Origin: an uncultured Candidatus Saccharibacteria bacterium | GTDB lineage: Bacteria; Patescibacteriota; Minisyncoccia; Minisyncoccales; UBA5738 | Reading direction: 5' to 3' | DNA length: 64,000 bases | Assembly: GCA_964470995.1 (NCBI GenBank) | Contig: CAYYEP010000001.1 | Location: 65,813 to 129,812, forward strand | Shown: positions 1-64,000 of the stretch, one piece after another | Layout of the letters: each line of letters starts with the position of its first letter | How positions within the stretch are numbered: the stretch's first letter is position 1 | Translations under genes and position numbers: made by a program | The notes under the pieces: generated by a model | The model's database searches: none | The model's input: the letters and a program-made list of their open reading frames with translations, nothing else | What the model was told of the DNA's origin: nothing

Positions 1-190
1 ATATTATTTGTTTCTTTTTTCCGGGAACAAGGCTTTTATCGCCTTTTTGATCTTTAAGCCAGAAACCGACCAATACTCCGCCATCTGTCTCAATAAAACC
101 AAAGCCTCCGCCGACGTCGAAACTTATTATAGTCCCGCTTTCCTCTTTGACTTCGATACTTTCTTCCGGTTTTTTTTCAGGAACTAGCAT
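1..190 (-). CDS. partial small protein with a GFGFI (cold-shock-domain-like) motif; 3' end lies off the window
   Basis: Not in the ORF track. ATG at 190-188. Minus-strand translation MLVPEKKPEESIEVKEESGTIISFDVGGGFGFIETDGGVLVGFWLKDQKG... stays open to position 1. RBS is weak. Confidence 0.35.
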   Translation of the reverse strand, partial: MLVPEKKPEESIEVKEESGTIISFDVGGGFGFIETDGGVLVGFWLKDQKGDKSLVPGKKKQII

Positions 191-360
191 TCTACCGCGA
201 TAAACACCAGGCCAGTCTAGATATCCCAATTAAATCGCTCTCCTATTATGCACCAATATAATTAAACGGCGGCAAAAGTCAACAAAAGCGCGTACTATTC
301 GTTGGGAAAGGAAAACAATCTATCCTGCCGCGAGTGGCGGGAATTAGCCCGATTAAATGA

Positions 361-416
361 GTTTACCGAGGTCGCACCTCGACAAGTACATCGAGGAGCG
401 ACCTCAAAATACAAAT
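361..416. repeat. extended-hairpin intergenic repeat, copy 1 of 3
   Basis: GTTTACC-GAGGTCGC-A-CCTCGA-loop-TCGAGG-A-GCGACCTC-AAAATACAAAT. Paralogs at 11441-11498 and 32059-32115 have different inner-stem sequences that still pair. Confidence 0.7.
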
Positions 417-508
417 GATTTTCCCCGGAACAGAGTCCCAATGTATTCCGGCGATTGAATAATCAGATAGGTAATTGCAAGGGCGCGTTCCGGAAAAATT
501 GCGAGGTT

Positions 509-1324
509 TTATTGCGCCGCGGCAATAGCGGAATTTTTTTTGACCCGACCGAAAAAAAGATAGCCGGCGGCCAACAGGAAAAGCACAACACAGGCGGTAA
601 CGGCAGTGATCACGTTGGGATAACGGCTGTCGAAACCGGCGGCGGATGCGTGCTTGACCCAGATACCCGAATACGCCCAAACAAAAACAAGGCAATAAGC
701 GATACTCTTTAGCCGCAGAGTTTGCCAGATACCGATTGCCGCACCCGCAAATAAAATTATTACCGTCCAAATATCATCGGCGATGCCAAATCGATCCCAA
801 CCGATGCTTACCAAAAAAACCGTAACATTGGCGATTGAGGCCACTGTTATCCAACCGAAATACACTGAAAACGGCAGGCGCACAAACAATCTTTCCGCGA
901 CCGACAATTCCCGGCCTGCCAGCGCACCGGAAATTTTTGCCAGCCAATAGAGTATGGCCAGGATAAGCAATACCGAAAGCCAAACCAATTTATAATGCCA
1001 GGCAAATACCCAGCAAGCGTTGGCAACCGAAGTAAGAATGAAATATCTTCCGATTTTTGCTAAAATTTCCCGGCGTTCGGGAGTTTTTTCTTTTTGAAAT
1101 ATCCCGGTCTGGTAAATAACGTGTCCCGCCAGCAATAGATAGATCAATCCCCAAATGGAAAAAGCTATCCCCGCGGGCGCGAAAAGATTGGGGTAAGAAT
1201 CCGAAACCTGGCCCGTGGTCAGGTTGTTGATCGGCAGAAGGTTGGCCAGCGCATTTACCAAAACCATGGCAAGATACGTGGCCGCAATCCCGATCTTTAA
1301 AATACGAATTTCGCTTTTTTCCAT
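509..1324 (-). CDS. integral membrane protein, tentatively TspO/MBR-related
   Basis: 271-aa ORF with multiple hydrophobic helices. N-terminal pattern NALANLLPINNLTTGQVSDSYPNLFAPAGIAFSIWGLIYLLL recalls long TspO/MBR-like proteins. Family call is from memory. Confidence 0.6.
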   Translation of the reverse strand: MEKSEIRILKIGIAATYLAMVLVNALANLLPINNLTTGQVSDSYPNLFAPAGIAFSIWGLIYLLLAGHVIYQTGIFQKEKTPERREILAKIGRYFILTSVANACWVFAWHYKLVWLSVLLILAILYWLAKISGALAGRELSVAERLFVRLPFSVYFGWITVASIANVTVFLVSIGWDRFGIADDIWTVIILFAGAAIGIWQTLRLKSIAYCLVFVWAYSGIWVKHASAAGFDSRYPNVITAVTACVVLFLLAAGYLFFGRVKKNSAIAAAQ

Positions 1325-1335
1325 ATTTTTTAAGC

Positions 1336-1839
1336 TTATGCGATTTTGGCAATAATAACCGTATAATTTTTGCCGTATTTTTTAGCGCATTTGGGACAGG
1401 TGGTGTACCACATATACCATTTTTTAATTCCAAAGTTTTTGCCTTTAGCCAACTCTTCAAAATCCTTGCACCATTTGCCGGTGTCCTTAAAATCGCCCTC
1501 GTAAACCTTGCTCAAAAATTTTCCCGATAGCGTAACGTTTTGCGCCCCGGGAATTTCCTTGTCCACGGCCAGATAAAGATCCATATTCCATTTTGACGTG
1601 TGGTCCGACAGACCAAGATAGTCCGGCACATTAGCTTTCGCTGCGGAAACGGCATTCATCAGCTTGGCGACCACCATCCCGAAATTGACCGGCATAAAAA
1701 ACAGAGTAAAAACATTGCCCTTGATGAATCTTTTATTGTCCCATTTTAATATCTTATCGTCCCAAGGCGCGGGATCGAATTTGGGACAGCACTCGATTTT
1801 ATTTTGGGTATCGCCCAAGGATTGGTTTTGGCTATTCAT
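1336..1839 (-). CDS. conserved hypothetical protein with C-terminal CPKC motif
   Basis: 167-aa ORF, CCPKFDPAPWDDK near the N-terminus and TTCPKCAKKYG near the C-terminus. Tight spacing to the downstream gene. Confidence 0.6.
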   Translation of the reverse strand: MNSQNQSLGDTQNKIECCPKFDPAPWDDKILKWDNKRFIKGNVFTLFFMPVNFGMVVAKLMNAVSAAKANVPDYLGLSDHTSKWNMDLYLAVDKEIPGAQNVTLSGKFLSKVYEGDFKDTGKWCKDFEELAKGKNFGIKKWYMWYTTCPKCAKKYGKNYTVIIAKIA

Positions 1840-1860
1840 AGTTTAAATTAGTTAATTATT

Positions 1861-2208
1861 TTAACATTCAACGCACTTGGCTTTTTTGTCAACCAGTTTT
1901 ATCATTTTCCCCAGTTTTGGTTCGTCGATGCTTTTTAAATCCGGAATTTTAATGTGCCTCATGGTTTTGCCGCCTCCTTCCAAAAAATCAATCTCTTTTT
2001 TATCCAAACCGACAATGGAAAAGCCGACGTGCACCCTGCTTTTCATCGCGGCAATATAAAACTTGCCGCCGGAAAAAACGATCACGCCCCAGCCGTATTT
2101 TTCTTCGCAGTTTTTTATGGTTTTAAAAAAAATTTCGCGAACCGCCAAAATGATCTCCTTTTGCGGAGATTTTTGCCTGTCTATTTATTGTTTTACTTTT
2201 TCGTCCAT
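1861..2208 (-). pseudogene. DUF1801/YdhG-like protein interrupted by an in-frame TAA at codon 8
   Basis: ATG at 2208 gives MDEKVKQ-TAA(2187-2185)-IDRQKSPQKEIILAVREIFFKTIKN..., continuous with tracked ORF 1861..2148. The stop sits where family members typically have Tyr (xxYIxxQ). Confidence 0.55.
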
Positions 2209-2227
2209 ATTAAAACTTACCGATTTA

Positions 2228-2614
2228 CTAATTGTTGCCGCATCGCGAACAAACCCCCCTATGGACGCAAACAATTCCGCCGCATTTTTTACATGTCCAT
2301 TTTTCCTTTTCTTTTCTTAAAAACATTCTGATCCCGTTATTTTGTATAAACTCCAAATTATCGATCATGCTCATGCCGTATTTTGTTTTGTATCTTTTGT
2401 CCAGATTTTTTAACCTTTGGCAAGGATATTTTTCGCATTTGGCGGAGCAAAACCGCCATTTATTTTTATTTAAAATGCCGCAATTTTTGATGACGCATTT
2501 TTGGCAAGTTCCTATTGCTTCGCCCCTGCATCCCGGACAATGGTTCTTTTTCCGAAAATACGCCATGCACAAAGCGCAGTTCATTCCGCAAGGAGCGATT
2601 AAAGTTGATTTCAT
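2228..2614 (-). CDS. DUF3795-like cysteine-rich protein
   Basis: 128 aa. CGMNCALC...CPGCRG...CQKCVIKNC pattern typical of DUF3795. Confidence 0.7.
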   Translation of the reverse strand: MKSTLIAPCGMNCALCMAYFRKKNHCPGCRGEAIGTCQKCVIKNCGILNKNKWRFCSAKCEKYPCQRLKNLDKRYKTKYGMSMIDNLEFIQNNGIRMFLRKEKEKWTCKKCGGIVCVHRGVCSRCGNN

Positions 2615-2787
2615 CTATTTTTCTTTATTCAATTTGTTGTATTGGCCTTCGGTAACAAAAATTCGGCGATGATTCGGGTCGGGCAATTTTTTGCTCTAAC
2701 TTTTGCCTTTGGCCATAGTTCCAGCCGATAACTTTTCCAGTTTTAAGATCGATGTCAATGTAAAATCCGGTATTTGAATCAATTTTT

Positions 2788-3018
2788 TTAGCCATTGCGT
2801 TTCTTCTTTAGGCTCTTATAAATAATTGACGCGCCCGCAATAGAAACAACCGCTCCGGCAATTTTCCAAGCCAATGATTTGCCGGCGATCGGCTGGCAAT
2901 TGGCGAAGCATAATATCGGTTTGACATGCACAAGATCGGATCCCTGCAAAAACCACAGCAAGCCGAGAAGCAAAAGGGCGGTTCCAAAAAATACGCCGAT
3001 TACTTTTTTCTTGTTCAT
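2788..3018 (-). CDS. small membrane protein
   Basis: 76-aa ORF with two hydrophobic segments and a basic C-terminus. Confidence 0.5.
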   Translation of the reverse strand: MNKKKVIGVFFGTALLLLGLLWFLQGSDLVHVKPILCFANCQPIAGKSLAWKIAGAVVSIAGASIIYKSLKKKRNG

Positions 3019-3155
3019 TGAATTATTATATATTACTTTTAATTACAAAATCTTTAAATCCAAATGCTGCTGAAGGAGCCTGATCCGGCAACGCCAATAC
3101 TCCACTGGGGATAGTCCCCCGAAATACAAGGCGTTTCGCGATCCAACGAAAGTGA

Positions 3156-3428
3156 TTATTTTTCTTTCCAATGCCACCACTTAAGTTTCTCCGGATTAGG
3201 ATTTGGATTTTCGGCAAAGTAAACTGCGGCGCGTAATACATACAAAAGGCAACGGTCTTGGATTTTGCCCGCAAGGCGGTTGGCGGCGTCATATAATTTT
3301 TCCGGTTCCTTGCCTTTCAAATCCGCCACTGATTTAATGCCGATGTTTTGCAAATCCCGGGCGATGCTTTCCCCCACCCCGGGAATGGTTTGCAAATCAT
3401 CGACGTGTTTTATGCTTTGCGTATTCAT
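3156..3428 (-). CDS. helix-hairpin-helix DNA-binding protein (pathogenicity-locus/Cdd1-like)
   Basis: LQTIPGVGESIARDLQNIGIKSVADL HhH motif. Start moved to the internal ATG (MNTQSIKH) at 3428. Confidence 0.6.
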   Translation of the reverse strand: MNTQSIKHVDDLQTIPGVGESIARDLQNIGIKSVADLKGKEPEKLYDAANRLAGKIQDRCLLYVLRAAVYFAENPNPNPEKLKWWHWKEK

Positions 3429-3556
3429 AAATCTATTTACCCGCCAGAATATCGCGGAGCTTTGCCCCGGGGATGAATAGCGGGTAATCAAACTTTTCCT
3501 ACTGCGGCGCCTTGAACGCGCGGTAGTTTATTGCCTGGCTTAACTTCAAATATTTT

Positions 3557-4212
3557 TTACCAGAGGCCGTAGATCGGCCCCGTAAAATAGAAAATGATAA
3601 TGCCGATAGAATTGTAGAAACCATGGGCAAAGATCGCCGCCCATAAATTGTTATCATATTTTAGCTTAAGCCAGCTGAAAAGCAGCGCGTCACCCGTGGG
3701 GACAACTACACCAATGAGCCCCTGCTCAACGTGCGCAAGGCCGAACAACAAGCTGGAAGCTCCAATTGCCAGCATAGTTCCAAACAGGCTCTTTACCCAT
3801 AAACCGGCAAGCAACTTTTGAATATAGCCGCGATAGGCAATTTCTTCGCCCACGGCCGCCAGCGTCCAGGAAAGCGTCAGAAGCAACACCAATTGCCCCA
3901 AGTTACCATTAAGATCGGCAAAACCGCTGTAATCAATGTTCGTTCCGGTCAAGCGGTTCATGACCGGCAAAACCACGCCAACATCAAACAATTGCAAAAA
4001 AACACGGCGGCAAAGGCAAAGCCGATCATACGGCTCCATGAACGGGGGCGTTTGAATCCCAGCGACCGGATATGGCCGCGCCGGATAAACAGCGAAACAA
4101 TCATCAATCCCAAAATAATCAAAGTGGGCTGGAAAAGATCGAGCAGTATCGCCGCCACAACCGCGCCGATTTCAGCAATGGAAACAATCCTCCATATTAT
4201 TATTTGTTCCAT
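3557..4212 (-). pseudogene. CPBP (CAAX) family intramembrane protease split by a -1 frameshift in an A7 run
   Basis: N-terminal ORF 3958..4212 and C-terminal ORF 3557..4039 (EEIAYRGY, FGLAHVEQG, AHGFYN motifs). Adding one base to the A7 run at 3996-4002 joins ...AAVFFLQLFDVGVV.... Confidence 0.65.
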
Positions 4213-4294
4213 AATCCATTTAACTATCGGAATACACGGGCCCTTAGTCCATTTAAAAGGGTTCGACTCTTTTAAATAGCTTTAAGACGCTTGA

Positions 4295-5320
4295 TTACTT
4301 GAGATATTTCTCCTCGTAATATTGCGGGAGTTGGCATTGCACGAAACTGGCGCAATCGTTGGGCGTTTTAATATCAATGGCGTTGATGCATTTGACCATC
4401 TCCACGGGCCAAGCGGGGCATTCTTCCATACAAGCGTTATAGGCGTCATTTAAATCGGCCGGAGTGGCGTCTTCGGTGAAAGCGGCACAGTCCTTATGCC
4501 TTTGGCAGGCATCGCTGCATTTGTCGGAAACCGGCTTTTTAGCCGGCGCGTCCTCCTGGCACAACGCTTTCAATCGTTGCAAAATATCGATTATTTTTTG
4601 CCCGGCATCTTCCATCTGGAAAATCGGTTCGTTGGGATCGATAATGTCGGCCTCATTGATCTCGGGCAGGGGCGGCACATCCGAAGTAAGCTCGGGAACT
4701 TCGGAGCCCGGCCGGCCGGGATTGATTTCGGGCATTTCGGGAATATAATCCCCGGTCTCGATCGATTCGATATTTATCTCGGGGAGAGGCGGCACATCGG
4801 GGGTTAATTCCGGCACCTGCGAACCGGGCGTTTCTTCGATGATTATCGAATTGGGATCGATTTCGGGGAGGGGCGGCACATCGGGGGTGAGCTCGGGTAC
4901 TTCGGATCCGGGAATTATTTCCACGCTGACATCGGGGAGGGGCGGCACATCGGGAGTTAACTCCGGGACTTGGGAACCCGGGCGGTTCGGATCGTTTTGA
5001 TCGCGTATTTCCGGCTCCACATCCGGCAATTTGGGCACGCTATCCAGCCATTCATTTTTTTTGGCATCCAAATCCGCCAGCTTGTTTTTCAATTCCTCAA
5101 TCTTTTGATTAACATCTTTTTTGTTGCCGCAATCCGCGCCGGCGGCCGTTTCCAGGTTTTTTGCCTCATCCAGCAATTTTTGGTAATCTGCGGCAATGCT
5201 TTGCGGACTGTCCAAAGTATTTTTTTTATTTGAATCAAAAAAATGATCCGCCGCAAAATAACCGCCGATCGCCAAAACCACCGCCGCCGCGCCCATTAAC
5301 ACTTTTTGAATTATGCTCAT
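4295..5320 (-). CDS. secreted or anchored protein with five proline-rich tandem repeats and a Cys-rich C-terminal domain
   Basis: N-terminal TM/signal sequence, coiled-coil-like segment, 5x PGS(Q/E)VPELT(P/S)DVPPLP(D/E)(V/I), then 8 Cys in the last ~90 aa. Confidence 0.75.
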   Translation of the reverse strand: MSIIQKVLMGAAAVVLAIGGYFAADHFFDSNKKNTLDSPQSIAADYQKLLDEAKNLETAAGADCGNKKDVNQKIEELKNKLADLDAKKNEWLDSVPKLPDVEPEIRDQNDPNRPGSQVPELTPDVPPLPDVSVEIIPGSEVPELTPDVPPLPEIDPNSIIIEETPGSQVPELTPDVPPLPEINIESIETGDYIPEMPEINPGRPGSEVPELTSDVPPLPEINEADIIDPNEPIFQMEDAGQKIIDILQRLKALCQEDAPAKKPVSDKCSDACQRHKDCAAFTEDATPADLNDAYNACMEECPAWPVEMVKCINAIDIKTPNDCASFVQCQLPQYYEEKYLK

Positions 5321-5333
5321 ATAATTTTTTTCG

Positions 5334-5561
5334 CTATTTTTGGCAAATTACAATTTTTCGATCTCTTTCAAATCCTTGTCGGGCAAGTAAAGAATCAACA
5401 ATCCCGCGATAATCCCCACCAGCCCGGTCAACAAATGACTGCCGCCAAACAGCCGCACCATATTCCAAATACGCCCCAATTTCCTTTTCAATGTCGCCAT
5501 ACTGCGTATAAAATTCGCCGCTCTTTGCCCTTTTTGCATTTGTCAGATTGCTGTTTGCCAT
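5334..5561 (-). pseudogene. N-terminal stub of an adenine-specific DNA methyltransferase
   Basis: MANSNLTNAKRAKSGEFYTQYGDIEKEI matches the characteristic N-terminus of EcoRI-methylase-like enzymes. The rest of the reading frame is unrelated and short. Confidence 0.45.
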
Positions 5562-5564
5562 ATT

Positions 5565-5726
5565 TTAATTCCGGTAATCCCTTATCAAGAGGCCGCCTTT
5601 GACTCTTTTGACGGTTACTTTTTGTTTCTCGCGCCAGCCGAGATTGCGCACCTCGTCTATCGGCAGTGTCAGGCCGATGCTTCTTTTGCCAACGCGGGTT
5701 AATTTGCGGATTTCTTTGTTTTGCAT
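5565..5726 (-). CDS. AbrB/MazE/SpoVT-type small DNA-binding protein (intact copy of a 3-member family)
   Basis: MQNKEIRKLTRVGKRSIGLTLPIDEVRNLGWREKQKVTVKRVKGGLLIRDYRN. Start at the internal ATG 5726. Degenerate paralogs at 8543-8644 and 9920-10030. Confidence 0.6.
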   Translation of the reverse strand: MQNKEIRKLTRVGKRSIGLTLPIDEVRNLGWREKQKVTVKRVKGGLLIRDYRN

Positions 5727-5731
5727 AATTT

Positions 5732-5766
5732 TGATACTTACCCTGTTACGTAACATGCTACTTACC
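5732..5766. promoter_or_regulatory. operator-like repeats upstream of the AbrB-like gene
   Basis: Two copies of (T/A)TGaTACTTACC-like 12-mers (5732-5743, 5755-5766) flank the palindrome GTTACGTAAC. The same 12-mer is triplicated at 10046-10081. Confidence 0.4.
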
Positions 5767-5804
5767 CCAGTTTTAATCCAAAAGCGTCTATTTGCAAACA
5801 AAAA

Positions 5805-6206
5805 CTATGATACAATCTGGCTGCAATATTTGCAGCGTTTGGCGGCAACCGGAATTTCGCTCAAGCACTCGGGGCATTTTTTAACAGAAGGTTGGGCAAC
5901 TGCATCTTTCTTGGAACGGTTGACCAGCATATTCATCGGCTTGACCACAAAGAAAAATACCGCACCGGCCACCAGAACAAACGAAATGATCGCGTTGATA
6001 AAATGGCCGAACATAAATTTGCTGCCGTTTACCGTGAAAAACAATCCACCAAAATCCGGCACCTTGGCTACCGCCGCGATGAGCGGCGTCAAAAGGTCGG
6101 CGACCAACGCGGTGACCACCGACCCGAAAGCCGCGCCGATCACTACGCCCACGGCCAAATCCACCACGTTCCCCCGCAACAAAAATTGCTTGAAATCGTT
6201 TAACAT
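5805..6206 (-). CDS. mscL: large-conductance mechanosensitive channel MscL with C-terminal zinc-ribbon tail
   Basis: MLNDFKQFLLRGNVVDLAVGVVIGAAFG signature. C-terminus CPECLSEIPVAAKRCKYC. Confidence 0.9.
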   Translation of the reverse strand: MLNDFKQFLLRGNVVDLAVGVVIGAAFGSVVTALVADLLTPLIAAVAKVPDFGGLFFTVNGSKFMFGHFINAIISFVLVAGAVFFFVVKPMNMLVNRSKKDAVAQPSVKKCPECLSEIPVAAKRCKYCSQIVS

Positions 6207-6256
6207 ATTTTTTATTATTTTAATTTCCGATACGGTAATTTAAAAACCGAATCTCA

Positions 6257-7159
6257 CTAAAATAAGTTAGTCGGCGGCTCTTTCAGATAAGCCTCTATAT
6301 TATCAATCATCATATCATTGGCAATCCGGGCGGTAACATCGGTGTTAAACGCAATATGCGGCGTCGCCAATATTCTACCGCTTGTTAAAAGTTTCTGATA
6401 AAAATCATCACTCGCATCACCAACCCGGGCATCGCCCGCATCAATGGCCGCACCTGAAATATTTTTCCCCAAGCAAAATAATAATGCATCAATATCGTAT
6501 ATTTTCGAACTCGTGACTGAAATAAAATAGGTTCCGGTATTGAGCGATGCAAAAAATTTCTCATTAAGCATCCCAACCGTTGTCGGGTTTTGACTTAGGC
6601 AGTTAATCACGATATCCGCACCCTTGGCGCTTTCCATAATATTATCGCCCTGCCTGAAAAAAATAACATCCATGCCGAATACGTCACAAATTTTTCCAAC
6701 CTTGGATCCGATATTACCTACCCCCAATATGCAAACCTTTTTTCCAGCCAATCCAAGAGTACGTCTCGGCAAATTGTATTTCGCTTGCTTCACCGAATTT
6801 ATTTGCTTTGGCAAATCTCGCAGCAGATTTATCATCATGCCGATTATCCATTCCGATACCGCATCTTTATTGCAGCCCGGTGAATTCGCGACCTTGATAT
6901 TTTTGGCTCTCAATTTCTCCGCGTCCATCCAACCGATGCCAACGAGCGGCAATGAAATAAAAACATTTTCCAACTCATAAATTTTTTGCCGCAGGCCAAA
7001 GCTGCCCGTGCAAATAATATCAAAACCCCGGCATCTATCAAGCCAACCCTCAGGCGATTCCGCCGCATCATTATAAATCTTCACTTCACCCAAATTATTT
7101 AACCGTTCAATTTGGTCCGGTAACAAATCCAATCCTTGCGCAATCACAATTCTATTCAT
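6257..7159 (-). CDS. D-isomer-specific 2-hydroxyacid dehydrogenase family protein
   Basis: NAD-binding GLAGKKVCILGVGNIGSKVG and a C-terminal catalytic-domain pattern (ATPHIAF). Confidence 0.75.
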   Translation of the reverse strand: MNRIVIAQGLDLLPDQIERLNNLGEVKIYNDAAESPEGWLDRCRGFDIICTGSFGLRQKIYELENVFISLPLVGIGWMDAEKLRAKNIKVANSPGCNKDAVSEWIIGMMINLLRDLPKQINSVKQAKYNLPRRTLGLAGKKVCILGVGNIGSKVGKICDVFGMDVIFFRQGDNIMESAKGADIVINCLSQNPTTVGMLNEKFFASLNTGTYFISVTSSKIYDIDALLFCLGKNISGAAIDAGDARVGDASDDFYQKLLTSGRILATPHIAFNTDVTARIANDMMIDNIEAYLKEPPTNLF

Positions 7160-7196
7160 AGAATTTATTTAAATACTTGCAACAATAACTTTTTTA

Positions 7197-7760
7197 TTAA
7201 TAATACTTCTCAATCCCTCCAAAACCAAATTGCTTGTTTTGTCCGGACTTTTTTATGAGATTGGCAAGGCGTTTCTCAAATTCCGCAGGGTGGGATCGCG
7301 CGCTCTCAACATAGCCAACGCGGATTCTTTGGTAGGCTGGAGAAAATTTGCGGAAATTGTCCCAAGCAATTTTGTTGGCTTTAATCTTGGCCATAATGTC
7401 CGGCGGAAACACAAACTTTTTCGCCAACACCGCCTCAACCTCTTTTCGCACCGCCGGAATCACCCTTCCTTCCGCCGCCAGCCGCCGCAACCGCTCAATA
7501 TTCGCCTGCGAATATCCGCTCTTGGGATTGCGCGGCGTAAATCTCTGCGCCAAGGAAAATTCATCAATCTTCTTCACAGTACTATCGATCCACCCAAAAC
7601 AAAGCGCGACCTCGACCGCATCATTGTAAGCTATGCGCGTTTTCCCGGATTTTTTATTGTAATACACTAACCATATCTCCCTTTCAATATCGCGATTCTT
7701 CTTCAGCCAATCATGCCATTTATCCCTTCCGGTAACATATAATTTTTTTCCTATTTCCAT
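7197..7760 (-). CDS. YdeI/OmpD-associated family protein
   Basis: GWIDSTVKKIDEFSLAQRFTPRNPKSGYSQANIERL pattern typical of the YdeI family. Confidence 0.7.
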   Translation of the reverse strand: MEIGKKLYVTGRDKWHDWLKKNRDIEREIWLVYYNKKSGKTRIAYNDAVEVALCFGWIDSTVKKIDEFSLAQRFTPRNPKSGYSQANIERLRRLAAEGRVIPAVRKEVEAVLAKKFVFPPDIMAKIKANKIAWDNFRKFSPAYQRIRVGYVESARSHPAEFEKRLANLIKKSGQNKQFGFGGIEKYY

Positions 7761-7903
7761 TGAACAAATAATTATTTATTATTCGTTTTTATAGCTTCTT
7801 TACTAAATCTATGAATTTTAACAATGATTTTTCATGCGTTCTTTGTAAAACTTAATGGAATTCATGTGGTCAAAGGCGATTTCGCTTTCCGGGGGCAGCG
7901 CCG

Positions 7904-8506
7904 CTAATGGAAACCATTGTTGTTGGTCGCTCTCATCGTCGGCCGCGCCAATCTTTTCCCGCGCGGTGCAAAAAGCCCGGAAGCTTCTTTTTTATCTTGC
8001 AGGCTCCGCCTCAAATCAGCGATCGCTTCCTTTAATTCCGTGGCGGTTACTGCCGCCTGTTTTTTTGTCGCCCCCGACGTTGGCAACGATGATTTGTCGT
8101 AAAATTCGTCGTAATCCTTGGCAATCCGTTTGCGATCAATAGTGTAGCCTTTCAATATGTGCTGGCGAAGCGTTTTTGTCGCCCACTGGCGGAAGGCAGT
8201 GGCGGTTTTGGAATTCACGCGATAACCACCGATATAATCATATCCAGATTGTAATGTTTGATATCGCGCACAACCTCCCTACCCCCTTCCTTTTGAACTA
8301 TCCGGAAATTCCGGATAGTTGTCTTTTCATTTAATTCCCCGACTTTATAGATATTTTTGATATGTTCATTGATAGTCCTCAAATCAACCCCAAAAGCCGC
8401 CGCAATCTGCGCTTGCGTCGCCCAAATCGTTTCCTTTTTAAAACCGCCATTGAATTCAAGCGCGCCGTTTTTGCCTGATAGATGATAATTTCTTTTTTTG
8501 CGGCCA
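7904..8506 (-). pseudogene. RhuM-family (virulence-associated) gene with at least two -1 frameshifts
   Basis: ATG at 8506 gives MAAKKEIIIYQAK. A shifted frame gives NGALEFNGGFKKETIWATQAQIAAAFGVDLRTINEHIKNIYKVGELNEKTTIRNFRIVQKEGGREVVRDIKHYNLDMIISV. Then ORF 7904..8218 begins VNSKTATAFRQWATKTLRQHILKGY. The shifts map to a T5 run (8467-8471) and a CC/GG run (8226-8227). Confidence 0.6.
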
Positions 8507-8542
8507 TCTTTTTTTTCAAATTTTTTTAAGCCCCAATCATAG

Positions 8543-8693
8543 CTAGCTTTTTTCTTTCAATTTTAAATTTCTTACCTCCTCTATCGGCAGGGCCGGGAAG
8601 AAAGGACGTTTACCGATGCGGGTTAGTTTGCGAATTGTTTTATTTCACAACAGAATACCTACTTTTTGCGTTAACAAAATTGCTGTTTGCCAT
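8543..8693 (-). pseudogene. AbrB-like remnant (copy 2) preceded by a 17-codon methyltransferase N-terminal stub
   Basis: Stub MANSNFVNAKSRYSVVK* (8693-8640). AbrB remnant NKTIRKLTRIGKRPFFPALPIEEVRNLKLKEKS* has no start codon, and TGA sits where codon 2 is expected. Confidence 0.5.
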
Positions 8694-8727
8694 AATTTTA
8701 CCCCACTTAACCATCGCGCAAAATTGA

Positions 8728-9867
8728 TTATTTGTTTAAAATTTTTTTATACAGGCCAATCGTTTTTTCGATCATTATATCCGACCTGAATTGTTTTGCC
8801 GTTTCTTTTGCGGCCAACGACATGCGATGGCGCAAAGCGGTGTCGCGCAATAAAATTCTGATTTTCTCCTCGGCCTCTTCCACATTACCCACGATAAAAC
8901 CGTTTTCCCCATCACGAATAATTTCCGGGGCCACGCCGACAGAAAAACTGACCGGGACTAAACCTTGCGACATTGCCTCAATTAAACTTAGCGAAAATCC
9001 TTCATAACGCGAAGTTAAAACCGCAATACACCCGGCGTATTTTGCGAGTAAAGCCGGAATGCTGTCTTTTACGGCATTCGCAATTATGGAATGATTTACA
9101 ATATTGTCTTTCATCCATTTAACCAGCTTTTTGTTTCTCGACATTGTCACGGAAAATTTTTCGACCTCCGGAAACCGCTGGAAAAGCCAGATGAGCCGAT
9201 CAACTCCCTTTAACTTCAGCGTAAACGGGTCTTCACCGATTCTGCCCAAAAAAATAAGGGCGGGTTCATTTCTCAAGCTCGCATTCGGCGATTCAAACCA
9301 ATAATCCTCAATCGCGTTATAAATCACTTTGATTTTATCGGCCGAAATCCCGACACTTATCAAATCATTTTTTACTATTTCGGATGTGGCAATAATATAA
9401 TCGGCGCGCTCCGCCGCGTATTGCTCGATGGAGGCAATGTCATTAAGCGGGCGGCGGCTTTTTATGTTAAGTTCGCGGAGTACGCCAGCTCGCCTAAAAC
9501 GCAGGAAAATTTCACTGCATCCGTTTTCCAAATTGCTTGTTTTTGGAACGGCTCGCAAAAAACCGATAGTAGTTGAGCCGAAATGCGACACCACCGGCTT
9601 GGAAAAACGAAGAAATGCGAGCGGAGTGTAGGTTGTTCCCTGAATAATATCATGGCGCAGTATGTCTTCGCGCTTTTCCAGCAATGAATAAAAAAAGAGA
9701 ATATTATTGATGCCCTTAAAATTGACCGGCGTATCTTTCAGTAAAAAACGCGGATAAAAATTATTTACCTTGGCGCCCTTCTCTCGCAGCTTACAGGCAA
9801 TAAGATCATTGATAAAATGCGCGCCGGTGCCTTCTTTTTTGTCGCTATGGATAAAAGCTACTTTCAT
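8728..9867 (-). CDS. glycosyltransferase family 4 (GT-B, GT1/GT4-like)
   Basis: C-terminal EGFSLSLIEAMSQGLVPVS...ENGFIV motif. Confidence 0.8.
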   Translation of the reverse strand: MKVAFIHSDKKEGTGAHFINDLIACKLREKGAKVNNFYPRFLLKDTPVNFKGINNILFFYSLLEKREDILRHDIIQGTTYTPLAFLRFSKPVVSHFGSTTIGFLRAVPKTSNLENGCSEIFLRFRRAGVLRELNIKSRRPLNDIASIEQYAAERADYIIATSEIVKNDLISVGISADKIKVIYNAIEDYWFESPNASLRNEPALIFLGRIGEDPFTLKLKGVDRLIWLFQRFPEVEKFSVTMSRNKKLVKWMKDNIVNHSIIANAVKDSIPALLAKYAGCIAVLTSRYEGFSLSLIEAMSQGLVPVSFSVGVAPEIIRDGENGFIVGNVEEAEEKIRILLRDTALRHRMSLAAKETAKQFRSDIMIEKTIGLYKKILNK

Positions 9868-9919
9868 TTTTTTATTTCATTAGATCATCAAGCAAAACTC
9901 GGCGGCGATTAACAACCTT

Positions 9920-10030
9920 TTATACGGAAGACCAAAGATAGCTTCGGGCGGACAGGGTCTCTATCGGGAGGGTCGGGCCGAGAAGGCGTTTGCCGACGCG
10001 GGTCAGTTTTTTAATTTATTTATTTTCCAT
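9920..10030 (-). pseudogene. AbrB-like remnant (copy 3) with an in-frame TAA at codon 5
   Basis: MENK-TAA(10018-10016)-IKKLTRVGKRLLGPTLPIETLSARS.... The intact paralog has Glu (GAA) at this position. Confidence 0.5.
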
Positions 10031-10045
10031 AATGATTTTTTTGTT

Positions 10046-10081
10046 TTGCCACTTACCTTGCTACTTACATTGCTACTTACA
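10046..10081. repeat. 3 x 12-nt tandem repeat (TTGC[C/T]ACTTAC[C/A]), operator-like
   Basis: ttgccacttacc ttgctacttaca ttgctacttaca lies directly upstream (minus sense) of AbrB-like copy 3. It is related to the motif at 5732-5766. Confidence 0.7.
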
Positions 10082-10134
10082 TATAATCTTACGATAAAAC
10101 CGCGACCCAGCAAAATACACAGGACAAAAAATAA

Positions 10135-10731
10135 TCATACTTTGGCCGCGGAAAACAAGACTTTAACCAGCCTTTTGCGCGCGACCGCGTAGAGTAGAAT
10201 TGAGCCCATAATAACGCAATATAACGGGAAAGCGTATTCCGAGGGGGCCCAATTTTTCATGGCAAAAAAAGGCGTTGCCAGATTAACCAAACCGGTGATA
10301 TAAGGAGTGATGTTTTCGGTTTCGGGATAGCGCCACGCCTTGGCCAGCGTCGGAATGGTGGAGAAAAAGTCACTGATGATTGCCAAAAATATCGCCACCA
10401 GCGGATCTTTAGTGAGATACCAGAAGAACAAAGCCAAAATGGAAGACGCGCCGCAAAGATAATCGAAATTATTCAACCGCCAGCCGGTTTTTTTATTGGC
10501 AAACGAAGCGGCAAAAACGATAAGCGAACCAACGCCGGAGGCGAAAGCCGGCAAAGCCGGCCAGCGCGCCCCGTCGGTAAACGCCGCGGCCGCCGCGATT
10601 AGAGGCACTATCCCCCATAACAACCAGGTTACCCGGTTGGGTTTTGCCTCCCCTTTTAGCGTCGCTTTGGCGTAAACGAGATTACCCCAGAATTGCAAAA
10701 TTACTCCGAAGATAACCAAATATTCAAGCAT
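10135..10731 (-). CDS. integral membrane protein, unknown function
   Basis: 198 aa with about 6 hydrophobic helices. Confidence 0.65.
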   Translation of the reverse strand: MLEYLVIFGVILQFWGNLVYAKATLKGEAKPNRVTWLLWGIVPLIAAAAAFTDGARWPALPAFASGVGSLIVFAASFANKKTGWRLNNFDYLCGASSILALFFWYLTKDPLVAIFLAIISDFFSTIPTLAKAWRYPETENITPYITGLVNLATPFFAMKNWAPSEYAFPLYCVIMGSILLYAVARKRLVKVLFSAAKV

Positions 10732-10836
10732 AATTTAGTACAAAAGATTTACCTCGTCCGATTTTCATTCCGCTTTTTTAAACGGCACACACCGATTTTT
10801 TTTATAGCCCTGATCGCTTGGCGGCGGGGCAGCTTA

Positions 10837-11232
10837 TTACTCATAATTGCCGTGTGATTCGGGTTGGTGCAAGATTTTTTCCACTTTCAGTTTTTTTTCG
10901 CCCTTTGGGGTATTAACGGAGATCGTATCGCCGATCTTATAGCCCAGCAAGGCGCAACCGATCGGAGAAAGCACAGATATCTTCCGTTGGCTAATATCCG
11001 CGGCCTCGGGAAAAACAAGCCAGTATTCAAGCTCGTCCTTGGATTCAATATCGCAAAAAACCACCAGCGAATTCATAGTTATCACATCGCCGGGAATATC
11101 CCGCGGCTCGACGATCGTTGCCCGATTCAATTCGGCGAGCAGAGCTTCGTCATGATTGTCGTGGCGCTGTTTTTTGTTTATTATCTCGACCAATTTTTTA
11201 TAGTCGTTTTTGGTTATGTATATTGGATTCAT
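10837..11232 (-). CDS. GreA/GreB-family protein (Rnk-like regulator of nucleoside diphosphate kinase)
   Basis: 131 aa. The C-terminal VSVLSPIGCALLGYKIGDTISVNTPKGEKKLKVEKI matches the GreA/B C-terminal domain. Confidence 0.75.
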   Translation of the reverse strand: MNPIYITKNDYKKLVEIINKKQRHDNHDEALLAELNRATIVEPRDIPGDVITMNSLVVFCDIESKDELEYWLVFPEAADISQRKISVLSPIGCALLGYKIGDTISVNTPKGEKKLKVEKILHQPESHGNYE

Positions 11233-11262
11233 ATCAATAATTAAAAACCGGCCTTTTAATTG

Positions 11263-11301
11263 CCGGTTGTTTGCTGCGCGTTCGCGCTGACAAACAACCG
11301 G
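11263..11301. other. long GC-rich hairpin between the rnk-like gene and the tRNA locus
   Basis: CCGGTTGTTTG...GCGCG-TT-CGCGC...CAAACAACCGG. The 11-bp outer stem is perfect. Function unknown (processing site or terminator?). Confidence 0.5.
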
Positions 11302-11440
11302 TCAGGAACCGGTTTTAAGAGAGACCTTTTGGTTGGAGTTAATCATCCGCATAAGCTTAGCTATGGTATAGCAAGAAAGAAAAAAACAAGCAAACAAATT
11401 TTTTATCGAGCCTACGAAATTGAGCGAGCTTAAAATATAA

Positions 11441-11498
11441 GCTGGCCAAGGTCGCACCTTGGCATGCTCGCCGAGGAACGACCTTAAAAAACAAATAC
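11441..11498. repeat. extended-hairpin intergenic repeat, copy 2 of 3
   Basis: AAGGTCGC-A-CCTTGGC-loop-GCCGAGG-A-ACGACCTT-AAAAAACAAATAC. Confidence 0.65.
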
Positions 11499-11518
11499 TA
11501 AACGTTCGGTTACCGTTG

Positions 11519-11583
11519 CGGAGGGTGGAGGATGCTTCAAGCTTGCTTTTCGCAAGTTCAAACCTCCGAGGGGCTGTCCCCAA
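11519..11583 (-). pseudogene. orphan 3' fragment of tRNA-Ser (variable arm to discriminator) with an insertion in the T-loop
   Basis: TTGGGGACAGCCCCTC-GGAGG-TTTGAA[CTTGCGAAAAGCAAG]CTTGAAGCAT-CCTCC-ACCCTCC-G. There is no 5' half. Confidence 0.6.
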
Positions 11584-11587
11584 CCTA

Positions 11588-11848
11588 TTTAATTCGTGAA
11601 AAAGCGGAGGGGGCGAGATTCAAACTCGCGGTGGCTTTTGGCCACAACGGTTTTCTTCGCTTTGCTGCGGCGTCAATTTCATTGCGGAGGGTGGAGGATT
11701 CGAACCTCCGAGGAGTTTCCCCCAACTGGTTTTCAAGACCAGCGCTATAGGCCACTCAGCCAACCCTCCGCAATGAAATTGACCAAGACCATCTCCTTTC
11801 CTACTGGTCACAACGCTCAGACACCCCTCCGCTTTTTCACGAATTAAA
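11588..11848 (-). other. outer tRNA-Ser-like unit interrupted by a 129-nt insert that carries the functional tRNA; flanked by an 18-nt perfect inverted repeat
   Basis: 5' part GGAGGGGTG...ATGGTCTTG and 3' part AAAACCGT...GCGAGTTTGAATCTCGC-CCCCTCC-G. Flanks TTTAATTCGTGAAAAAGC (11848-11831) and GCTTTTTCACGAATTAAA (11605-11588). Confidence 0.55.
11685..11769 (-). tRNA. tRNA-Ser (anticodon UGA), no encoded CCA
   Basis: Manual cloverleaf: GGAGGGT/ACCCTCC acceptor, D-loop GAGTGGCCTAT, anticodon arm CTGGT-CTTGAAA-ACCAG, long variable arm, GGAGG-TTCGAAT-CCTCC, G73. Confidence 0.85.
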
Positions 11849-12005
11849 GTTTTCCCCGCCTACGCGGGACTTCCTGCTGGTCGCAAACCAGCGCCATGAC
11901 TCCCTCGATTACGCGGGAACCATCAAAAAAGCACTCAACCAACCATCCCTACTCCATACCGGTTTTACCGGCATGGATACAATTAATCACGCAATACGGT
12001 AAAAA

Positions 12006-14564
12006 TCAAGCTTGTTTTTTCCCGAATAGCAGCCATTTGAACGGTTCAAACCACAGGGCGCCCAGCACGCCTAAGGCCGCGGCCCGGGCAAGATCGGCGG
12101 GCATTACCGGATCAAAATGGAATACCTGGCGCAAGGGCGGGTATAGCAACACCGCAACCAACATCATCAGGGCGGCGGCAAAGACCCAAAGAAATGCTCT
12201 ATTGCCGTTAATAAATACCTTGAACGGATTACCCCAGCTTAAATTGGCGACGATCAAAAACAGGTTGGCAACCAATATCGCAACAAACGACAGGGCGCGG
12301 ATCTGGCCTTCGCTTTGGCCGGAATGGAGAGCGGCCATATAAACAATAAATACCGCCACGAGCACCCCCAATCCCTGCAATAAGCTGGTCCAGAAGGCGC
12401 GGCGGCCAAAAAGAGACCGGCTTAAACGGCGCGGCGGCCGGTTCATAATATTTTTTTCGGCGGGCTCATTTTCGAAAACTACCGAACAAGCCGGGTCGAT
12501 AACCAATTCAAGAAACGCGATATGCGCCGGGAAAAATACTACGGGCAGATTCAACGCTACGGGTAAAAACGACATCCCCGCGATCGGAATATGCACCGCA
12601 AAAATATAGGCGATAGCCTTTTTAATGTTATCGAAGACCGTTCGGCCCATACGAATGGCGCGGACGATCGAAGTGAAATCATCGTTAAGCAGGACAAGGT
12701 CGGCGGTTTCGCGAGCAACATCGGTGCCGCGCTCCCCCATGGCAATACCGATATGGGCGGCTTTGAGCGCCGGGGCGTCATTAACACCATCTCCGGTCAT
12801 GGCAATGGTCATACCCTTATCCTTGAGCGCGTTGATAAGCAACATTTTTTGTTCGGGAACTACACGCGCAAAAACGTTCACGGTGTCCAATTTTTTAACA
12901 AGGTCGGCGCGGGCCATAGACTGGAGTTCCATGCCAGTTAGACATTCGTCCGGATTCTTAAGGCCGATCTGGCGCGCGATCTGGCGCGCGGTGGCGGGAT
13001 AATCGCCGGTGATCATACAAACCCGGACTCCGGCCGTATAACACTCTTTAACGGCCGCCGGAACCGACGGCCGTACCGGATCTTCAAAACCAAGCAGACC
13101 CACGAATTCAAAATCAAAATCATGCTGGCCGCTGGCATTAAGCTTATCTTTGGCAACCCCGGCAACCGCCACCCCCAAAAGCCGCAAGCCATCGGAAAGC
13201 AGCGGTTCCATGCGTTGCATAAGTTTTGTTTTTTCGGGTTCGCCAAGGTGGCATAGTTCGGCGATCGATTCGGGGGCGCCCTTGGCAGCAACCACATAAC
13301 GCCCGCCGTCGCCCGTTTCCCAAACGTGCGAAAGCGCTAAAAGGTTGCCCGAAAAAGGATATTCTTTTATTAATCTCCAATTTGAATGCAAATGGCTGGT
13401 TGATTTGAGGAGAAATTCGCCGGTTTTTTTAATTTCTTTTTCCAGCGGGTCGAACGGGTCGGTTTGGCTGGCAAGAATACCGTATTCAAGCAGTTCTTCG
13501 TATTGTTCGGGAATGATATTGCCGCCGGCGCCATAATCATCGACATTTAACGAACCCTCCATTACGGCCAGTTTTTTCAAGCGCATCTGATTAAAAGTGA
13601 TCGTACCGGTTTTGTCGGAACAAAGGATATCGGCGGCGCCCAGCATTTCAATGGCGGCGGTGTTGCGCGTCAAAACTTTTCTTTTTGATATGCGCCAGGC
13701 ACCAATGGTCATAAACAGCAACATTACCACCGGGAATTCTTCGGGCAACATAGACATACTGATCGTCAAACCGTAAAGAACCCCCTGCAACAGATTGCCG
13801 TTGGCCGCAACATAGATCGCGACAGTTGCAATACAAAGACCCAAGCCGATGATGCCGAAAAATTTTGTAAGCCGGGCGGTCTCGGATTTTAAATGAGTCC
13901 CTTCATCGGCAACCGCCTGCAGAGACTTTCCGATCTTGCCCATTTCGGTATTGATACCAGTGGCAACCACTTTGGCAAAGCCGTGTCCCCGGTTTATGAG
14001 CGTCCCGGAATAAATAAACTGCAGATTATCCCCTCCGGGATGATCGCCGGCGATAAGCCGTTTTCCGTCCCAAACCGATTTTGAAACGGCGACCGACTCA
14101 CCGGTAAGTAAAGATTCATCAACCGATAAATTAACCGACTCTAAAACCGCGGCGTCGGCGGCAACGCGGTCGCCTTCGCGCAGGATCATAATATCCCCCG
14201 CCACCACTTCCCGGCCAGCAACGCGTTTTTGCGCGCCGTCGCGGATTACTAACGCCCGGGGACTGGATAAATCGCGCAAAGCTTCAAGGGCGCGTTCGGT
14301 CTTGCGCTGCTGGTAAAAAGTGATGCCCACAATAAAAAAAATGAAAGTGGAAAGTATCAAGGAATCGCTCAATTCTCCCAAGTAAAAATAGATCATCCCG
14401 GCGACAACAAGCAATAAAAGCATAGGCTCTTTAACCACTTCGATCATAATTAAAAAAAGGCCGCGTTTTTTTTGCGACGGCAATTCGTTATAGCCGTCTT
14501 TTACCAGCCGCTCCCGGGCTTGTTTGGAGGTAAGCCCTTCAATCATTTTGGGATCGTTAAACAT
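12006..14564 (-). CDS. cation-transporting P-type ATPase (P2-type, Ca2+/Mg2+-like)
   Basis: 852 aa with DKTGTITFN phosphorylation site, TGESVAV, MITGDYPATA and TGDGVNDAPALK. Confidence 0.9.
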   Translation of the reverse strand: MFNDPKMIEGLTSKQARERLVKDGYNELPSQKKRGLFLIMIEVVKEPMLLLLVVAGMIYFYLGELSDSLILSTFIFFIVGITFYQQRKTERALEALRDLSSPRALVIRDGAQKRVAGREVVAGDIMILREGDRVAADAAVLESVNLSVDESLLTGESVAVSKSVWDGKRLIAGDHPGGDNLQFIYSGTLINRGHGFAKVVATGINTEMGKIGKSLQAVADEGTHLKSETARLTKFFGIIGLGLCIATVAIYVAANGNLLQGVLYGLTISMSMLPEEFPVVMLLFMTIGAWRISKRKVLTRNTAAIEMLGAADILCSDKTGTITFNQMRLKKLAVMEGSLNVDDYGAGGNIIPEQYEELLEYGILASQTDPFDPLEKEIKKTGEFLLKSTSHLHSNWRLIKEYPFSGNLLALSHVWETGDGGRYVVAAKGAPESIAELCHLGEPEKTKLMQRMEPLLSDGLRLLGVAVAGVAKDKLNASGQHDFDFEFVGLLGFEDPVRPSVPAAVKECYTAGVRVCMITGDYPATARQIARQIGLKNPDECLTGMELQSMARADLVKKLDTVNVFARVVPEQKMLLINALKDKGMTIAMTGDGVNDAPALKAAHIGIAMGERGTDVARETADLVLLNDDFTSIVRAIRMGRTVFDNIKKAIAYIFAVHIPIAGMSFLPVALNLPVVFFPAHIAFLELVIDPACSVVFENEPAEKNIMNRPPRRLSRSLFGRRAFWTSLLQGLGVLVAVFIVYMAALHSGQSEGQIRALSFVAILVANLFLIVANLSWGNPFKVFINGNRAFLWVFAAALMMLVAVLLYPPLRQVFHFDPVMPADLARAAALGVLGALWFEPFKWLLFGKKQA

Positions 14565-14783
14565 TTTTTATTTATATATCTTTTTGGCTTCCGCTTTGGC
14601 GAGCATAGCAACATTGCCCGCGCGCCGATTAGGAATTACGAGCGCAAAACCGGAAATTAAAAAAGGGTTCAATCCGATTGTTTAAACATTAGGTATTATT
14701 ATATCCGATTCTTCCACTTCTTAAAACTAATCCTCTATAATATAATGAATTAATATCTTAATTTTAAACAATTAAAAATAATT

Positions 14784-16700
14784 ATGACAAAAGTTTTTTC
14801 GGCAGCTTTGGCGGCAATGGCGTTAACCGCTTTGGGTTCGATAATAATCATCGGCGCGCTGGATAGCGGCCAGATGCCGCCATCGGTGACGATCGGCGGC
14901 CAACCGGGTGAAAATTTAACCGGCGATTCCCAGACGGGGATCAATAACGGCGATCTGTCCGCGAGCAGCACCACCGGAATAACCGATTTTCCGGAAAATT
15001 CCGGCACGATCGACGACTGGAACACCGAGACCGCTGGAATGAACGAGGGAATTGTTACTAATTCTTCGACGGGCGGCAGCGGAAGCTGGAATTTTACGGG
15101 AACAGATAGCGGAGGCGGCCGAACGGCAGGATCGGCGAAAATGGCGGCGCCTTCGGCAACCATGTATATGGCAGAGTCGGATTCAATCGGCTTGGCGACG
15201 GGCGGGGCGAAAGATACCAATAATTTCCGGGAGAACATCAAAAATGGGTATCTGCCGCTGGAGACCGACATTACCTATGAAGGCCTCTATTACAATTATT
15301 ATTTTGATACCGGCAAAGCGCAGGCGTGCGAGAAACTTTTTTGCCCTTCCTACAGCAAGGCGGTCAGCAAAGATCCATTCTCGGGAAAGGATGAATATTT
15401 CCTTACCGTAGGATTGAATTCGGGCATCAAGGAAAGCGATTTTGACCGTAAAAAACTGAATCTGGTGGTGGTAATGGACATATCCGGATCAATGGGCTCA
15501 CCTTTTAATCAATATTATTACGACCAGTTCGGCAACTACCAGACCCCAAATGCCGAGGAACAACAAGAAATGTCTAAAACAAAAATGCGCGTTGCCACCG
15601 AATCATTGGTGGCAATGACCAAGCATCTGCGGAGCGATGACCGCTTCGGCGTAGTATTGTTCGACGACTACGCTTACACAGCCAAACCGCTGTCTTTGGT
15701 GGGCAAAACCGATATGGACAAGATACGCGGACATATTCTGGATATCAGCGAGCAAGGAGGCACAAATATGGAATCCGGGATAAATGAAGGAACCTCGCTT
15801 TTCAAAGAATTAAAAGAAGCCAATCAAAACGAATACGAAAACAGGATAATCTTCATTACCGACGCCCAGCCCAATATGGGCGGCACTTCCCAGGGAGGCT
15901 TTATGAACCTGGTACAACAAAATGACGGCGATAAAATTTATATGACATTTATTGGCGTGGGCGTTGATTTTAACACCGAACTGATCGAGTCGATAACCAA
16001 AGTGCGAGGCGCCAATTATTATTCGGTTCATTCAAGCCAGGAATTCGCAAAACGAATGGACGACGAATTCAATTATATGGTCACGCCGCTGGTGTTTAAC
16101 CTTAAGCTGAACATGAAGTCGAGCGGGTTTGAAATAATGAAAGTATACGGTTCACCGGAAGCCGATACGGCCACCGGTGAATTGATGAAGGTTTCCACGC
16201 TTTTTGCCTCCGCGACTTCCGAAGAGGGCACTAAAGGCGGGATTGTACTACTGCATCTTAAAAAAATAAACGACAATGCCACAATCACTTTATCGACAAG
16301 CTACGAAGACCGCAAGGGCGTTGCCGGAGGAGACACTTCAACAATAACTTTCGGCGGCCAAAGTGCGGAGTATTTTGAAAACACCGGCATTCGAAAAGGA
16401 ATACTGCTGGCGCGCTACGGCAATATGATAAAGGACTGGATATATGATGAGCGCGGCCACGCAAATTATACCGCCCAAACCTGGGAACCCAGAATCAATT
16501 ATACCGATGGTATTTACTGCCCTCCCCCGGTTTGGCCGAATTTGGGCCAGTGGGAACGCCAGTCGATGCGCCTGCAGGTATCCAGCGCCTATAAAAAATT
16601 GTTTGGTATATTTAAGACATACTTTGACGGTGAGATCAAGACGATCGGCGACGAAGACCTGCGGCAAGAATCCGATATTCTGGAAAAACTTAGCCGGTGA
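14784..16700 (+). CDS. von Willebrand factor type A domain protein (exported)
   Basis: N-terminal signal/TM sequence. MIDAS VVVMDISGSMG. Large C-terminal extension. Confidence 0.8.
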   Translation: MTKVFSAALAAMALTALGSIIIIGALDSGQMPPSVTIGGQPGENLTGDSQTGINNGDLSASSTTGITDFPENSGTIDDWNTETAGMNEGIVTNSSTGGSGSWNFTGTDSGGGRTAGSAKMAAPSATMYMAESDSIGLATGGAKDTNNFRENIKNGYLPLETDITYEGLYYNYYFDTGKAQACEKLFCPSYSKAVSKDPFSGKDEYFLTVGLNSGIKESDFDRKKLNLVVVMDISGSMGSPFNQYYYDQFGNYQTPNAEEQQEMSKTKMRVATESLVAMTKHLRSDDRFGVVLFDDYAYTAKPLSLVGKTDMDKIRGHILDISEQGGTNMESGINEGTSLFKELKEANQNEYENRIIFITDAQPNMGGTSQGGFMNLVQQNDGDKIYMTFIGVGVDFNTELIESITKVRGANYYSVHSSQEFAKRMDDEFNYMVTPLVFNLKLNMKSSGFEIMKVYGSPEADTATGELMKVSTLFASATSEEGTKGGIVLLHLKKINDNATITLSTSYEDRKGVAGGDTSTITFGGQSAEYFENTGIRKGILLARYGNMIKDWIYDERGHANYTAQTWEPRINYTDGIYCPPPVWPNLGQWERQSMRLQVSSAYKKLFGIFKTYFDGEIKTIGDEDLRQESDILEKLSR

Positions 16701-16745
16701 TCTGCATAGCCTCCATCCGGGGCTTCCCGGATGTATCAAAAAAAC

Positions 16746-16770
16746 AAAAATTCCCTTACAGGAATTTTTT
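16746..16770 (+). terminator. rho-independent terminator after the vWA gene
   Basis: AAAAATTCC-cttaca-GGAATTTTTT. Confidence 0.7.
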
Positions 16771-16801
16771 GTTTAGATGCAATAATTAGAGCGACAAAAT
16801 G

Positions 16802-16980
16802 AATCTCCCCGGGGACAAACGCGACGGGATCTAGGTTGAACCGCCTTCCGCTTTGTTCCAGGCGTCCCCCGCATACTGCGAGGGAAAATTTTCATCCCCC
16901 CCGCTTCCTCCCGATTACGGGAGGCGCCCCGCCGCAGTCGCGGCGGAAAACGCGCGGGGTATTAAGATTTGTTCAATAAA
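16802..16980. repeat. GC-rich multi-hairpin intergenic repeat, copy A (full length, ~179 nt)
   Basis: Near-identical to 34532-34705; the last 83 nt are identical. Contains hairpins CCTCCCG-ATTA-CGGGAGG and CCGCCGC-AGTC-GCGGCGG enclosed by CCCCGC/GCGGGG. Confidence 0.8.
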
Positions 16981-17034
16981 TAAAATTAAAGAGGTTGAAG
17001 CATTATATCCCGAAGGATTGCCCAACCTCTAAAT

Positions 17035-17250
17035 TTAAAATGGCCACCATTTTCTTTTTGGTTTTGCGGGCGGAAAAGTTTCAAGAGCGGCTTGTCTGCT
17101 TCTCCCGCAACCACCGCAATAATTCTTATAGCCATACATCTCCTGCCCGCACCAATTGCACAGCGGCACAGGGATGGATTCTACTCCGCAACTGGGGCAA
17201 AACCCAGCGCTAGTAGGGTTTCCACATTTCGGGCACATTTTTCCACGCAT
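17035..17250 (-). CDS. double zinc-ribbon small protein
   Basis: CPKCGN...CPSCG...CNWCG...CGGCG. Confidence 0.6.
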   Translation of the reverse strand: MRGKMCPKCGNPTSAGFCPSCGVESIPVPLCNWCGQEMYGYKNYCGGCGRSRQAALETFPPAKPKRKWWPF

Positions 17251-17635
17251 TCTTCCACCTCAAATGATTAATATATTGGATGTATATTATTTTGTTTAGG
17301 TTTGTCAAGATTTCCAAGTTTTGCTAAATCAGTTAACCTTTTCTATCTTGGAGTTGGCATAATAAGTTGTTGTTTGCCCAATCCACTTAAAATGTAATGA
17401 AAAATATGGCTGGATTTGATATTTTTTCTCGCGAAAAAAAGCGTCTTTAAGGTTGTTGCCACCAATTCAATAATAAAAATCAAGGAAAATTATCTCAATT
17501 AAGCGTTTAATTTCAGTCGTAAGATAAGCGCACAATAACGCACGATAGGCATTTTGATAGTCTGTATATATAAATTGCAACCTTTTTTTGTACCCAAAAC
17601 CGACCGACAAATTGAACGGCCAAAAGCTCGATTTT

Positions 17636-17664
17636 GAATTGAAAACACCGTTTGACACGGTGTT
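17636..17664 (-). terminator. putative native terminator of tRNA-Ser(GCU), now separated from it by the integrated element
   Basis: Minus sense AACACCG-TGTCAAA-CGGTGTTTTC immediately follows the attL core. Confidence 0.5.
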
Positions 17665-17672
17665 CAGCGAAA

Positions 17673-17856
17673 GGCGGTGTTTTTTGGACGAAGTTCGAAC
17701 ATTTTTTGAGCAAAACTCCGAATGATTGCGCGCTTCGCGCGCAAAACCGAAACGCTCGGGCGGGCAAAAAGGAAGGGAGTTGGGGGGAAGGAATTTTTGC
17801 CCGCCCTCGCTTTCCGCCGCCGCCGAATTTCGTGCCAACAAAGTTGGCGCGCCGCC
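17673..17856 (+). repeat. inverted repeat IR1-left (P' arm of the att site), ~180 bp, highly structured
   Basis: Reverse complement of 20092-20276, with 1 substitution and 1 single-base indel across the ~156-nt collinear part and a divergent but still self-pairing distal hairpin. Confidence 0.85.
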
Positions 17857-17864
17857 TTTAATTT

Positions 17865-19730
17865 CTAAACTGTAAACCCAACTAATTTAACTAACAGCCA
17901 CGAAATAATCAAGAATGAAATTGAAAAAACGGGAACAAAAACATATTTCATTTTATCTTTTGGCCGGAATGACCAAGATGAATATCCAGCCAATTTCAAT
18001 TGTTCAAATAGATTTTTATCCTCGGGTTTGATTCTTTTGATTATGAAGCTCACAATTAAAGCAGTAATCGGCAAAACATAAATTATCAAAAGAGGAATGA
18101 TGATATCAGAATCTAAATATCTCAGGGAGTAACTAATTTCGCGGATTAGTGATGACAACGCAAATAAACCGAAAACCAGAAAAGGTATGGCAACGAAAAA
18201 TAAAATTGTAGCAACTCTCCTTTTCCATAAATATCCTTTTTGTTTTATTTCGGCAAGCAGAGGTTCTACGCTTTCATTTTTATTTTTCGTGCCAACCAAT
18301 ACTGTCGTTATCAATAATCCTAAAATTGTTAGAAAATTAGACAAACCAATCAAGCCGAGTTTTACCGGCTTTCTTCTTAAATCCTTGAAAATAATCAAGC
18401 CCGCCAAAATTCCAGCGAGTATTGAACTTAAAATAAACAGGATTATTGCGCTTACTATCGGGTGTTTGGCAATAAAAGTTGAGTAGTAAGTTTTGGCGGG
18501 TGCTTGCGCTTTTAGCCACAAGTCATCAGTGAAGAATTTTGACGGCGCGTTGATTTCTATTTTTGTATATTTAATGTTTTGATTTTGTCCGCTATAAAAG
18601 TTTTTCAAGTCATCGGCAAAACTGGCATAGCTATCAATATAATATTCAGTTTTTGTGTAGCTTTCAATATCTTGAAAAACATTTGGCGTAACATGGCCAA
18701 TTACTCTGATTGTTGCCGGAACTGTTTTGCTACCATAGACGCTTGTCGGAAGAAGTGGAAAATATATTTCTTTCGTGGGGAATGTTACAAATACTCCCTT
18801 TTGGTTAGCTAAGTTCTGATTTTTGTTATAGGTATCTACGATTATTGACGGGTCATTTTGAATAGCTTGCGTTAATTCCTGCAAAACAGTTCCGCCTTGT
18901 TGGGATTTCAAATAATCAGTTGAATTGTTAGCTTGATTAAATTCGGGATATTTTTGTTTTAAGCTATTTACTAAGTCAAAAAATTTTGGATAGCGGTATT
19001 GACTCGAAAAGTAGATATAAAGATTATTTTTTATATCGTCAGCCGAAATGATTTTTTCTGGCGAGCTTATCCATGAAGCGACAAAAGAAAATTCTTTGCC
19101 GATATAATTATCCAAAACTGGAATCGAGCCACTTTCAATTTTTAACCCCTTATTTTTCAAATAATCGTAGAGTCCGTTGGCTGTTTTTGCAGTAATTATT
19201 TCTGATGAAATTCCTTCTTTGTCTAAATGTTCGTAAACAACAACATCCGGTACAATTCCCTTACCGATTCCTTGTGGTGCTGCACCCAAAGCATTATCCA
19301 TGCCTCTGCCCGCCGAGAGAGTCCCATAAAAAGAAACAAAAGGAATTGTATAAAGTTGCGTCATTTGTAAAAACTTCGTTGTATCGTCAAGATTTGATTT
19401 CGCTTTTCTTGAAACTTCTTCACCGCTTAATCCGGGCAGACTTTTTACTACATCAATAGCAACTTTATTCGGATCGGCAGGAACGGGGAAAAGCCAAACC
19501 ACTCCTTTGCTGTTTTCTCCTTCAAGTCCAACGCTGATAATCATTTTTTGCAATCCGTTATTATAATTAATAAACGCTTGCTGATTACTTTCATTTGAAT
19601 AATCCCAACGGTCTGAATAAGGATCGGGTTTCATCATCATTCCGTCTGCAAAAACTGACTTTGGAATAAAGGAAGCTATCGCCAAAAATGTAATTAGCGA
19701 TAATGTAATAAATGAGAGTGATTTTTTCAT
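17865..19730 (-). CDS. cargo: large exported protein with a C-terminal 5-TM anchor (possibly DUF2330-like)
   Basis: 621 aa: signal peptide MKKSLSFITLSLITFLAIASF, ~400-aa extracytoplasmic region, five C-terminal hydrophobic helices. AT-rich codon usage. Confidence 0.75.
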   Translation of the reverse strand: MKKSLSFITLSLITFLAIASFIPKSVFADGMMMKPDPYSDRWDYSNESNQQAFINYNNGLQKMIISVGLEGENSKGVVWLFPVPADPNKVAIDVVKSLPGLSGEEVSRKAKSNLDDTTKFLQMTQLYTIPFVSFYGTLSAGRGMDNALGAAPQGIGKGIVPDVVVYEHLDKEGISSEIITAKTANGLYDYLKNKGLKIESGSIPVLDNYIGKEFSFVASWISSPEKIISADDIKNNLYIYFSSQYRYPKFFDLVNSLKQKYPEFNQANNSTDYLKSQQGGTVLQELTQAIQNDPSIIVDTYNKNQNLANQKGVFVTFPTKEIYFPLLPTSVYGSKTVPATIRVIGHVTPNVFQDIESYTKTEYYIDSYASFADDLKNFYSGQNQNIKYTKIEINAPSKFFTDDLWLKAQAPAKTYYSTFIAKHPIVSAIILFILSSILAGILAGLIIFKDLRRKPVKLGLIGLSNFLTILGLLITTVLVGTKNKNESVEPLLAEIKQKGYLWKRRVATILFFVAIPFLVFGLFALSSLIREISYSLRYLDSDIIIPLLIIYVLPITALIVSFIIKRIKPEDKNLFEQLKLAGYSSWSFRPKDKMKYVFVPVFSISFLIISWLLVKLVGFTV

Positions 19731-19745
19731 AATTTTATTTTACGA

Positions 19746-19943
19746 TTATTTTATTAACTCATCAACGCTAACCTCAAGAGCTTTCGCGATTTTCTTGAGG
19801 GTATCCAGCGTTGGATTCTGGTTTTTACCAGCTTCAATTTTGATAATTGTATTATTGGCGACATCGGCCAATCTCGCCAACTTTTCTTGGGAAAGCCCTT
19901 TGGCTTCCCTTAACCTTCTTAAATTTTTAGTAATGTTTGACAT
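19746..19943 (-). CDS. cargo: XRE-family helix-turn-helix transcriptional regulator
   Basis: LRRLREAKGLSQEKLARLADVANNTIIKIEAGKNQNPTLDTLKKIAKALEVSVDEL. Confidence 0.85.
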   Translation of the reverse strand: MSNITKNLRRLREAKGLSQEKLARLADVANNTIIKIEAGKNQNPTLDTLKKIAKALEVSVDELIK

Positions 19944-20091
19944 AACTTATATCTTAGTAGTAGAATTAAAGTATTAGGATATATTTCCTTTCAACTACTA
20001 TAATGCTACACCAAAAATTAAGAAAAGTAAATAATGGGAGAAAAATTGTTGTGTGCGCACGGGTGGGTGGGGCAAACACAACTCCATTTTT

Positions 20092-20276
20092 GGCGGCGCA
20101 TTTTGCAAAGCAAAATACGAAATTCGGCGGCGGCGGAAAGCGAGGGCGGGCAAAAATTCCTTCCCCCAACCCCCTTCCTTTTTGCCCGCCCGAGCGTTTC
20201 GGTTTTGCGCGCGAAGCGCGCAATCATTCGGAGTTTTGCTCAAAAAATGTTCGAACTTCGTCCAAAAAACACCGCC
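20092..20276 (-). repeat. inverted repeat IR1-right (inverted P' arm)
   Basis: See 17673-17856. Core CCGCC at 20272-20276. Confidence 0.85.
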
Positions 20277-20404
20277 AATTTTCACTTTTTGTGAAATCGT
20301 AAGAAACTGCCTCGGCACAAAGCGCCTCGGCATGGTATTTTTCCGCAATTTTGAAAGCATTTTTGAAATCCAAAACCAAAGTGCGGTCGGTAATGCGGAA
20401 GTTC
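20277..20404 (-). repeat. inverted repeat IR2-left: inverted copy of the last 128 nt of the recombinase P arm
   Basis: 100% identical to the reverse complement of 21890-22017. Together with 20092-20276 it forms a complete inverted attP-like junction (ORF 20224..20439 = ...NFRITDRTLVLDF...SENWR+CFLDEVRTFFEQNSE*). Confidence 0.85.
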
Positions 20405-20519
20405 GCCGTGCAAAGCACGGGCAAAATGAAATTTTGCAAACCAATCTTTTTTCTTTCGCTTTCAGCGAAAGGTTGAGCGTATTTTTCTTTGATTGCCCAA
20501 AAACTAATTTCAAAACAAT

Positions 20520-22247
20520 ATGGACAACATAAATTTACAAACCAAAAAGATTTTTCTCTATGCTCGTAAATCCACGGACGAGCCAGAGCGACAAATTCTT
20601 TCCATTGAAGCGCAACTTTTTGAATTACGAGAATTTGCCAAAAAGGAAGGATTAAATATCGTCCGTGAATTCGTGGAGAGCAAAACCGCCAAAGAGCCGG
20701 GCAGAGAGATTTTTAACAAAATGGTGGCAAGCATAGAGAAAAATGAAGCCGAAGGAATTTTAGCGTGGCACCCTGACCGCTTAGCTCGAAATAGCATAGA
20801 CGGCGGACGGATAATCTATCTCGTAGATACTGGGAAGATTACCACGCTAAAATTTCCAACTTTTTGGTTTGATCCGACACCGCAGGGAAAATTTATGTTG
20901 TCCATTGCTTTTGGGCAATCAAAATATTATGTGGATAATCTTTCGGAAAATATAAAGAGGGGTATTCGCCAGAAATTGCGAAATGGAATATGGCCCGCTT
21001 GGGCGCCACTTGGCTATATAAACGGCAAAAACGCCCGCTGTATCGCCGTGGACAAAGAAAAGGCAAAGTATATCAAGCGGGCTTTTGAAATGTATGCAAC
21101 TGGCGAATACCCCCTCGCTCAAATCCGAAAGATTATCAATTCCTTGGGCTTGGTTGGCAAGAAAGGCAAAATGCTTTCCGTTTCAAATTATCAGTATATG
21201 CTGAAAAATAAAATCTATTACGGAATGATTGAGTATAACGGCGAAATGTATGACGGAAAGCATGAACCGATTATCACAAAGAAACTTTTTGATTCCGTTC
21301 AAGAAGTGATGGTGAGAAAGTCCAAACCGAAAACGCCAAAATTGAAACCGTATGTGTACAGAGGATTTTTCCGTTGCGGAGAGTGCGGTTGTTTCATTAC
21401 CACCGAAACGCAAAAAGGACATAACTATTTGCGTTGTACCAAACGGAAAAATCCTTGCACGCAAAGATATGTTCGCGAAGAAATCATCACTTCTCAAATA
21501 AAGGAGGAAATCAAAAAAGTTTCTTTGTCTTCCGTTTGGGCAAACGCTTCAATCAATTATTTTGAAAATGAAAAAATGAAAATTGCCCAAACGGAAAGCT
21601 CTTTCGCCCAAAAAGCGAGAAATGAGCTTGTGGAGATAGAAACAAAGCTTGATCGTTTGCTTGATTTACAACTAGACGGCAATTTGTCGCAAGTGGAATA
21701 TACCACCAAAAAGCACAAACTCATTCTCGCTAAAAAAGATTTGGAAGAAAAAATCACCGCTTTTGGGCGAAAGAGCAATAATCGGTTCGAACTTGCCATT
21801 GCCTTTCTAAAAGACGCCAACCAAGCCGAAAAATACGCTCAACAAGAAAATCCCGAAAGGATTCGGGATTTTCTCAAAAAGATTGGTTCGAACTTCCGCA
21901 TTACCGACCGCACTTTGGTTTTGGATTTCAAAAATGCTTTCAAAATTGCGGAAAAATACCATGCCGAGGCGCTTTGTGCCGAGGCAGTTTCTTACGATTT
22001 CACAAAAAGTGAAAATTGGCGGAGGGGGCGGGATTCGAACCCACGGACGGCTTTAAGACCGTCAGAGGTTAGCAACCTCTTGCAATGCCGCTATGCGACC
22101 CCTCCACAGATTGATCTGCGATCAAATTGCAAATTCCAAACCCTAAGCACCAATTATCAAGATAATACAAAACGACATTCCAATAATAACGTTAAAGACC
22201 GCTTTGGTCAATCTCAACCCCGAAGAGCGCCTGCGTATTCCCCGTAG
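20520..22247 (+). CDS. large serine recombinase (integrase)
   Basis: N-terminal resolvase domain (IFLYARKSTDEPERQILSIEAQ), recombinase domain, Zn-ribbon CGECGC...CTKRKNPC, coiled-coil region. The ORF runs through tRNA-Ser and stops only at 22247. Confidence 0.85.
   Translation: MDNINLQTKKIFLYARKSTDEPERQILSIEAQLFELREFAKKEGLNIVREFVESKTAKEPGREIFNKMVASIEKNEAEGILAWHPDRLARNSIDGGRIIYLVDTGKITTLKFPTFWFDPTPQGKFMLSIAFGQSKYYVDNLSENIKRGIRQKLRNGIWPAWAPLGYINGKNARCIAVDKEKAKYIKRAFEMYATGEYPLAQIRKIINSLGLVGKKGKMLSVSNYQYMLKNKIYYGMIEYNGEMYDGKHEPIITKKLFDSVQEVMVRKSKPKTPKLKPYVYRGFFRCGECGCFITTETQKGHNYLRCTKRKNPCTQRYVREEIITSQIKEEIKKVSLSSVWANASINYFENEKMKIAQTESSFAQKARNELVEIETKLDRLLDLQLDGNLSQVEYTTKKHKLILAKKDLEEKITAFGRKSNNRFELAIAFLKDANQAEKYAQQENPERIRDFLKKIGSNFRITDRTLVLDFKNAFKIAEKYHAEALCAEAVSYDFTKSENWRRGRDSNPRTALRPSEVSNLLQCRYATPPQIDLRSNCKFQTLSTNYQDNTKRHSNNNVKDRFGQSQPRRAPAYSP
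22017..22105 (-). tRNA. tRNA-Ser (anticodon GCU), CCA encoded
   Basis: GGAGGGG-TC-GCA-TAGCGGCAT-TGC-A-AGAGG-TTGCTAA-CCTCT-long variable arm-GTGGG-TTCGAAT-CCCGC-CCCCTCC-G-CCA. Confidence 0.85.
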
Positions 22248-23079
22248 CGGCAGCTATAACCGTTTCGACGGGTTCATTACGGATCTGCGCCACGCGTTGG
22301 GCGACATTCACCACATATCGCGGCTCGTTGCGCTTTATTTGGGACAACGGCCCGCCGGAGGCGATATCCGCTAAGGGCGGCAAAAGATAGGGGCAATCGG
22401 TTTCCAGCAAAATTCTATCGAGAGGCATTCGAGCGATCGCGTCGTTGATGTCGCGCTTAAAGATGATGCCGTTCAGCCCGAAATAAAACCCGAGATCGTA
22501 ATACCGCGCCGCGTCGGCGGCAGTGCCGGTGAAACAGTGCACCGCTCCCCTGACCGGGCCGTTGGCTTTAGCTTCGTTTTCCAGAATCGCAATAATATCT
22601 TCGTGAGCCAGGCGCGAATGGATAATAACCGGCAAATCAAGTTCTCGCGCCAGCGCCAACTGGCGGCAAAAAACTTTTTTTTGTTTGGTTTTTATCGCAC
22701 CGGATTTTTCTTTGTCTTTGGGAAGGCGCAAATAATCCAGACCGATCTCTCCGATAGCCACAACCTTATCCGAGGAGCGCGCCAGCCTGCGATAGGCATC
22801 GGCGTTGAAATCGGTTTCGGGAATATTTTCAGGGATACAATGGTCGCGGTTTTGCGGCGCGCCAACCAAAATATTCTCCGGGTGCAGGCCGATAGCAGCC
22901 CAAAGCCCTCGGCCGTACTCGCGAGCGATCGCCACCGCCCGCTCGGAAGACGGATAATTAACCCCAATATTGATCACGAAAACTCCCCTTTCGAGGGAGT
23001 CGGCGGCGACTTGGCGCCAATCGTCGGCAAATTCTTTGAGGTTAAGATGAGCGTGGGTATCAAATATTTGCGGCAACAT
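22192..23079 (-). CDS. TatD-family metal-dependent hydrolase/DNase
   Basis: MLPQIFDTHAHLN start motif (start moved to ATG 23079) and the family-wide pattern through GAVHCFTG and ETDCPYL. Confidence 0.8.
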   Translation of the reverse strand: MLPQIFDTHAHLNLKEFADDWRQVAADSLERGVFVINIGVNYPSSERAVAIAREYGRGLWAAIGLHPENILVGAPQNRDHCIPENIPETDFNADAYRRLARSSDKVVAIGEIGLDYLRLPKDKEKSGAIKTKQKKVFCRQLALARELDLPVIIHSRLAHEDIIAILENEAKANGPVRGAVHCFTGTAADAARYYDLGFYFGLNGIIFKRDINDAIARMPLDRILLETDCPYLLPPLADIASGGPLSQIKRNEPRYVVNVAQRVAQIRNEPVETVIAAATGNTQALFGVEIDQSGL

Positions 23080-24004
23080 TGTTTTCTTTTTTAAGCAAGC
23101 AATGGGACTGCCAAAATGCGGTACCGACAAAAGCAAGCGTTACCAGCGTGGGAATGAATTCCGGCAGTTCAACGCCGAAACTTTCGATAATAATTACCAA
23201 CCCCAATACCCCGATGGAAGTCATCGCGCCATTTTTTAGATATTTGTATAACGCGACCTTATCGACGCTTTTGATGGTCATTTCCCGCACGATCAGAGCG
23301 CCGATGCCATTGCCAATCAGGATGAGCGGAATAGATGTCGTGAACGCGAACGCCCCCAAAACCCCATCAAACGAAAACGACATATCCAATACTTCCAGAT
23401 ACATCAACTTGGAAAAATCACTCATCGAACCGGCGCCCGCCATAAGCTGGTGAGATTGTTTTTCGGCCTGCTCGCGGAACCCGTAAAGGATAAAAAACGC
23501 GGCGTTGCCGATCGCGGCGGATAGCATCAGCATTGGGTTGTAGCTGGCCGCATAAAGCAGAAAGACAAGAGTTACCGCGACAAAGCCAAAAAACCAGATA
23601 CCGTAGTGAGGTTTTATGAATTTATCAAGAACAAAGAAGGGGCATTTTTCCTCCAAAAACAGCCAGTGAAGGTACAACAGAAACAGAAACACTCCCGCGC
23701 CCATAAGGATAAGCGGCTTGCCTTCTTCGATGGCATGGGCCACGTCCGGAGAACTGGTAAACATCGCCTGGAACGCTTCCATAAAACCAATTCCGGGAAC
23801 AGTGAGCCAGACAACCAAAAACGGCAGTACGCCGCGAACGACGAATACCGCAAAAAAAAGACCCCAAACCAAAAAAATCTTCCGCCATTTGGCGCTCATA
23901 GTTTTTAAGACGTAGGCATTGACAATGGCATTATCAACGCTGTTAACTATCTCAAAAACGACCAAACCGAGAATTATTACCAACGCGCTTATAAGATCGA
24001 ACAT
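23060..24004 (-). CDS. TerC/DUF475-family integral membrane protein
   Basis: EIVNSVDNAIVNA motif near the N-terminus; polytopic. Confidence 0.7.
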   Translation of the reverse strand: MFDLISALVIILGLVVFEIVNSVDNAIVNAYVLKTMSAKWRKIFLVWGLFFAVFVVRGVLPFLVVWLTVPGIGFMEAFQAMFTSSPDVAHAIEEGKPLILMGAGVFLFLLYLHWLFLEEKCPFFVLDKFIKPHYGIWFFGFVAVTLVFLLYAASYNPMLMLSAAIGNAAFFILYGFREQAEKQSHQLMAGAGSMSDFSKLMYLEVLDMSFSFDGVLGAFAFTTSIPLILIGNGIGALIVREMTIKSVDKVALYKYLKNGAMTSIGVLGLVIIIESFGVELPEFIPTLVTLAFVGTAFWQSHCLLKKENNVAANI

Positions 24005-24016
24005 AGTCGGTTTTTC

Positions 24017-25297
24017 TTAATTATTCTTAATTTTTAAAACGGACGGCAACGCCAGCTTGTGGGCGTTGTTCTTTTTGCGGTCGATAACTTTTTGCATTTT
24101 TTTAGGATCGACATTGGCAAGGTAGCAAACCTCTTCGGGCAGAAGCCCCTGGCTTAAAAGTTTTAACGCCGTATCCAACTGGTGGTAAGTCAAACCCAAT
24201 TCTTTTTCGTCGGTCTGGCCGGGCCAAAGAGCCGCGGTGGGCGCCACTTCAATGATTTCACTGGGCAGTTTCAAGCGTTTAGCCATTTCGTAGATCTCGG
24301 TTTTGTAAAGGTCGGCGATCGGCTCAATATCCACCCCCCCGTCGCCGTATTTGGTGAAATAGCCGATCTCCAATTCTGAACGGTTGGTGGTACCAATAAC
24401 CAGCGCTTTTTTTAAATTCGCGTAATAGTAAAGCGCGGTCATCCGGAGGCGGGGCTTCATATTGCCATAAACCAAATTACCTCCGGCGGGCAGGATTTTG
24501 GCAAAATTTTGAATCACTTTGTCCAGATAAACTTTTTCCACCTTCATTTTGAAAGTTTTTTCCAGACGCGCCACATTGTTGCCGAAAGGGCATTTGCGAA
24601 CGAAAGGCATCCAAACAAAGACCGCTTTTTTACCGAGAGTTTTTTGCATGATCGCGGCGGTTACCGCCGAATCGATGCCGCCCGAAACGCCGATGACTGC
24701 GCGGGCCAGCCCGGCGGCCTTCATTCGCTCTTTTATGAAATTGGCAATCCGGTCTTCGGGCAATACCTGGGACTGGGCGATGATTCTGTCTTTGCCTTCG
24801 CCCTCGAGATACTGGACGGCGGCAACCGGTACCGACCCCTTCCAAGACATCCCCGCCCGCATAGCTTCGCGTACCTGGGTGGCGGTCAATCCCCGGCAAA
24901 ACATCGGATGGCAGGCAATTTCGATGCCTGCTTTTTTTGCGCTGGCGGCGGACCAGTCGTTTTGGGTAACCAGAACGAGTTTTTCGGGATTGGTTTTTAA
25001 TATCTGGGACAATTTTTTACCCCAGGCAATATCGTTTAAAAGGTCGGGCAAGCCGAATATCCGGCAATTGGCAATATTGGCCGCGGCAAGCACTTTTTCG
25101 AACATTTCTTTACGCTCTTTGTAGTCCAGCGGATTTTGGGCGGTACCGCTTTCCTGCATACTGCCAATAACAATAAAAAAATCACTGGCTTGAGACGAGA
25201 TCCATTTTATCACTTCCAAATGGCCGTTATGCAAAGGCTGGAACCGGCCTACAAAAACCGGAATTTTTCCTTTAGGTAAAATATATTCTGTTTCCAT
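24017..25297 (-). CDS. fusion of NadM-type nicotinamide-nucleotide adenylyltransferase and NH3-dependent NAD+ synthetase (NadE)
   Basis: N-terminal GRFQPLHNGHLEVIKW (cytidylyltransferase HxGH). C-terminal GVSGGIDSAV PP-loop and the NadE-like remainder. Confidence 0.8.
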   Translation of the reverse strand: METEYILPKGKIPVFVGRFQPLHNGHLEVIKWISSQASDFFIVIGSMQESGTAQNPLDYKERKEMFEKVLAAANIANCRIFGLPDLLNDIAWGKKLSQILKTNPEKLVLVTQNDWSAASAKKAGIEIACHPMFCRGLTATQVREAMRAGMSWKGSVPVAAVQYLEGEGKDRIIAQSQVLPEDRIANFIKERMKAAGLARAVIGVSGGIDSAVTAAIMQKTLGKKAVFVWMPFVRKCPFGNNVARLEKTFKMKVEKVYLDKVIQNFAKILPAGGNLVYGNMKPRLRMTALYYYANLKKALVIGTTNRSELEIGYFTKYGDGGVDIEPIADLYKTEIYEMAKRLKLPSEIIEVAPTAALWPGQTDEKELGLTYHQLDTALKLLSQGLLPEEVCYLANVDPKKMQKVIDRKKNNAHKLALPSVLKIKNN

Positions 25298-25380
25298 ATT
25301 TTTTGATTTTACGCCAATAAAGCGGTTTTTTCAATTGCAATAATTAAAAGCCCACTCCAAATATAAAAGAGTGGACTGGA

Positions 25381-25500
25381 TCACGATACAGCATGCATCG
25401 GATCCCTTAGAAGGTGTTCTATTTTAAGCTCAATCTTCTTCTTCGATTGCTGGCTTTTGTCGCCATTAGATTTAGATTCTAGTTTCTCAACTTCTGGCAT
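25381..25500 (-). CDS. possible 39-aa lysine-rich peptide
   Basis: Not in the ORF track. AAGGGGTGGA SD-like sequence 6 nt upstream of ATG 25500. MPEVEKLESKSNGDKSQQSKKKIELKIEHLLRDPMHAVS*. Followed by hairpin CCACTC...GAGTGG. Confidence 0.3.
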   Translation of the reverse strand: MPEVEKLESKSNGDKSQQSKKKIELKIEHLLRDPMHAVS

Positions 25501-25847
25501 TTTCCATCCACCCCTTCATTACCTGACCCCGTATGGACCCATTGAAACAGGCCTGTCCCAATAACCGGGATCAAGATTTTTTTTGCTTTTACCCCCTTTT
25601 ACGTTATTTAATCGGTTGCTATGCTCCCCTACATTCCTTATTCTTAAGTTAATACAATTCCTCCTTGAATAAATTGTTAATTGCGGGAGAATTTCCCGCA
25701 TTACTGGAATATCAGCGTCAGCGCCCTTCGCCAGTTACCCGGCGACGGCGATGATCACCCCTTTAAAGAGTGTGCCATCCCCGCTCCTTTTCGGTATTGG
25801 ACTATCAGAGTATCGATGCCAGACACTACGGAAGCCCGCCGATAATT

Positions 25848-25880
25848 AAAGACCCTTCCGTTTTAGGAAGGGTCTTTTGT
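25848..25880 (+). terminator. strong rho-independent terminator with no upstream plus-strand ORF
   Basis: AAAGACCCTTCC-gtttta-GGAAGGGTCTTTTGTTT. Confidence 0.7.
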
Positions 25881-26057
25881 TTGGCTCAAGCTATTCTTCT
25901 TTTTTAACTCCTGCCAAACAAAAGACCCTCCTTAATAATAAGGCCCATAAGCACGAGCAGTCCGAAAATATTAGGTTGGCGTTTTGGGCTGTTCATAATA
26001 TTGCTATATGATTTTATTAACAGATACGCAAATTTCAGTCAAGAGGATAAACAGGAA

Positions 26058-26624
26058 CTATTTTTCACCAAAAAATATCTCTTTTAAAATCGCAGTGCCG
26101 TTATTGGCAATTACCACTCGCGCGAATGACGGATAATCGCGAAGTTTAGCGGATATCTGGCCGCCGGAGCCTTCGGGAATAAAATAATTTTCGATCCCGT
26201 AGACAGCTCTTACCGTTTCTTTTTTTTGATCGTCTTTTTTTGTGGAATCGTAATAACGATTGGAGATGTATTCTATATTCCCTTTAATAAATACTCCTCC
26301 GGCCGGCTTATTTTTTTCGATCGTATCTAAAATCCAATAGTTGCCGTTTTTTTTCAGCACCGCATAAATAATATCCTTTTTTGCAAATCCCTTTTGTTTT
26401 ATCTCGGCCCGCGAAATCTCGATACTTGAGATATCATATTGAACAGTCATATAATCACCGCGCAGAGGATCGCGCGGATCAACCGGCTCGATGGGAAGAA
26501 TGATTTCCTGACCCCGCACCAGCAATGAAGCATTAAACACCACAAGACCGAAAACAATCAGCAACTGAATTACAACAGCCGTTAAAAACTTCGTTTTTTT
26601 GGGCAATATTGGAAACATAGTCAT
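26058..26624 (-). CDS. GDYXXLXY domain protein
   Basis: PLRGDYMTVQYDIS motif; N-terminal TM. Confidence 0.8.
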   Translation of the reverse strand: MTMFPILPKKTKFLTAVVIQLLIVFGLVVFNASLLVRGQEIILPIEPVDPRDPLRGDYMTVQYDISSIEISRAEIKQKGFAKKDIIYAVLKKNGNYWILDTIEKNKPAGGVFIKGNIEYISNRYYDSTKKDDQKKETVRAVYGIENYFIPEGSGGQISAKLRDYPSFARVVIANNGTAILKEIFFGEK

Positions 26625-27718
26625 TGTTTAATTGTTTGTTCTTTCATCGCCCGGGCAAGATACTTCCTCCCCTTTTCCATCGCCCACCCTACGGAGAATA
26701 AAAGTATCCCGGCAAAAATGAAAAAGATGCTCTTGTCGAAAAATTTAAAGAACCAGTCGAAATATTTAATACCGACAAAAAATATCATCAATACCGCCCC
26801 CAGATTAACCAACAACAATTCCCGGCGAACATAACCGATAAGGATTGTTCCTAAAATCTCGGCAAATAAAATAAAATTCATAATCACCGCCCATAATATC
26901 CCCTCCGGCCAAAGCATGTCGCCGGACACCAACTCCCTTCCGGAAGCCGCCACAACAAACGAACCAAACAATAAAAAAATAATTTCGATGCCGATTAATT
27001 CGGCGTTTAGCAATATTTTCCTGGACCAGGCATATAAAACAACAATTGTTGCGGCCCCACCAACAACCGTCAAAGCTAAAATATTTTGCAACGGCCCGAC
27101 AGCCATCGACTCCAAAGACTCGAGGCCGTATTGGGTTGAATACGAAAAAAGAATCCAGTTGGCCAGAAATACACCGATCAGCAAATAAGCCAACCCGAAA
27201 CGCTTCCATGCCGAAAAACTCATCTGGATAAAACCAACCGCATAAAGCGCGAGCGCCAGCCACATTAACCCAAGGGGAATGGCCGCGACTTCCTCAAAAA
27301 AATTTTTCGAACCGATTTGCCAATATGTCACTTGAGCGCACCACCAAAACAATAAACCAACCGTTGCCAGTATCGCCGAATAAACCGATTTCCAATAATA
27401 GGCAATCGCAAAAAAAATCATAACCGCCACCATTAGAATAAAACGCCAGGAAACCAATCCTCCCAATTCATTATTAACCGTAAAAATTGCATTGGCAGCG
27501 GCCAACCCGCCCAACAGCAAAAATATCTGGCTTAATGCATCCTGCCGTGACAGCGATATCTGAATGTACCAATTGCTTTCATTGATTTCGGCAGTATTTC
27601 TTTTTTTGGTTCTTAAAAATGAGGAAATCACCGCCAAAATCAAAAAGACAAACAACGCGATTCCCGCCAATATCCCCATTATTATGAAAATATATGATTC
27701 CATATTTAAAATATTCAA
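26621..27718 (-). CDS. DUF4401-like polytopic membrane protein
   Basis: 365 aa with about 10 TM helices. Stop/start overlap with both neighbours (ATGA). Confidence 0.7.
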   Translation of the reverse strand: MNILNMESYIFIIMGILAGIALFVFLILAVISSFLRTKKRNTAEINESNWYIQISLSRQDALSQIFLLLGGLAAANAIFTVNNELGGLVSWRFILMVAVMIFFAIAYYWKSVYSAILATVGLLFWWCAQVTYWQIGSKNFFEEVAAIPLGLMWLALALYAVGFIQMSFSAWKRFGLAYLLIGVFLANWILFSYSTQYGLESLESMAVGPLQNILALTVVGGAATIVVLYAWSRKILLNAELIGIEIIFLLFGSFVVAASGRELVSGDMLWPEGILWAVIMNFILFAEILGTILIGYVRRELLLVNLGAVLMIFFVGIKYFDWFFKFFDKSIFFIFAGILLFSVGWAMEKGRKYLARAMKEQTIKQ

Positions 27719-28422
27719 TAGCGATCCGGAGAATCAGCCAAAAAGCCGCGCCTCATTCTATGCGCAACCGCAAACAGAACGGCGGTAGAAATTATTAATA
27801 AAAGCCAAGGGGTCAAAAATAAGGGGTTGTAAAGTTCGCCGGAAAAAAAACCTACGGGATACCATACCAAGCCGATAAATCCGGTGAACGCCGCCAACCA
27901 CCAAATCGACGCAATGTCGAGCGCCCAGGCCGCCGCGAGCGAACCCAGCATCCACCACAAAAAACCATCGGGCCAGTAAACCCGGGTATTATACATTTGC
28001 GCCGCCAAAAAAACCGCGCCGCCAAATATTATCGACCCTAGAAAAAACATTGCCTCCGCGGACTTCGCCAAGCGAATCTTTTCGTTCAAATACCAGCCGA
28101 TCGCATCGACGCAAAACATTGAGATAAGAACCACAGCCATTTTCCCCGTACGGGTCATTTCCTGCCAATTGGCCGCAATAAATGAAAATATTCCCAATCC
28201 AATCAGCACCGCGCCGATAGTCACGACGACGCGAATGGTTTTTTTTTGCGTTTCTTCTTTTAATTCCGCCGGCGACACCGCTTGCGCCACATAATTCTCA
28301 ATCTGTTCTACCTTAAATCCGTCGGCAAGCAGTTTCAAATATATTTCTTCACGGCTCTTCCCTGTCCGAAGCGCTTGGGAAACATATTGCATTTGAGAAT
28401 CGTTCTCCATATTTGTTGTCAC
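27715..28422 (-). CDS. DUF2157-like membrane protein
   Basis: Soluble N-terminal ~60 aa followed by TM helices. First gene of the conserved three-gene operon. Confidence 0.7.
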   Translation of the reverse strand: MTTNMENDSQMQYVSQALRTGKSREEIYLKLLADGFKVEQIENYVAQAVSPAELKEETQKKTIRVVVTIGAVLIGLGIFSFIAANWQEMTRTGKMAVVLISMFCVDAIGWYLNEKIRLAKSAEAMFFLGSIIFGGAVFLAAQMYNTRVYWPDGFLWWMLGSLAAAWALDIASIWWLAAFTGFIGLVWYPVGFFSGELYNPLFLTPWLLLIISTAVLFAVAHRMRRGFLADSPDRY

Positions 28423-28454
28423 TTTATCAAAGTATACTACTATTAGAAAAGTTC

Positions 28455-29033
28455 TTAAAGATTAAAACGGCGCTCGCAATAACGGCCTCCTTCCCGGAAT
28501 TCCGGCCAGCGCCTCTGCCGGGAATTCTTGGATATATTAAAAAGCGAGCGCTGATCGCGCTCGCAAGCTTGGGTATAGGTTTTTGGCCCGTCCAATATTT
28601 TATAGCAAAGAACTATCATGCGCCAATAATTATCCTGCGCTTTATAGATAGCTTTGCCGATTTGCTCCATTACATCGGCCCAGGAAATACCACTTTCCAG
28701 GTAAATCTTGCCGCAGGCCATAATACCGCCTTTGGCCACTTTGGCAATAAGGAACCTGCCGTCAAACCAAATCTTGGCAATGAATTGCCCGGCATAACAA
28801 ACCAGCTTATCCACGATCGGTTCAAAAGTAATGCTCCGGCGATAATCGGACAATTCTGCCCCCCCCAAGACGACTACCTGTTCGCGGCGGCGGCTTGTCC
28901 GGTCAATAATCTTTCCGTTCGGATTTATCTGGATCGCGTACCATGGCCCGCCATTCACAATCCCTAAAAGCTTTCCTAATTTATTCCGATTGTTTATTCT
29001 TTTGGTTTTCACCGCATTGGCCAATCCATACAT
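28455..29033 (-). CDS. hypothetical protein; the 3' end is uncertain
   Basis: Strong RBS GAAAGGAG 8 nt before ATG 29033. An 8-bp-stem terminator (28538-28564) lies inside the Arg-rich tail, so the true C-terminus may be earlier. Confidence 0.5.
   Translation of the reverse strand: MYGLANAVKTKRINNRNKLGKLLGIVNGGPWYAIQINPNGKIIDRTSRRREQVVVLGGAELSDYRRSITFEPIVDKLVCYAGQFIAKIWFDGRFLIAKVAKGGIMACGKIYLESGISWADVMEQIGKAIYKAQDNYWRMIVLCYKILDGPKTYTQACERDQRSLFNISKNSRQRRWPEFREGGRYCERRFNL
28538..28564 (-). terminator. rho-independent terminator
   Basis: Minus sense GCGAGCGC-GATCA-GCGCTCGC-TTTTT. Confidence 0.65.
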
Positions 29034-29633
29034 ATTTTATACTCCTTTCTCTTTCCTTTGTTTTTATGGTTTATTTATGTCTGGGGTTACCGCGATCGTG
29101 ATCGCGACATATCCACCCCATTCTGAATATTCCTATCGTCGCGGCCATTTTGCCGCATTCGATCCCTTCCAGCCGCTCTTGCGGTCGCCTTTCAATAATT
29201 CCCCGACGTAGGGAACGAAATAGTGGAAATGATCTCTCATGGCGGCGGTAATATCGCCGTTAACCGGTTATGAGATAATCTCTTTAAAAAACGCTTTGCA
29301 TCTTTCTCTTGTTTCTATCAGTCATTTCCCCCCAAGTTGTTAATGTCCTTTAAGGCAACTGCTTTCTTTTAAAAAAATTCTCGTTGCCTGAGAATTTGCC
29401 GTTTGTATATTTATTCCGCTAAATTCTACAAATGGAAAATTCCCAGATAATGAATCGGGCCAAAATAAAAGTAAAACCAATAATAATTGCGTTGACTATT
29501 CATATCAATTGCTAATTATTTGCTCTCACGTTAGATACGCGCCCGCGCTAAAACTACGGCATAGCAAAGCGGAATCAACCCTGTGGCGCTTCACCCTTCG
29601 GGCCATTTTTATGCCATTTTTCAGGAAATGGCA

Positions 29634-29663
29634 TAAAAAAGAAAACCCCCGGCGGTCCGGGAG
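29634..29663 (-). terminator. terminator downstream of metG
   Basis: Minus sense CCCGG-ACCG-CCGGGGGTTTTCTTTTTT. Confidence 0.65.
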
Positions 29664-29785
29664 TTTGAAATTTTATGACTTAGATTTTTTCAAAACTAAA
29701 TTCCCAGACTTTGAGGAGTTTGGCCGTAAAAATAAAACCAAAAATTAATTCTTGAAGTTTGGGTTTCCATAGCAAGGAAAATATA

Positions 29786-31246
29786 TCAGTTTTTTGATGC
29801 CGGGTCAAGGCGCGGGAATAATATCCCGACTTCCTGGCCGGCAAGCAACCGCTTGATTCGTTGGGAGGTTTCGGGAATAAAAGGTTCGATAATTTCGGCG
29901 ATCCGGAACAGAGTAAACAGCAGATCCCCTACCGCGGCGGCGTCATTGGTTTTCCAGGGCTGGGTCTTTTCGATGTATTTGTCGCCAAAATTTACCAGCT
30001 TCCAGGCAGCGGACAGGGCTTCATTGAATTTATAATCCGCAAGCGCAGTATTAACCCCCCTGAAAGCCGTATTGATTTCGGCGGCGATTTCGGGGTTGAC
30101 GGCGGTTTCAGCTGACATTTTAGCGGCGATTTTTTTGGCGATCGCGGTAACACGCGCAGACAGATTGCCAATACCCTTGGCCAAATCGCCATTATAGCGT
30201 TCTTCGAATTTATCATAGGAAAAATCGCCGTCTTCGGCGGGCGGCAATTCGCGCAACATAAAATAGCGGACCGCGTCGGTACCGTATTTTCCCACCAATT
30301 CCACCGGATCGATCACGTTGCCAAGCGACTTGGACATTTTCTGGCCATTGGCGGTGACAAATCCGTGAATGAATACCTGTTTGGAATTTGGCAAACCGGC
30401 CGACATCAACATTGCCTGCCACATCGCGGACTGCTGGCGCAAGTTATCTTTTCCGGCAACTTGGATTGCGTTGCGGTTATTTTTCGTTCCCCAGAAATTG
30501 ACGAAATTTTTTTCATCGGCGGGCCAGCCCAAACAAGAAATGTAATTCACCAGAGCGTCGAACCACACATACATTACCTGATCTTCATCCTCCGGAACCG
30601 GAATGCCCCAGGGCATTTTTTCCTTCACCCGCGAGATCGAAAAATCCTGCAGGCCGCCGGAAACGAAACTTTTTATCTCGTTAAAACGCCCTTCAGGGAC
30701 GACAAAATCAGGGTTGGCGTTATAAAAATCCAACAGAGGCTGCCGGTATTTGGAAAACCGGAAGAAATAATTTTCTTCTTCGATAATTTCGACATCCTTG
30801 TTGGGATGCAGGGGGCAGCGTCCGTTGACGAGCTGGGAATCGGTAACTTCCAATTCACAACCAACGCAATATTTGGCTTTGTAAATTTTTTTATAAATGT
30901 CGCCGTTATTATCGCAGCGCTTCCAGAATTCCCGAGCGGCTTTGATGTGCTGATTATCGGTAGTGCGGATAAAATTATCGAAGGATAACCCCAGCTTTTC
31001 TTTAAGGTTCTTAAAGGGTATTGCCGACTCATCACAATAAGCTTGCGCGGTTTTGCCGAGTTCGGCGGCTTTTTGGTAAATCTTTAAACCATGTTCGTCG
31101 GTGCCGGTGTTAAAAAAAACGTCATCCCCCATTGCGCGGCGCCAGCGGGCTAAAACATCGGCCTGGATAACCTCTAACGCAAAACCGATATGAGGTTTGG
31201 CGTTAACGTAAGGCAGGGTGGTGGTAAGATAGTATTTTGAATTCAT
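29786..31246 (-). CDS. metG: methionine--tRNA ligase (short form, no C-terminal tRNA-binding domain)
   Basis: TTTLPYVNAKPHIGFALE (HIGH-type), Zn knuckle CVGCE...CPLHP, KMSKSLGN. Confidence 0.92.
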   Translation of the reverse strand: MNSKYYLTTTLPYVNAKPHIGFALEVIQADVLARWRRAMGDDVFFNTGTDEHGLKIYQKAAELGKTAQAYCDESAIPFKNLKEKLGLSFDNFIRTTDNQHIKAAREFWKRCDNNGDIYKKIYKAKYCVGCELEVTDSQLVNGRCPLHPNKDVEIIEEENYFFRFSKYRQPLLDFYNANPDFVVPEGRFNEIKSFVSGGLQDFSISRVKEKMPWGIPVPEDEDQVMYVWFDALVNYISCLGWPADEKNFVNFWGTKNNRNAIQVAGKDNLRQQSAMWQAMLMSAGLPNSKQVFIHGFVTANGQKMSKSLGNVIDPVELVGKYGTDAVRYFMLRELPPAEDGDFSYDKFEERYNGDLAKGIGNLSARVTAIAKKIAAKMSAETAVNPEIAAEINTAFRGVNTALADYKFNEALSAAWKLVNFGDKYIEKTQPWKTNDAAAVGDLLFTLFRIAEIIEPFIPETSQRIKRLLAGQEVGILFPRLDPASKN

Positions 31247-31281
31247 AAATAGAGATATTAATGCAAAATATAACAGATATG

Positions 31282-31959
31282 TTATTTCCCCTCAAGCACC
31301 GCCACAAACTCCCCCTTGAGGGGGTCTTTTTCTATTTTTACCAAAACTTGGGCGATCGTGCCGCGATAAATCGTTTCGAAGGTTTTGGTGAGTTCCCGGC
31401 AAACCACGATTTGACGCGATTTATCGGGATTGAGTTCGTCAAGCTCGGATAATGTTTTTAAAATACGAAAATTCGATTCGTAGAAAACCGCGGCTTTATC
31501 GCAGGACAGGACCTCTTCAAAATATTTTTTGCGCTTATTTTTAGCCGGCGGAAAACCGAGAAAAACAAATCTGTCAGTGGCGAAACCGGAAACACTCAAC
31601 GCGGCAATGGCGGCATTGGCCCCGGGAACGGGAATTATTTTGACTCCCTCCTCGAGCGCGGCGGCGGCAACCAATTGATTGCCCGGATCGCTGATACCGG
31701 GAGTGCCGGCGTCGGAAACAAGGGAGATGGTCTTACCTTCACGCAGAAAACCGATAATATGTTCTGTTTTTTGCAGGGCCGAGTGCTGGTGGTAGCTTTG
31801 CAGCGGTTTTTTAATTTCAAAACGCGCCAGCAGTTTTTGGGCCACCCGGGTGTCTTCGCACAAAATCAAATCGGCGCTTTTGAGCGCCTCTATCGCACGG
31901 TACGTAATGTCATTCAAATTGCCAATGGGAGTGGCAACGATATAAAGAATTCCCGGCAT
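31282..31959 (-). CDS. rsmI: 16S rRNA (cytidine1402-2'-O)-methyltransferase
   Basis: GILYIVATPIGNLNDITYRAIEALKSADLILCEDTR. Confidence 0.88.
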   Translation of the reverse strand: MPGILYIVATPIGNLNDITYRAIEALKSADLILCEDTRVAQKLLARFEIKKPLQSYHQHSALQKTEHIIGFLREGKTISLVSDAGTPGISDPGNQLVAAAALEEGVKIIPVPGANAAIAALSVSGFATDRFVFLGFPPAKNKRKKYFEEVLSCDKAAVFYESNFRILKTLSELDELNPDKSRQIVVCRELTKTFETIYRGTIAQVLVKIEKDPLKGEFVAVLEGK

Positions 31960-32058
31960 AATGATTTATGGATCGCGAATCGCGATTTACGAATAATAAT
32001 TCTAAAATACAAAAAATATCAAAAATTTAATACCCCATAAACCGGACTTAAGATTCTA

Positions 32059-32115
32059 GTTTACCGAGGTCGCGCCTTTGCGATTACGCCAAGGAGCGAC
32101 CTTGCATCCAAATAC
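32059..32115. repeat. extended-hairpin intergenic repeat, copy 3 of 3
   Basis: GTTTACC-GAGGTCGC-G-CCTTTGCG-ATTA-CGCCAAGG-A-GCGACCTT-GCATCCAAATAC. In minus sense it starts 4 nt after the stop of the upstream gene. Confidence 0.7.
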
Positions 32116-32118
32116 CCA

Positions 32119-33129
32119 TCAGTCTTTATGGCGTTCGAGGTAGTCGCGAACGACGTCGTGCAAAACGCCAAATAACGGAATGGCAAGAATCGCGCCCGCC
32201 ATACCCCAGAGAGTTTCGCCGATAAATATTGATATCAAAACCAGTATCCCGGGAAAATCCATGAACTTGCGGGCCAAAAAAGGAATAATAAGGTTATTCT
32301 CAAGCTGCTGGATAAAAGTGAAAACTGCGATAATCAAAACCGCTTTTTGCCAAGAGTCGATTAAGGCAAACATTGCCAGAATAAACGCCGCCACGATCGG
32401 CCCGATAAACGGGATTATATCCAGAACGCCGGCGATAAAACCAAGAAAAACCGGGTATTCGACGCCGATAGCATAACAAGAAAGCGAAGTCAGCAGCCCT
32501 ACCGAAAGCATACCAACGACCCGGATAACAAACCACCCTGAAATTTTTATCTGAGATTTATTCCAGATATCCAAAGCGTATTTTTCGTGTTTTTTTGGAG
32601 CCACCAGGCGAATAAACTTTTCTATTCCCCGCTCTTCAAGCGAAAAGAAAAACGCGATCGTGAAAACCGTGGCAGTTAAAAATACGCCGCCAAAGATCGA
32701 AGCGATTGAGCCGGCAATGCTTGACGACGCGCCAACAAGCCAGCTTTGGATCGCGGCAATAAACGCATCCATACTCCGGAAAATGTCGAAACCCAATCCG
32801 GAAAGCAAGGGCGCCACTCTTTCGAAATAAACCGGGAAAAGCCGGGCCAGCTGCTGAATCTCGACCATAAACACCGGCGATACCAGATAGATTGCAGATC
32901 CTACCAAACCAAGCGTAACAAAATAAACGAATGAGGTCGCAACAACACGTGAAACGCGAAGCTTTTGCAACAGGTCGATTGCCGGATTGAAAAGCAGGGA
33001 GACAACCAGACCAAAAAACACGATAAGAAGGACATCCCGTACCACATAAAGAGAATAAATAAATATAACCGCGACCGATATCTTGAGGACCGCGCCCCAA
33101 GAAATGTCCAGACTGTTTTTACCGAACAT
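32119..33129 (-). CDS. AI-2E family transporter (PerM/YhhT-like)
   Basis: 336 aa, 8 TM, family-typical C-terminal half (IPFIGPIVAA...LAIPL). Confidence 0.75.
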   Translation of the reverse strand: MFGKNSLDISWGAVLKISVAVIFIYSLYVVRDVLLIVFFGLVVSLLFNPAIDLLQKLRVSRVVATSFVYFVTLGLVGSAIYLVSPVFMVEIQQLARLFPVYFERVAPLLSGLGFDIFRSMDAFIAAIQSWLVGASSSIAGSIASIFGGVFLTATVFTIAFFFSLEERGIEKFIRLVAPKKHEKYALDIWNKSQIKISGWFVIRVVGMLSVGLLTSLSCYAIGVEYPVFLGFIAGVLDIIPFIGPIVAAFILAMFALIDSWQKAVLIIAVFTFIQQLENNLIIPFLARKFMDFPGILVLISIFIGETLWGMAGAILAIPLFGVLHDVVRDYLERHKD

Positions 33130-33192
33130 TTATTTATTAGATCTACTGCGCAAATATTTACGCAACAGATCTATTATTTACTTATATTTTTA

Positions 33193-34464
33193 TTATAGCG
33201 CACCTTCAAGAAGTTTTTCGAACCGCGAGCCGCTGTCGTAAGGTCCAATAAGAGCAAGATTCAAATTACGGGGTTTAAACATCTCATTAGCCGCGGCCTG
33301 AATATCCGATACGGTTACTCGGGAAATCTTTTCGTAAATTTCTTCGGGTTCGCAGATTTTGCCTTCGAGCAATTCCTGCTCCCCGTAAAACATGCCTTTG
33401 GCGTGCGACGATTCCAGTACGATCGAGCTTTTACCGATATAATGGTCTTTGGCTTTCCGCAGTTCGGATTCCGGCACCGGGATATCGCGGATCTTTTTAA
33501 ATTCGCCCAAGATAACCTTTATCCCCTCTTCAACGCGCGAACTGTCCAAGTTGGCAGTGGCGGCCAACGAACCGGTATCGGGATCGGTGCTGATTTCGGT
33601 GTGCACGTCGTAGACGAGGCCACGCTTTACCCGTACCTCTTCGTTTAACCGCGAAGACCACATACCACCCAGAATCACATCCATTAATTCCAACACGTAG
33701 CGCTGGGGATGAAAAAGATTGAACGCGCGCACGCCCAGCGCCACTTGGGTTTGTTTGGTGTCTTTTTTATAGATCAAAACTCCGGGTTTGGCCTGCTGTT
33801 CAACTACCGGCGCCTTACCGCCGGGAGATTTAGCGGCAAAACCGCCAAAATATTGACGCGCCAAATCGAACGCATCTTTGGGATCGAATTTACCAGACAC
33901 GCAAAGAATAGTATTTTGCGCAACATAATTGGAAGCGCGATACCCCACTAACTGGTCGCGCGTGATTTTTGAAACAGTTTCCTCCACCCCGCCAATATCC
34001 CAACCGGCAGGCTGATCTCCGTAAAGCACCTGGCCCCAAACCGTCCAAATGTAGCGCATCGGATGGTCGTAAAACATATTGAGCTCTTCAATGATCGTGC
34101 CGCGTTCTTTTTCGATTTCTTCGGGGGGAAGGGTGGCGTTCAGAAACATATCCGCCACTAAATCAAAAGCGGCGGCAAACTTACCGCTTTGGGATTTCAC
34201 GTAATAGCCAGTGTATTCCTGCCCGGTAAACGCGTTGGAAATCCCGCCGAGCTCGTCGATATCCCGGAACACATCCATCTGGGTCGGACGTTTAACCGTT
34301 CCCTTGAACTGCAGGTGTTCCAAAAAATGCGAAATGCCGCTGATTTCTTTAGTTTCGTATTTTGAACCGGTACCGACAAGCGCCAAAACCGTCACCGCGT
34401 TGGTATTAACCGACGGAACCATAATTAATCGAAGGCCATTGGGAAGAATTTTTTTTTCAAACAT
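33193..34464 (-). CDS. M16-family zinc peptidase (pitrilysin-like)
   Basis: Inverted zinc motif HFLEHLQFKG. Confidence 0.85.
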   Translation of the reverse strand: MFEKKILPNGLRLIMVPSVNTNAVTVLALVGTGSKYETKEISGISHFLEHLQFKGTVKRPTQMDVFRDIDELGGISNAFTGQEYTGYYVKSQSGKFAAAFDLVADMFLNATLPPEEIEKERGTIIEELNMFYDHPMRYIWTVWGQVLYGDQPAGWDIGGVEETVSKITRDQLVGYRASNYVAQNTILCVSGKFDPKDAFDLARQYFGGFAAKSPGGKAPVVEQQAKPGVLIYKKDTKQTQVALGVRAFNLFHPQRYVLELMDVILGGMWSSRLNEEVRVKRGLVYDVHTEISTDPDTGSLAATANLDSSRVEEGIKVILGEFKKIRDIPVPESELRKAKDHYIGKSSIVLESSHAKGMFYGEQELLEGKICEPEEIYEKISRVTVSDIQAAANEMFKPRNLNLALIGPYDSGSRFEKLLEGAL

Positions 34465-34531
34465 AAGTGCTTAAATTCCAAGCACCAAGCACCAAATTTC
34501 AAACGATATCCAAATATCAATATTTAAAATT

Positions 34532-34705
34532 AATCTCCCCGGGCTTACCCGCGGGATATTGGTTGAACCGCCTTCCGCCTTGCTCCAGGCGTCCTCCGCA
34601 TACTGCGGGGGAAAATCTTCACTCCCCGCTTCCTCCCGATTACGGGAGGCGCCCCGCCGCAGTCGCGGCGGAAAACGCGCGGGGTATTAAGATTTGTTCA
34701 ATAAA
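34532..34705. repeat. GC-rich multi-hairpin intergenic repeat, copy B (full length)
   Basis: See 16802-16980. Confidence 0.8.
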
Positions 34706-34761
34706 AAATTTTCTGATACTTGCTATTTAGTATTTGCAATTTGGCTATCGGTTACCGGAGA

Positions 34762-35340
34762 TTATTTCTGATATTCTTTTTGCGCCTTGAAAGCAAGATT
34801 GATGCATTCTTGAAGATCGTAACCCAAATCGGCGCACCAGACAATAGAAGAAAATATCACATTGCCCATTTCTTTTTTTAGTCCCGCTTCACCTTCGGCA
34901 CGGTCGGAAGAAACAGTGTTGCGGGCATAGCGGCAGATATCGCCGATAACCTTGCCCAAACGCACGACAATCTGCTCCAGGCCGCAAGACTTTCCTTGCC
35001 ATATCTCCTGGCCAAGGACAAGCAATTCATTGGTATCGGACGGAATAATCTTATCATCACCCCTATAAGGGGTAAATCTTTTTTGAGCCGCTGCCGCCAG
35101 ACTGATGCACTCGCAAGGATCAAAACCAAGATCGTCGCACCACCGGGTCGCGGACACGATAAGATTACCAAGCTCTTTTTTTAACTCATTTTCCAAAGAC
35201 CGGTCGGCAATCGATTCGCCGCGGGCATAGCGGCAGATATCGCCGTATATCTTACCCATCCGGATAATGATCTGCGGCAAAACCAATTTTTTATTGCCCC
35301 AAACGGTACGGGAATCTTCAAGGATTTGCTTGATATCCAT
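34762..35340 (-). CDS. tandem-duplicated MazG-like nucleotide pyrophosphohydrolase domain protein
   Basis: Two ~90-aa halves align: (R/K)(M/L)GK(I/V)xGDICRYAR ... LKKE(L/M)GN(L/V)I(V/F)S...WC(D/A)DLG(F/Y)D. Confidence 0.65.
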   Translation of the reverse strand: MDIKQILEDSRTVWGNKKLVLPQIIIRMGKIYGDICRYARGESIADRSLENELKKELGNLIVSATRWCDDLGFDPCECISLAAAAQKRFTPYRGDDKIIPSDTNELLVLGQEIWQGKSCGLEQIVVRLGKVIGDICRYARNTVSSDRAEGEAGLKKEMGNVIFSSIVWCADLGYDLQECINLAFKAQKEYQK

Positions 35341-35378
35341 TTTTTTATATAAAAGCGATCAATATTGTTTTAAAAACC

Positions 35379-35639
35379 TTAATCAGCCGGCCCAGGGATA
35401 AAAGATTCCAAAGTTTGGGATGGATCCATATTTTGGCTTGCCCCCCCGCCGGTTTGATTAAAATACATACCCCAAAATACCGCCGACAGCGACATACATA
35501 TTATAATAATCAAGATATATATTTTTTTCTTTTTGTCCGCCTGGCCTAACGGCGCATAAACCACGGTCCGGGCCGGTTTATCCGATTTAAGATAATCGCT
35601 AAGATCGGCAGTTTTATTATCGCCTTTATCTATTTCCAT
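35379..35639 (-). CDS. small membrane protein
   Basis: Start moved to ATG 35639 (MEIDKGDNK...). The upstream part of tracked ORF 35379..35786 overlaps the pilin reading frame. Confidence 0.5.
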   Translation of the reverse strand: MEIDKGDNKTADLSDYLKSDKPARTVVYAPLGQADKKKKIYILIIIICMSLSAVFWGMYFNQTGGGASQNMDPSQTLESFIPGPAD

Positions 35640-35649
35640 TTGAATATGG

Positions 35650-36159
35650 TTACTTTTGGCGCATTCCCACGGTAATCGTACCGGAATAATTATAGGTGGT
35701 TCCGCTACACGTAGTGATTCCCGGGCTTGTCTTCGTTGTTTTTTCCAAACGATATACCAACATATACCATTGCCGACTACACCCACCGCTCAAGGAATAA
35801 TAAGTATATGTGTATTTTCCGGTAACACCCGCCCAGCTCCCCGATGAATTAACCGGATCCCCGGGCAGTGTTGTCAGATATGGATTTAGCGCCGTCTGCA
35901 GAGTTGCTCAACTCGAATCATTGCTGTTGGTCCAGCCGCTATTCGGATAAGTCGCGCCTCCAGATAGCGGATATTGGTTGTTTTGCAAATAATATAATTC
36001 CAAAGCTCTCCTTATCTGATCAACATCGCTCATTCTCCGCGCATCGCGCGCTTTGGCGCGCGAACCGGCCGTCCCCACCAAAATCACCCCAGCCAGCATG
36101 CTGATAATCGAAATAACCACCAAAAGCTCGATGAGCGTAAAACCTTTGCGTGATACCAT
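35650..36159 (-). pseudogene. type IV pilin-like protein with one in-frame TGA (35910-35908)
   Basis: Prepilin N-terminus GFTLIELLVVISIISMLAG. After ...TNSNDSS-TGA the same frame continues ATLQTALNPYLTTLPGDPVNSSGSWAGVTGKYTYTYYSLSGGCSRQWYMLVYRLE...* to TAA at 35652-35650. Confidence 0.7.
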
Positions 36160-36182
36160 CGTTTATTTTGTGTTTTACTATT

Positions 36183-37574
36183 TTAGCATTTTAATAGTTG
36201 TTTGAAATATTCCGCCAGTTCGGAAATTTTGACGTGCACCTGCTCCATTGTATCGCGGTCGCGCACGGTAACGTCGCCTTTTTCCAACGAATCAAAATCA
36301 ACGGTCACGCAATAGGGAGTGCCAATCTCGTCCTGGCGGCGGTAACGTTTGCCAATATTGCCGGAGTCGTCAAATTCGCACATAAAATATTGGCAAAGTT
36401 CTTTATAGATACCGCGGGCTTTGGCGACCAATTCGGGCTTGTTTTTGAGCAGAGGAAAGACCGCGATTTTAATGGGAGCAAGCCGCTTGTCGAATTTCAT
36501 CACGATGCGGGTTTCGCCTTCTTTCACGGCTTCTTCGGTATAGGCTTTATCCAAAAACATAAAGAACAAGCGGTTCAAACCCACCGATGTTTCCATGATA
36601 TGGGGAATGAACTTCTCGCCGGATACCGGGTCGGTGTAGCTTAAGTCCTGGCCGGAGAATTTTTCATGCTGGCTTAGATCCCAGTTGCCGCGGGCGTGGA
36701 TACCCTCCACCTCCTTGTAACCGCCCAAAGATTTGAAATTGTATTCTATGTCGTAGGCCTCGCTGGCGTAGTGCGCCAGTTTTTCGTGTTTGTACCAGCG
36801 AATATCGGCTTCGGTTATGCCATATTCCAAATACCAGTCCCAGCGGGTCTTTTTCCATTCATCGTATTTTTCCTTCATTTGTGACGGATGCAGAAAATAT
36901 TGCATTTCCATCTGCTCGAACTCACGAGTGCGAAAAATGAACTGGCGCGCCACGATCTCGTTGCGGAAAGCCTTCCCCACTTGCGCGATACCAAACGGCA
37001 ATTTCACCCGCACGGTGTCGATAGTGTTTTTGTATTCCAGGTAAATGCCGCCGCATGTTTCCGGCCGCAGATAAACGACGTTTTCTTCGCTTAATGCGTC
37101 AGTGGGAGAACCAAGGTTGGATTTAACCATTAAAGAAAACCTCTTGGCGAGCGTAAGTTCAGCGGAGCCGCAACTGGCGCATTTAAGCTTGCCGGCAGAC
37201 CTTAGCTTATCCAGCTCAGCGTTGATAAATTCCAGCGGCTGCTTGTCGGCACTGATATTGAATTGCTCCAAAATGTGATCGGCGCGCCAGCGGGCTTTAC
37301 ATTTTTTACAATCCACCTGCGGATCGTCAAAGCTTTCCACATGGCCCGACGCCTTCCAGGTCGTCGGGTGCATGAAAATCGCCGAGTCAAGGCCGACTAC
37401 ATCTTCGCGAAGCTGTACCATGGCGCGCCACCAGGCGTCGCGGATATTGTTTTTCAGCAGAGTGCCATAATGGCCGTAATCGTAAATCGCGGCAAAACCG
37501 CCGTAAATTTCCGACGACGGAAACACGAAGCCCCGGCGTTTTGAGAGTGAGATTATGTTTTGCGCTATATCCAT
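36183..37574 (-). CDS. glyQS: glycine--tRNA ligase (homodimeric class II type)
   Basis: SLSKRRGFVFPSSEIYGG N-terminus and class II motifs. 463 aa. Confidence 0.92.
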   Translation of the reverse strand: MDIAQNIISLSKRRGFVFPSSEIYGGFAAIYDYGHYGTLLKNNIRDAWWRAMVQLREDVVGLDSAIFMHPTTWKASGHVESFDDPQVDCKKCKARWRADHILEQFNISADKQPLEFINAELDKLRSAGKLKCASCGSAELTLAKRFSLMVKSNLGSPTDALSEENVVYLRPETCGGIYLEYKNTIDTVRVKLPFGIAQVGKAFRNEIVARQFIFRTREFEQMEMQYFLHPSQMKEKYDEWKKTRWDWYLEYGITEADIRWYKHEKLAHYASEAYDIEYNFKSLGGYKEVEGIHARGNWDLSQHEKFSGQDLSYTDPVSGEKFIPHIMETSVGLNRLFFMFLDKAYTEEAVKEGETRIVMKFDKRLAPIKIAVFPLLKNKPELVAKARGIYKELCQYFMCEFDDSGNIGKRYRRQDEIGTPYCVTVDFDSLEKGDVTVRDRDTMEQVHVKISELAEYFKQLLKC

Positions 37575-37668
37575 AAAATTTTTATATTAATGGTTTTGCT
37601 CCCCTATTTGCGAAAAAGCCGGCTTGCGGCTTTTTTCGCTCATTTGATTTAAATTTACTTTTTTTGTT

Positions 37669-39336
37669 TTATCGGACATTCCCGTCTTCTTCATCCATGC
37701 CGGGATCCGAAACGGATCCGGTATCAACAGACGGCGAGGTTGATTCGAGAACCGATCCGGTCCAGCTGTCGTCCCCGGAGATTTTGGCTTGGCCGATGAC
37801 TCCGGCGGTATTATCGCGCTGGGAAGACATCGGAGTAAGCGTAACCTGAAACGAGACATTTAAAGGATTAGAGATCAACCCCTGCCCGGCAGACATATTC
37901 CCAAGGGTCCAGGTAATCTGGCGAGTGCCTTCATCGTAAGATAGTTTGGAAATCTGATCTTCGGGAAATATTTCGCTGCGGTTGAATTCGACTTCCGGCG
38001 GCAAAGTTGCGGTAACTTTAACGTTCTTTACGTCGGAATAATAATTCTTCGCCTGCCAAGTAACGGTATAGGTAGTTTCGTCTCCCACTTTGGGCGGGAA
38101 CGGGCCGGAATTTCCAAAGATCTCATCATTGTAGTAAGCTTTCTGGGAAATCTCCAGCTTGGAACTGATCTTGGTAATAAAGTCCTCGCGGGCCGCTCCG
38201 ATCATCACTTTGTTGTCGAGTTCGGGCTGGCTCAAACTGCTTAGATCATCCTTCAGGCGGATCCAGAATTCCGCCTTTCCTTCCTCCATCGGCGCCAAGT
38301 AAGTGAGCTTATTGTTCTGCTTCCAGTCGAACACGATCGAACTGTCTCCCTGCTGGAAAGTTCCGGTATCCGAGCGGACAGTGGAAAAATCATACATTCC
38401 GCCTTCAAGATTATCCACCATCACCAGATTATAAAGTTCGCTGTCGCTGATGTTCTTATAATAAATCTCATAATGCAGCCATTCTCCCGGCTTGGCGACA
38501 TAATTGGCGTCGCCGTTGATCGTTTGGCGAATCGATACCGTGGGTTTGACGATCTTGGCCCCCCTCTCAATTTCCCTTAAAGGCACATACTGGCCGTCCT
38601 TCCACATTCCAATGCGGGCCCGGAACACCTTACCTTCATTGAGATCTCCGGAAACCTGTCCAATAATATCGATCACTCCCGACTGCCCCTTATTGAGAAC
38701 CGGGATAGTAAATTCATCTTTATCCAACGATTGCGGAGTAGACTGGGTGAACGCGTATCCCAAAGGATAATCCACCGTAACCCGCAGATCGGTTAACAGC
38801 CAATCAACATTGGAAAGATAATTAATACGCAAATGGAAGTCCTTGTTGGCCTCAATAGTTGAGGAAATATCCATATCCAAATCCAGAGGCACGGCCTGCA
38901 TTACCGTAGTGGCGGAAGTGCTGGATTCGTAGCGTGCGCTCAAATTTTTTGGCTGATAAGATAGCGTAGCCTTCGCGATCTTGGCGTCGCCCTCTTTACC
39001 GATAACCCGCATCTTGAAAGTGATGCTGCGCTCCTCGCCGGGGTAAATAGCGCCGCCCAGCTGATCGGCGGCAATTGTTTCCTGGACATACATATTGCCA
39101 TCCTTAATCGAAAATTCCGGCGCGTAAAATATCAGTGTCGGATTTTCCAGCCGGAAATCGCCGTTGTTTTTATATTTAACGACATATTCGACTTCCTGGC
39201 CCAGTTGCGCCTGGGACGGACCGATCATTTCCAGTTTCAATCCTTCCTTGGAATAGATGTTTTTACGCCAGAAACCATAACCGACAGCGGCCAGAACCAG
39301 AGCGAAAACTATTAATATTTTTATAAATTTACTCAT
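37669..39336 (-). CDS. large exported protein with repeated beta-sandwich-like (CARDB/DUF11-like) modules
   Basis: N-terminal TM anchor. 555 aa, Thr/Ser/Asn-rich repeated ~110-aa modules. Family call is tentative. Confidence 0.7.
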   Translation of the reverse strand: MSKFIKILIVFALVLAAVGYGFWRKNIYSKEGLKLEMIGPSQAQLGQEVEYVVKYKNNGDFRLENPTLIFYAPEFSIKDGNMYVQETIAADQLGGAIYPGEERSITFKMRVIGKEGDAKIAKATLSYQPKNLSARYESSTSATTVMQAVPLDLDMDISSTIEANKDFHLRINYLSNVDWLLTDLRVTVDYPLGYAFTQSTPQSLDKDEFTIPVLNKGQSGVIDIIGQVSGDLNEGKVFRARIGMWKDGQYVPLREIERGAKIVKPTVSIRQTINGDANYVAKPGEWLHYEIYYKNISDSELYNLVMVDNLEGGMYDFSTVRSDTGTFQQGDSSIVFDWKQNNKLTYLAPMEEGKAEFWIRLKDDLSSLSQPELDNKVMIGAAREDFITKISSKLEISQKAYYNDEIFGNSGPFPPKVGDETTYTVTWQAKNYYSDVKNVKVTATLPPEVEFNRSEIFPEDQISKLSYDEGTRQITWTLGNMSAGQGLISNPLNVSFQVTLTPMSSQRDNTAGVIGQAKISGDDSWTGSVLESTSPSVDTGSVSDPGMDEEDGNVR

Positions 39337-39352
39337 CTGCTACTTAATTTCA

Positions 39353-39373
39353 AATTTCCAATTTCCAATTTCC
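39353..39373. repeat. 3 x 7-nt tandem repeat (AATTTCC; GGAAATT in minus sense) in a 5' leader
   Basis: Lies 17 nt upstream of start codon 39336. Confidence 0.6.
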
Positions 39374-39447
39374 GATGAATTTTCAATGAATGGATTTCCA
39401 ATGAAAATCACCAAATTAGAAATTTAATCGAAATTATAAATTAATAA

Positions 39448-40059
39448 TTATTTAGTAATAAGCGCCAGATAATCCCGGGCAATCCGATTAAGATTATTAA
39501 CCTGGCTGCCGGTCAGGCGCATTTTTGCGGAACGGGCAATGTCGGAATCGCGAAAAAGGCGCACCAGCGACCGGCAGGCCGCTCCGGCAAAATCAGCCCC
39601 GAATTCAGGCCGCCAGCCCAGCGATTCAAATAAATGCCAAACAAAATATTGGTAAATGGCATCGGAATTCCGGCGGTCGGCGGTTTCGGCAAAAACCGCG
39701 GCCGAACACACCAAATCCCAAACGTTACTGTCGGATTGCTGATCTTTAATCAGGATTTCGGCCATGGCGGCGATCCGGGTTATCACTTCCCGCTTATCCG
39801 GGTCGCGCCGGGAGTGCTTCAACGGAATTAAAGTTACCGCATCGGTCAAGGTTTTGCAAGTTTTCCCTTGGATAAATTCCAAGTCGATAATCGCAGGAAA
39901 TTCCACCGCCGGGCGCAACTTGGATGCGACCTTGCGGACACCCTTGGCCATAACCTCGATCCGGCCAAAATCTTTAGTGTAAACAACCAAAAGCTGGTCG
40001 GCCTCTCCCCTGTCGATCCTTTTCAGAATAAACGCCTTGGTACGGTAATGAGTAAACAT
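39448..40059 (-). CDS. recO: DNA repair protein RecO
   Basis: AFILKRIDRGEADQLLVVYTKDFGRIEVMAKGVRK OB-fold N-terminus. Confidence 0.85.
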   Translation of the reverse strand: MFTHYRTKAFILKRIDRGEADQLLVVYTKDFGRIEVMAKGVRKVASKLRPAVEFPAIIDLEFIQGKTCKTLTDAVTLIPLKHSRRDPDKREVITRIAAMAEILIKDQQSDSNVWDLVCSAAVFAETADRRNSDAIYQYFVWHLFESLGWRPEFGADFAGAACRSLVRLFRDSDIARSAKMRLTGSQVNNLNRIARDYLALITK

Positions 40060-40066
40060 CTGGGAA

Positions 40067-40528
40067 TCAGCCGGAATATCCGGTTATCGCGGCGATTGTT
40101 TTCATTAACTTATGCCGCTTATCGTCATTGCCACTGGCAAAAATTTTTTTTATTTCCTCGCGGGTAAATTTGAATTTATCCTCAAGTTGCCGGCGGTTGA
40201 AACTCTGTAAATCCCGATACATTTCGATCATAGCAGTTCGCCTTATATATTCTTCAGGCCCCTTAAACACACGCGCCAAAAAGTTCTTTTTCAACTCCGC
40301 AGTTTTCACCGATTCGGGAATCACTTCGGCCAGCACGGGAAATAATGCCTGGGCAATATATTTGGCACGAACAGATTCAAGGCTGGTTCCGGTGAACAAC
40401 AAGGCCGATTCTGAATTTTTTTTATTTTGCGCCTCCTCTTGCTCTTTTTTTTGCGCTTTTCCCTGTTGTATTTGCGCGAGCCTCCGGGCCGCGAATGCGT
40501 AGGCGTTATTCTTTTCGTTTTCGTCCAT
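40067..40528 (-). CDS. hypothetical protein
   Basis: 153-aa ORF, helical and charged. Operonic spacing with its neighbours. Confidence 0.55.
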   Translation of the reverse strand: MDENEKNNAYAFAARRLAQIQQGKAQKKEQEEAQNKKNSESALLFTGTSLESVRAKYIAQALFPVLAEVIPESVKTAELKKNFLARVFKGPEEYIRRTAMIEMYRDLQSFNRRQLEDKFKFTREEIKKIFASGNDDKRHKLMKTIAAITGYSG

Positions 40529-40540
40529 GATATTACAATT

Positions 40541-41173
40541 TTAATTATGGCTGGTACGGCGCATTATTTCTTTGTTGCGGGTAAGTTCGGCGATAGTGCC
40601 GGCAACAGCCCGGTTGGTGCGCGCGCGAGTGGCGCTATCGAGCTTTTTGAAACCGCCCAATTCGGAAACGCTGCCGCCGAGAGCCCGCCGGGCGGCATCA
40701 TTGGCTTTCCCCTTGTGCACGTACGAATTCCAACCAACCTTTTTGCCCTCGATATTGTCAATTATACCTTTGGCGACCCGCGTCTTGTTTTCGGCGGTTT
40801 GCATCCCTGGGGTAAGAAACGCATCAAAGGCCTTGTTTTTGTCCATTATTTGAATGGTTTTTTTGATAGTGGAATTAACTGACGCCGAAGAATTGTATTC
40901 GAGCAGGCCCTTTTCGGGTTTGTTATTTTTACCGTCATTCGCACCAGACGCATTGGCAGTGCCGCTTTCCCGCGTTTTCAGTTCGCGGCGCTGGCGGCCC
41001 CGAGCGTAAAGAGAATTTAGACTTTCTTTGCCGAACCTCGATTTGCCGCCAAAACCCGAAGACATACCGATGCTGGTATCGTTTTTGCCAAATTGCTTAT
41101 CCTGTCCGATTTTAAAACCGCCGCTTAGGCCGTAATCGCTATTCATTGATGAGTCGCCCGGATCGAAAGACAT
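40541..41173 (-). CDS. hypothetical low-complexity (Gly/Ser/Lys-rich) protein
   Basis: 210-aa ORF. Confidence 0.5.
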   Translation of the reverse strand: MSFDPGDSSMNSDYGLSGGFKIGQDKQFGKNDTSIGMSSGFGGKSRFGKESLNSLYARGRQRRELKTRESGTANASGANDGKNNKPEKGLLEYNSSASVNSTIKKTIQIMDKNKAFDAFLTPGMQTAENKTRVAKGIIDNIEGKKVGWNSYVHKGKANDAARRALGGSVSELGGFKKLDSATRARTNRAVAGTIAELTRNKEIMRRTSHN

Positions 41174-41188
41174 GGTTAATATTGAAAT

Positions 41189-42223
41189 TTAGAACAGTTC
41201 GAGAAGCTTTACGAAAAAGAGGAAATATAAGAGAAGAAAAAGAATCCCCTGACCGGCACCGATCTTTTGAGAAACCGCGGCCACTCCCAATAAAACCGAG
41301 GCGGCCGCCAGAAACGGCAAACCAACCGCAAGGATAGCACCGCCAAAAACCAAGGGGGAGAACAGCGACGCCGCGCCGCAAACCAGCAGCAGATTAGCCG
41401 CGGTGGCCGCAAAAAGATTGCCTAAAGTCAGATCCCCTTTCCGGGACCGGATAATTGATACGCCGCCGAACATTTCGGGCATCGCGGTACCAATCGACAA
41501 CGCTACCATTGCCGTGACCGCGGCCGATATCTTCATAATATCGGAAATCCCGACCAGCGAAGCAACAGTAAAATTTGAAGCCGCTACCAACACAAGGCCT
41601 CCCCCCGAAAGCAGGCCGATCATTTTCAAAAAAGAGCGGCGGCCAAGCGCACCGACAGTTTCCAATTTTTTTTCCAGGCGCGTCGGCAGCAGTTGCACGA
41701 TCCGCGCCACGGCGGCACTGCCCAATAGCTCGGGAGTGATTACATCGCGAGCAGTAATACCGCGGGGCCGCGCCGAATAAGAATAAGCGGCATAAACAAA
41801 AAACGCCAGAATCATCAATATGCCTTCGGGAGCGTTAATGCGGCCATCGGCGGCCACCAAGCAAAAAATCGCGACCGCGGAAGCGAACAGCGGCAAGTCG
41901 GTATTGATATATTCACTTTTTAAGAGCAAGGATCCGGCCGAAAACGCACCCAAGCCGGCAACCAACAGGATATTGGCAATCGATGAACCAATAACCACGG
42001 CTACCGCGAGCTCCGTCTGACCCTGCTGGACCGCGGCAAGCGCGGCTCCCATTTCCGGCATTGCCACGGCAATAAGAGCCGCCGGCAGAGAAATATCAGC
42101 TTCGCGCACGCCAAAAATCCGCGCGGCGCGGCGCAAGCCAAGAATAAGCCAGTCCGAAGCTTTAATAAGAGCACAGACCGAGGTAATGAATATTAATGAC
42201 CAGACTAGAAGCTCCATAATCAA
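41189..42223 (-). CDS. Ca2+/cation antiporter (CaCA, YrbG-like)
   Basis: Two alpha-repeat regions (GSSIANILLV; GTAMPEM), about 10 TM helices. Confidence 0.8.
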   Translation of the reverse strand: MIMELLVWSLIFITSVCALIKASDWLILGLRRAARIFGVREADISLPAALIAVAMPEMGAALAAVQQGQTELAVAVVIGSSIANILLVAGLGAFSAGSLLLKSEYINTDLPLFASAVAIFCLVAADGRINAPEGILMILAFFVYAAYSYSARPRGITARDVITPELLGSAAVARIVQLLPTRLEKKLETVGALGRRSFLKMIGLLSGGGLVLVAASNFTVASLVGISDIMKISAAVTAMVALSIGTAMPEMFGGVSIIRSRKGDLTLGNLFAATAANLLLVCGAASLFSPLVFGGAILAVGLPFLAAASVLLGVAAVSQKIGAGQGILFLLLYFLFFVKLLELF

Positions 42224-42325
42224 CTCGATATTAATAGAAATTAGCTCCGCGAAATTAATTGAATTTTCTATTAAAAACCAATTTCAAAAAATTTCAAGAG
42301 TTTCCAAGAATTTCTATTAAATATT

Positions 42326-45300
42326 TTAACACTTTTTAATGCCTACCCAAAGCGGTTGATTATCCACATTCACTGATTTTTCGGCCGCAAGCTTGGCCGG
42401 TTTTTCAAACCTTACCCCGGCGGCTTTGGTTTCGCGCGCGATCAAGCTCTGGTTTTTTTGGACGGCGGCGAATAAATCTCCTTCGGTTTTGATGAAAGCA
42501 ATAATCTTGTCGGCCGGAGTGAATTTAGCTTTTTTGCGCAGTTCCTGGATATTGCGCATCACTTCGCGCACATTTCCCTCTTCGCGCAGTTCGGGAGTAA
42601 TGTTCCAATCGAGCTCCATAGGAACAGCCAGAGCGGAGTCGAACTCCACGGCTTTAACATTAATCTCTTCAGCCAGAAGATCCCGGAGATCATTACCAAA
42701 TGGTTTTACCTTGCCGCCAACAATCAGCTTTGCCAACGGCTGGCGAATCTTGACCGCATGCTGGGCGCGCTGGGCAAGCGCCAGGGTAACCAGTTCGCGC
42801 ACTTTGGCCATTTGCTCATTCAGGGCGGCATCGTTTTTTTGGGCTTTTACCGCCGGCCAGCTTTCCAGATGCACCGACTTGGCCTTGGCGTAACCATTGC
42901 CTGACACTCCCTGATAAACCTCTTCGGCAATAAACGGCGCGAAGGGCGCAATAATACGGGCCAAGTTTTCCAGAACGTAAGCATAAACTTTGGCGGCGGC
43001 AACCAGTTCGGCGCGGTTTTGCGGCTGTTGCAGCCGGCGGCGCATCCGGCGCACATACCATAACGAAAGGTCGTTAATCGTAAACGATTCGATACCGCGC
43101 GCGGCCGCGACAATATCGTATTTATCCAGAAGAACCGAGGTGTCGGCGACTATCCGGGACAAACGCGCCACGATCCAGCGATCCAGAATATTAACGGGCG
43201 CGATGGTTGAAGGAGCCTTTACTCCGGGAGCATAAGTATTCAGAAAAACGTAACAATTCCAGAATGTAAGCAGAAATTTTTTGAGCGCGCCATCCAAATC
43301 GGACTCTTTGTAGAGCTTTGGGTCGCCCGGCTCGTTGACGGTGTAAAAATACCACCGCACGGCATCAGCGCCGTACTTTTGCACCATATCCCAGGGATTA
43401 ATGACATTGCCTTTGGATTTGGACATTTTATCCCCTTTCTCGTCCAAAACATGGCCAAGGGAAACAACATTTTTATAAGACGCTTTAAACCCAAGTACCG
43501 TCGCGACCGACAGCAAAGTATAGAACCACCCGCGCGTCTGGTCGATGGCTTCGGAAATAAAATCCGCGGGATAAAGTTTGGGAGGCACTAATTTGGACGG
43601 TGTTTTCCCCGACGGGCCGACTGCGCCGGAGGCGACGCCGTGCCAAGGCCAATGCTGCTGGGCAAAAGGCATCGAACCGGAGTCCAACCAGCAGTCGCAA
43701 ACCTGGGGCACACGGTGCATCCGGCCGGCACACTTGGGGCAGACCGGCGTTACGCCATCAATGAACGGACGGTGCAAATCGAGTTCCATATTATCATTGA
43801 ACGGCAATTGTTTGAATTCAACCGGACGACATTCAGCAGTGGCAATCCTTTTTATTTTTCCGGAATAACGCTGTTCGATGATATCTTTCAAATCCATACC
43901 TTTAAGCGTCCATTCCAGCATGGTCAGGGGCATTTCGTGGGAAATGATAACGATATTTTTGCCGGCGTATTTTTGGTCGATTTCGGATAAAAAATCATAG
44001 ACGCGGCGGCGCAAACCGATAAGGCTCTCGCCTCTTTTGGGTTTGGCCGAAAAGCGATTTGCTTTGGTGCCAATATAATCCCAATAAACTTTAGGATCTT
44101 TGCCGTTGAGTTCGCCGACATTGACTTCGCGCAGGCGTTTGTCGTAAACAACTTTGGCGCCAGTGGCTTCGGAAATGATTTGCGCGGTTTCTTTCGTTCG
44201 CAAAATATCGGAGGCGATTATCAGATCTATTTTCGCCGATTTGGCCAGTTTTTTGGCGTTAAGCGCGATCTTTTTTTTGCCTTTTTCGGTGAGCGGCAAA
44301 GGCGCGGGTTCGGGCCAACAGCTGGCGATCTTTTTTATTTGCCGAAGCGACTCGCCGTGGCGGAAAATAAAATATTTGTTGGCTGAATAGCGGCGCGACA
44401 ACATCTCGGAAACCGAACCGATAAGATCGGTATGGCCGCAGCTGCATTTCCAGATTGGAAGAGGCGTTCCCCAGTAACGGTCGCGAGATACGGCCCAGTC
44501 TTTCACCTCTCGCAGCCATTCGCCGAAGCGGCCTTCTTTCAGATAAGCAGGATACCAGTTGATGGTCTGGTTATTTTTAATCAATTGCGCGCGCAATTCA
44601 GTCATTTTAATGAACCAACTCAAGCGGGCGTAATACAGCAACGGAGTCTTACAACGCCAACAGAACGGATAGTCGTGCTCATAAGGAACGGCGGCGAACA
44701 GCAACCCCCTATCTTTGAGATCATCAATAATCGACGGATCGGCATCCTTAACGAATACGCCCGCCCATTTGGCGACATCCAAAGAGAAAGTGCCGTCTTC
44801 GCCGACGTTTAAGATTATTGGAAATTCCGGCTGGCCGGAAGCTTTAAGCTTTTTGTTTTCTTTTTTAACCGCTTCCATATCTTCGGCACCGAACGCCGGC
44901 GCGATATGCACGATACCGGTGCCGTCTTCGGTGGATACAAAATCCGCCCCGATGACCCGGTAAATGGTTTTTTCGGATTCCAGGCTTGCCGGGAATACCG
45001 CTTGGTAACGCAAACCGATAAGATCGGTCCCATTCATTTCGCCAACAATCTCATAGCCATCGCCCAAAACTTCCAGACGGCTTTTTGCCAAAATAAAAAT
45101 TTCCGGACTGTCTTTGGGCTTGGCTTTAACATAGTCGATCGCGGGATTGACCGCCGCGGCCACATTGGCCGGCAAAGTCCAAGGAGTAGTTGTCCAGACA
45201 AGCAATGAACTGTTCTCGAACTCCGGATTCAACACCGCAAACTTCACGTAAACGGAGGGGTCTTTCACTTTTTTGTAACCCTGCGCGACTTCGTGGCTCG

Positions 45301-45853
45301 AAAGGGCCGTGCCGCAGCGCGAACAATAAGGAATGACTTTATAATCCTGAAATAAAAGTTTTTTGTCCCAGGCGGTTTTTAAAATGTGCCACACCGATTC
45401 CATATATTTGGGATCGTAGGTAATGTAGGCATTCTCGAAATCAAGCCAGTAACCGATGCGTTCGGTTAGGTTCTGCCATTCGCCAATCTGCTCAAAGACG
45501 GAATCTTTGCATTCCTTATTAAATTGCTTGATCCCGTATGTTTCGATCTCTTTTTTATTATGAAGCCCCAATTTTTTTTCGATCTGCAATTCCACGGGCA
45601 AGCCATGAGTATCCCATCCGGCGCGGCGCTGGACGCGAAAGCCGCGCATGGTCTTGTAACGGCAAACCATATCTTTGAAAACGCGGGTTTCGACATGATG
45701 GATACCCGGTCTGGCGTTGGCCGTGGGCGGACCTTCGTAGAATACGAACTCCTTGGCACCCTTCTTGCGGCCGCTGACGGATTTTTCGAAGACCGAATGT
45801 TTTTTCCAGAATTCGATTGTCTTTTGCTCCTTCTCGTTAAAATTTAATTCCAT
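42326..45853 (-). CDS. ileS: isoleucine--tRNA ligase (type 2) with an inserted histidine-phosphatase (PGAM-like) domain
   Basis: PPTANARPGIHH, TTTPWTLPAN editing domain, WKCSCGH, DLHRPFID, DKMSKSKGN. Start moved to ATG 45853 (MELNFNEKEQ). Insert at 43805-44380. Confidence 0.9.
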   Translation of the reverse strand: MELNFNEKEQKTIEFWKKHSVFEKSVSGRKKGAKEFVFYEGPPTANARPGIHHVETRVFKDMVCRYKTMRGFRVQRRAGWDTHGLPVELQIEKKLGLHNKKEIETYGIKQFNKECKDSVFEQIGEWQNLTERIGYWLDFENAYITYDPKYMESVWHILKTAWDKKLLFQDYKVIPYCSRCGTALSSHEVAQGYKKVKDPSVYVKFAVLNPEFENSSLLVWTTTPWTLPANVAAAVNPAIDYVKAKPKDSPEIFILAKSRLEVLGDGYEIVGEMNGTDLIGLRYQAVFPASLESEKTIYRVIGADFVSTEDGTGIVHIAPAFGAEDMEAVKKENKKLKASGQPEFPIILNVGEDGTFSLDVAKWAGVFVKDADPSIIDDLKDRGLLFAAVPYEHDYPFCWRCKTPLLYYARLSWFIKMTELRAQLIKNNQTINWYPAYLKEGRFGEWLREVKDWAVSRDRYWGTPLPIWKCSCGHTDLIGSVSEMLSRRYSANKYFIFRHGESLRQIKKIASCWPEPAPLPLTEKGKKKIALNAKKLAKSAKIDLIIASDILRTKETAQIISEATGAKVVYDKRLREVNVGELNGKDPKVYWDYIGTKANRFSAKPKRGESLIGLRRRVYDFLSEIDQKYAGKNIVIISHEMPLTMLEWTLKGMDLKDIIEQRYSGKIKRIATAECRPVEFKQLPFNDNMELDLHRPFIDGVTPVCPKCAGRMHRVPQVCDCWLDSGSMPFAQQHWPWHGVASGAVGPSGKTPSKLVPPKLYPADFISEAIDQTRGWFYTLLSVATVLGFKASYKNVVSLGHVLDEKGDKMSKSKGNVINPWDMVQKYGADAVRWYFYTVNEPGDPKLYKESDLDGALKKFLLTFWNCYVFLNTYAPGVKAPSTIAPVNILDRWIVARLSRIVADTSVLLDKYDIVAAARGIESFTINDLSLWYVRRMRRRLQQPQNRAELVAAAKVYAYVLENLARIIAPFAPFIAEEVYQGVSGNGYAKAKSVHLESWPAVKAQKNDAALNEQMAKVRELVTLALAQRAQHAVKIRQPLAKLIVGGKVKPFGNDLRDLLAEEINVKAVEFDSALAVPMELDWNITPELREEGNVREVMRNIQELRKKAKFTPADKIIAFIKTEGDLFAAVQKNQSLIARETKAAGVRFEKPAKLAAEKSVNVDNQPLWVGIKKC

Positions 45854-45947
45854 AAATGTATTGTATGGTTTATCAATCCAAATGTAGCAAATTTTACCAA
45901 TATTTAAAGGGAGAGCGCCATAAAACAAAATCGGGCATCTATTTAGC

Positions 45948-45973
45948 AAAAAACGGACTCCTCACGGGATCCG
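45948..45973 (-). terminator. terminator upstream of ileS
   Basis: Minus sense CGGATCC-CGTGA-GGAGTCCG-TTTTTT. Confidence 0.55.
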
Positions 45974-46411
45974 CTTTCTGGTTGCTTACCCCCATTCTCA
46001 ATCCGCGGCGGTGGCACCCATTCCGGACCGCGAAAAATCAAGATAAATAATAGGGTTATGCATATTTATAATTTGGAGCAAGTCTCGCACGACCTGTTCC
46101 GCCCACATAGCTTTATGTCGCTGGAGTTTCGGTGGCTGCCGGAGCGGCCGGGATCTCTTGCGGAACTACTGCCGGTTCCTGGGGTTGGGGTTGAGCCTGA
46201 GGTTCGGTTTGAGGTTGAACCTGGGGTTCGATTCCTGTCGCGTTGTCTCCTTCCATATATATTTTTAACAAAAATCCAAATTTCGCGACAAAAATGGGTG
46301 GTTTTGGCGTAAAAATTTTAATTTTTGCTGATTAACCCGGCGAAGGCAAGATGCGCCCATTGCACAAGCTTAATTTCATAATAGTTTTCGATTTTAACAA
46401 TTGTCAAATTT

Positions 46412-46439
46412 TAAAAAAATACCCGGTCAAAAGCCGGGC
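46412..46439 (-). terminator. terminator downstream of argS
   Basis: Minus sense CCCGGC-TTTTGA-CCGGGTATTTTTTT. Confidence 0.65.
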
Positions 46440-46459
46440 AGTGAAAACGATATTCTAGT

Positions 46460-48073
46460 TTACATTTTTTCGGGAGCAGAAATCCCCAGAAGCGCCAATG
46501 AATTTGCCAAGACAGCCTTGGTTGAATATGCCAGAGCCAGCCGGGCGCGGGTCAGTTTGGCGTCTGTACCAATAACCTGGCATTCGCCGTAGAATTTATG
46601 AAAGCTGGCCGCAAGTTCGGTGGCGTACAGGCAAACTCTTTGCACCTGATAATCGCGGGCGGTATCCTGGACAATTTCGGGCAGGCGCAACAAATCTTTT
46701 ATTAGCGCGGTTTCGGCCGGGTGCTGTAAAAGCTTGAAATCCGCGGTTAGGGCAGTAATTTTTTTGGCTTTTGCTTTTCTTAATATACTGGCGATGCGCG
46801 CGTGGGCGTATTGCACATAAAAAACCGGCGAATCACTGGAACGCTGTTTGGCAAGATTCACATCGAATTCCATCTGCGATTGCAAAGAATTTTGCAGATA
46901 GAAAAATCGGGCGGCATCTACGCCAACCTCATCAATAAGCCAATTGAGCGAAATGATGTTCCCTTCCCTCTTGGAGATTTTGCCGCCCTTAATGGTCACG
47001 ATCTGACAGATCAACACTTCGAATTCGCCCTTATAACCCAAAATATCCATCACGGCTTTCATGCGCGGCACATGGCCTTGGTGGTCGGCGCCCCAAATGT
47101 CGATGATAAATTTAAAACCGCGCTTCATTTTATCGAGATGATACGCAATATCCGACAGGAAATAGGTGGGGCTGCCGTTGGCGCGCAATAGCACTTCGTC
47201 TTTCTGACCATATTTAGACATATCCAGCCAATAAGCGTCGTCTTTGGCAACAACCAGCCCTTTCTTTTTGAGAATATCATAGGTTTTCATTACCAGACGA
47301 TCCCTATATAAGATCTCTTCAGACATCCATCTATCGAACTTTATTTTTAAATCCTTTTCCACGAATTTCTTCAGATCCTTGACAACCTGGCCGGCTAAAA
47401 AATATCCCGCGTCGGTTTCGGAATGGATTAGGGAAAGCTTGGCCTGAAGCGAGGCAATCTTATCCTTCAGATAAGGAGAAAGATAGGCAACCCCATTGCC
47501 CAGGGCGGTAGCGCCCAGAGCTTGGATCTGCTTGGAAACCTTGGCGTCGTTGATGTAATATTCGCGATCAACTTTGTAACCGGCGGCCGACAAAACATTG
47601 CTTAACGCGTCGCCGTAGAACGCGCTACGACCGTTGCCTACGTGCAACTGACCCGAAGGGTTGGCGGAAATGAATTCAATCTGGGTTTTTTTGCCCCTTC
47701 CGGCGTTCACGCGGCCGTATTTGGCGCCGGCGCGAATAATCGCCGCCGCCTCCGAAGCCAGATATCCGGGCGACAAAACGAAGTTGATAAAACCGGGAGC
47801 GGCAGTATTAACGGCGGAAAAATGTTTGGCGAAATTTTTGTCTTTTTTGATCTCTTCGGCGATGGCTACGGCAATTTCCATTGGATTCCTTTTGAGGGTA
47901 CGCGCCAGCCGCATCGCAACATTGGAAGAATAATCTCCGTGGATCCGATCCTTACAGGGACTGGCCGACTTACATTCCCCCGCCAAGCTTCCGTCGCTAA
48001 TAATAAAAATTCCGGTATTGGCCAGCCGTTTCAAAGCCTTAAGGGTTATATCATTAACAATTTGGCGTACCAT
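46460..48073 (-). CDS. argS: arginine--tRNA ligase
   Basis: 537 aa. IEFISANPSGQLHVGNGR (HIGH-type) and a C-terminal DALR anticodon-binding pattern. Confidence 0.92.
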   Translation of the reverse strand: MVRQIVNDITLKALKRLANTGIFIISDGSLAGECKSASPCKDRIHGDYSSNVAMRLARTLKRNPMEIAVAIAEEIKKDKNFAKHFSAVNTAAPGFINFVLSPGYLASEAAAIIRAGAKYGRVNAGRGKKTQIEFISANPSGQLHVGNGRSAFYGDALSNVLSAAGYKVDREYYINDAKVSKQIQALGATALGNGVAYLSPYLKDKIASLQAKLSLIHSETDAGYFLAGQVVKDLKKFVEKDLKIKFDRWMSEEILYRDRLVMKTYDILKKKGLVVAKDDAYWLDMSKYGQKDEVLLRANGSPTYFLSDIAYHLDKMKRGFKFIIDIWGADHQGHVPRMKAVMDILGYKGEFEVLICQIVTIKGGKISKREGNIISLNWLIDEVGVDAARFFYLQNSLQSQMEFDVNLAKQRSSDSPVFYVQYAHARIASILRKAKAKKITALTADFKLLQHPAETALIKDLLRLPEIVQDTARDYQVQRVCLYATELAASFHKFYGECQVIGTDAKLTRARLALAYSTKAVLANSLALLGISAPEKM

Positions 48074-48262
48074 TGATTTTGATTAAAATATCATGAAAAA
48101 ACGGGCTATGCTCCGCGATTACAGCTTAGCTTAAATGAGCTAAAAATAAAAATTTTTGTTGCTGCCATCTTCATATATTTTAAATTTATTAACATAATTT
48201 ATTTTTTTGTCAAGACTAACTTAAACAAGGGTTTTGGGCTAGAATGAAGCAGAATCAAGCTT

Positions 48263-48727
48263 ATGAAGGTATTCGCCGAAAACAGAAAAGCGAGTTACAA
48301 CTACGAGATCATCGAAAGATTCGAGGCCGGAGTGATGTTAAACGGCCAGGAAGCCAAATCGATCAAAACCCGGGGATTATCCCTGACAGGCTCCTATGTA
48401 ATCGTCAAACCGGACGGGGTTTTTTGGTTTGGCGCCAAAATCCACCCCTATCAGCCGGCCAACGCGGGCGCGGATTACCACGAAGAACGGGACCGCAAGC
48501 TTTTATTGCATAAATCCGAGATTCAGCGTTTAGCCGGAATCGCTTCCCAAAAAGGCTTGACTTTTGTGCCTCTTCGGTTATATACTAAAGAGCATTATGA
48601 AGGCTCCGGCAAAGTGAAGCTGGAGTTTGGAGTTTGCCGTGGCAAAAAAAAATTCGACAAGCGCGAATCAATCAAGAAACGCGACATTGACCGCGAAATT
48701 AAACGGGCGTACGGGAAATACGTTTAA
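48263..48727 (+). CDS. smpB: SsrA-binding protein SmpB
   Basis: ENRKASYNYEIIERFEAGVMLNGQEAKSIK. tmRNA follows 100 nt downstream. Confidence 0.92.
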   Translation: MKVFAENRKASYNYEIIERFEAGVMLNGQEAKSIKTRGLSLTGSYVIVKPDGVFWFGAKIHPYQPANAGADYHEERDRKLLLHKSEIQRLAGIASQKGLTFVPLRLYTKEHYEGSGKVKLEFGVCRGKKKFDKRESIKKRDIDREIKRAYGKYV

Positions 48728-48826
48728 TTTCGAGTGATTTATGAATCGCAATTTAAGGTTTATGAATAAATTTAAATTCGTATTTATTCATAAATCATGA
48801 ATTGTAAATCATGATTCGTTGTTTTT

Positions 48827-49189
48827 GGGGATGTAAGGCTTCGATGGTTTATCGGCCAACCGGCCGCAAGCCAAGTTGCTAAATCTTGTAAAAATTAGCG
48901 AAAATCAAAAGTGCCAAATCGAATACATTCGCTTTTAGCGCTCCGGAATTAGTTTACGCCTAGTAGACTGCCGGTGTCCGGCAGACGGATTCTCCATTAA
49001 ATTTGCCGGGCATAACCTTTTGGAGATAGATGGTTCTCCCCTGCCCCAGGGAATCATTGAAAACAAAACGGGCAAAGGACTTGGAGTTTTTGTCGGATTT
49101 CTTATTCCAGGCCCCAAACAAACCCGACTAAGCTTGTAGAAACCGCTTGACTGGTTTCCCAGATACGGGTTCAAGTCCCGCCGTCTCCA
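48827..49189 (+). ncRNA. ssrA: tmRNA (SsrA)
   Basis: 5' GGGGATGTAAGGCTTCGA and 3' GGGTTCAAGTCCCGCCGTCTCCA form a tRNA-Ala-like domain with G3:U70. Tag ORF ...AKSNTFAFSAPELVYA ends in TAG TAG (48998-49003). CCA is not encoded. Confidence 0.9.
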
Positions 49190-49253
49190 CATAATTTTGC
49201 AAATCAAAATTCCATTTAATAACTGATAGTTTATCAGTCAAATAGAAAAAGGA

Positions 49254-49757
49254 GTGTTTAAAAAACCATTAATCAATAATCAAATACGGGCATCGCAGGT
49301 AAGATTGATCGATGAGGCCGACCACCAAATAGGCGTTATTTCGTTGAAGGAAGCGTTGGAAATGGCTTGGGCAAAGCATCTCGACCTGGTGCAGGTAACC
49401 GATAAGGTAAGCCCGCCGGTAGCAAGGATAACGGATTACGGCAAATATCTTTATTCCCTGCAAAAGAAAGACAAGGGAAAACGAACCAGCGAGGTGAAAA
49501 GCATCCGCCTAACCTATAATATTTCCCCGCATGATATGGAAACGCGCGCCGGCCAGGCAAAGAAATTCCTCGAGAAGGGCGACAAGGTTAAAATCGATTT
49601 AAGATTGAGAGGCCGAGAAAAAGCATTCGCCAATCTTTCAAAAGAAAAAGTGGGCCAATTCTTGGAAATTTTGGGCAAATCCATGCCCTACAAAATTGAC
49701 CAAGAGATAAAGAGGGAGATGGGCGGATTCAACATGATCATCTCCAAGGGGCAATAA
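49254..49757 (+). CDS. infC: translation initiation factor IF-3
   Basis: NNQIRASQVRLIDEADHQIGVISLKEALEMA. There is no in-frame ATG near the 5' end; the tracked start is GTG abutting the SD AAAGGAG. Confidence 0.9.
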   Translation: MFKKPLINNQIRASQVRLIDEADHQIGVISLKEALEMAWAKHLDLVQVTDKVSPPVARITDYGKYLYSLQKKDKGKRTSEVKSIRLTYNISPHDMETRAGQAKKFLEKGDKVKIDLRLRGREKAFANLSKEKVGQFLEILGKSMPYKIDQEIKREMGGFNMIISKGQ

Positions 49758-49802
49758 AATACAACCATAAAATCCAAACGGAATTTTACAGTAACAAAGA
49801 TT

Positions 49803-49988
49803 ATGAAAACAAGAAAATCGATAACCAAACGCTTCAAGATCACCAAGAACGGCAAGATCATGAGAAGAGCGACAGGCCAAAACCATCTGCGCTCGAAAAA
49901 ATCCGGGAATACCGTGCGCGCCGGACGCAAATGGGTACCACTCAACGAATCGGAAGCCAAAAAGATAAGAAAACTGATCGTAAAGTAA
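49803..49988 (+). CDS. rpmI: 50S ribosomal protein L35
   Basis: MKTRKSITKRFKITKNGKIMRR. Confidence 0.92.
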   Translation: MKTRKSITKRFKITKNGKIMRRATGQNHLRSKKSGNTVRAGRKWVPLNESEAKKIRKLIVK

Positions 49989-50059
49989 AATTAAGCTGCT
50001 GAAATTTGTTGAAACTTGCTTCGCGAAATTATTAGAAATTTAACGCATTAATGCGGCTG

Positions 50060-50099
50060 CAACCAATTTCTATAAATTTCAACCAATTTCCATAAATTT
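50060..50099 (+). repeat. 2 x 20-nt tandem repeat in the rpmI-rplT spacer
   Basis: caaccaatttctataaattt / caaccaatttccataaattt, ending 11 nt before the rplT ATG. Confidence 0.7.
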
Positions 50100-50110
50100 C
50101 CAATATAACC

Positions 50111-50455
50111 ATGTCACGCGTAAAAAGAGGAACACTGCACCATAAAAGAAGAGCCAACATCATCGAGTACACCAAGGGCTTCCGCTGGGGGCGCAAATCG
50201 AAAGTGGCCGCGGCCAAGCAGGCGATGATGAAGGCGTTGAGCTATAACTACCGCGACCGCAAGAATAAAAAACGCGAATTCCGCTCCCTGTGGAACATCC
50301 ACATCAACGCGGTCTGCCGCGCCAACGGAATGAACTACAGCCGGTTCATCGGCGCCCTCAAGAAGAATAACATCGCTATCGACCGCAAGATCCTATCACA
50401 ATTCAGCGCCAAGAACCCGAAGATATTCGAAGCGATCATTGCGAAGGTAAAATAA
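50111..50455 (+). CDS. rplT: 50S ribosomal protein L20
   Basis: MSRVKRGTLHHKRRANIIEYTKGFRWGR. Confidence 0.93.
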   Translation: MSRVKRGTLHHKRRANIIEYTKGFRWGRKSKVAAAKQAMMKALSYNYRDRKNKKREFRSLWNIHINAVCRANGMNYSRFIGALKKNNIAIDRKILSQFSAKNPKIFEAIIAKVK

Positions 50456-50466
50456 TTTTGAATTTT

Positions 50467-50495
50467 AAAAACACCCCCTCGGGGGTGTTTTGGTT
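50467..50495 (+). terminator. terminator after rplT
   Basis: AAAACACCCCC-TCG-GGGGGTGTTTTGG. Confidence 0.8.
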
Positions 50496-50509
50496 ATTAT
50501 CGAAAAGAT

Positions 50510-50579
50510 GAATCTCCCCGGGACAAACGCTACGGGATCTTGGTTGAACCGCCTTCCGCTTTGCTCCAGGCGTCAATAA
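50510..50579. repeat. GC-rich intergenic repeat, copy C (short form: 5' module joined directly to the terminal AATAAA)
   Basis: aatctccccgggacaaacgctacgggatcttggttgaaccgccttccgctttgctccaggcgtc|aataaa. Confidence 0.7.
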
Positions 50580-50602
50580 AAAAGCACAACGTGTCCAGCG
50601 GT

Positions 50603-50923
50603 TTATTCCGGCTTCCGTTGCGCTTTAATGTTTTTGCGGCTCTTGCGGCTGGCCATATAATAATCCTTCCGTGTCCCGCGGGTGACGTATTGTATCCACT
50701 TGATAATATGAACGTCATACTTCTCCGCCGATTTACATTTGCGCCAAGGTTCTTCGACGCAAATCACGTCCTCTCCCCCGCGGGTAACTATAGCATTCAA
50801 ATAAACCATCACACGGCCGTTTGCAAAGACACTGACCGCTTCGATCTGACCCAGTGCGGTAAGAAAACGATAATCATCAGGGGTTTCAATCAAGTTCACT
50901 ATTAAGCAAGCATCGTCTACCAA
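50603..50923 (-). CDS. hypothetical protein
   Basis: 106-aa ORF with a basic C-terminal tail. Confidence 0.45.
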   Translation of the reverse strand: MVDDACLIVNLIETPDDYRFLTALGQIEAVSVFANGRVMVYLNAIVTRGGEDVICVEEPWRKCKSAEKYDVHIIKWIQYVTRGTRKDYYMASRKSRKNIKAQRKPE

Positions 50924-50994
50924 TCGTTCACCTCTTTTATCCCGCCAAAAAGGACTAACTAAAGATTAACACGATAAGAGGGCGCGAACAAACC

Positions 50995-51528
50995 TTATTG
51001 GTATAATTCGTTATTTTCCAATTGCAGCAATGCGGCGGCTATCGCTTGTTTGGCGGTTTCTTTGCGGTTCCAGCGGCCGCGCGTCAGAATGCCGATTGCC
51101 CCCTCGGATGATCCAACTCTGGGGTTATCGGTCAAACCAAGCATATGAAAGGCCTGATTGATATCAAAGCCTTTTTTAACAAGTTCTATGGCTTTGGGCG
51201 GATATTCGAACGCCGCTGAAGTCCCGAGATAATATTTTTTGCCGTCGTAAAAGGCACAAATGCCAATATTCATACAACCAGTAAGCGTGTCCGGGACATC
51301 CATCAACCCATCCTCGATACCTACGGAAAAATCGCAATCTTTGAAAGCGGCTTTAGCGCGATTCTTCGCACCGCGCACCGTTTCCCTCAAGCTTTTGGGC
51401 TGGTTGCCAACAAAAGAACCGGTGTCGACACCTTCGACTAGGCATTCGCCAAGAAAGGCGCTGGCAGCTACAACTTCGCGTAAAGCTTCCACTTTAACCT
51501 TATTGGCGGTTCCGATCTTTATTTTCAT
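50995..51528 (-). CDS. inosine/xanthosine triphosphatase (YjjX/DUF84-like)
   Basis: MKIKIGTANKVKVEALREV and overall size and pattern. Tentative. Confidence 0.55.
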   Translation of the reverse strand: MKIKIGTANKVKVEALREVVAASAFLGECLVEGVDTGSFVGNQPKSLRETVRGAKNRAKAAFKDCDFSVGIEDGLMDVPDTLTGCMNIGICAFYDGKKYYLGTSAAFEYPPKAIELVKKGFDINQAFHMLGLTDNPRVGSSEGAIGILTRGRWNRKETAKQAIAAALLQLENNELYQ

Positions 51529-51552
51529 AATGCTTAATAGTATTAGCGATAA

Positions 51553-52233
51553 TCAGAAGGCCGCAAGCGCGGCAAGCACACCTTCGGGGGCGGCAACGAT
51601 CCACCCGTTGCGATCAGCCAAGGCGCGCAATCCGGAACTGGGATTTACGCAAACCGGGCAAGCGACTTTGGCAAGCATTCCCGCGTCATTTTCGGTATCC
51701 CCCAACCCGATAGAGCCGGCGGCATCGTAGCGTGCCAGGATATTTTGAGCCTCAATAGCTTTATTGGCGGCGGTAAGCAGTGATTGTTTTATAGTACCAT
51801 TGCAGATTCCGCCGGCAACACCCATCTTAGCCGAGGCGAAACCGTCCAACAAGAAAACTTCGCTTACGGCCTGCGCCAGAAAATCGAGATTGGCGGTTAC
51901 CAAATAGAAGTCGTGAGTGGGATGGTAAACGGAGCGCAATTTTGAAAAATACGGGTAAAAAATATCGCCGCGGGCGGCAAAAAAATCCCGGGCATCGGCA
52001 ACCAAATAACCGTAATCCTGCCCGGCAAGATAGCTTGCCCAAACCGTCAGGGCTTCGGAAGACGCTTCGTTATAGCTTAACTCACCCCGGTCGTATTGGG
52101 CGCGGATCGCCAGCCGCTTTTCCTGCGCGTTGGGCGAGATAATTCCCTTTTTTATGTGGTGCGCGACCAATTCGTACATTAGAGAATCGCGCGTAAGAGT
52201 CAAATCCAAATCAGAGAGTATAACCGATTTCAT
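51553..52233 (-). CDS. HAD-superfamily hydrolase (subfamily IB-like)
   Basis: LSDLDLTLT (DxD) and GLGDTENDAGM motifs. Confidence 0.75.
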   Translation of the reverse strand: MKSVILSDLDLTLTRDSLMYELVAHHIKKGIISPNAQEKRLAIRAQYDRGELSYNEASSEALTVWASYLAGQDYGYLVADARDFFAARGDIFYPYFSKLRSVYHPTHDFYLVTANLDFLAQAVSEVFLLDGFASAKMGVAGGICNGTIKQSLLTAANKAIEAQNILARYDAAGSIGLGDTENDAGMLAKVACPVCVNPSSGLRALADRNGWIVAAPEGVLAALAAF

Positions 52234-52296
52234 AAGGATTAATTCATAATCAAAAAACGGCCCCGAAGAACCGCTTCTTGTTTAACATTTATTGGC

Positions 52297-52809
52297 TTAT
52301 TTAATCAAGTCTCCGGCCGGAATATCGTCGGCGATAATTCCCTCCACATTAAACACGAACGATTGGGTTTGCGCCGCGCAGGCGGCACCGGACTTGCAGA
52401 CGCCAGTGGCGTTTAAAACCGCCTTTCCGGAATGTACTATCTGGTAAACTGCCTGCGATCTTTCGTCGGTTAGTTCGACCTCCCTCTCGGCCAATACGGT
52501 CTCGTCGCTGGATTTGATATCCCAAGTATAATCGGCGCCCAACATCAACACCAAATTCTTTCCAGGGGTGAGTTTAGCAGACTGGCCGTTATCATCCATT
52601 GTTATCCGCAGGGGAATCTCGCCTTCGGCTAATTGCAATTCCCGGCCAACTTCGCGGGCAATTTGGGTTTCGGTTTTAACTTCTTTGGGCTGGTCCACCA
52701 CACTCACCGGCGGTTCCGTTTTTTTACCGCTCTGCATCGCGATTACGATACCAATAACCACTATCAATATCACCGCACCAACAACATAATATGTAGTTTT
52801 TTTATCCAT
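52297..52809 (-). CDS. membrane-anchored hypothetical protein
   Basis: N-terminal TM helix and a 140-aa extracytoplasmic domain. Confidence 0.6.
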   Translation of the reverse strand: MDKKTTYYVVGAVILIVVIGIVIAMQSGKKTEPPVSVVDQPKEVKTETQIAREVGRELQLAEGEIPLRITMDDNGQSAKLTPGKNLVLMLGADYTWDIKSSDETVLAEREVELTDERSQAVYQIVHSGKAVLNATGVCKSGAACAAQTQSFVFNVEGIIADDIPAGDLIK

Positions 52810-52883
52810 AAATATATAAAACGTTTATAACGCTTACTGTTATTTTAACAGTATTTAAAATCCGCGCAAATAATAGTTGTGGA

Positions 52884-54740
52884 TTAATCTAGGGTTGCTT
52901 TGATGCGGCGCACGCCGGAAGACGAGCTTTCTTCTTTAACAATCCTAAAATGGCCAAGCTTGCCGGTACTGCCAACGTGCGGGCCGCCGCAAATTTCTTT
53001 GGAAAAATCACCGGCGGAATAAACCGTAACACGGTCACCGTATTTGGAACCAAACACCCCCATAGCCCCGCAATCGCGAGCCTGGCCGAGACTCATTTCT
53101 TCGCGGACAACCGGGGTATCTTTTCGTATCTGTTCATTAACCAGGTCTTCGACCTGTTTTATCTGTTCGGGGGTCATTTTATCCGGATGCGAGAAATCGA
53201 AACGCAAACGCTCGACGGTAATATTGGAACCGCGCTGTACAACATGCCCGCCCAAAACCCGGCGCAATGCCGCCAACATCAAATGTGCGGCGGTGTGCAA
53301 TTTGGTAGTTTGTTCGCTTGCGTCGGCTAACCCGCCCTTGAACATACCGGCGCTGGCGGTGCGGGAAAGTACCTGATGTTTTTTTAAATCTTCCTTGAAT
53401 TCGCTTTCCGCTTGAACGGCAATCGCAACACCCCACTCTTTTGCGATCTCAAGGCTTAATTCCAGCGGGAAACCGAAACTTTGGTAAAGGTCGAATAAAA
53501 GTTTTCCCGAAAGACTGGAATTCCCTGCGGCCATTTTTTTAAAAACTTTCAAACCTTCATGGATGGTGCGGCGGAATTTGGTTTCTTCTTTTTCCAGTTC
53601 CGCTTGGACGGTTTGGAGATTGAGATCGTAAATACCGGCGTAAGCATCGCACACCGCGACGGCAATTTCGGCCAAAAAATTCTTTTCTATTCCCAATTGC
53701 TGGCCCTTGGCAATGGCCCGACGGACCAGGCGGCGGGTAAAATATCCTTGGGCTTTGTTGGATGAAACCACGCCATCGGCAATCAAAAAGACCGCGGCGC
53801 GGATATGGTCGGCAATTATTCGCATTGCCGCCGTGGTTTTCGGATCGGAACCGTAGGTTTTGCCGGAAAGCTGTTCAATCTTTTTGATTGCCGGAAAGAG
53901 CAAATCAATCTTAAAAGCATCCGGATCGTTGACCGACGCCGCGGCGACGCGCTCCAATCCCCCACCAAAGTCAACATTATGGCGATCCATTTTTACCACC
54001 GCCCCGCCGCGCTTAACATATTCCATAAAAACATTATTGCCGATCTCCAGGAACCGGCCGCAATCGCAGTTGACGTGGCATGGCTCATTGCGCCAGGGAG
54101 AATTTTCGTGCAATTTCAGGTGTGCGCCGAAATCCCAGAACATTTCCGAATCCGGGCCGCCCAGCTCGCCTTCCGGCATGGCAGCCGGCTTTCCCGACCG
54201 CGACCACCAGTTTTTTGACTCGCCGTAATAAAAAATTTTTTCGTTTGGCGCCATTGGGTGTTTGCCGCCATCGACATCGAGAGCGGCGATCCCCGCGGTA
54301 GCAAACATATCTTTCCAAATTTGCACAGTTTCCGCATCGCGGGGCACGCCGCATTCGGGCGAGCCGCCAAACGCAGTCACATAAATGTTTTTCGGGTCCA
54401 GACCCACCTCTTTGGTTAGAAACTCGAACATCCACGCGATCTGTTCCTTTTTGAAAAAGTCGTTCAACGACCAGTTTCCCAACATCTCAAAAAAAGTCAT
54501 GTGGCGGTTATCGCCCACCTCTTCGATATCCTGGGTACGAAAACATTTTTGCGAATTGGCAATGCGCGCGCCAAGGGGATGTTTTTGCCCCAAAAGGTAA
54601 GGGATCATCTGTTGCATCCCGGCGCTGGTAAACAAAGTCGACGGGTCGTTGTCGGGCACCAATCCGCAGGAAGGGATGATCGCGCACCCCTTTTTTTTGA
54701 AATATTCAAGATATTTTTGGCGGATTTCGGAAGTATTCAT
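52884..54740 (-). CDS. alaS: alanine--tRNA ligase, short form lacking the C-Ala domain
   Basis: FTSAGMQQMIPYLLG, FFEMLGNWS, editing-site HTAAHLMLAALR...GGPHV. Only 618 aa. Confidence 0.9.
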   Translation of the reverse strand: MNTSEIRQKYLEYFKKKGCAIIPSCGLVPDNDPSTLFTSAGMQQMIPYLLGQKHPLGARIANSQKCFRTQDIEEVGDNRHMTFFEMLGNWSLNDFFKKEQIAWMFEFLTKEVGLDPKNIYVTAFGGSPECGVPRDAETVQIWKDMFATAGIAALDVDGGKHPMAPNEKIFYYGESKNWWSRSGKPAAMPEGELGGPDSEMFWDFGAHLKLHENSPWRNEPCHVNCDCGRFLEIGNNVFMEYVKRGGAVVKMDRHNVDFGGGLERVAAASVNDPDAFKIDLLFPAIKKIEQLSGKTYGSDPKTTAAMRIIADHIRAAVFLIADGVVSSNKAQGYFTRRLVRRAIAKGQQLGIEKNFLAEIAVAVCDAYAGIYDLNLQTVQAELEKEETKFRRTIHEGLKVFKKMAAGNSSLSGKLLFDLYQSFGFPLELSLEIAKEWGVAIAVQAESEFKEDLKKHQVLSRTASAGMFKGGLADASEQTTKLHTAAHLMLAALRRVLGGHVVQRGSNITVERLRFDFSHPDKMTPEQIKQVEDLVNEQIRKDTPVVREEMSLGQARDCGAMGVFGSKYGDRVTVYSAGDFSKEICGGPHVGSTGKLGHFRIVKEESSSSGVRRIKATLD

Positions 54741-54829
54741 AGATTTTTATTATCCTACACATTAGCAAAAAAACCTGCCTTGTTAAACATTGACAAAAAT
54801 AATGATTTATTTAATATTTAAGCGGAGTT

Positions 54830-55917
54830 GATTACCTACCCGCACCCCTCAATCCGACCGCATAATTAAATTAATACTTTCCCTTGTAATGATACCACGC
54901 CTGCGTGGCATTTTTGTTTTTTAAGCTCTCTGGCGAATGCCTCGGCAGGCGTTTTGTAGCCAAGGCATTCCATAAAGCGGTTGCGGAGTTTGCACGCTGC
55001 CATCGCAAAATACGACGGCGGGCATTTGCTCAAATCGGAACCCTTTTTAACATAACGGCGGATCGCTTTGTTGCGGTTTTCAACCGTTCCTTTTTCGTTT
55101 GGCGATTGCGGATGGCAGAAGAATATTGCTGCGTCGATAAGATCGGCAAGCTCGGCGTGTTTTTGGAAAGAAATATCATTGTCGATAGTTAAACTTTCAA
55201 CCGGATACGGACCAAGCAATTCATTAACCGCACGGTTGACCGTGGCGGTATCGCGATTCACGAGATAACGCAGGAACGGATATCGAGTTTTGCGTTCCAC
55301 GATCACCAAGAGCGATCCTTTGCCATCTTTTCCCGATTCGATGAAATCGCCTTCATAATGGCCGAATTGAAGCCGATTTTGGACAATCTTGGGTCTTCGG
55401 TCGATCATTCTTCGGCCGTCGATGGCAACCGATCGGCCGCGCTTGGGTCCGCCTCTTTTCTTTACCGCCCGGGAATACAGATGCCGTTCCAGATTCCGGC
55501 CCAATGGGCTGTAAACAAATTTGTAGATGGCTTTTGTACTTGCATATTCGATTTTCTTTTCAATGTTTTTCAATCTTCCTGAAATTCCTTGCGGAGTTTG
55601 ATCGTCTTCAATGTTTGTTTCCACAAAATCCCGCAGTTCAAAATTTGTCGACACCTTCAGGCATTGTATCTTGGATTCTCGTCTCGAAACATATGCTTTG
55701 TGGTGGGCTTTTTGGGCAGTATAAATACCGTTTACCGAATTGCGGTTGATTTCATCAACAACGCTCGATTTGCTCCGATCCAGTTTGTCGGCAATGAATT
55801 GCCGGCTTTTGTTTTGTTTCAAATACTTTTCAATCCGCTGCCTCTCGTAGAGGTAAAAATGTTGAAATTTGCTCATACAATTTTATTGTACAAGCGGTCG
55901 GATTCAAAGGTAAATCT
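54830..55917 (-). mobile_element. IS30-family insertion sequence
   Basis: Imperfect terminal inverted repeats GATTACCT...AATCCGACCGC (54830-54861) and GCGGTCGGATT...AGGTAAATC (55894-55916). Confidence 0.75.
54866..55876 (-). CDS. IS30 family transposase
   Basis: N-terminal HTH and DDE region HYEGDFI...TIDNDISF...PNEKGTVENRNKAIRRY. Confidence 0.88.
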   Translation of the reverse strand: MSKFQHFYLYERQRIEKYLKQNKSRQFIADKLDRSKSSVVDEINRNSVNGIYTAQKAHHKAYVSRRESKIQCLKVSTNFELRDFVETNIEDDQTPQGISGRLKNIEKKIEYASTKAIYKFVYSPLGRNLERHLYSRAVKKRGGPKRGRSVAIDGRRMIDRRPKIVQNRLQFGHYEGDFIESGKDGKGSLLVIVERKTRYPFLRYLVNRDTATVNRAVNELLGPYPVESLTIDNDISFQKHAELADLIDAAIFFCHPQSPNEKGTVENRNKAIRRYVKKGSDLSKCPPSYFAMAACKLRNRFMECLGYKTPAEAFARELKKQKCHAGVVSLQGKVLI

Positions 55918-55925
55918 GCGTTACA

Positions 55926-56246
55926 ATGCCCTTCGAAAAAATTAAAACAGAATTACCAAAATTCTGCATTATTGTTTCGCTTCCGGAACCAATGACCGGC
56001 CAGCAGATTGCCCGGATGCTGGAAAGGAGGCTGGGAAAGAATGTCTATTTTAGAAGATATAAAACAGAAATCGTTGGCGCAATTAACGGCGCAGATACAT
56101 TAATACTGTCGGGACCAAACCGAATAGGGCCGGCCGGAGTTTACAAGGAATTTTGGATCGAGGCCACCGCGAACAGATATAAAGGCAAGATCGCCCCGGA
56201 TGAAATTACCGCCCTGATAACACAGATAACGGACTGTTCCAAGTGA
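55926..56246 (+). CDS. hypothetical protein; the start abuts the IS30 end
   Basis: 106-aa ORF beginning about 10 nt after the IS right end. Confidence 0.45.
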   Translation: MPFEKIKTELPKFCIIVSLPEPMTGQQIARMLERRLGKNVYFRRYKTEIVGAINGADTLILSGPNRIGPAGVYKEFWIEATANRYKGKIAPDEITALITQITDCSK

Positions 56247-56282
56247 CAGCCCGTTCTATATTTTCAAAATATTATTCCAAGA

Positions 56283-56774
56283 TCAAGGTTTAATAATATT
56301 CTTCGCCCAACCCGCGATTTTTTTCAGATTATTATTTTCATCCGTTGCGGGAATACCGTCCATTTTAAAGCTGGCCTTGGCGACAATACGGTTTCCGGCC
56401 AGTTCTTTTTCGAGGTTTTCCAGGGCCGCGCCCGGAGTTTCTCCGCCGCGGGCAGAAAACAAGGCGATTTTTTTATTTTTGATTTTTTTCTGGTTTAAAA
56501 ACGACCGAACGGCAGGAGCGTAATTTGCGGCCCATACCGGAGTGCCAACAAATACCAAATCATAATCATTGGGATCGATTTCGAAAGGAACTATTTGGGG
56601 CGTTTCTTTTTTAACCACCTGCCGGCCGGCGGCAAAATATTTCAATAATTTGTTTGCCGGCAATTCTTTTTTCAATTTTATTTCCAGCAGATCCCCTCCC
56701 GCGGCGGCGGAAACCGAATGGGCGATTTTTTTGGTATTGCCAGTCAGCGAAAAAAATACCGTTAAGACTTTCAT
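56283..56774 (-). CDS. flavodoxin-family protein
   Basis: MKVLTVFFSLTGNTKKIA FMN-binding loop. Confidence 0.8.
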   Translation of the reverse strand: MKVLTVFFSLTGNTKKIAHSVSAAAGGDLLEIKLKKELPANKLLKYFAAGRQVVKKETPQIVPFEIDPNDYDLVFVGTPVWAANYAPAVRSFLNQKKIKNKKIALFSARGGETPGAALENLEKELAGNRIVAKASFKMDGIPATDENNNLKKIAGWAKNIIKP

Positions 56775-56828
56775 AATATGATTGATAAATATTATAATAT
56801 TATTATCTCATATTGCGGAGGAATAAAA

Positions 56829-57005
56829 ATGAGACTTAAGGTTGTTAGCACAAAAAAAGAACGATTTCGACTCCCCTTCCCCGGCGAACCGCCTTACCGG
56901 CCAAATGGAGTGGATAGCGCCGCGATGGATATTTTAGCCAAGAAGAATAGAAAACCTGTGCAAAATATCCGCTGCAGACAAATATCCGATAAAAAGAAGG
57001 AATGA
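56829..57005 (+). CDS. small basic hypothetical protein
   Basis: GGAGG SD 7 nt before ATG 56829. 58 aa. Confidence 0.4.
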   Translation: MRLKVVSTKKERFRLPFPGEPPYRPNGVDSAAMDILAKKNRKPVQNIRCRQISDKKKE

Positions 57006-57304
57006 AGCGGGACCGCGACGGAAGAAGCTGTACTTTTATTTTTTAAAATGAGCAGCCTGAAGCGGCGGTTAATTTGCCAGCGGCAATGAAAACCGCCATT
57101 TCGCGCGTTCCGGGGCAATAGATTTCGAAAAGCTTTAAACCGCGGGCACTTTACAGTGCCTTTTTTATTTTTAATACCTATCCGTGCCATAAACGGCCGG
57201 GCGGTTCCAAGATTGCCAATTATCCAACCCCCGGTATAGAAAAGTATCTGTTATTTGCCCCGCAACTATTCGCTTGGACCGGTTAAATCAAGGTATATGC
57301 GCGC

Positions 57305-57853
57305 TTATCGACACCAAAACTTTTTCCCGATACCACCGATAAACTCGCTCCAGTAACGCTCGGTATGGGGAACGTATTTCCCGGGATATTCCCTTCTCTC
57401 TCGCTCCAATTCTTCGATGGCGATAAATCTTAACATTTGCACCTCCCCTTCCTGGGGCACCAGCCGGCTTTCATCACCATCGAAGCGCGCGTAATAAGTA
57501 TAGGCAAACCCTTTTTCGTCCAAACCGTCCGAAATATTCGTGAATTTTTCCACCATCACAAATTCAAGATCAGTTTTTAAAAATTCCAGACCGGCTTCTT
57601 CGGCGGCTTCGCGCAAGGCCGCGTTGATACAATGCTCGCCGGCGGCTACATGGCCGGCAACACCGATATCCCATTTACCCGGATGCAATTCCTTGAGAAG
57701 CGACCGCAACTGGGCCAGAATACGGCCGCGCGAGTCATATACCAAAACACGGGCGGTGCGGTGCCAAAGACCGCTGGACAGAACCTTGCTTTTCATTGCC
57801 TGCCCGATGACATTGTTGTTTTCGTCGCAAATATCGATAAGTTCGTCGGCCAT
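57305..57853 (-). CDS. NUDIX hydrolase
   Basis: Nudix box GHVAAGEHCINAALREAAEEAGL. Start moved to ATG 57853 (MADELIDI). Confidence 0.85.
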   Translation of the reverse strand: MADELIDICDENNNVIGQAMKSKVLSSGLWHRTARVLVYDSRGRILAQLRSLLKELHPGKWDIGVAGHVAAGEHCINAALREAAEEAGLEFLKTDLEFVMVEKFTNISDGLDEKGFAYTYYARFDGDESRLVPQEGEVQMLRFIAIEELERERREYPGKYVPHTERYWSEFIGGIGKKFWCR

Positions 57854-57857
57854 TTTT

Positions 57858-58364
57858 TTATATTTTACGGGGATCGTACGCCCAATGGAGGATTGCTTGA
57901 CGCTGGCGGCGGCGACAGGATAAATCGCGCGGCGCACAGTTCTTTTTTATTTGGGCAATATGGCGGCGGATAGCAAGCCATCTTTTTATTTGGCGGGCGT
58001 CATCTTCGGGCATACGCCGGCCCATATAGTAGCGGCAATACCACTGGAACCATCCGCGCGGATCGGCCGGATGGATCCAGCCTTTGGCACGCCAGACGCT
58101 TAACGGCTGGGAAGCATTAATACCGAAATAATTCAGTTTGGGGTCGTGAAATTCGGGATTTAATTTCGCGTTATCAAACCAATCTTTGGGAAATTCTTTG
58201 GCACAGTCGGTCATATATTTGCCGCCGAATATACCCATTGCCAACATTTGTTTCGGGCTAAGTTCGGGCTCAAATAACGCATCAAATCCCTTTCCTACCG
58301 GCGCGTCCAGATAATAAAAATACCCCTGCTGCATTTTATCATGAACGACAATTTTTTTGCCCAT
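57858..58364 (-). CDS. conserved hypothetical protein
   Basis: 168 aa. GIFGGKYMTDC...DPRGWFQWYCRYYMGRR pattern recalled as a widespread uncharacterised family. Confidence 0.6.
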   Translation of the reverse strand: MGKKIVVHDKMQQGYFYYLDAPVGKGFDALFEPELSPKQMLAMGIFGGKYMTDCAKEFPKDWFDNAKLNPEFHDPKLNYFGINASQPLSVWRAKGWIHPADPRGWFQWYCRYYMGRRMPEDDARQIKRWLAIRRHIAQIKKNCAPRDLSCRRRQRQAILHWAYDPRKI

Positions 58365-58366
58365 AC

Positions 58367-59203
58367 TTATGATGCCAGAAAATCAACAGCTTGCGGGAAC
58401 CATTGCTCAAAAAAAATCGGCCGTTCCAAGTCATGGTCGCCGGCGGGGACTATGATGCGATTATGAAATTCGGTGTTTAAACTTTCGAGGGGCACTGACC
58501 GGTCGGCTTCTCCGTGCACGTGCAAAATCATTTCTTTTATTTTGTCGAAGTAATTCGACAAGTCAATTTTTGCGGCTTCCAAAAAATAATCCGGGGCCAA
58601 ATAATTGTCGCGCATCATCCGCGCAGGACGATTACAGTCGGCGAGAAATTTTTTTTCGTTGAAATAATTTTGCCAATTACTCCAGCTAATCTCAACCGAA
58701 AAATTTTTGGCATTCATCGAATCGCGCACAAAATAATAGCGCAGCAATTCCCGCTGATTTAGGGCGGGAGCGATGAATACCATTTTATCGGCCGTTCCTT
58801 CCAAGTATTTCAGCTTGAGCGCGATGGCGCACACCCCAAGGCTGTGGGCAACGAACGAAATCTTATCGACGGCGAATTCTTTCCGAAGATATCCGACGGC
58901 GACCATTAATTCATCGGCGCGAGCGAGCAAGGTGGTTTTTGAGAAATCTCCGTCGGATAAACCGCAGCCGGCGGCGTCATAACGCAGGGAAACAATCCCG
59001 CGCGCCGCCAAGGCGTCGGCCATCCGCCGGAATTTTTTTTCGACCGTGGCGTTGCGCTCGAATCCCTGCAGGAACACCGCTCCCCTCCCGGTAACGACTT
59101 CGGGGACGACCGCGATTCCGCGCAGGAAATTGTCATTATTATTTTTAAATTCGACAAGACGGATATTCATTGGCGGTTTTATAATTATTGCAATGAAATC
59201 CAA
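58367..59203 (-). CDS. alpha/beta hydrolase
   Basis: Nucleophile elbow VAHSLG and a C-terminal GDHD. An alternative start at 59170 is possible. Confidence 0.75.
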   Translation of the reverse strand: MDFIAIIIKPPMNIRLVEFKNNNDNFLRGIAVVPEVVTGRGAVFLQGFERNATVEKKFRRMADALAARGIVSLRYDAAGCGLSDGDFSKTTLLARADELMVAVGYLRKEFAVDKISFVAHSLGVCAIALKLKYLEGTADKMVFIAPALNQRELLRYYFVRDSMNAKNFSVEISWSNWQNYFNEKKFLADCNRPARMMRDNYLAPDYFLEAAKIDLSNYFDKIKEMILHVHGEADRSVPLESLNTEFHNRIIVPAGDHDLERPIFFEQWFPQAVDFLAS

Positions 59204-59700
59204 TACCTGAAGGTTGCATCATTCTCGCCGGCAACCATAATCTTGTTCTCAAACTTTCCGCCGTTGGCCTTGATAACCTTGCGGGACGCGATATTATCTT
59301 TAAAACTCGTCACCAAAACTTTTTTCATACCAAGGTCTTTTGCCCAAAGCAAGGAAAGTTCTAATATCTTTTTCCCATAACCCTTGCCCCTTTCCGATGG
59401 CACAATTTCGTAACCGATATTGCCGCCTCTTTGCAGCAGATTTTCATTCAGCCGGCGGCGGATGCTAACGATACCAATGATCTCTCCATTATCCAAAAGC
59501 CACAACATATCGTAGGGAACCCAGCCATACGGCAAATCTTTGCCATTGGAATGATCGGTGGCAACTTTGACGCAGGCTTCGAGATTGTCGGGATTGCCGA
59601 GAACTTCCCACAGTTTTATGCTTTTGCGATCATGCCGGAACTCCGCAACCGCCTTGCGCCAGCTTTTTTCATAAACTTTATTTGGACGAACGAGTTTCAT
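59185..59700 (-). CDS. GNAT-family N-acetyltransferase
   Basis: RGKGYGKKILE acetyl-CoA-binding motif. Confidence 0.8.
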   Translation of the reverse strand: MKLVRPNKVYEKSWRKAVAEFRHDRKSIKLWEVLGNPDNLEACVKVATDHSNGKDLPYGWVPYDMLWLLDNGEIIGIVSIRRRLNENLLQRGGNIGYEIVPSERGKGYGKKILELSLLWAKDLGMKKVLVTSFKDNIASRKVIKANGGKFENKIMVAGENDATFRYWISLQ

Positions 59701-59742
59701 TTTTTAGCTTTATTTATCTGTTTTAAATCTTAAAAAATAACA

Positions 59743-60309
59743 TTAATTATCGTTCAAAATAGCAGATAATATTTCTGGGAATTCGGTTGTTTTCAAGTCA
59801 TTAAAAGTGAAATGTCCTTTGTCGGAAAATTCTTCGACGCAGATACCGGGCAAATTATCCCTAATGATTTTTACTGATTCTATAATATCACTACTGTCGT
59901 CGCGTGATATAAAAATTTTTAATTTTGTTTTTTCAAGAAGATTTTTATCTATTATAAAATCAAAGAAATTATCCGTTTTCTCCCTTTCGGGATCAATCCA
60001 GGGAGCAACAAGCAGCAACTTAAGAGGATAAATATTATTTTGACTAAGCCAACGAAGCAAGAAACCGCCGCCGCAACTGTGGCCAATTAAAATTGTTTTT
60101 TCGTTCACATCATATCTTTCAAATTCTATTTTCCATTTATCATAGTCAGGTTCATACGCATCCGGCATTTCTGGACTTTGGGTAAAAATGCCTTTCATCA
60201 AAAGCTGTTTTTGAAGCCACAGAAACCAATGACTGTTCGAAAGCGACGGGTATTTATCGCTGAAATATTCTTCCTTATCGCAGGTGCCATGAATTATTAT
60301 CGCGTTCAT
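59743..60309 (-). CDS. YdeN/RBBP9-like serine hydrolase
   Basis: IIHGTCDKEEYF...LIGHSCGG. AT-rich relative to its neighbours. Confidence 0.7.
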   Translation of the reverse strand: MNAIIIHGTCDKEEYFSDKYPSLSNSHWFLWLQKQLLMKGIFTQSPEMPDAYEPDYDKWKIEFERYDVNEKTILIGHSCGGGFLLRWLSQNNIYPLKLLLVAPWIDPEREKTDNFFDFIIDKNLLEKTKLKIFISRDDSSDIIESVKIIRDNLPGICVEEFSDKGHFTFNDLKTTEFPEILSAILNDN

Positions 60310-60321
60310 CGCTTTATTATA

Positions 60322-60843
60322 TTATACGGAAAATTCAAAATTGTCTTCGGAATCAAAACTTACGAGATTGGCAACCCGGATAATCTCCGGCGAAGTCCAA
60401 TTGCCGCGCAAAAGGGCGGCGACCTTCCAGGAACGGGCATCGATCAAAAAATCACGGATGATAAAATCATCGTCGGCGACCGCGGCGGAAGTTTCGCCGT
60501 CAACCGAGTTATCGGATATCCGAGCCAAACGGGCGTGGCTGGAATCGAGCTTGGAGTAATCGCCGGCGGCAAGTTTTAAAAAATTACCCGATTTGGGAAT
60601 GGCCAGTTCTTCACCAAAAAGAAATGCGGCGGCGGGAGCCATAAACAGGCTTTCCGGAGCGCGACCGTCGGGCGCGGCCGAAACTTCAATGTATTTGACG
60701 AAAAGATCTTTATCGAACCAGAAAGCGCTGACAAACATCGGCACGCCGTCGATATCGCCGATAGCACCCCGGTCGAAAACGCTTTTGACACTCAAGAAAC
60801 CTTCGATGGTGTTAACTTTGATCGTAAATCTATTGCGATCCAT
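60322..60843 (-). CDS. hypothetical protein
   Basis: 173-aa ORF. Confidence 0.5.
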   Translation of the reverse strand: MDRNRFTIKVNTIEGFLSVKSVFDRGAIGDIDGVPMFVSAFWFDKDLFVKYIEVSAAPDGRAPESLFMAPAAAFLFGEELAIPKSGNFLKLAAGDYSKLDSSHARLARISDNSVDGETSAAVADDDFIIRDFLIDARSWKVAALLRGNWTSPEIIRVANLVSFDSEDNFEFSV

Positions 60844-60866
60844 TGGCTATTTATTAATTTTCAAAA

Positions 60867-61622
60867 TCAACTTTCGGTGACAGCACGCGGCAAGCGGCTG
60901 TCCCAGTCGTCGAACACATGATTAAATCCAATACCTCGAAAATAATTTTCGACAACAGTTTCGAGATTGCGCTGGGCCGGCAAGTCGCCGGTATCGAGAA
61001 TTTTAATTATCGATGACAGCAAGTCTTTTCCCGGGAGGGGGAATTTTTCCAGCGGATATCTCTCGAGCTCCTTTTCCAAATAGTCGGCAAACGGGGCGAT
61101 CCGGTCTTCGGCGGCAAAAAGCGCGTTCAGCAGGCACGGCAAAGATAACGCCGCCTCCAAACGGTTGCCAATAACATTTTCCTTGGCGCGCGATTCAACC
61201 GACCGGATAAAACAATTCAGATAAGCGTCGATCTGTTCGCTAATATAATTTTCTTTTTCTTCGGCCGGAAATGACCCCTTTTGGTCGATATACTTTTGGA
61301 TCAAGCCGTTTTTATCCACCAAGGCTTTGGCGCGGACAAATTCGTACCGGTCCCAGGCGGTATCGCTTCCCCACCGGGCATAATTTTGGAATTCGGAAAA
61401 AGGCATTACGGCGATATCGATCCCCGGAGAAAAATATTTCGGATATTTCTCGTTATATTCAAACGCGTCTTCGTCTTTTACGATTATTCGAATGTCGTAA
61501 TCGGAATTTCTGTTTTCAAACTCTTTGGCGCGCGACCCTCCCAAAAAAGCTCCCAATATATTATTGTCGTTTTGGCATTCCGATATTATTTTTTCAAATA
61601 TTGTCTTTGGCTCTTGCTTCAT
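60867..61622 (-). CDS. nucleotidyltransferase-domain protein (ANT/KNTase-like)
   Basis: GAFLGGSRAKEFENRNSDYDI (GS...DxD minimal NTase motif). Confidence 0.65.
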   Translation of the reverse strand: MKQEPKTIFEKIISECQNDNNILGAFLGGSRAKEFENRNSDYDIRIIVKDEDAFEYNEKYPKYFSPGIDIAVMPFSEFQNYARWGSDTAWDRYEFVRAKALVDKNGLIQKYIDQKGSFPAEEKENYISEQIDAYLNCFIRSVESRAKENVIGNRLEAALSLPCLLNALFAAEDRIAPFADYLEKELERYPLEKFPLPGKDLLSSIIKILDTGDLPAQRNLETVVENYFRGIGFNHVFDDWDSRLPRAVTES

Positions 61623-61628
61623 AGTATT

Positions 61629-62078
61629 TCAGCCGACAAGCAAGGTTAACGTTTCGATCCCCGAACCGCCGACCTCTTCTTCGATCTGTTTTTCCATATT
61701 GCGGGCATCGGCAAGACTAACATTCCTTAATGCCGTTCTTTTAGCTAACAGCTTATCGCTGATCTTTAGAAACACGACGAGGTCGCAATCAAGAACAATA
61801 GTTCCGAAAACCGGCCGGCCCGGTTCGACTTGGGCCTTAGCGCGCGCCAGGCGACTCATTATTTCGCCGATCTCGGGAGTCCAGGGCGTTCGGCAAACAT
61901 AAGCCGACTCTTCCCCGGTCAGTTTGGGGAAAACCAATTTGTCCATATCAAGGCATCCGGGAATATTTTTTACCAGCGTAGTTTTACCCGTTCAGGTCGT
62001 ACCAACCACAACAATCCGCTTATTTTTGTTGCGCGCAAAAATTTTTTTTAAATTTTTTTCGAGGGCGGGCGATGTCAT
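61629..62078 (-). pseudogene. P-loop NTPase/kinase-like gene with an in-frame TGA inside Walker A
   Basis: ATG 62078 lies 1 nt after the upstream stop. MTSPALEKNLKKIFARNKNKRIVVVGTT-TGA(61994-61992)-TGKTTLVKNIPGCLDMDKLVF... is continuous with ORF 61629..61946. Confidence 0.65.
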
Positions 62079-62079
62079 T

Positions 62080-62715
62080 TTATAAACCCGGGTTATTAAA
62101 TTTCATCGCTTCACCATTGCCGATAATTTCGGTTCGGGCGCCATCGACCACTACCGATTGGCGATCGTTCAAAGCGACGATGGGGCGGTCCAATTTTGCG
62201 GCCAAATCCTTAGCTTGATCCATATTGTCGGCGTTGATGTGCGGCTTAATCGCGAAGGGAACCAAGCCGATCCCGACCAGATATTTCAAATCGACAATAT
62301 TTTCGGCGGCGCTGGTTTCAATGGTCGTGCCGGCAATAATTGAACCGGCGCTGGAGCCGACATATACCCCTCCCCTTTCCAAGAAATCCTTGACCAGAAC
62401 ATCAAAGCCGCTGGCGCGAACGTATTTTAAAAGATAGAATGTGTTGCCGCCTTCGACATAAATTATGTCGGCATCGGCAAGCTTGGGCGCAAGAGTTTGG
62501 ATAGTTTCGTTTTCGATATCGACGTCGCTGATCATATTGATCCCAAGTTCGGCAAAACGCAATTTGCTTTTATTGAGATACCAGCGGTCGCTTTCGGGAT
62601 TGGCCGCGGTTGGAACAAATACAACACGGCAATCCTCGGGCTTTTTGGGGAGGAGCTTTAAGAATTCGTTTTTTATTTCATGGCTTAACCCGCCGGATGT
62701 CAACAAAAGTTTCAT
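62080..62715 (-). CDS. peptidase S51 (dipeptidase E-like)
   Basis: MKLLLTSGGL...VFVPTAA...YVGSSAGSIIAG. Confidence 0.8.
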   Translation of the reverse strand: MKLLLTSGGLSHEIKNEFLKLLPKKPEDCRVVFVPTAANPESDRWYLNKSKLRFAELGINMISDVDIENETIQTLAPKLADADIIYVEGGNTFYLLKYVRASGFDVLVKDFLERGGVYVGSSAGSIIAGTTIETSAAENIVDLKYLVGIGLVPFAIKPHINADNMDQAKDLAAKLDRPIVALNDRQSVVVDGARTEIIGNGEAMKFNNPGL

Positions 62716-62804
62716 ATTTATAGTATTTCCTTTTTATCTCTTTTCACGCAGAAAGCAAGCCAAACTTGTTGCCGGCCTGCCTCCCAATCCCATACCATTA
62801 AAAA

Positions 62805-64000
62805 TTATTCGCCTTTGACAAACTTTCGGAGACGATCCTGATAACGGTAGTAAAGATAACCGGTTATTAACAGAATACAACCCAAGGTGATGAACGAGAA
62901 GAAACGGTAAAGATTATCCAAGTTAGCGGTATCGACCAGAAAAACTTTGATAATGACGACGAAGAACAAGGCAATCGCCATAAAACGTTCATAAACGGAT
63001 TTTTTGACGATACCGACCGCCAGCAAGATGCCGCCGTAAACCGCCCAGGCCACCGAGAGCAAAACGTTCTTGAGATTGTTGAAGTCAACGGCGCTATCGC
63101 GGACGGCGATATACTTTTGATGATCGCAGTAACCGACAATTTCAGCGCTCACCATCCAAAGCAAAAGCAAGTGGAAAACAATAAACAATAAAGGCTGGAA
63201 TAACTGGTATTCGCCTTCAGAAACGCGGCTCTTATTGCGGCGCAGCAATACCAGAAAATAACGAACGGCGGCGGCAGAAGCCAGAAAGGCGAACACCCGG
63301 TGGTTTAAAACCGGCACATACTGAACGGTTTTGGCAATTCTAAAATAACTTTCAAAGAAAATCAACCGGAAAAAAGAAACCGTAAATGTCGAATAAGTAA
63401 CCAGCCTCAAAATAACTCCTCGCAGACGGAACGACAACGCGCCCGCGGCCAGACCTCCCGCGCACCAGAAAACCGGATACCAGTAAGCGTACTCCGAACC
63501 AAGGTCATGGATTTCCAGCGTGGGGCCCAGAAGACCCATAAACGCGCCTTCCAGCGCCAAAAATGAAAACATTTGTTTTTCATCGTTGCCGAGTTCATCT
63601 TTTTTGCGGCGGAATATATAAGCGGCGGCCGCAGCAGCAACAAAAAACATTACGTAAGTCAAAAACCGGGCGTTATAAAAATGAAGCGCGGCATCGGGCA
63701 GATAGCTTTCAAACAGGATTATCCGCATCATGGTAAAAAACAGCAGAACATTACCCAATACCCGGTAAAGAGTCAAACGCAATTTGAAGCCCGAAGCGAT
63801 AAAGGCCAGAGATTCGGCCGCCCAGGCAACCGCGATCCATTTTCCGTCGAACTGGATCGGTACCGCGATGGCGAGAAGCACGAAGCCGGGCGTAAGCAGA
63901 AAATGGCGGAACCGCGACGCGCGTTCATTTTGACCGCCAATTGAAGCGGCCAGCGCGCAGTAAAGCGCGCCTAAACTGATGGTGAACCAGCCAGTAAGAT
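62805..64000 (-). CDS. DUF2339-like polytopic membrane protein (5' end off window)
   Basis: The frame stays open upstream of the tracked GTG (63881) to the window edge. Many TM helices. Confidence 0.65.
   Translation of the reverse strand, partial: LTGWFTISLGALYCALAASIGGQNERASRFRHFLLTPGFVLLAIAVPIQFDGKWIAVAWAAESLAFIASGFKLRLTLYRVLGNVLLFFTMMRIILFESYLPDAALHFYNARFLTYVMFFVAAAAAAYIFRRKKDELGNDEKQMFSFLALEGAFMGLLGPTLEIHDLGSEYAYWYPVFWCAGGLAAGALSFRLRGVILRLVTYSTFTVSFFRLIFFESYFRIAKTVQYVPVLNHRVFAFLASAAAVRYFLVLLRRNKSRVSEGEYQLFQPLLFIVFHLLLLWMVSAEIVGYCDHQKYIAVRDSAVDFNNLKNVLLSVAWAVYGGILLAVGIVKKSVYERFMAIALFFVVIIKVFLVDTANLDNLYRFFSFITLGCILLITGYLYYRYQDRLRKFVKGE

Follow-up and report, generated by a model that had tools for sequence, protein, structure and literature searches.

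The window analyzed here, the whole stretch of 64,000 nucleotides, carries three copies of a short hairpin at plus-strand positions 361 to 416 (copy 1), 11441 to 11498 (copy 2), and 32059 to 32115 (copy 3), as an initial sequence-only reading had reported, and none elsewhere. The copies lie 11 and 21 kb apart, and all three are extragenic. Their neighbors, each on the minus strand, are ordinary genes with no relation among them: a TspO-like membrane protein and a cold-shock-like gene for copy 1, tRNA-Ser(tga) and a GreA-like gene for copy 2, and an AI-2E transporter and an RsmI-like methylase for copy 3. Copy 1 is found 104 nt past the stop of the ORF at 509 to 1324 and upstream of a sigma-70-like match at 282 to 255. 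This match, TTGACT-16-TATATT, falls between copy 1 and the cold-shock-like ORF (1 to 215, minus strand, containing GTIISFDVGGGFGFIETDGG), which runs past the left end of the window. Copy 2 is located downstream of tRNA-Ser(tga) and of degenerate tRNA-Ser pieces, starting approximately 16 to 20 nt past one of these, a 3' fragment, and 216 nt separate its core from the greA-like start farther downstream. For copy 3, the distance between its end and the AI-2E transporter stop codon (32119 to 32121) is 3 nt. The proposal that the minus strand is the relevant one, with the copies downstream of minus-strand genes, is supported.

The three copies have in common the core AGGTCGC-R-CCT-N14-AGG-A-R-CGACCT, at 369 to 404, 11449 to 11484, and 32067 to 32102, within minus-strand hairpin cores at 368 to 405, 11448 to 11485, and 32066 to 32103, respectively. 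In copy 1, an outer stem of 8 bp, closed by G368-C405, is topped by a 1x1 mismatch (A/A on the plus strand, U:U on the minus) and then by an inner stem of 6 to 8 bp. On the folding minus strand, its 3' flank (351 to 367), CGGTAAACTCATTTAAT, has diverged from the family consensus YGNCAAACTTGYATTTT, and its 5' flank (406 to 417), CATTTGTATTTT, fits the family consensus ATTTGTATTTT. Copy 2, which with both flanks spans 11431 to 11498 on the minus strand, has the family-typical U.G wobble (C:A on the plus strand) at the inner end of its outer stem. The sequence-only reading had correctly described the outer stem, (G/A)AGGTCGC / GCGACCT(C/T), and the opposed bases, A/A in two copies and G/A in copy 3. 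Its GTTTACC flank is present in copies 1 and 3 only, copy 2 having GCTGGCC, and the inner stems do pair as claimed, albeit imperfectly, with a T.G wobble in copy 2 and a T:C mismatch in copy 3. The window copies are somewhat degenerate members of their family.

The spaced pattern AGGTCGC-N18-34-GCGACCT has 2 matches in the window and 0 in 100 shuffles, and the remaining copy, which carries the C:A variant, escapes it. A covariance model built from the three copies recovers 3 matches in the 64 kb with E of ~1e-18, the next best match having E = 0.1. On the minus strand, no U-tract adjoins the stem in any of the three copies, as first observed, the tails being CGGUAAACUCAU, GGCCAGCUUAUAUUUU, and CGGUAAACUAGA; in copy 2, UUAUAUUUU begins 8 nt past the stem. 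The window hairpins are therefore not intrinsic terminators. A terminator scan of 1 to 20000, which spans copies 1 and 2, listed neither, and a column profile of the 3' flank showed no conserved -10-like hexamer at a suitable distance.

Other repeats were observed in the window. The tRNA-Ser(tga) gene (11684 to 11769, minus strand) is set within nested perfect inverted repeats (11516 to 11848). A 21-nt inverted repeat (11672 to 11692 and 11763 to 11783) lengthens its acceptor stem by 14 bp, a 25-nt inverted repeat lies around it (11588 to 11612 and 11824 to 11848), and degenerate tRNA-Ser pieces surround it at 11516 to 11533, 11557 to 11584, 11604 to 11625, and 11816 to 11832; one tRNA-Ser 3' fragment has an insertion in the T-loop. 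Locus L005 has a comparable tRNA-like 3' fragment behind its orthologous tRNA (approximately 1860 to 1888). An imperfect 36-nt inverted repeat at 48736 to 48817, 78% complementary and with arms GATTTATGAATCGCAATTTAAGG..., ends approximately 10 nt before the tmRNA gene (48827 to 49192). A related palindrome, GATTTATGGATCGCGAATCGCGAT, is located at 31963 to 32002, just upstream of the rsmI-like start, and is conserved in loci L115 and L116.

Pairing and strand specificity of the hairpin

Each window copy has a two-tier fold, with z scores of -5.2 to -8.7 on the plus strand and -3.6 to -7.8 on the minus strand, and stem-loops of -24 to -29 kcal/mol. The window-type element is a hairpin of approximately 38 nt, comprising an 8-bp outer stem, a conserved 1x1 mismatch, a variable inner stem of 6 to 8 bp, and a 4-nt loop, set between two short flanks that each carry TTGYATTTT on the folding strand. 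When 45 window-type copies are aligned, 10 of the 16 stem pairs have changes on both sides. None of 500 shuffles reaches the observed covariation values, and slid registers give 27 to 47% pairing. The pairing-preserving substitutions first noticed in three copies are thus real and strong over these related copies. Some copies recovered by a model search of the collected loci share these flanks and the 1x1 mismatch, yet their outer stems are wholly different (AGGTGAA/TTCACCT and GGGTCTA/TAGACCC), indicating that it is the hairpin, not its sequence, that is kept. Across the family, the inner segment ranges from 8 to 24 nt. The selection on structure proposed earlier does not imply a function in host RNA, as copies occur in both orientations and in frame in essential genes, their neighbors are unrelated, and copy 3 is absent in a relative.

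The hairpin is specific to one strand. Pairing in the 45 window-type copies amounts to 98.5% on the reverse strand, which corresponds to the minus strand of the window, versus 90.4% on the plus strand, and U.G wobbles occur on the reverse strand at two positions, in 38 of 45 and 21 of 45 copies. Accordingly, the C:A pair in copy 2 that had been taken as a mismatch is present on the plus strand but is no defect, being the family consensus and a U.G wobble on the folding strand. The conserved A/A of the plus strand likewise reads as a U:U (or T:T) mismatch there. The reverse strand is the more stable in 110 of 119 copies drawn from all subfamilies, a bias that is partly due to the search pattern but is also seen in the inner stems alone. 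The window copies fold on the minus strand, the same one that carries the genes.

The arms of the stem, AGGTCGCACCT, AGGTGAAACCT, and GGGGTCTAACCCC, are internal dyads of the form AGGT-NNN-ACCT, and perfect-palindrome versions of the element are found at L043 (923 to 1001), L036 (2491 to 2562), and L114. Subfamilies other than the window type often have GCTTCGC in the variable tip, or GCGAAGC on the folding strand (L025, 3971 to 4011; L064, 4692 to 4732; L101, 4556 to 4596). The DNA heptamer d(GCGAAGC) forms an unusually stable mini-hairpin, and this tip could hint at a single-stranded DNA form.

Distribution of the family among Patescibacteria

What had been read as a three-copy motif is instead part of a large family dispersed across Patescibacteria. 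An exact-pattern scan of one genome per species (AGGTCGCRCCT-N8-24-AGGARCGACCT) returned at least 112 loci, versus ~5 expected by chance, by our own estimate for uniform composition (596 Gb x 2 strands x 17 spacings / 4^21). Approximately nine-tenths of the listed loci are labeled as Patescibacteria (CPR) metagenome-assembled genomes (MAGs), and the labels among the matches listed include Saccharibacteria, Paceibacteria/Parcubacteria, Microgenomates, and Lloyd-, Vogel-, Nomura-, and Beckwithbacteria; these labels are taken as given, and the few proteobacterial or other-phylum loci may be mis-binned or chance matches. Several MAGs have 6 to 15 listed loci each, up to about 15. Because the exact pattern was derived from the window, the core and the A:A mismatch are constant in the sample by design, and copies that diverge or form perfect palindromes are underrepresented; divergent copies were added by the model search of the loci. 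Whole-family counts refer to the 119 copies in the collected loci, so that the family has at least 119 members, with up to 5 per 8 kb.

Closest to the window among the matches listed are two Saccharibacteria MAGs, and the ATPase/tRNA-Ser region is syntenic with L005 and L041. Subfamilies can be told apart by their flanks. The window type is bordered by AAAATRCAAGTTTGNCR and, at its opposite end, by YAAAATRCAAAT; the Paceibacteria type is enclosed in an additional covarying helix around TCCTCA...TTTCCC; and there are further a Lloydbacteria type and a type with long perfect hairpins. The core measures 30 to 46 nt across the family, or ~65 nt with flanks. The flank motif AAATRCAAAT by itself is not enriched in the window (30 matches versus 33 expected) and is thus no general signal of intergenic DNA there. 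Additional repeats accompany the family in places. At L096 (1009 to 1104), 2.5 copies of a 38-nt unit from the element's 3' arm and loop form a tandem array (TTGCCGATTACGGCAAGGAACGACCTTGCCATGGTTGT), and a similar partial arm re-duplication is seen inside an ORF at L071 (2087 to 2180). A second, unrelated perfect-palindrome family, GTTGAAGTCAAAC...GTTTGACTTCAAC, is found in the same Saccharibacteria MAGs (L034, 2395 to 2470; L004, 7706 to 7786; L096, approximately 1118 to 1190), with no clear copy in the window.

Searches for a known identity returned nothing relevant. Rfam 15 at the gathering threshold, applied to the window and 15 loci, reported only tmRNA and tRNAs, and at E <= 10 the element gave only chance miRNA/sRNA matches far below threshold. 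No match to the element was found in viral contigs, plasmids, or phages. A full-text search of the literature turned up no dispersed hairpin family described in CPR/Patescibacteria, and the family thus appears undescribed.

Position relative to genes and turnover

For window-type intergenic copies, we scored an adjoining stop as that of a long ORF ending within about 0 to 60 nt, the ORF calls in the loci being crude and mechanical. Nineteen copies have such a stop on the folding strand only and 5 on the other strand only (two-sided binomial P of ~0.007, our own calculation), with 10 having one on both strands and 25 on neither. In L043, five consecutive intergenic regions contain one copy each, 0 to 16 nt past a stop and 50 to 200 nt before the next start. 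Orientation in the whole family is not significantly biased, either to the coding strand (68:51) or to the G-rich strand (67:52). As GC skew and coding strand are confounded in the 8-kb loci (64+48 concordant, 7 discordant), skew does not separate an RNA origin from a replication-strand origin. Clustering of 202 flanking ORFs revealed no recurrent family, which excludes a gene-specific cis-regulator, such as a riboswitch or leader, as well as a linked transposase.

About one-sixth of the family copies (~20 of 119) lie in frame inside long ORFs, with no stops and in all six frames. In LeuRS, which hosts a copy twice at one site, the element is an 18-amino-acid insertion relative to the Thermus thermophilus enzyme (PDB 1h3n). 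Other in-frame hosts are AddA/UvrD-nuclease, UvrA, Tgt, HsdM, MnmA, and ArgRS, and a PanE-like reductase hosts a window-type copy together with its flank.

Comparison of close relatives shows that copies come and go. The synteny of M16 peptidase, AI-2E transporter, RsmI, and MetRS is kept in L115, L116, and L117. The intergenic region that holds copy 3 measures 159 nt in the window versus 51 nt in L115 and 65 nt in L116, whose AI-2E transporter proteins are 94% and 85% identical, respectively, to that of the window. Alignment assigns the difference to a single hairpin-bearing block present only in the window, of 99 nt relative to L115 (approximately; 32018 to 32116, minus strand) and of 87 nt relative to L116 (32032 to 32118). 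The empty site of L115 reads TGA-TGAGTG-TTTGTATTT..., so that the family-flanking TTTGTATTT motif was already there. TGGG(G)TATT at both window junctions of the block is a possible repeat, with ambiguous boundaries. No clean target-site duplication was found. The TTGYATTTT motifs on the two sides differ within a copy, and a duplication by way of these flanking repeats is not supported.

Two further cases point the same way. Between the ATPase stop and tRNA-Ser, a copy is present in L005 but not in the window; downstream of tRNA-Ser the situation is the opposite, with copy 2 in the window and none in L005. In L113 and L114, panE-like genes with ~92% identity carry different inserts at one site. 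The insert of one gene is a perfect 19-bp palindrome, AAGGTTTCACCTTGC-AAGCTT-GCAAGGTGAAACCTT; that of the other consists of a window-type flank and a AAGGTCGC...CGACCTT hairpin, behind which the 3' arm of the former palindrome persists, a net gain of 45 nt that stays in frame. More distant panE-like homologues have no insert at that site. Taken together, these comparisons indicate a rapid turnover of the elements, which can take each other's place at hot spots.

The panE-like genes differ in other segments as well. A further 96-nt in-frame insertion in L113 (737 to 833; EESPSRELPPSLKLRTAETADRRSPSREATADRS) is absent from the L114 gene and has no significant hairpin (z = -0.95), and in other homologues two more sites are occupied by short inserts (AATAQGSGEPT and GSPSRKTTADQ). 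For copy 1, no empty site was found among database homologues of its TspO-like neighbor, since that neighbor is on record only from the same strain (L118 and L119), the next homologue being 69% identical and in other synteny. Contigs L118 and L119 are identical to the window over 180 to 520, including copy 1, and come from unrelated runs (SRR20705930 and SRR8925740), implying that the same strain is present in several public data sets.

Affinities and interpretation of the repeat family

Small palindromic repeats dispersed through genomes are a well-known kind of element, with REP, RPE, ERIC, Correia, and SPRITE sequences as examples (PMC10969869). The Patescibacteria hairpin resembles REP/REPIN elements in being an imperfect palindrome of ~35 to 40 nt with a conserved internal mismatch, in having many dispersed copies, mostly in 3' intergenic positions, with covarying stems and one relevant strand, and in forming inverted doublets (e.g., L086, 459 to 510 and 528 to 608). 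Unlike those elements, it has no GT[AG]G tetranucleotide at its foot; GTAG/GGAG is not conserved in the alignments, where the foot reads R-AGGTCG on either strand. A sizeable share of its copies is also intragenic and in frame. RAYT genes are typically flanked by REPs, but no RAYT (Y1 HUH transposase) gene was seen in the loci scanned. With IS200 and IS608 TnpA as tblastn queries, ~0.9 Mb of loci and the window gave no hit below E = 0.7, which is a weak test. REP or MITE families are normally species-specific, whereas the exact core of this family is common to deep CPR lineages.

Rickettsia palindromic elements (RPEs), reviewed in PMC10969869, are likewise palindromic repeats of a reduced-genome, host-dependent bacterium that occur in noncoding DNA as well as in frame in unrelated housekeeping genes, where they are presumably translated. 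RPEs are, however, ~100 to 150 bp long, code for a peptide that is conserved, and occur in Rickettsia only, in contrast to the CPR element of 30 to 65 nt in six frames; no sequence resemblance was noticed. SPRITE in Streptococcus pneumoniae, inverted DUS pairs in Neisseria, and intrinsic terminators share with it a stable GC-rich stem-loop just after genes, on the sense strand, in genome-wide repeats, but the CPR element has no adjoining U-tract, occurs inside ORFs and antisense, and has no single-arm copies. A dependence on a one-strand hairpin, as in the subterminal hairpins of IS200/IS605 or in integron attC sites, would apply here too, with structure and mismatches kept as the sequence varies. 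Unlike these, the CPR copies are isolated, not paired ends or cassette arrays, and have no linked transposase or integrase gene and no attC R/L boxes. Compared with a MITE, the hairpin itself is the inverted repeat.

We conclude that the three window hairpins are likely copies of a dispersed, nonautonomous, REP/RPE-like palindromic repeat family of Patescibacteria. The family behaves like REPs or RPEs in that its copies are gained and lost among close relatives and land both intergenically, preferring positions just behind stops, and in frame. A REP-like element is the best fit among the roles first suggested, the others being an RNase III or processing site and an mRNA 3' stabilizer. In the mechanism we propose, a trans-acting enzyme or process would recognize the strand-specific hairpin, as single-stranded DNA or RNA, and propagate it; such recognition would keep the stems paired and the mismatch conserved as the stem sequence drifts. 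In 3' UTRs, the setting of all three window copies, the transcript would end in or traverse a stable stem-loop, which probably hinders 3' exonucleases or serves as a pause site, an effect as an RNase III substrate being plausible. We regard any such RNA effect, which the data do not call for, as a side effect or co-opted use and not as the reason for the family, since intragenic, antisense, and dispensable copies argue against a primary role. Two points speak against a selfish repeat. The core common to deep CPR lineages could reflect a conserved host factor instead, and the bias of the folding strand to gene 3' ends also fits a selected RNA function.

That latter reading, in which the hairpin is a dedicated 3'-end element of host RNA (a U-tract-independent terminator, a 3'-exonuclease barrier, or an RNase III or processing site) spread by host need, seems to us unlikely. 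It would account for the setting of all three window copies, each of which lies on the gene strand in an intergenic region between two genes of the same direction, past the stop of the upstream one, for the 19-to-5 preference of window-type copies for stops on the folding strand, and for the unbroken L043 series of copies close behind stops. The G.U wobbles at fixed positions look RNA-like, and the stems are stable. Yet across the family, the folding strand is the local coding strand in only 68 copies versus 51, and termination or cleavage would be harmful within the essential genes that house one-sixth of the copies in either orientation. The stem also lacks an adjoining U-tract, relatives with a closely similar flanking protein dispense with copy 3, and the window has 3 copies for roughly 60 genes. 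A site in double-stranded DNA, with paired inverted half-sites for a dimeric nucleoid protein, gyrase, or recombinase as for REP/BIME, predicts conserved sequence and is very improbable, given that both stems covary, that the inner segment varies threefold in length, and that the strand-specific asymmetry of G.T versus C.A is not sensed by duplex DNA. Moreover, no single unpaired 11-mer occurs in the window. The internal dyads of the arms, the perfect-palindrome versions, and the direct repeats of TTGYATTTT in the flanks would suit such a site.

Hardly credible at all is that the hairpin belongs to a known structured or array element, i.e., an attC site, a CRISPR or TIGR repeat, a riboswitch or leader, an uptake-sequence pair, or a known IS/MITE end. 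The likeness is superficial and consists of the 36-nt core, the kept structure with a variable interior, as in attC, and the occurrence of TIGR arrays in parasitic bacteria (PMC12045711). TIGR units are tandem, with an edge repeat, a 9-nt spacer, a loop repeat, and another 9-nt spacer, carry box C/D motifs, and adjoin a tas gene, the 9-nt spacers being unpaired (PMC12045711); the copies described here are dispersed singles and fully paired. RYYYAAC/GTTRRRY boxes are absent from the alignments, and there is no cassette spacing. DNA uptake sequences were dismissed on the absence of lone 11-mers from the window, and a known IS/MITE terminus, which the sequence-only reading had considered fatal to its proposal, was set aside. 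The unrelated neighboring genes, the Rfam results at both thresholds, and the lack of matches in viral contigs, plasmids, and phages argue against this group as a whole.

Returning to the dispersed repeat family, a bolder version may be put forward tentatively, though we consider it doubtful. It holds that these are superphylum-wide mobile hairpins of 30 to 65 nt, propagated one-strand-specifically by an HUH-type single-stranded DNA enzyme or by an RNA route that recognizes AGGT-NNN-ACCT arms with a fixed mismatch. Such hairpins would repeatedly invade essential CPR genes in frame, swap at hot spots, explain part of the short lineage-specific insertions in CPR proteins, and supply intergenic stem-loops at 3' ends.

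For the window itself, the message is modest: the hairpins are repeat copies, not regulators of the neighboring genes. The genomes of CPR/Patescibacteria are tiny and streamlined and are considered poor in repeats. Should the family prove as widespread as the scan suggests, it would be a source of annotation errors, giving rise to spurious ORFs, genes that appear split, and protein insertions that lack an explanation, and a marker for strain-level dynamics. It would also stand beside Rickettsia as a second clear case in which palindromic DNA has settled in frame in the essential genes of a host-dependent bacterium, and may offer a handle on a single-strand-specific mobilizing enzyme or on RNA-end machinery in organisms that are hard to culture.

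Follow-up and report, generated by a model that had tools for sequence, protein, structure and literature searches.

The stretch of DNA analysed here (the window) is 64,000 nt long, and coordinates are positions within it. It contains a nest of tRNA-Ser sequences neighboured by a P-type ATPase gene and an rnk-like gene; the nest and the parts surrounding it all read on the minus strand. Glycosyltransferases, aminoacyl-tRNA synthetases and SmpB with tmRNA are also encoded nearby, and these housekeeping neighbours identify the locus as ordinary chromosome of a Saccharibacteria-like (CPR) bacterium. The nearest genomes are Saccharibacteria/Patescibacteria MAGs. A Pfam survey of the 37 ORFs of the window returned housekeeping genes and one large serine recombinase, which lies 9 kb from the nest beside the window's other tRNA-Ser gene; no transposase and no second recombinase were found among these ORFs.

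At the centre of the nest lies a canonical tRNA-Ser(UGA) of 85 nt (11685..11769), referred to here as type A. In agreement with an earlier note on this DNA, it was called both by ARAGORN and by Rfam (tRNA-Ser(tga), 11684/5-11769 minus), with a score of 59.3 bits against RF00005 (gathering score 29), and it is the only tRNA that either program calls there and the only canonical tRNA-Ser(UGA) detected at the locus. Rfam returned nothing beyond this tRNA at E≤5 in the window or in the related loci L081 and L137. The gene is preceded by a leader arm, IR14 (gtcaatttcattgc, 11770..11783), and followed by a trailer arm, IR14' (gcaatgaaattgac, 11672..11685), the first base of which is G73; all 14 positions of the arms form Watson-Crick pairs. 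With the acceptor stem included, the repeat finder gave inner arms of 21 nt with 100% complementarity (11672-11692 and 11763-11783). A 17-nt tail (gccgcagcaaagcgaag, 11655..11671) without a match elsewhere in the window completes the insert.

IR14 starts exactly at the junction where this insert interrupts a second tRNA-Ser(UGA), referred to as type B. Excising the 129 nt from 11783 to 11655 restores the anticodon arm ATGGT-CTTGAAA-ACCGT and with it the outer unit, as the earlier note had proposed. The position of the junction is ambiguous by one G, falling at 34/35 or 35/36 of the anticodon loop. The insert bears a complete type-A tRNA-Ser(UGA), unlike type B in sequence. The 5' half of type B (11784..11830) ends at the anticodon-loop CTTG, and the 3' half (11605..11654) extends from the anticodon-loop AAA to G73. 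These halves are enclosed by an outer leader arm, IR18 (tttaattcgtgaaaaagc, 11831..11848), forming 25 contiguous bp when the acceptor strand is counted, and an outer trailer arm, IR18' (gctttttcacgaattaaa, 11588..11605), also found with the repeat finder, which placed the outer arms at 11588-11612 and 11824-11848 (25 nt, 100% complementary). The perfectly complementary contiguous stems of 21 and 25 bp described earlier were thus reproduced, and the coordinates and sequences given with them were all correct on recheck.

Further tRNA-derived sequence lies on both sides. Downstream, an old type-A 3' remnant (the orphan, 11519..11583) runs from the variable arm to the 3' end. Its last 18 nt are an exact copy of the inner 3' end, and its T-loop contains the hairpin described in the earlier note, which is 15 nt long (11556-11542). 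Upstream, tRNA-Ser-derived fragments that the earlier note did not mention occupy 11950-11849. One of them is an older 5' half-tRNA remnant with its spacer (11849..11907), which has an internal deletion and includes the hairpin gtcccgcgtaggcgggg. The other, at 11932..11950, is the oldest remnant, a type-A-like 5' fragment comprising acceptor and D-arm (agggatggttggttgagtg, compared with ggagggttggctgagtgg in the inner tRNA).

A promoter-like site (11981..12009) precedes all of these elements. It consists of TTGATT (12009-12004, overlapping the ATPase stop codon), a 17-nt spacer and TTAATT (11986-11981). In alignments the arrangement TTGATT-N17-TTAATT/TTTAGT is conserved in the related loci L001, L002 and L137. 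The site was not called by a generic sigma-70 scan; judged by its position and conservation, it is the probable start of the whole tRNA-Ser(UGA) transcription unit. Located 3' of it is a hairpin (ccatgccggtaaaaccggtatgg, 11954..11976), and a hairpin stands at the equivalent place in L137 (gccatggc...gccatggc). A T-run past the orphan (11486..11491) is the probable end of the transcript; a T-run occurs at the aligned place in L001, and a terminator scan did not call the one in the window.

Palindromes are a usual product of MDA or misassembly, and the closest species-level relatives have plain tRNA-Ser genes, two points from which a chimera could be argued. The same nest was found in L136 (Logan SRR8925774), identical across 800 nt, and in L081 (Logan SRR10769896), a sister strain with 97% identity. 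L081 comes from a different sequencing run and has its own substitutions and indels around the unchanged nest, and these strain differences rule out one shared faulty read set. Since two further assemblies reproduce the nest, so that three agree, the possibility raised in the earlier note that the palindromes are assembly or MDA chimeras is refuted; an artefact of assembly or amplification is now barely conceivable.

The resident gene and its older remnants

The relatives L136 and L137/L138 were reached through homologues of a 198-aa neighbour protein; other loci obtained from homologues of this protein were without the tRNA. Synteny via the rnk-like gene gave only loci with a different arrangement and no tRNAs. 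In L001, L002 and L137 an uninterrupted tRNA-Ser(tga) follows directly after the P-type ATPase gene. The ATPases of L001 and L002 are 74% and 67% identical to that of the window, and the neighbouring 198-aa protein of L137 is 77% identical to its counterpart. Collinearity between L137 and the window extends from the promoter-like site up to the gene and takes in the spacer end ggcggg(g/a)aaaac. The intact gene of the relatives matches the outer halves of the window at 17/17 positions (5' half) and 50/51 positions (3' half). Since this gene occupies the same locus and matches both halves, the outer unit is identified by alignment as the former resident type-B gene, split by the insert.

The outer unit shows the defects attributed to it in the earlier note: a 4-nt segment of the intact orthologue's D-loop has given way to 15 nt (+11 nt), and T stands in place of C56. 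The extra D-loop nucleotides of the 5' half are the remains of an insert of about 40 nt. L081 retains 28 nt of this insert that are lost in the window, the indel lying between AGGAAA direct repeats. The T-loop of the 3' half reads TTTGAAT in the window and TTCGAAT in L081, making C56T specific to the window. Between 11950 and 11849 the two strains differ by indels of 7 and 11 nt and five substitutions, compared with no differences in the 129-nt insert or in any of the four arms and one substitution in the 286 nt downstream. The inner tRNA is invariant across the three assemblies. Moreover, the D-loop insert of the outer unit in L081 differs from the older upstream copy at four positions, all C>T or G>A. 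Spliced outer sequences from the window and L081 were both rejected by ARAGORN; with the D-loop insert also removed, the spliced sequence was called as tRNA-Ser. On these comparisons the type-B halves are pseudogene remnants gathering transitions and indels. The intact gene of the relatives and the decaying halves of the sister strains bear out the disruption and replacement of a tRNA-Ser gene, one of the possibilities that the earlier note had listed.

The outermost fragments record older events. The 11907-11849 remnant is the orthologue of a 5' half-tRNA with a D-loop insert in L137: the remnant agrees with the D-loop insert of L137 at 19/19 positions (CGACCAGCAGGAAGTCCCG), and both loci share the spacer end ggcggg(g/a)aaaac. 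L081 lacks 11 nt within this remnant, and the 11932..11950 fragment is hypervariable between the sister strains. Downstream, L001 has 3' remnants beyond its intact gene, including a hairpin-bearing homologue of the orphan with the hairpin also at the T-loop position; the orphan consequently predates the split from L001. Seven loci came from a metagenome scan that used the type-B 3' half; four of them have plain genes. In the other three, L092, L093 and L097, which represent other CPR lineages, the intact gene is accompanied by an upstream 5' half whose last bases are the anticodon-loop (C/T)TTG, with a spacer of about 20 nt after it, and L137 has the same layout of a 5' half upstream of an intact gene. 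As judged from these sequences, the outermost fragments are left over from at least one earlier round in which the break fell at the same position.

The D-loop insert of about 40 nt is 80-85% identical among L081, L092, L093 and L137, lineages that cannot otherwise be aligned in their intergenic DNA. Tandem G.A loops and two compensatory pairs characterize the small hairpin into which it folds, and the core of this hairpin has been lost in the window. A search of 1.2 Mb of fetched loci with an nhmmer profile of the 5' half-tRNA gave no further copies. Matches to the D-loop-insert motif were chance occurrences in GC-rich coding DNA. Both the D-loop insert (GGTTG^AAGG) and the 129-nt insert (TCTTG^AAAA) are positioned at TTG^AA, and this shared position hints at a sequence-specific process behind the two.

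Leader:trailer helices

Watson-Crick pairs were counted outward from -1:73. The window gave 14/14 pairs for the inner unit and 18/18 for the outer, and the intact gene of L137 gave 13/14, forming a helix of 21 bp with one mismatch when the acceptor stem is included. Ten other tRNA-Ser genes, among them those of L001, L002, L091-L096 and the tRNA-Ser(GCT) of the window, have 1-5 of 14 pairs. In 32 other tRNAs from 0.9 Mb of fetched loci (nest copies excluded) the acceptor stem is extended by at most 1 bp. The earlier statement that leader:trailer duplexes of such length are not expected for bacterial pre-tRNAs holds.

The three helices share no arm sequence other than the GC next to the tRNA. 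In 10/21 pairs both bases differ among the three; no pair differs in a single base. There are no G.U pairs in the arms: all 32 arm pairs of the window are Watson-Crick, and the sole defect of the L137 helix is an A.C mismatch. The arms are identical in all three assemblies. CCA or CCG is encoded after G73 in the helix-less L002 and L091-L096; no CCA is encoded in the three helix-bearing units, nor in the helix-less L001. The distal end of IR18' together with the next 4 nt (AATTAAATAGG) resembles the trailer of L001 (AATTAAATTGG).

Because the intact gene of L137 bears a helix of unrelated sequence, the helix is, on the genes compared, a recurring property of the tRNA-Ser(UGA) gene in this sub-clade rather than the end of an insert. 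It is unusual and recurrent, and probably functional. RNase III requires a helix of 21-25 bp. The two helices of the window, at 21 and 25 bp, are of about two turns or more and flank the mature RNA as an RNase III stalk does, and the palindromic arms are probably processing stalks of the RNase III type. A passage in PMC9433436 reports that leader pairing which extends the acceptor stem inhibits bacterial RNase P. When the arms were scrambled in silico, the effect on the shielding of the live tRNA from mispairing with the remnants was small and erratic.

The closest precedent for such processing is found in rRNA operons, where leader-trailer helices are cut by RNase III (PMC10250234). As in those operons, the 5' and 3' flanks pair, and a helix of about 20 bp or more encloses the mature RNA. 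Operon stalks of this kind are known around 16S and 23S rRNA but not around an individual bacterial tRNA; moreover, the helix of the nest stacks directly on the acceptor stem, and cleavage would have to be supposed here. Should the helices serve as processing signals, the live gene would, as far as is known, encode the first bacterial tRNA matured via an rRNA-like double-stranded stalk, and the route would operate in organisms with a pared-down RNase repertoire.

Origin of the nest

The nest is probably a layered scar of replacement and decay around one live tRNA-Ser(UGA), in which an essential gene was replaced from inside. The resident type-B gene was split at 34/35-35/36 by the 129-bp insert carrying the type-A tRNA. 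The stretch of about 480 nt may be transcribed whole, starting from the conserved promoter that overlaps the ATPase stop codon. The long helices would block RNase P until a double-strand-specific nuclease of the RNase III type cuts them, and in the manner of an rRNA operon the cut stalks would free the live tRNA from a precursor full of half-tRNAs that compete with it. CCA would be added afterwards, since the helix-bearing genes do not encode it. In successive rounds a whole tRNA-Ser unit may enter the anticodon loop, with later homologous recombination between the repeated halves trimming the nest until what is left is a gene with a 5' half ahead of it, a gene with a 3' remnant behind it, or a clean gene. 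The nest of the window may persist because the incoming tRNA was too different for trimming. An essential single-copy tRNA gene would thus be swappable from inside, leaving a layered record. Two observations concerning the D-loop insert run against replacement and decay. It is more conserved than a dead remnant should be, and on the collinear reading of L137 the outer 5' half gained it after the divergence of L137, a late gain which requires gene conversion or a second insertion at TTG^AA.

Replacement and decay combines known kinds in a new form, namely tRNA fragments at insertion sites and leader-trailer stalks. In tRNA-dependent lysogeny an element destroys an essential host tRNA and brings its own (Guerrero-Bustamante & Hatfull 2024, PMC10865867), and by analogy this is the closest known logic for the arrival of the nest. 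In both cases an essential host tRNA gene is destroyed and not rebuilt. Unlike the lysogens, the nest has no phage, integrase or att core and its insert is just 129 bp; the break lies in the anticodon loop with the replacement tRNA between the halves, and the replacement was repeated at the same spot. An arrival of this kind would need the later loss of all but the indispensable tRNA. No integrase, transposase or element body adjoins the nest, and an element scenario needs unobserved deletions because the junctions have no shared core repeat.

Integrative elements are said to leave tRNA gene fragments behind, an account credited to Williams (2002). Partial tRNA copies that adjoin an intact gene have been described for such elements (van der Gulik et al. 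2023, PMC9897764). The nest likewise has partial copies beside an intact gene, and the anticodon loop is a classic crossover site. In contrast, the fragments of integrative elements are direct repeats at the ends of an element of many kb, whereas in the nest the flanks are inverted and both halves bracket a tRNA within 261 nt. The nearest known positional preference, again by analogy, is that of the group I introns which Patescibacteria tRNA genes carry at position 35/36 (Nakagawa et al. 2026, PMC13011429). The phylum is the same, and the anticodon-loop position is the same or adjacent; as a difference from these introns, the break in the nest comes after G35, or after U34 when the junction is moved by one position. 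Unlike these introns, the insert has no ribozyme core and no Rfam intron match, and its host tRNA is decaying rather than spliced.

The earlier note had also considered an intron-like insert or a composite, YrlA-like RNA. Either the inner tRNA would be excised by RNase P and RNase Z and the halves joined via the 14-bp duplex, or the whole would form a stable YrlA-type rod. Split tRNA genes of Nanoarchaeum equitans were reportedly described by Randau et al. in 2005. The layout of the nest (5' half, complementary 14-mer, gap, complementary 14-mer, 3' half) is similar, in that a 5' half is followed by a stretch complementary to the sequence preceding the 3' half. The N. equitans system is archaeal and requires a splicing endonuclease and a BHB motif, and its halves are functional and at separate loci, whereas in the nest the halves have degenerated and another tRNA lies between the complementary stretches. 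On visual inspection, the 5' junction leads from CTTG straight into the helix, the 3' side has a 17-nt single strand, and no 3-nt/4-bp/3-nt motif was seen. After excision the anticodon loop would still contain the 14-bp duplex and 17 extra nt. The hairpin of the D-loop insert is conserved with its two compensatory pairs, and the whole region folds much better than shuffled sequences (z = -8.1); the low folding energy is a trivial consequence of the perfect repeats, and the window is without the hairpin core. Covariance models detected no ribozyme core in the insert, 85 of whose 129 nt are tRNA, and neither the gathering threshold nor a cutoff of E≤5 gave a group I or group II signal. Between the sister strains the outer D-loop shows a difference of 28 nt, with further strain indels of 11 and 7 nt in the outer part, C56 is lost in the window, and the spliced outer tRNA is not accepted by ARAGORN. 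No YrlA, Y RNA or intron match was returned by Rfam at E≤5 for the window, L081 or L137. Neither form of this proposal gained support, and both are considered highly improbable.

A palindromic mobile unit had been proposed as well. In its most explicit form, a palindrome-armed tRNA-Ser(UGA) would insert at TTG^AA of resident anticodon loops as a self-targeting cassette, surviving by replacing the function it destroyed. At least two separate events occurred at the same nucleotide position (A into B, and the older 5'-half event), both insertions into type-B sequence (D-loop and anticodon loop) are at TTG^AA, IR14 begins exactly at the left junction, and 111-129 nt is in the size range of palindromic mini-elements. 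Against this, no second copy of either arm was found in the 64-kb window with up to 2-3 mismatches allowed, and viral, phage and plasmid collections contained neither a copy nor a match to the arm junctions. Target-site duplication is lacking (inner flanks cttg|...|gccg or aaaa, outer flanks aaac|...|tagg), the 17-nt tail on the right side is unexplained, and no candidate enzyme is encoded next to the nest. Neither type-B half had a match in viral scans, and scans with the type-A ends returned nothing but unrelated tRNA-Ser(GCU) genes of phages, with the acceptor and T arm in common. Furthermore, the three helices have no common arm sequence beyond the GC adjacent to the tRNA; since the L137 helix differs in sequence, the arms are better regarded as a lineage feature of the gene than as transposon ends. 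The mobile unit in the form in which it was first proposed is not supported by these results, and the self-targeting cassette is regarded as improbable. If the insertions are site-specific, they would represent a new activity targeting tRNA anticodon loops in CPR bacteria.

Several known junction types were compared with the nest by eye and set aside. The core sites of integron attC sites do not fit. Against IS200/IS605-type ends, the locus offers a single hairpin and its ends are not conserved. No core or dinucleotide is common to both junctions, as serine- or tyrosine-recombinase junctions would have, and hairpin-opening P-nucleotides do not fit because the break and the inverted sequence are not contiguous.

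A bolder reading can also be put forward, as a speculation with little probability at present. The tRNA-Ser(UGA) of this CPR clade might be renewed by a TTG^AA-specific process that equips the anticodon loop of the resident gene with whole tRNA units and its D-loop with a structured hairpin. What looks like debris, namely the 14-18-bp helix and the conserved 5' half-tRNA with its tandem-G.A hairpin, might then be working parts of an rRNA-style maturation of a single tRNA.

The nest exposes an annotation gap, as standard tRNA finders detect its innermost gene and nothing else of it. The tRNA-Ser(UGA) loci of CPR genomes merit a manual check for half-genes.

The arms may instead be a by-product of DNA metabolism with no role as RNA, a fold-back or template switch primed from the acceptor-stem hairpin having copied one flank; the nest would still be a replacement scar. 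This is unlikely on balance, yet it deserves more weight than the mobile cassette. The absence of G.U among the 32 window pairs, with A.C as the L137 defect, fits a fold-back origin at the DNA level at least as well as selection at the RNA level. The distal end of the outer trailer is like the L001 trailer and the L001 leader is non-complementary, which suggests that the leader arm is the copy. Other loci provide similar structures: two long palindromes built around T-arm-like cores lie a short way downstream of the tRNA-Ser of L002, and next to the second tRNA-Ser of the window its own trailer is duplicated in perfect inverted form over 134 nt. On the other hand, helices of equal length (14 bp beyond the acceptor stem) and unrelated sequence in two species point to maintenance, and the loss, in all helix-bearing genes, of the encoded CCA that helix-less relatives such as L002 retain looks like a coordinated change in processing. 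A fold-back origin of the arms and their use in processing are compatible, the one concerning how they arose and the other what they do.

Elements upstream of tRNA-Ser(UGA)

Upstream of the tRNA-Ser(UGA) nested within a split older tRNA-Ser gene, the motif TTGATT-N17-TTAATT/TTTAGT (window 11981-12009) is conserved at aligned sites in L001, L002 and L137, relatives in which an uninterrupted tRNA-Ser(UGA) directly follows the P-type ATPase gene. The motif and the ATPase stop codon overlap, and a hairpin follows. Motif and hairpin probably serve the tRNA transcript as its promoter and 5' stabiliser.

In several CPR lineages, a 5' half of tRNA-Ser(UGA) was also observed upstream of the functional gene. 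This half-tRNA carries a conserved D-loop insert of about 40 nt in L137 (5749-5824), in the CPR metagenome loci L092 (556-631) and L093 (7908-7983), and in the sister strain L081 (983-1057). The insert matched no Rfam family. It folds into a hairpin in which the internal loops are tandem G.A and two of the pairs are compensatory.

Palindromes and short hairpins

Just 3' of its plain tRNA-Ser(UGA), L002 has two related long palindromes, at 6781-6832 (17 bp, perfect) and 6846-6908 (24 bp at 92%), whose cores are T-arm-like (ggaggtcaatcctc). In L096, where the tRNA-Ser gene lacks the flanking helix, the related motif cctcggcttgt is found 5' of that gene. Intergenic DNA on different CPR contigs repeatedly contains short CCCGCG-TAAT/GTAG-CGNGGG hairpins (cgcgtaatcgcg-like; window 11895-11924 and 11853-11870; L141 1-30; L096 2716-2753), which may constitute a small repeat family.

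An insertion beside tRNA-Ser(GCT)

Relative to L137, window 16700-22250 is an insertion, and it occupies the slot that in L137 holds a small GIY-YIG protein gene (80 aa, 774-1016) between tRNA-Ser(gct) and a VWA gene. It contains a large serine recombinase gene on the plus strand (20520-22247) and a 621-aa ORF, located in a 35% GC stretch and without a Pfam match, both bracketed by two sets of long inverted repeats. The first set (20272-20405/21889-22022) is 134 nt long and 100% identical, its right arm beginning within the 3' end of tRNA-Ser(GCT), while the second (17673-17833/20117-20276; about 160 nt, 91-96%) terminates in a decayed tRNA 3' end. The insertion may be an invertible segment. 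tRNA-Ser(GCT) is a second tRNA-Ser gene with inverted copies of its own trailer at its borders.

The smpB-tmRNA locus

No intron was detected at window 48263-49192, where smpB is directly followed by a full-length tmRNA (Rfam tmRNA, 104.6 bits). This order is an ordinary arrangement.

Follow-up and report, generated by a model that had tools for sequence, protein, structure and literature searches.

The analysed window is a 64-kb stretch of DNA in which a GC-rich repeat occurs three times (copies c1, c2, and c3; Table 1). The best named matches of its M16 peptidase gene come from Candidatus Pacebacteria, Nealsonbacteria, and Minisyncoccales, at 73-76% identity, and by this placement the host is a CPR/Patescibacteria (Paceibacteria-like) bacterium. 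The copies have ordinary housekeeping genes as their neighbors. Copy c1 lies between a VWA-domain gene (14784-16700, +) and an ORF for a 71-aa zinc-ribbon protein (17035-17250, -). Copy c2 is located between the start of the M16 peptidase gene (33193-34464, -) and the stop of a 192-aa gene (34762-35340, -). The neighbors of c3 are rplT with its terminator (50468-50491) and a 106-aa ORF (50603-50923, -). An initial, sequence-only reading of the window had reported three copies at these places, all between genes and all in the same orientation. Each of these observations was confirmed: the three copies are intergenic and share the + strand. About 80% of the ORFs in the window are on the minus strand, and the GC skew is negative throughout and monotonic. 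On such a minus-rich, negative-skew window, the uniform orientation means that the copies have the same sense relative to replication and to most transcription. A fourth copy, found in a 16S rRNA gene of another organism and described below, agrees with these three in its orientation relative to transcription, giving n=4 and p ~0.125. Any read-through mRNA would carry the reverse-complement (minus) form of the repeat, as follows from the orientation of the copies relative to the genes.

Table 1. Copies of the repeat, their structural parts, and a second hairpin repeat (window coordinates unless another contig is named)
Feature	Position	Strand	Remarks
Copy c1, long form	16799-16980	+	182 nt; bounded by shared ends
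Copy c2, long form	34529-34705	+	177 nt; bounded by shared ends
Copy c3, short form	50508-50580	+	73 nt; hairpins A + B only; bounded by shared ends
Hairpin A of c1	16806-16829	+	CCCG/CGGG base conserved, interior variable
Hairpin B of c1	16835-16864	+	holds invariant core GGTTGAACCGCCTTCCGC; inner stem CGCCT/AGGCG
Insert of c1, ~104 nt	16865-16970	+	converts short to long form
Hairpin C, CCGCA-TAC-TGCGG	16865-16884	+	in c1 insert
Long stem closing the three-way junction	16886-16970	+	in c1 insert
Perfect 7-bp hairpin CCTCCCG-ATTA-CGGGAGG	16907-16924	+	in c1 insert
Perfect 7-bp hairpin CCGCCGC-AGTC-GCGGCGG	16929-16946	+	in c1 insert
Block identical in c1 and c2	16899-16980 (= 34624-34705)	+	82 nt; preceding 97 nt only 83.5% identical
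Second hairpin repeat	357-416, 11437-11496, 32055-32114; also L059 2662-2721, L060 735-794

The limits of the copies were set by the ends common to all of them, ATKAATCTCCCC...TCAATAAA. The basic unit is 73-76 nt long and has fixed ends, ATKAATCTCCCC...GCGT(T)CAATAAA. Its invariant 18-mer core occurs three times in the window at <=3 mismatches, as against 0.09 occurrences expected by chance. Neither nhmmer nor a covariance model found any further copy in the window. The GC content of c1, c2, and c3 is 0.59, 0.60, and 0.56, and five of the six 100-nt flanks are at 0.29-0.39, the exception being the right flank of c3 at 0.51; with that exception, the contrast first noted between a GC-rich repeat and AT-rich spacers holds. 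Evidence that the copies are not an assembly artefact comes from independent Logan assemblies of four sequencing runs, in which the starts of c2 and c3 occupy the same loci. These same-species contigs terminate inside the repeat, after 31-62 nt of c2 or c3, which is the behavior expected of a sequence with multiple copies in this species. The species is present in the samples SRR8925774, SRR8925805, SRR8925806, and SRR10769896. Same-species contigs that reach 5.4 kb past the left edge of the window and 3 kb past the right edge contained no extra copy.

The window holds other repeats and RNA genes. A second, unrelated GC-rich hairpin repeat of ~60 nt, with the layout GAGGTCGC-N-CCTYG...CRAGG-N-GCGACCTY, is present in three intergenic copies located 100-200 nt upstream of minus-strand genes. 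A counterpart that is 75-80% identical lies upstream of the AspRS gene in another Paceibacterota organism. Possible identities for this second repeat are a leader, a conserved operator, or a further repeat family. Three 79-nt direct repeats with 65-71% identity lie near gene boundaries (5643-5721, 8567-8645, and 9947-10025) and may be the conserved ends of paralogous genes. Four degenerate direct repeats, 64-76% identical and spaced by 69-117 nt, occupy 4657-4998 within an ORF of 341 aa (4295-5320, minus), a repetitive protein that had no Pfam match. A perfect 25-nt inverted repeat (11588-11612/11824-11848) brackets a tRNA-Ser gene (11684-11769), and next to this gene an incomplete tRNA-like sequence (11604-11631) resembles the 3' part of the two tRNA-Ser genes. 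A tmRNA gene (48827-49192, +) that was missed by ARAGORN was detected with Rfam at 104.6 bits; it adjoins smpB (48263-48727).

The repeat exists in a short and a long form. Two hairpins that lie side by side, A and B, make up the short form, which is complete in itself. The long form has the same two hairpins plus ~104 nt that separate AGGCG from TTCAA exactly at the bulge of hairpin B. The pairing of hairpin A extends through its interior in both c2 and the 16S copy and closes on a 4-nt loop, which in minus-orientation RNA reads UAAG in c2 and GUAA in the 16S copy. Hairpin B has the layout TTGAAC-CGCCT ... AGGCG-(T)TCAA. In c1, the outer arm GTTGAAC pairs with GTTCAAT (16971-16977) across the ~104-nt insert, and the closing stem is thereby preserved. 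The pairings named in the sequence-only reading, namely the three-way junction, CCGCA-TAC-TGCGG, and CGCC/GGCG, were all recovered in the minimum-free-energy fold. Its account of the modules calls for revision: the 3' module is not a tail, as its ~104 nt are nested inside hairpin B. The ~110-nt 3' part (16866-16975 in c1, 34593-34700 in c2) folded much better than shuffled sequences on both strands, with z scores of -4.8 to -5.9. For the 5' module taken alone, c1 and c3 gave z scores of +0.35 to +0.7, so that it had no advantage over shuffles. Both strands of the repeat fold about equally well.

The two long copies, described at first as near-identical, are 91% identical overall. Their exact identity extends over the final 82 nt, not the 83 nt initially counted. 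The distribution of the differences is uneven, since 82 nt at 100% identity follow 97 nt at 83.5%, a pattern that has a probability of ~4e-7 under uniform divergence. The 5' module of c1 is nearest to that of the short copy c3, from which it differs at four positions, and not to that of c2. Judged from these comparisons, the long copies are mosaics, which may have arisen by gene conversion or recombination between copies, by recent copying, or through separate histories of the modules.

What does the repeat encode? A chimeric query built from six frames of each of four copies was searched against 5.8 billion proteins and returned no homologue at E<=10, in line with the earlier statement that the repeat has no coding capacity. 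The absence of any known RNA class was also borne out. A search of the whole window with Rfam release 15 (4227 models) gave no match to the repeat at the gathering threshold, and at E<=5-10 the best scores for c1, c2, and the 16S insertion were 13-17 bits, compared with thresholds of 45-114. A tRNA-like T-arm was rejected because ARAGORN was negative and the pairing fails by eye. A hammerhead or other ribozyme was rejected because the junction sequences are unfit and no Rfam family matched. No sigma-70-like promoter and no intrinsic terminator was called inside any copy on either strand, so an internal promoter was discarded too. The only terminator called beside the units is the neighboring gene's own, that of rplT.

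The distribution of the repeat among related genomes was followed at the c2 locus. In the window, the gap between the 192-aa gene and the M16 peptidase gene is 297 nt, made up of the 174-177 nt element and 123 nt of spacer. The closest relative sampled (L057), whose M16 peptidase is 92% identical, has a gap of 10 nt at the orthologous site, and the element is absent. A relative on a JGI contig, with an M16 identity of 87%, has a gap of 109 nt. Because the window differs from this empty site by 123 nt of additional spacer as well as by the element, the comparison does not yield a clean excision footprint. Relatives at 92, 89, 88, and 79% M16 identity had no copy in ~45 kb of non-redundant sequence. 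At the density of the window (one copy per 21 kb), ~2 copies would be expected in this amount of sequence, and the chance of finding none is ~0.1. These absences favor the view that this lineage gained the element, with the reservations that the spacer differs too and that the chance of finding none is ~0.1. The stretch between the genes for ProRS and the M16 peptidase (34762-36160) is a variable spot, with c2 at its edge. The set of small genes at this spot differs in each relative (L049, L055, L057, and L067); in L067 it includes a Gp49/HTH toxin-antitoxin-like pair.

Searches of larger sequence collections were mostly negative. An 18-mer scan of GTDB species genomes returned 33 loci, all of which matched only an 18-20-nt seed and are for this reason taken as chance hits. 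Five pattern scans of viral sequences and two BLAST searches gave no real match in viral, phage, or plasmid collections. A covariance model of the core recovered the known copies and one weak match in L058 (18.5 bits), which was rejected as a further copy because it looks like an ordinary terminator hairpin. A two-block pattern scan of metagenomes yielded 10 loci, and only two of them (L042 and L044) are real homologues. These two are one identical sequence from two JGI metagenomes, and their host is another Paceibacterota-like organism.

The metagenomic copy is a 76-nt short form that is 83% identical to c3 and has the same ends. Its location is a 16S rRNA gene, where it forms part of a ~200-nt insertion at the helix 6 (V1) tip. 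The Rfam SSU model covers positions 9648-11335 of L044, with the insertion at model positions ~80-84. Helix 6 forms the 'spur' of the 30S subunit and is tolerant of insertions. The similarity between the insertion and the window begins and ends exactly at the ends of the unit, so that only 76 of the ~200 nt are shared. As in read-through mRNA, the rRNA transcript carries the minus form. No other copy was found in ~25-30 kb around this 16S gene. The gene, which also lies at about 18.6-20.3 kb of L059, is 1688 nt long because of the ~200-nt insertion. About 125 nt of the insertion form an AT-rich hairpin that has no similarity to any sequence retrieved.

The presence of the short unit in a 16S insertion, together with its absence at the orthologous site of the closest relative sampled, points to dispersed or mobile DNA. 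The repeat is small, non-coding, and multi-copy, with a size of 73-182 nt and three copies in 64 kb. The first 30 nt aligned with the reverse complement of the last 30 nt no better than shuffled sequences did in c1, c3, and the 16S copy (L042), and only marginally better in c2, where 16 of 500 shuffles reached the observed score; the earlier view that the repeat has no terminal inverted repeats (TIRs) was thus supported. Candidates for a target-site duplication (TSD) of 4-6 nt (AAAAT, AAAATT, AAAAG, and AAATC) need different boundary shifts in each copy. With A-rich flanks and candidates that disagree between copies, a single consistent duplication could not be picked out. The two ends of the unit do not carry similar hairpins, as hairpin A (CCCG...CGGG) shows no sequence relationship to hairpin B (TTGAACCGCC...GGCGTTCAA).

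A search for enzymes that might act on the repeat gave few candidates in the window. The only transposase is that of an IS30-like insertion sequence (54844-55911), which encodes a 336-aa protein with HTH_38 and rve domains (54866-55876, minus strand) and has 18-nt imperfect inverted repeats at its ends (54844-54861 and 55894-55911). These ends are unlike those of the repeat. An IS30-derived MITE was rejected on this ground, and a match to an IS end, which had been named as an outcome that would refute the initial reading, was not found with this IS. Pfam searches of the 40 larger ORFs of the window and precomputed Pfam annotations of the remaining housekeeping ORFs revealed no Y1/HUH, RAYT, or IS110 gene. 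An integron attC site was rejected as well, because the unit consists of two separate hairpins with only a loose ATTGAAC/GTTCAAC resemblance within hairpin B, and because Pfam found no tyrosine-recombinase/integrase domain in 40 ORFs of the window. A large serine recombinase (20520-22247, +) was the sole recombinase detected among them. It is adjoined by long inverted repeats, of which one pair (17673-17833/20117-20276) spans 125 nt at 96% identity and the other (20272-20405/21889-22022) spans 134 nt at 100%. The pairs bracket a low-GC (0.35) gene of 621 aa (17865-19730, -), and the second pair abuts the 3' end of a tRNA-Ser gene (22017-22105, -). This region looks like an integrated or invertible element.

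How does the repeat compare with known families? In organization it resembles BOX of Streptococcus pneumoniae and ERIC/IRU of Enterobacteriaceae, which are small, non-coding, GC-rich relative to spacers, and built of modules in varying combinations. Like these families, the repeat forms stable hairpins, lies near gene ends, and has no dedicated transposase next to it. ERIC sequences include longer variants with internal insertions at fixed sites as well as shorter, deleted forms. However, ERIC is one long imperfect palindrome with TIRs, whereas the present unit consists of two side-by-side hairpins without TIRs. The repeat further differs from BOX and ERIC in having no sequence similarity to them, in its CPR host, and in the position of one copy within a 16S rRNA helix. 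Repeats of the BOX/ERIC type are unevenly spread among related genomes, as is the case here (PMC10969869).

The repeat also resembles MITEs, such as the Correia elements of Neisseria and the QMITEs of Coxiella, in its size range, copy number, lack of coding sequence, and hairpin formation. Most QMITE2 copies are in 3' UTRs, and RNase III cleaves Correia RNA (PMC5896051, PMC10969869). Unlike strict MITEs, the repeat does not have the defining TIRs, shows no consistent TSD, and is unrelated to the ends of the IS in the window. The lack of TIRs means that it does not satisfy the definition of a MITE, and it is therefore not classed as one. With the REP/REPIN elements associated with RAYT, and with the IS200/IS605-derived PATEs, it shares the absence of TIRs and of a clear TSD and the presence of hairpins at or near both ends. 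As in REP and PATE families, the copies lie on one strand relative to replication and gene direction, although three copies cannot establish a bias. A conserved TTTA precedes TTGAAC in the minus orientation in all four copies, again as in REP/PATE, with the qualification that this TTTA is inseparable from the element itself. In contrast to REP/PATE, no Y1 or RAYT gene was found among the ORFs scanned in the window, and the end hairpins are unlike each other. Lastly, the foreign copy resembles the intervening sequences (IVSs) of rRNA that are excised by RNase III, in that the ~200-nt insertion that contains it occupies the tip of helix 6 and is closed by a long stem. A helix-tip insertion with a long closing duplex was found for this copy (L044/L042) only. 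The likeness does not extend to the window copies, which are intergenic, nor to the rest of the insertion, of which only 76 of ~200 nt are shared.

Taken with moderate confidence, the findings suggest a DNA repeat of the BOX/ERIC/REP/MITE kind that is dispersed, non-autonomous, modular, and restricted to its lineage. Several observations argue for this model: discrete boundaries recur in unrelated contexts and in two organisms; the element is absent from the orthologous site of the closest relative sampled; the copies are mosaic, a long variant has its extra sequence nested within the short unit, and assemblies break in the repeat; and there is no sign of an independent gene. With three copies in the window plus one foreign copy as its basis, a selfish mobile element of small size, and not a new RNA gene, is the most likely interpretation. 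Points against mobility are the lack of TIRs, of a definable TSD, and of a matching autonomous element in the window, the empty site without a clean footprint, and the ~0.1 chance of the absences from relatives. How would such an element move? Presumably a trans-acting enzyme encoded elsewhere copies the element to new sites. A single-strand (HUH/Y1-type) or recombinase-type mechanism would fit better than cut-and-paste of a MITE by a DDE enzyme, because there are no TIRs or TSD, the ends are hairpins, and the strand orientation is uniform. The element would then persist where insertions are tolerated, namely in spacers near the 3' ends of genes and in the ribosomal 'spur' helix. Any effects at the RNA level would be a putative by-product; possible examples are 3'-end hairpins on transcripts that read through the element and its excision along with the rRNA insertion.

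The main rival of the dispersed-repeat model, which we consider a minority possibility, is that the repeat is a cis-acting structured RNA under selection in the minus orientation. It would form a cluster of hairpins in a 3' UTR or between cistrons. The proposed roles are protection of mRNA 3' ends, weak termination, or an RNase III-type processing site in mRNA, and rRNA processing in the 16S gene. The transcriptional context favors this idea. Read in the minus orientation, each copy begins 23-57 nt after the stop of a minus-strand ORF, and the rRNA carries the same minus form. The operon junction that holds c2 measures 10 nt in the closest relative, so c2 is probably read through. The stability of the long insert and of the whole 16S insertion, which has a closing stem of ~33 bp and a z score of -7.35, points in the same direction. 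Hairpin A is followed by a U-rich tail, and the terminator-like hairpin of L058 scores weakly against the core model. However, the tail starts ~4-7 nt after the hairpin and not directly after the stem as in an intrinsic terminator (SPRITE-like terminator repeat), and the terminator scan called nothing in the units. At c1, too, visual inspection suggests that both flanking genes carry hairpins of their own ahead of the element, which speaks against the idea, although the scan calls none of these.

RNAalifold applied to the four cores gave 15 pairs, almost all of them invariant, with 0 compensatory changes. Because the pairs are nearly invariant, this result is uninformative for or against RNA structure in the cores. 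In the fold derived from c1, 5 of 62 paired positions differ between c1 and c2, compared with 11 of 35 unpaired positions (16 differences in total; Fisher p=0.004). Six of these differences cluster in one loop, however, and the significance is lost when events rather than positions are counted. The one-sided changes between c1 and c2 exchange G-C for G-U pairs or the reverse and favor the + strand by 4:1, which is not significant, and no double change was seen in any pair. The cues to the strand therefore conflict, as the G-U changes lean weakly to + while the transcriptional context favors minus. The 18-mer core is invariant across two organisms, and this invariance, together with the depletion of differences at paired sites, would also fit a selected function. 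Further points against a cis-acting RNA are that the two strands fold equally well, that the 5' module of c1 and c3 does not fold better than shuffles, and that the closest relative does without the element at the same junction. The implication of the sequence-only reading that the repeat is a candidate new class of structured RNA was not upheld: it found support in thermodynamics only, with 0 compensatory changes, two strands that fold about equally well, and no promoter or terminator called in or beside the units except the terminator of rplT. A cis-acting role could nevertheless coexist with mobility.

A second alternative to the dispersed-repeat model, which appears unlikely, reverses the direction of spread. 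It holds that the dispersed copies derive from an rRNA intervening sequence, so that the 76-nt module belongs first of all to the 16S/23S insertions of CPR and the intergenic copies are secondary escapes or recombination products. The best-folding and most regular unit is indeed the 16S copy, whose hairpins have z scores of -3.1 and -4.1 compared with ~0 in c1 and c3, and it is the sole copy in about 30 kb of that genome. In addition, short (<200 bp) rRNA insertions that are neither introns nor ORF-bearing are common in CPR and are uncharacterised (PMC11270868). But outside the module the 16S insertion does not resemble the window, and one rRNA copy set against three intergenic copies gives no direction of transfer. 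The weakest alternative is a family of independently transcribed small-RNA genes, that is, trans-acting sRNA paralogues: the long form is stable and multi-branched and has no coding potential, yet this reading is very improbable given that there are no promoter-like or terminator-like sites, that one copy is without more than half of the 'gene', that one homologue is embedded in a 16S rRNA gene, and that the family has no Rfam relative and is absent from the closest relatives sampled.

CPR (Patescibacteria) genomes are small and streamlined, and no description of dispersed structured repeats in them was found in the searchable literature. The family is new in its sequence and in kind belongs to a known class; what sets it apart is its link to a 16S insertion. 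Short-read assemblies of this lineage are fragmented by the repeat, which could serve as a strain marker. Its insertion at an operon junction that is tight in the closest relative may alter the expression of neighboring genes. The occurrence of the repeat both in spacers and in a 16S expansion links selfish small repeats with the unusually frequent non-intron rRNA insertions of CPR, the origin of which is unexplained (PMC11270868). A bolder and rather doubtful extension is that the two-hairpin unit of 73-76 nt is a mobile structured module that in Patescibacteria travels between permissive rRNA helices and intergenic sites. If this were true, at least some of the abundant short uncharacterised non-intron insertions in CPR 16S and 23S genes would have been seeded by dispersed hairpin elements, and the module may carry a processing signal both for such insertions and for the 3' UTRs that contain it.

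Follow-up and report, generated by a model that had tools for sequence, protein, structure and literature searches.

The window considered here, a stretch of 64,000 nucleotides from an uncultured Candidatus Saccharibacteria bacterium, very probably contains an integrative element built around a large serine recombinase (LSR). The reading that we regard as likely is that this element, 4,345 bp in length, was integrated into the 3′ end of a tRNA-Ser(GCU) gene by its own LSR, and that a complete, inverted attachment site in its interior, here termed Y, is the second attP of a free form with two attP sites. Whether Y functions as an attP, or serves only for binding or structure, appears to us an evenly balanced question. 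The circular two-attP form, recombination at Y, the position of the crossover, and the mode of excision are features that we infer.

Attachment sites at the tRNA-Ser(GCU) gene

Three junctions carry a common core: Z at 17673–17677 (GGCGG, plus strand), X at 22018–22022 (GGCGG, plus strand), and Y at 20272–20276, where it reads CCGCC and is inverted relative to Z and X. The initial annotation had located all three at these positions and had recognized the core, which is present in each, but the shared sequence is far longer than it described: the P arm with the core (21889–22022) is a 134-nt inverted repeat of 20272–20405 with 100% identity, and the core with the P′ arm (17673–17833) is an inverted repeat of ~161 nt of 20117–20276, 98.8% identical with a single mismatch and a single gap. 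From these matches it follows that the reverse complement of Y is exactly P-GGCGG-P′, and the same comparison gives Z as B-GGCGG-P′ and X as P-GGCGG-B′; this three-junction repeat structure is far beyond chance.

Site Y, the full second attP, extends over 20117–20405 on the minus strand and is composed of the reverse complement of P′ (20117–20271), the core CCGCC (20272–20276), and the reverse complement of P (20277–20405). In attL (Z), the core, defined by sequence and by repeat comparison, is preceded by a B arm (17643–17672, minus strand) that represents the original terminator hairpin of tRNA-Ser(GCU), now displaced (stems 17643–17651 and 17657–17665), and is followed by the attL copy of the P′ arm (17678–17833, plus strand; inverted repeats I2/I3), which contains TTCGAAC at +17 to +23 from the core, a 15-codon native int tail, and GC-rich hairpins. 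In attR (X), the P arm copy (21889–22017, plus strand) encodes Int residues ~457–500 and its final base is the A of the tRNA CCA end, the core corresponds to C71, C72, G73, C74, and C75 on the tRNA strand, and the B′ arm is the 3′ part of the tRNA-Ser(GCU) gene (22017–22105, minus strand; a complete ARAGORN call with which Rfam agrees), its T-loop TTCGAAC being placed at +12 to +18 from the core.

The assignments of attL, attR, attP, and attB proposed in the initial annotation hold, given the LSR domains of the integrase and the recurrence of hybrid sites of this kind at the tRNA-Ser genes of dozens of unrelated genomes. Joining the sequence left of Z to that right of X yields the 3′ end of the tRNA and, next to it, a hairpin with a 9-bp stem and a T-rich tail (−12.8 kcal/mol, z-score −1.9), and the earlier claim that this joining restores tRNA-Ser(GCU) together with its terminator is thereby borne out by ARAGORN, Rfam, and folding. 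The GC content in 500-nt windows is ~34–41% in the element and ~47–54% in the flanks, the window with the GC-rich Y repeat reaching 46%. An empty attB, which had been suggested as a check on this reading, exists in a syntenic relative (L122): its gene order NadE-TerC-TatD ... VWA-ATPase matches the locus at 69–86% amino-acid identity, and its tRNA-Ser(GCU), identical at 88 of 88 nt, is directly followed by non-element DNA without the 4.3-kb insert, in a genome that is not the same strain and has only ~74% nucleotide identity. An exact 34-nt empty-site probe gave zero matches in the JGI metagenomes.

The distance between the core and TTCGAAC is 5 bp shorter in the tRNA arm than in P′. In the A118 model, the zinc-ribbon motif is found at bp 11–19 in attB and at bp 16–24 in attP (PMC3783163), and the spacing of TTCGAAC follows this published rule for attB and attP half-sites. 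In relatives, the core at Z is GGCGG, TGCGG, or TTCGG, so that only CGG is common to element and host and the crossover should fall inside it; since polarity is always kept, the crossover most likely involves the GG opposite C71-C72 of the tRNA. The integrase would make a 2-bp crossover within CGG and would read chiefly the tRNA T-arm. With TTCGAAC so placed in B′ and P′, any tRNA-Ser gene, in any host, could be a target, and all 35 P-GGCGG-tRNA junctions are at tRNA-Ser genes, with four anticodons (GCU, CGA, GGA, and UGA).

Genes of the element and its proposed integration

The element contains only three real genes, namely int, an XRE regulator, and one large protein with hydrophobic segments, the same three that the initial annotation had listed, the last of them as a membrane protein. 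The int ORF (20520–22247, plus strand) encodes an LSR with Resolvase, Recombinase, and Zn_ribbon_recom domains and a visible YARKST motif. The matches of this protein to the A118 integrase structure (4KIS) and to the catalytic domains of resolvases are specific, though weak; it is only ~24–30% identical to any phage or plasmid record, and the integrase is nearly missing from IMG/VR. Codons 1–501 are element-derived, and the frame continues through attR and the antisense tRNA to a total of 575 aa, whereas an attP-type tail would yield 516 aa; among 120 clusters of Int homologues, 61 have the antisense-tRNA tail and 17 the native one. The int leader and presumed promoter region, Iup (20406–20519, plus strand), is 87–100% conserved across loci and consists in part of int codons 437–456, copied in inverted orientation and decayed (tblastn match 20487–20278). 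Two GTTCGAAC motifs lie within int (21785–21792 and 21886–21893), the second at the distal end of the P repeat, and the only four copies in the window are all within the element. TTCGAA at about −237 and −136 is kept in 45 of 47 loci, the two occurrences falling in different reading frames.

The cargo operon begins with the XRE/HTH_3 regulator (19746–19943, minus strand; 65 aa; Pfam E = 2e-18), which resembles restriction-modification control proteins and capH (PADLOC). Between it and Y is a palindrome read from the sequence, TTTTGCAAAGCAAAA (20101–20115), which is a candidate operator and whose surroundings are conserved across loci (cluster 0). The second cargo gene (17865–19730, minus strand) is an ORF whose 621-aa product comprises a signal-like N-terminus, a ~390-aa domain, and five C-terminal hydrophobic segments, its sole Pfam match being a weak one to DUF2330 (E = 0.004), with no match in a PADLOC search; the cargo of relatives consists mostly of restriction-modification and other defence genes. 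The element contains no phage genes and no replication gene, and no recombination directionality factor was recognized in it, the conserved 65-aa XRE protein being the sole candidate for that function.

In the mechanism that we propose, a free, presumably circular form would carry two inverted attP copies separating the int module from the XRE-plus-cargo module. The copy that overlaps the int 3′ end would have been the one used here, recombining as P-GGCGG-P′ with an attB made up of the tRNA acceptor end and whatever sequence is downstream. The products would be attL (Z) and attR (X), with the P arm rebuilding the tRNA end including CCA, the last 15 int codons exchanged for antisense-tRNA sequence, and the tRNA terminator left beyond the far side of the element. 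The other attP copy, flanked by the divergently oriented XRE and int genes, would stay intact and would be Y. Because the sequence of Y is also that expected of a circle junction, the circular junction cannot be demonstrated. Serine-integrase elements do not normally contain an attP once integrated, and the initial annotation gave no account of the one here.

Related elements and alternative arrangements

At least 577 GTDB species-representative-genome matches encode a relative of the integrase, with identities of up to 88–96% across many Patescibacteria classes, and the layout is kept at ~61–65% integrase identity, Elusimicrobia included. The order that recurs in the loci examined is attL, XRE-led cargo, inverted attP, int, and attR at tRNA-Ser, with long inverted repeats that set an int module apart from a cargo module. 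Of 30 related loci, 28 have Y in the form P-GGCGG-P′. Both pairs of repeats can be resolved in ~16 close relatives as well as in the more distant L067, L079, and L073, the last of which is a complete genome. Without exception, P adjoins the tRNA side and P′ the terminator side; tandem arrays occur in L018, L073, and L126. On this comparative evidence, the inverted internal attP is a recurring trait of the integrase family and not a quirk of this window. An assembly artefact, arising from chimeric joining of the integrated and circular forms or from fold-back amplification, might be suspected in a window from a metagenome-type assembly, and perfect 134-nt repeats do yield palindromic contigs, L100 being an obvious artefact of this kind; this explanation is effectively refuted by the same layout in dozens of independent assemblies from different assemblers, including L073 and also L043, whose contig name suggests a long-read assembly. 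The two P′ copies here moreover differ by one mismatch and one indel, the cargo module joins P′ at both ends, which no mixture of simple forms gives, and the two P copies differ by 9–15% in eight other loci, so that they are physically separate and real rather than a collapsed repeat.

The modularity of the family also bears on a reading in which two mobile units lie side by side, a non-autonomous cargo cassette bounded by P′ inverted repeats and an autonomous int unit bounded by P inverted repeats, each of which would insert at the GGCGG core and be mobilized by the same integrase. Each unit does have its own bounding repeat with the core at every junction, cargo modules vary freely while int stays 88–96% identical, and L027 is a lone int unit between two inverted tRNA-Ser genes. 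We nevertheless consider this reading very improbable: conservative recombination cannot excise a segment between inverted sites, no solo cargo unit was seen among the loci, and the constant placement of P and P′ is that of one attP. The site of each unit would also have to pair two attP-type half-sites, and published LSRs, which use simple 40–50-bp sites, do not recombine attP with attP, attL, or attR (PMC3783163).

By the same rule, which also tells against the two-attP reading, integrase-driven flipping is not expected. A further view is that the repeats serve mainly DNA inversion, with RecA or Int flipping the int and cargo modules and so switching expression; an inversion would, for example, put int downstream of the tRNA promoter with its native C-terminus back, or couple the cargo operon to int. 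All four orientation combinations occur among relatives: the cargo is flipped in L040, the int module is flipped between 462-nt repeats (93.9% alike) in L126, L118 and L119, from sister samples, share int and cargo but have the cargo in opposite orientations, and both modules are flipped in L093, which reads tRNA, core, reverse-complemented P, int (516 aa, native tail), P, core, P′, and cargo, with P copies only 85.8% alike. A flip of int would alter its last 15 to ~74 residues, and many contigs end at the repeats. Orientation is, however, unreliable in short-read assemblies, in which segments between perfect repeats of 134–400 nt cannot be oriented with confidence, so that the trustworthy alternative arrangements are only L093, L126, and L027, the first two of which point to use of the other attP or to module flipping. 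A single orientation is strongly preferred, both modules consist of complete genes with their own upstream regions, so that flipping alters little that is obvious, and inversion leaves unexplained why the repeats are exactly attP arms meeting at the core; we therefore hold it to be rather unlikely as their main purpose.

The preference for one orientation is also relevant to the two-attP reading itself. The isomer with int towards the tRNA outnumbers the other by 28 to 2 among genome loci and by ~3.6 to 1 among protein tails, whereas two equivalent attP copies should give integration isomers about equally often, and the skew speaks against their equivalence. It is what would be expected if just one attP is ever used, with Y, placed where XRE and int diverge, serving to bind integrase or as a structural element and not as a recombination substrate, which would leave the integration story unchanged. 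Such a site might auto-repress or insulate both promoters, by analogy with res between tnpA and tnpR in Tn3, or might give the int mRNA a leader complementary to the 3′ end of the same transcript. Site Y adjoins XRE and lies exactly between it and int in 15 of 17 cargo modules examined, and the 129-nt P arm, with TTCGAA at −136 and −237, far exceeds an LSR half-site and hints at extra binding sites. We judge this alternative unlikely, as the repeats do not include the likely promoters, which are in the unique int leader and upstream of XRE, regulation would not require ~290 nt near-perfectly matching both element ends, and an arrangement with the other attP consumed exists in L093.

Comparison with known systems

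The element resembles phage-type LSR systems (A118/LI, phiC31, Bxb1, TP901-1, and SPbeta SprA) in its three-domain recombinase, its short common core, the conversion of attP and attB into attL and attR with polarity set by a central dinucleotide, and a zinc-ribbon motif 5 bp nearer the centre in attB than in attP. Unlike them, it targets a tRNA 3′ end with an attP overlapping the int 3′ end, has conserved arms of 129 nt and at least 156 nt rather than ~25 nt, keeps a second, inverted attP inside, and is without a recognizable directionality factor or phage genes. In layout, the yeast 2-micron plasmid, with Flp/FRT in 599-bp inverted repeats, offers a parallel to the inferred small circle, with two unique segments, long inverted repeats that contain the recombinase's own sites, and both segment orientations occurring in nature. 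Flp, however, is a tyrosine recombinase that recombines both identical sites in a plasmid that replicates and does not integrate, whereas the element has an LSR that by published rules should not pair two attP sites and lacks a replication gene; the resemblance is one of layout alone, not of family membership.

Among islands, the SCCmec/Ccr elements at orfX are likewise small LSR cargo islands that insert at the 3′ end of a conserved gene with regeneration and form tandem arrays, but they have no internal inverted attachment site, target rlmH/orfX instead of a tRNA gene, and carry resistance cargo in staphylococcal hosts. The tRNA-targeting islands, including tyrosine-integrase islands and tycheposons, share insertion at and restoration of the tRNA 3′ end, arrays at the same tRNA, and variable cargo, mostly of defence or restriction-modification genes, and differ in relying mostly on tyrosine integrases and direct repeats of the tRNA end; we know of none that carries an inverted spare attP. 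Tn3/gamma-delta res is also a serine-recombinase site between divergent element genes (tnpA and tnpR), where the recombinase could also repress, but it serves a small resolvase, has three subsites, is restricted to direct repeats within a cointegrate, and has no copies at the element ends. Two inverted attachment-site copies in one small element are found in the double attP of CTXphi (two inverted XerCD sites); there, however, the sites are ~90 nt apart in a folded single strand, and host tyrosine recombinases exchange one strand pair. Serine recombinases cleave both strands, and a route of the CTXphi type would therefore break the chromosome.

The family to which this element belongs is apparently undescribed and very widespread in the ultra-small bacteria of the Patescibacteria. 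A live internal attP would endanger chromosomes bearing other tRNA-Ser genes, which counts against the two-attP reading.

Attachment sites and target gene

The element spans 4,345 bp and is organized around three junctions that share a GGCGG core, namely Z (attL, core GGCGG at 17673-17677), Y (an inverted attP, core CCGCC at 20272-20276), and X (attR, core GGCGG at 22018-22022); all three positions, which had been proposed in the initial annotation, were found again on reading the sequence from 17200 to 22500. A repeat finder and self-BLAST place the P arm of attP together with the core (20272-20405) in a perfect 134-nt inverted repeat of 21889-22022, and the core together with the P′ arm (17673-17833) forms a ~161-nt inverted repeat of 20117-20276 (98.8% identity, with one mismatch and one gap). 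With B and B′ denoting the host arms and O the core, these repeats give exactly B-GGCGG-P′ at Z, P-GGCGG-B′ at X, and P-GGCGG-P′ on the reverse strand of Y, so that the earlier assignment of attL (B-O-P′), attR (P-O-B′), attP (P-O-P′), and attB holds. The sequence of Y is identical to the junction expected in an excised circle. The target is a complete tRNA-Ser(GCU) gene on the minus strand (22017-22105), on which ARAGORN and Rfam agree and which is the sole match of the Rfam search. When the left flank of Z is joined to the right flank of X, the tRNA 3′ end is followed by a hairpin with a 9-bp stem and a T-rich tail, in line with the restored tRNA gene and terminator that had been anticipated. 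In 500-nt windows, the GC content is ~34-41% in the element and ~47-54% in the flanks, with a value of 46% in the single window holding the GC-rich Y repeat.

The comparison with an insert-free relative that the initial annotation had suggested bears out its prediction. A search for NadE homologues grouped the host with Patescibacteria, its neighbours being named Minisyncoccales and Paceibacterota, and also pointed to a syntenic relative (L122) with the gene order NadE-TerC-TatD ... tRNA-Ser(GCU) ... VWA-ATPase, 69-86% amino-acid identity to the window, and a tRNA-Ser(GCU) that is identical at 88 of 88 positions. Its tRNA 3′ end (CCTCCGCC) is followed at once by unrelated DNA, the VWA gene starts 489 bp away, and the 4.3-kb insert is absent at this tRNA; L122 belongs to a different species, with ~74% nucleotide identity to the window. 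An exact 34-nt empty-site probe gave no matches in the JGI metagenomes, and no empty site of the same strain was found there. The Logan contigs with identical cargo protein or flanks are uninformative on both the orientation and the empty site, because all of them end ~26-27 nt into the repeats. Two further Logan contigs from two samples (L090 and L091), which carry an identical VWA gene, both end ~220 bp past it, at window positions 16900-17000 and well before Z, perhaps owing to a repeat, to strain variation, or to low coverage.

Directly downstream of the L122 tRNA, at 4201-4380, lie two 62-nt direct repeats and a small GIY-YIG ORF, which may represent a different small mobile element on the same spot. 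A separate observation concerns a minus-strand fragment of the window at 11600-11640 (gcgagTTTGAATctcgccccctccgc), which resembles a tRNA-Ser 3′ end and lies ~60 nt downstream of tRNA-Ser(UGA), itself intact and unoccupied (11684-11769). Since the syntenic L122 has this fragment too (9523-9577, 92.7% identity), it is old and conserved and no fresh scar, and it may derive from an ancient att site or represent a small RNA.

The spacing of sequence motifs around the core is also instructive. For A118, the zinc-ribbon motif is modelled at bp 16-24 of the attP half-site and at bp 11-19 of the attB half-site, a 5-bp inward shift (PMC3783163). The heptamer TTCGAAC, which corresponds to the tRNA T-loop, is found at +12 to +18 from the core in B′ and at +17 to +23 in P′, and the sites of the element thereby obey the published rule; the P and B arms match it weakly, and the B arm varies between hosts. 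The sequence GTTCGAAC has only four copies in the 64-kb window, all within the element. In addition, GGTTCGAACTT occurs twice within int, at 21785-21792 and 21886-21893, 101 bp apart and in different reading frames, the second copy marking the distal end of the 134-nt P repeat. TTCGAA recurs at about -136 and -237 from the end of the core in 45 of 47 related loci, in two different int reading frames, and both positions are kept in relatives at ~61% integrase identity. Two conserved motif positions in two reading frames suggest that these are candidate extra integrase-binding sites, in which case attP would be complex.

Between the gene for an XRE regulator and Y, in a stretch conserved across loci, lies a perfect palindrome (TTTTGCAAAGCAAAA, 20101-20115), a candidate XRE operator. 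Small ORFs that run across Y were dismissed as by-products of duplicated coding sequence and hairpins.

The integrase and its cargo

The element holds three real genes, in agreement with the gene content initially described: int, a 65-aa XRE/HTH_3 regulator, and a 621-aa membrane protein. The int ORF (20520-22247, plus strand) crosses the core at codons 500-501 and continues through the antisense tRNA to a total of 575 aa; read across P-O-P′ instead, it stops after 15 further codons, at 516 aa. The Pfam domains of Int follow the order Resolvase (PF00239, E = 1e-19), Recombinase (PF07508, 9e-17), and Zn_ribbon_recom (PF13408, 5e-8), and residues 14-19, YARKST, fit by eye the Y-x-R-x-S-T motif of the catalytic serine. 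By this set and order of domains, Int is a large serine recombinase (LSR), as had been called before. Its only solved relatives in the PDB are resolvase catalytic domains and the C-terminal domain of A118 integrase (4KIS). No match was obtained for the exact protein sequences of the 575-aa Int, the long TatD ORF, or the 71-aa zinc-ribbon ORF, probably owing to the different starts or ends chosen by gene callers.

The serine invertases Hin, Gin, Cin, and Pin are proteins of ~190 aa with a C-terminal helix-turn-helix that act at ~26-bp sites with an enhancer. The recombinase described here has 516-575 aa with the domains of an LSR, and its repeats of 134 and 161 nt are attP arms; a serine invertase system was therefore rejected. 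A temperate phage or prophage was likewise set aside, given that the element carries only int, XRE, and one membrane protein, and that Int is at most 29% identical to phage records and at most ~30% identical to any annotated phage or plasmid record. An insertion sequence or transposon, including the IS607 type, does not fit either: the outer ends, P′ and P, are not mutual inverted repeats, and insertion is always at the 3′ end of a tRNA-Ser gene and in one polarity.

The 621-aa protein has a signal-like N-terminus and five C-terminal hydrophobic segments; no defence model matched it, and a weak DUF2330 match was the only one found. Besides int, the sole gene found in most relatives is the XRE gene, of 65-70 aa, which adjoins Y and heads an operon pointing away from it in 15 of the 17 cargo modules examined; the two exceptions are L040, in which the cargo is flipped and XRE adjoins Z, and L031, which is without XRE. 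The operons of the relatives encode restriction-modification systems (NgoPII-type endonuclease with C5-methylase, type III Res/Mod, and type I S/M) as well as a Dam-type methylase with an AAA_13 protein, PDC-S06, HEC-05 with a type IV endonuclease domain, and an Hsp70-like protein, from which it follows that the family mainly moves defence genes. No recombination directionality factor is recognizable among the genes of the element; to our knowledge, these factors share no common signature.

A recurrent layout in a widespread family

While the observation made in the initial annotation is confirmed and its interpretation supported, two points go beyond it, namely that the layout with two attP copies recurs across the integrase family and that this family is very broadly spread. 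A scan of one genome per GTDB species returned at least 577 relatives of Int, and the best ~50 of these matches have 88-96% protein identity, with titles that include Paceibacterota, Saccharibacteria, Gracilibacteria, Moraniibacteriota, Magasanikbacteria, Andersenbacteria, Peribacteria, and others. That the integrase is almost identical from class to class speaks for very recent and very broad horizontal spread of an element with no obvious transfer machinery. A viral origin was considered and rejected, as the family is essentially absent from IMG/VR, where a single relative (58% identity) occurs among 2.9 million contigs.

Junctions were extracted after BLAST of the segments of the window against related loci. 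The tRNA at the P|GGCGG|tRNA junctions (n = 35) is always a tRNA-Ser according to ARAGORN, with the anticodons GCU, CGA, GGA, and UGA, and Y has the form P|GGCGG|P′ in 28 of 30 loci. The Z core reads GGCGG, TGCGG, or TTCGG, so that only CGG is common to element and host at this junction and the crossover must lie within it. Because the polarity is constant, with P always on the tRNA side, we infer the non-palindromic GG to be the crossover dinucleotide; the palindromic CG is unlikely, as the polarity of insertion never varies.

Self-comparison shows that, wherever a locus is of sufficient length, Y is the meeting point of two adjacent pairs of inverted repeats. The P′ repeats of the relatives measure 156-404 nt (except in L024, with a 51-nt match), are mostly 97-100% identical within a locus, and bracket cargo of 1.3-7 kb; the P repeats measure 133-134 nt and bracket int. 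The layout is kept even at ~61-65% integrase identity, with a P repeat of 99-144 nt, in two loci from Elusimicrobiales (L067 and L079) and in L073, the complete genome AP024682.1 labelled Candidatus Parcubacteria; the cores of these three loci are lineage-specific (e.g., AAAAAGTTCGGAG and TTGGTGG). An assembly artefact is ruled out: the P copies are 9-15% divergent from each other in eight loci, so that both must be physically real, and the layout recurs in independent assemblies. In the window, a minus-strand tblastn match at 20487-20278 corresponds to Int residues 437-499 (71% identity) and reaches into the int leader. Since this decayed copy extends farther than the perfect repeat, the inverted duplication was once longer than 134 nt, and the identity today of the P arm only points to active maintenance of exactly this arm.

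Judged from its sequence, the element passes most tests for a serine-integrase integrative element, including hybrid attL and attR sites whose parent attP and attB have only a short core in common. Typical LSR sites are simple, ~40-50 bp in length, and free of accessory DNA, and there is a single attP per element. The present family has two attP copies and a long conserved P arm, and the near-invariant TTCGAA at -136 and -237 likewise departs from a simple attP. We found no account of the family, or of a natural internal inverted attP in an LSR element, in open-access papers and preprints, which is no proof of novelty.

A proposed two-attP circle and its consequences

An intact attP is not expected inside an integrated serine-integrase element, and its conservation across the family argues that Y is functional. 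In the simplest mechanism that fits, and that we propose, the free form would be circular and carry two attP copies, inverted relative to each other, which would part an int module from a module of XRE plus cargo; one copy (alpha) would overlap the 3′ end of int, and the other (beta) would occupy the interval between XRE and int, which are divergently oriented. In the window, alpha would have been consumed on integration and beta left as Y. A second isomer is predicted, in which beta would be consumed, the tRNA would be followed by the reverse complement of P and the int leader, int would have its native tail, and P-O-P′ would run into the 3′ end of the cargo operon. We infer both the two-attP circle and the recombination of Y from sequence. 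In layout, the putative free form would resemble the yeast 2-micron plasmid, an analogy only, Flp being a tyrosine recombinase; the placement of Y is reminiscent of that of Tn3 res between tnpA and tnpR. A single-stranded attP folded back as in CTXphi was rejected for a mechanistic reason: if both strands of a hairpin stem were cut, the resulting chromosome ends would be capped by hairpins.

A pattern search for the junction between the tRNA, the reversed P arm, and the int leader retrieved 25 metagenome contigs. Most of them were not accepted as flipped isomers: either the contig stops too soon, or its two P copies are identical and therefore uninformative, since an assembly path that went astray within the repeat could produce the junction; one contig, L100, is a 1138-nt perfect palindrome. 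The 543-kb contig L093 has exactly the structure predicted for the second isomer, with P copies that are just 85.8% alike. In L126, the int module is flipped relative to both adjacent cargo modules, inside repeats of 462 nt with 93.9% identity, and in L040 it is the cargo module that is flipped. Two sister JGI samples (L118, 1-8705, and L119, 1-5958) encode an identical 519-aa Int and 4 kb of type III restriction-modification cargo, 100% identical between the two, which has opposite orientations relative to int in L118 and L119. Among the clusters of Int homologues, the antisense-tRNA tail (RGRDSNPR...) is present in 61 of 120 and the native tail (CFLDEVRTFFEQN...) in 17 of 120, the latter being compatible with circles, tandem arrays, or the other isomer. 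In L027 (7667-9589, on the same contig as L102), a lone int module is enclosed by a pair of tRNA-Ser(GGA) genes that are identical in sequence, inverted relative to each other, and unlike in their outer flanks; the P copies of the module belong to different variants. Recombination of the spare attP with a second tRNA-Ser gene should give such a product, or it may be a chimeric scaffold.

Tandem arrays of different family members, with hybrid P(A)-core-P′(B) junctions, occur in L018 (two elements before tRNA-Ser(CGA), 7696-7782), L073, and L126, which means that an occupied site can be used again. They fit an integrase for which the tRNA arm is the main recognition sequence, whatever the sequence across the core. 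As small cargo islands that stack at one conserved gene end, these elements are akin to SCC elements.

Two loci depart from the regular layout. Upstream of the recombinant int of L117, at 9650-10000, an orphan tRNA-Ser 5′ half precedes a complete tRNA-Ser(GCU), the P repeat is missing there, and the 5′ part of int comes from another lineage, so that L117 looks like a hybrid element. In L032, a truncated 80-nt P arm abuts tRNA-Ser(GCU) at 2024-2189, with a full element at another tRNA-Ser nearby; this arm is what remains of a decayed attR.

Published LSRs do not recombine attP with another attP, with attL, or with attR (PMC3783163). Given these rules, module flipping, if real, is more likely driven by RecA through the 134-400-nt repeats than by the integrase. 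The isomer with int towards the tRNA predominates, an imbalance that is not expected under a fully symmetric two-attP model. The predominance could possibly result from selection, for example if int, lying behind the tRNA promoter in the other isomer, led to harmful rearrangements at other tRNA-Ser targets.

We regard it as a speculative and rather improbable proposal that the spare inverted attP plays an active role in a serine-integrase life cycle of a new kind, from which three effects could follow. First, the two-attP circle could insert in either of two configurations, one giving the Int C-terminus antisense-tRNA sequence and the other keeping the integrase intact, downstream of the tRNA promoter. 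Second, an integrated copy could react again with the integrase alone via its retained attP, and could thereby move to other tRNA-Ser genes, cause rearrangements between them, or take up DNA that bears attB. Third, the retained attP could take the place of a directionality factor, encoded in the DNA itself and acting in cis. If true, this would help to explain how a three-gene element without transfer genes could spread, at ~90% identity, over entire classes of Patescibacteria.

Serine integrases are valued for genome engineering on account of their short sites and one-way reaction. The present family departs from the textbook layout in its two attP copies, its long conserved arms, and a site that overlaps the integrase gene, and it operates in very different hosts at a near-universal target, the T-arm and acceptor end of tRNA-Ser. 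If the spare attP is functional, the family would be a natural case in which serine integration can be re-used or reversed and no separate directionality protein is needed. In Patescibacteria, whose mobile elements are poorly known, it is apparently a major carrier of restriction-modification and other defence genes.
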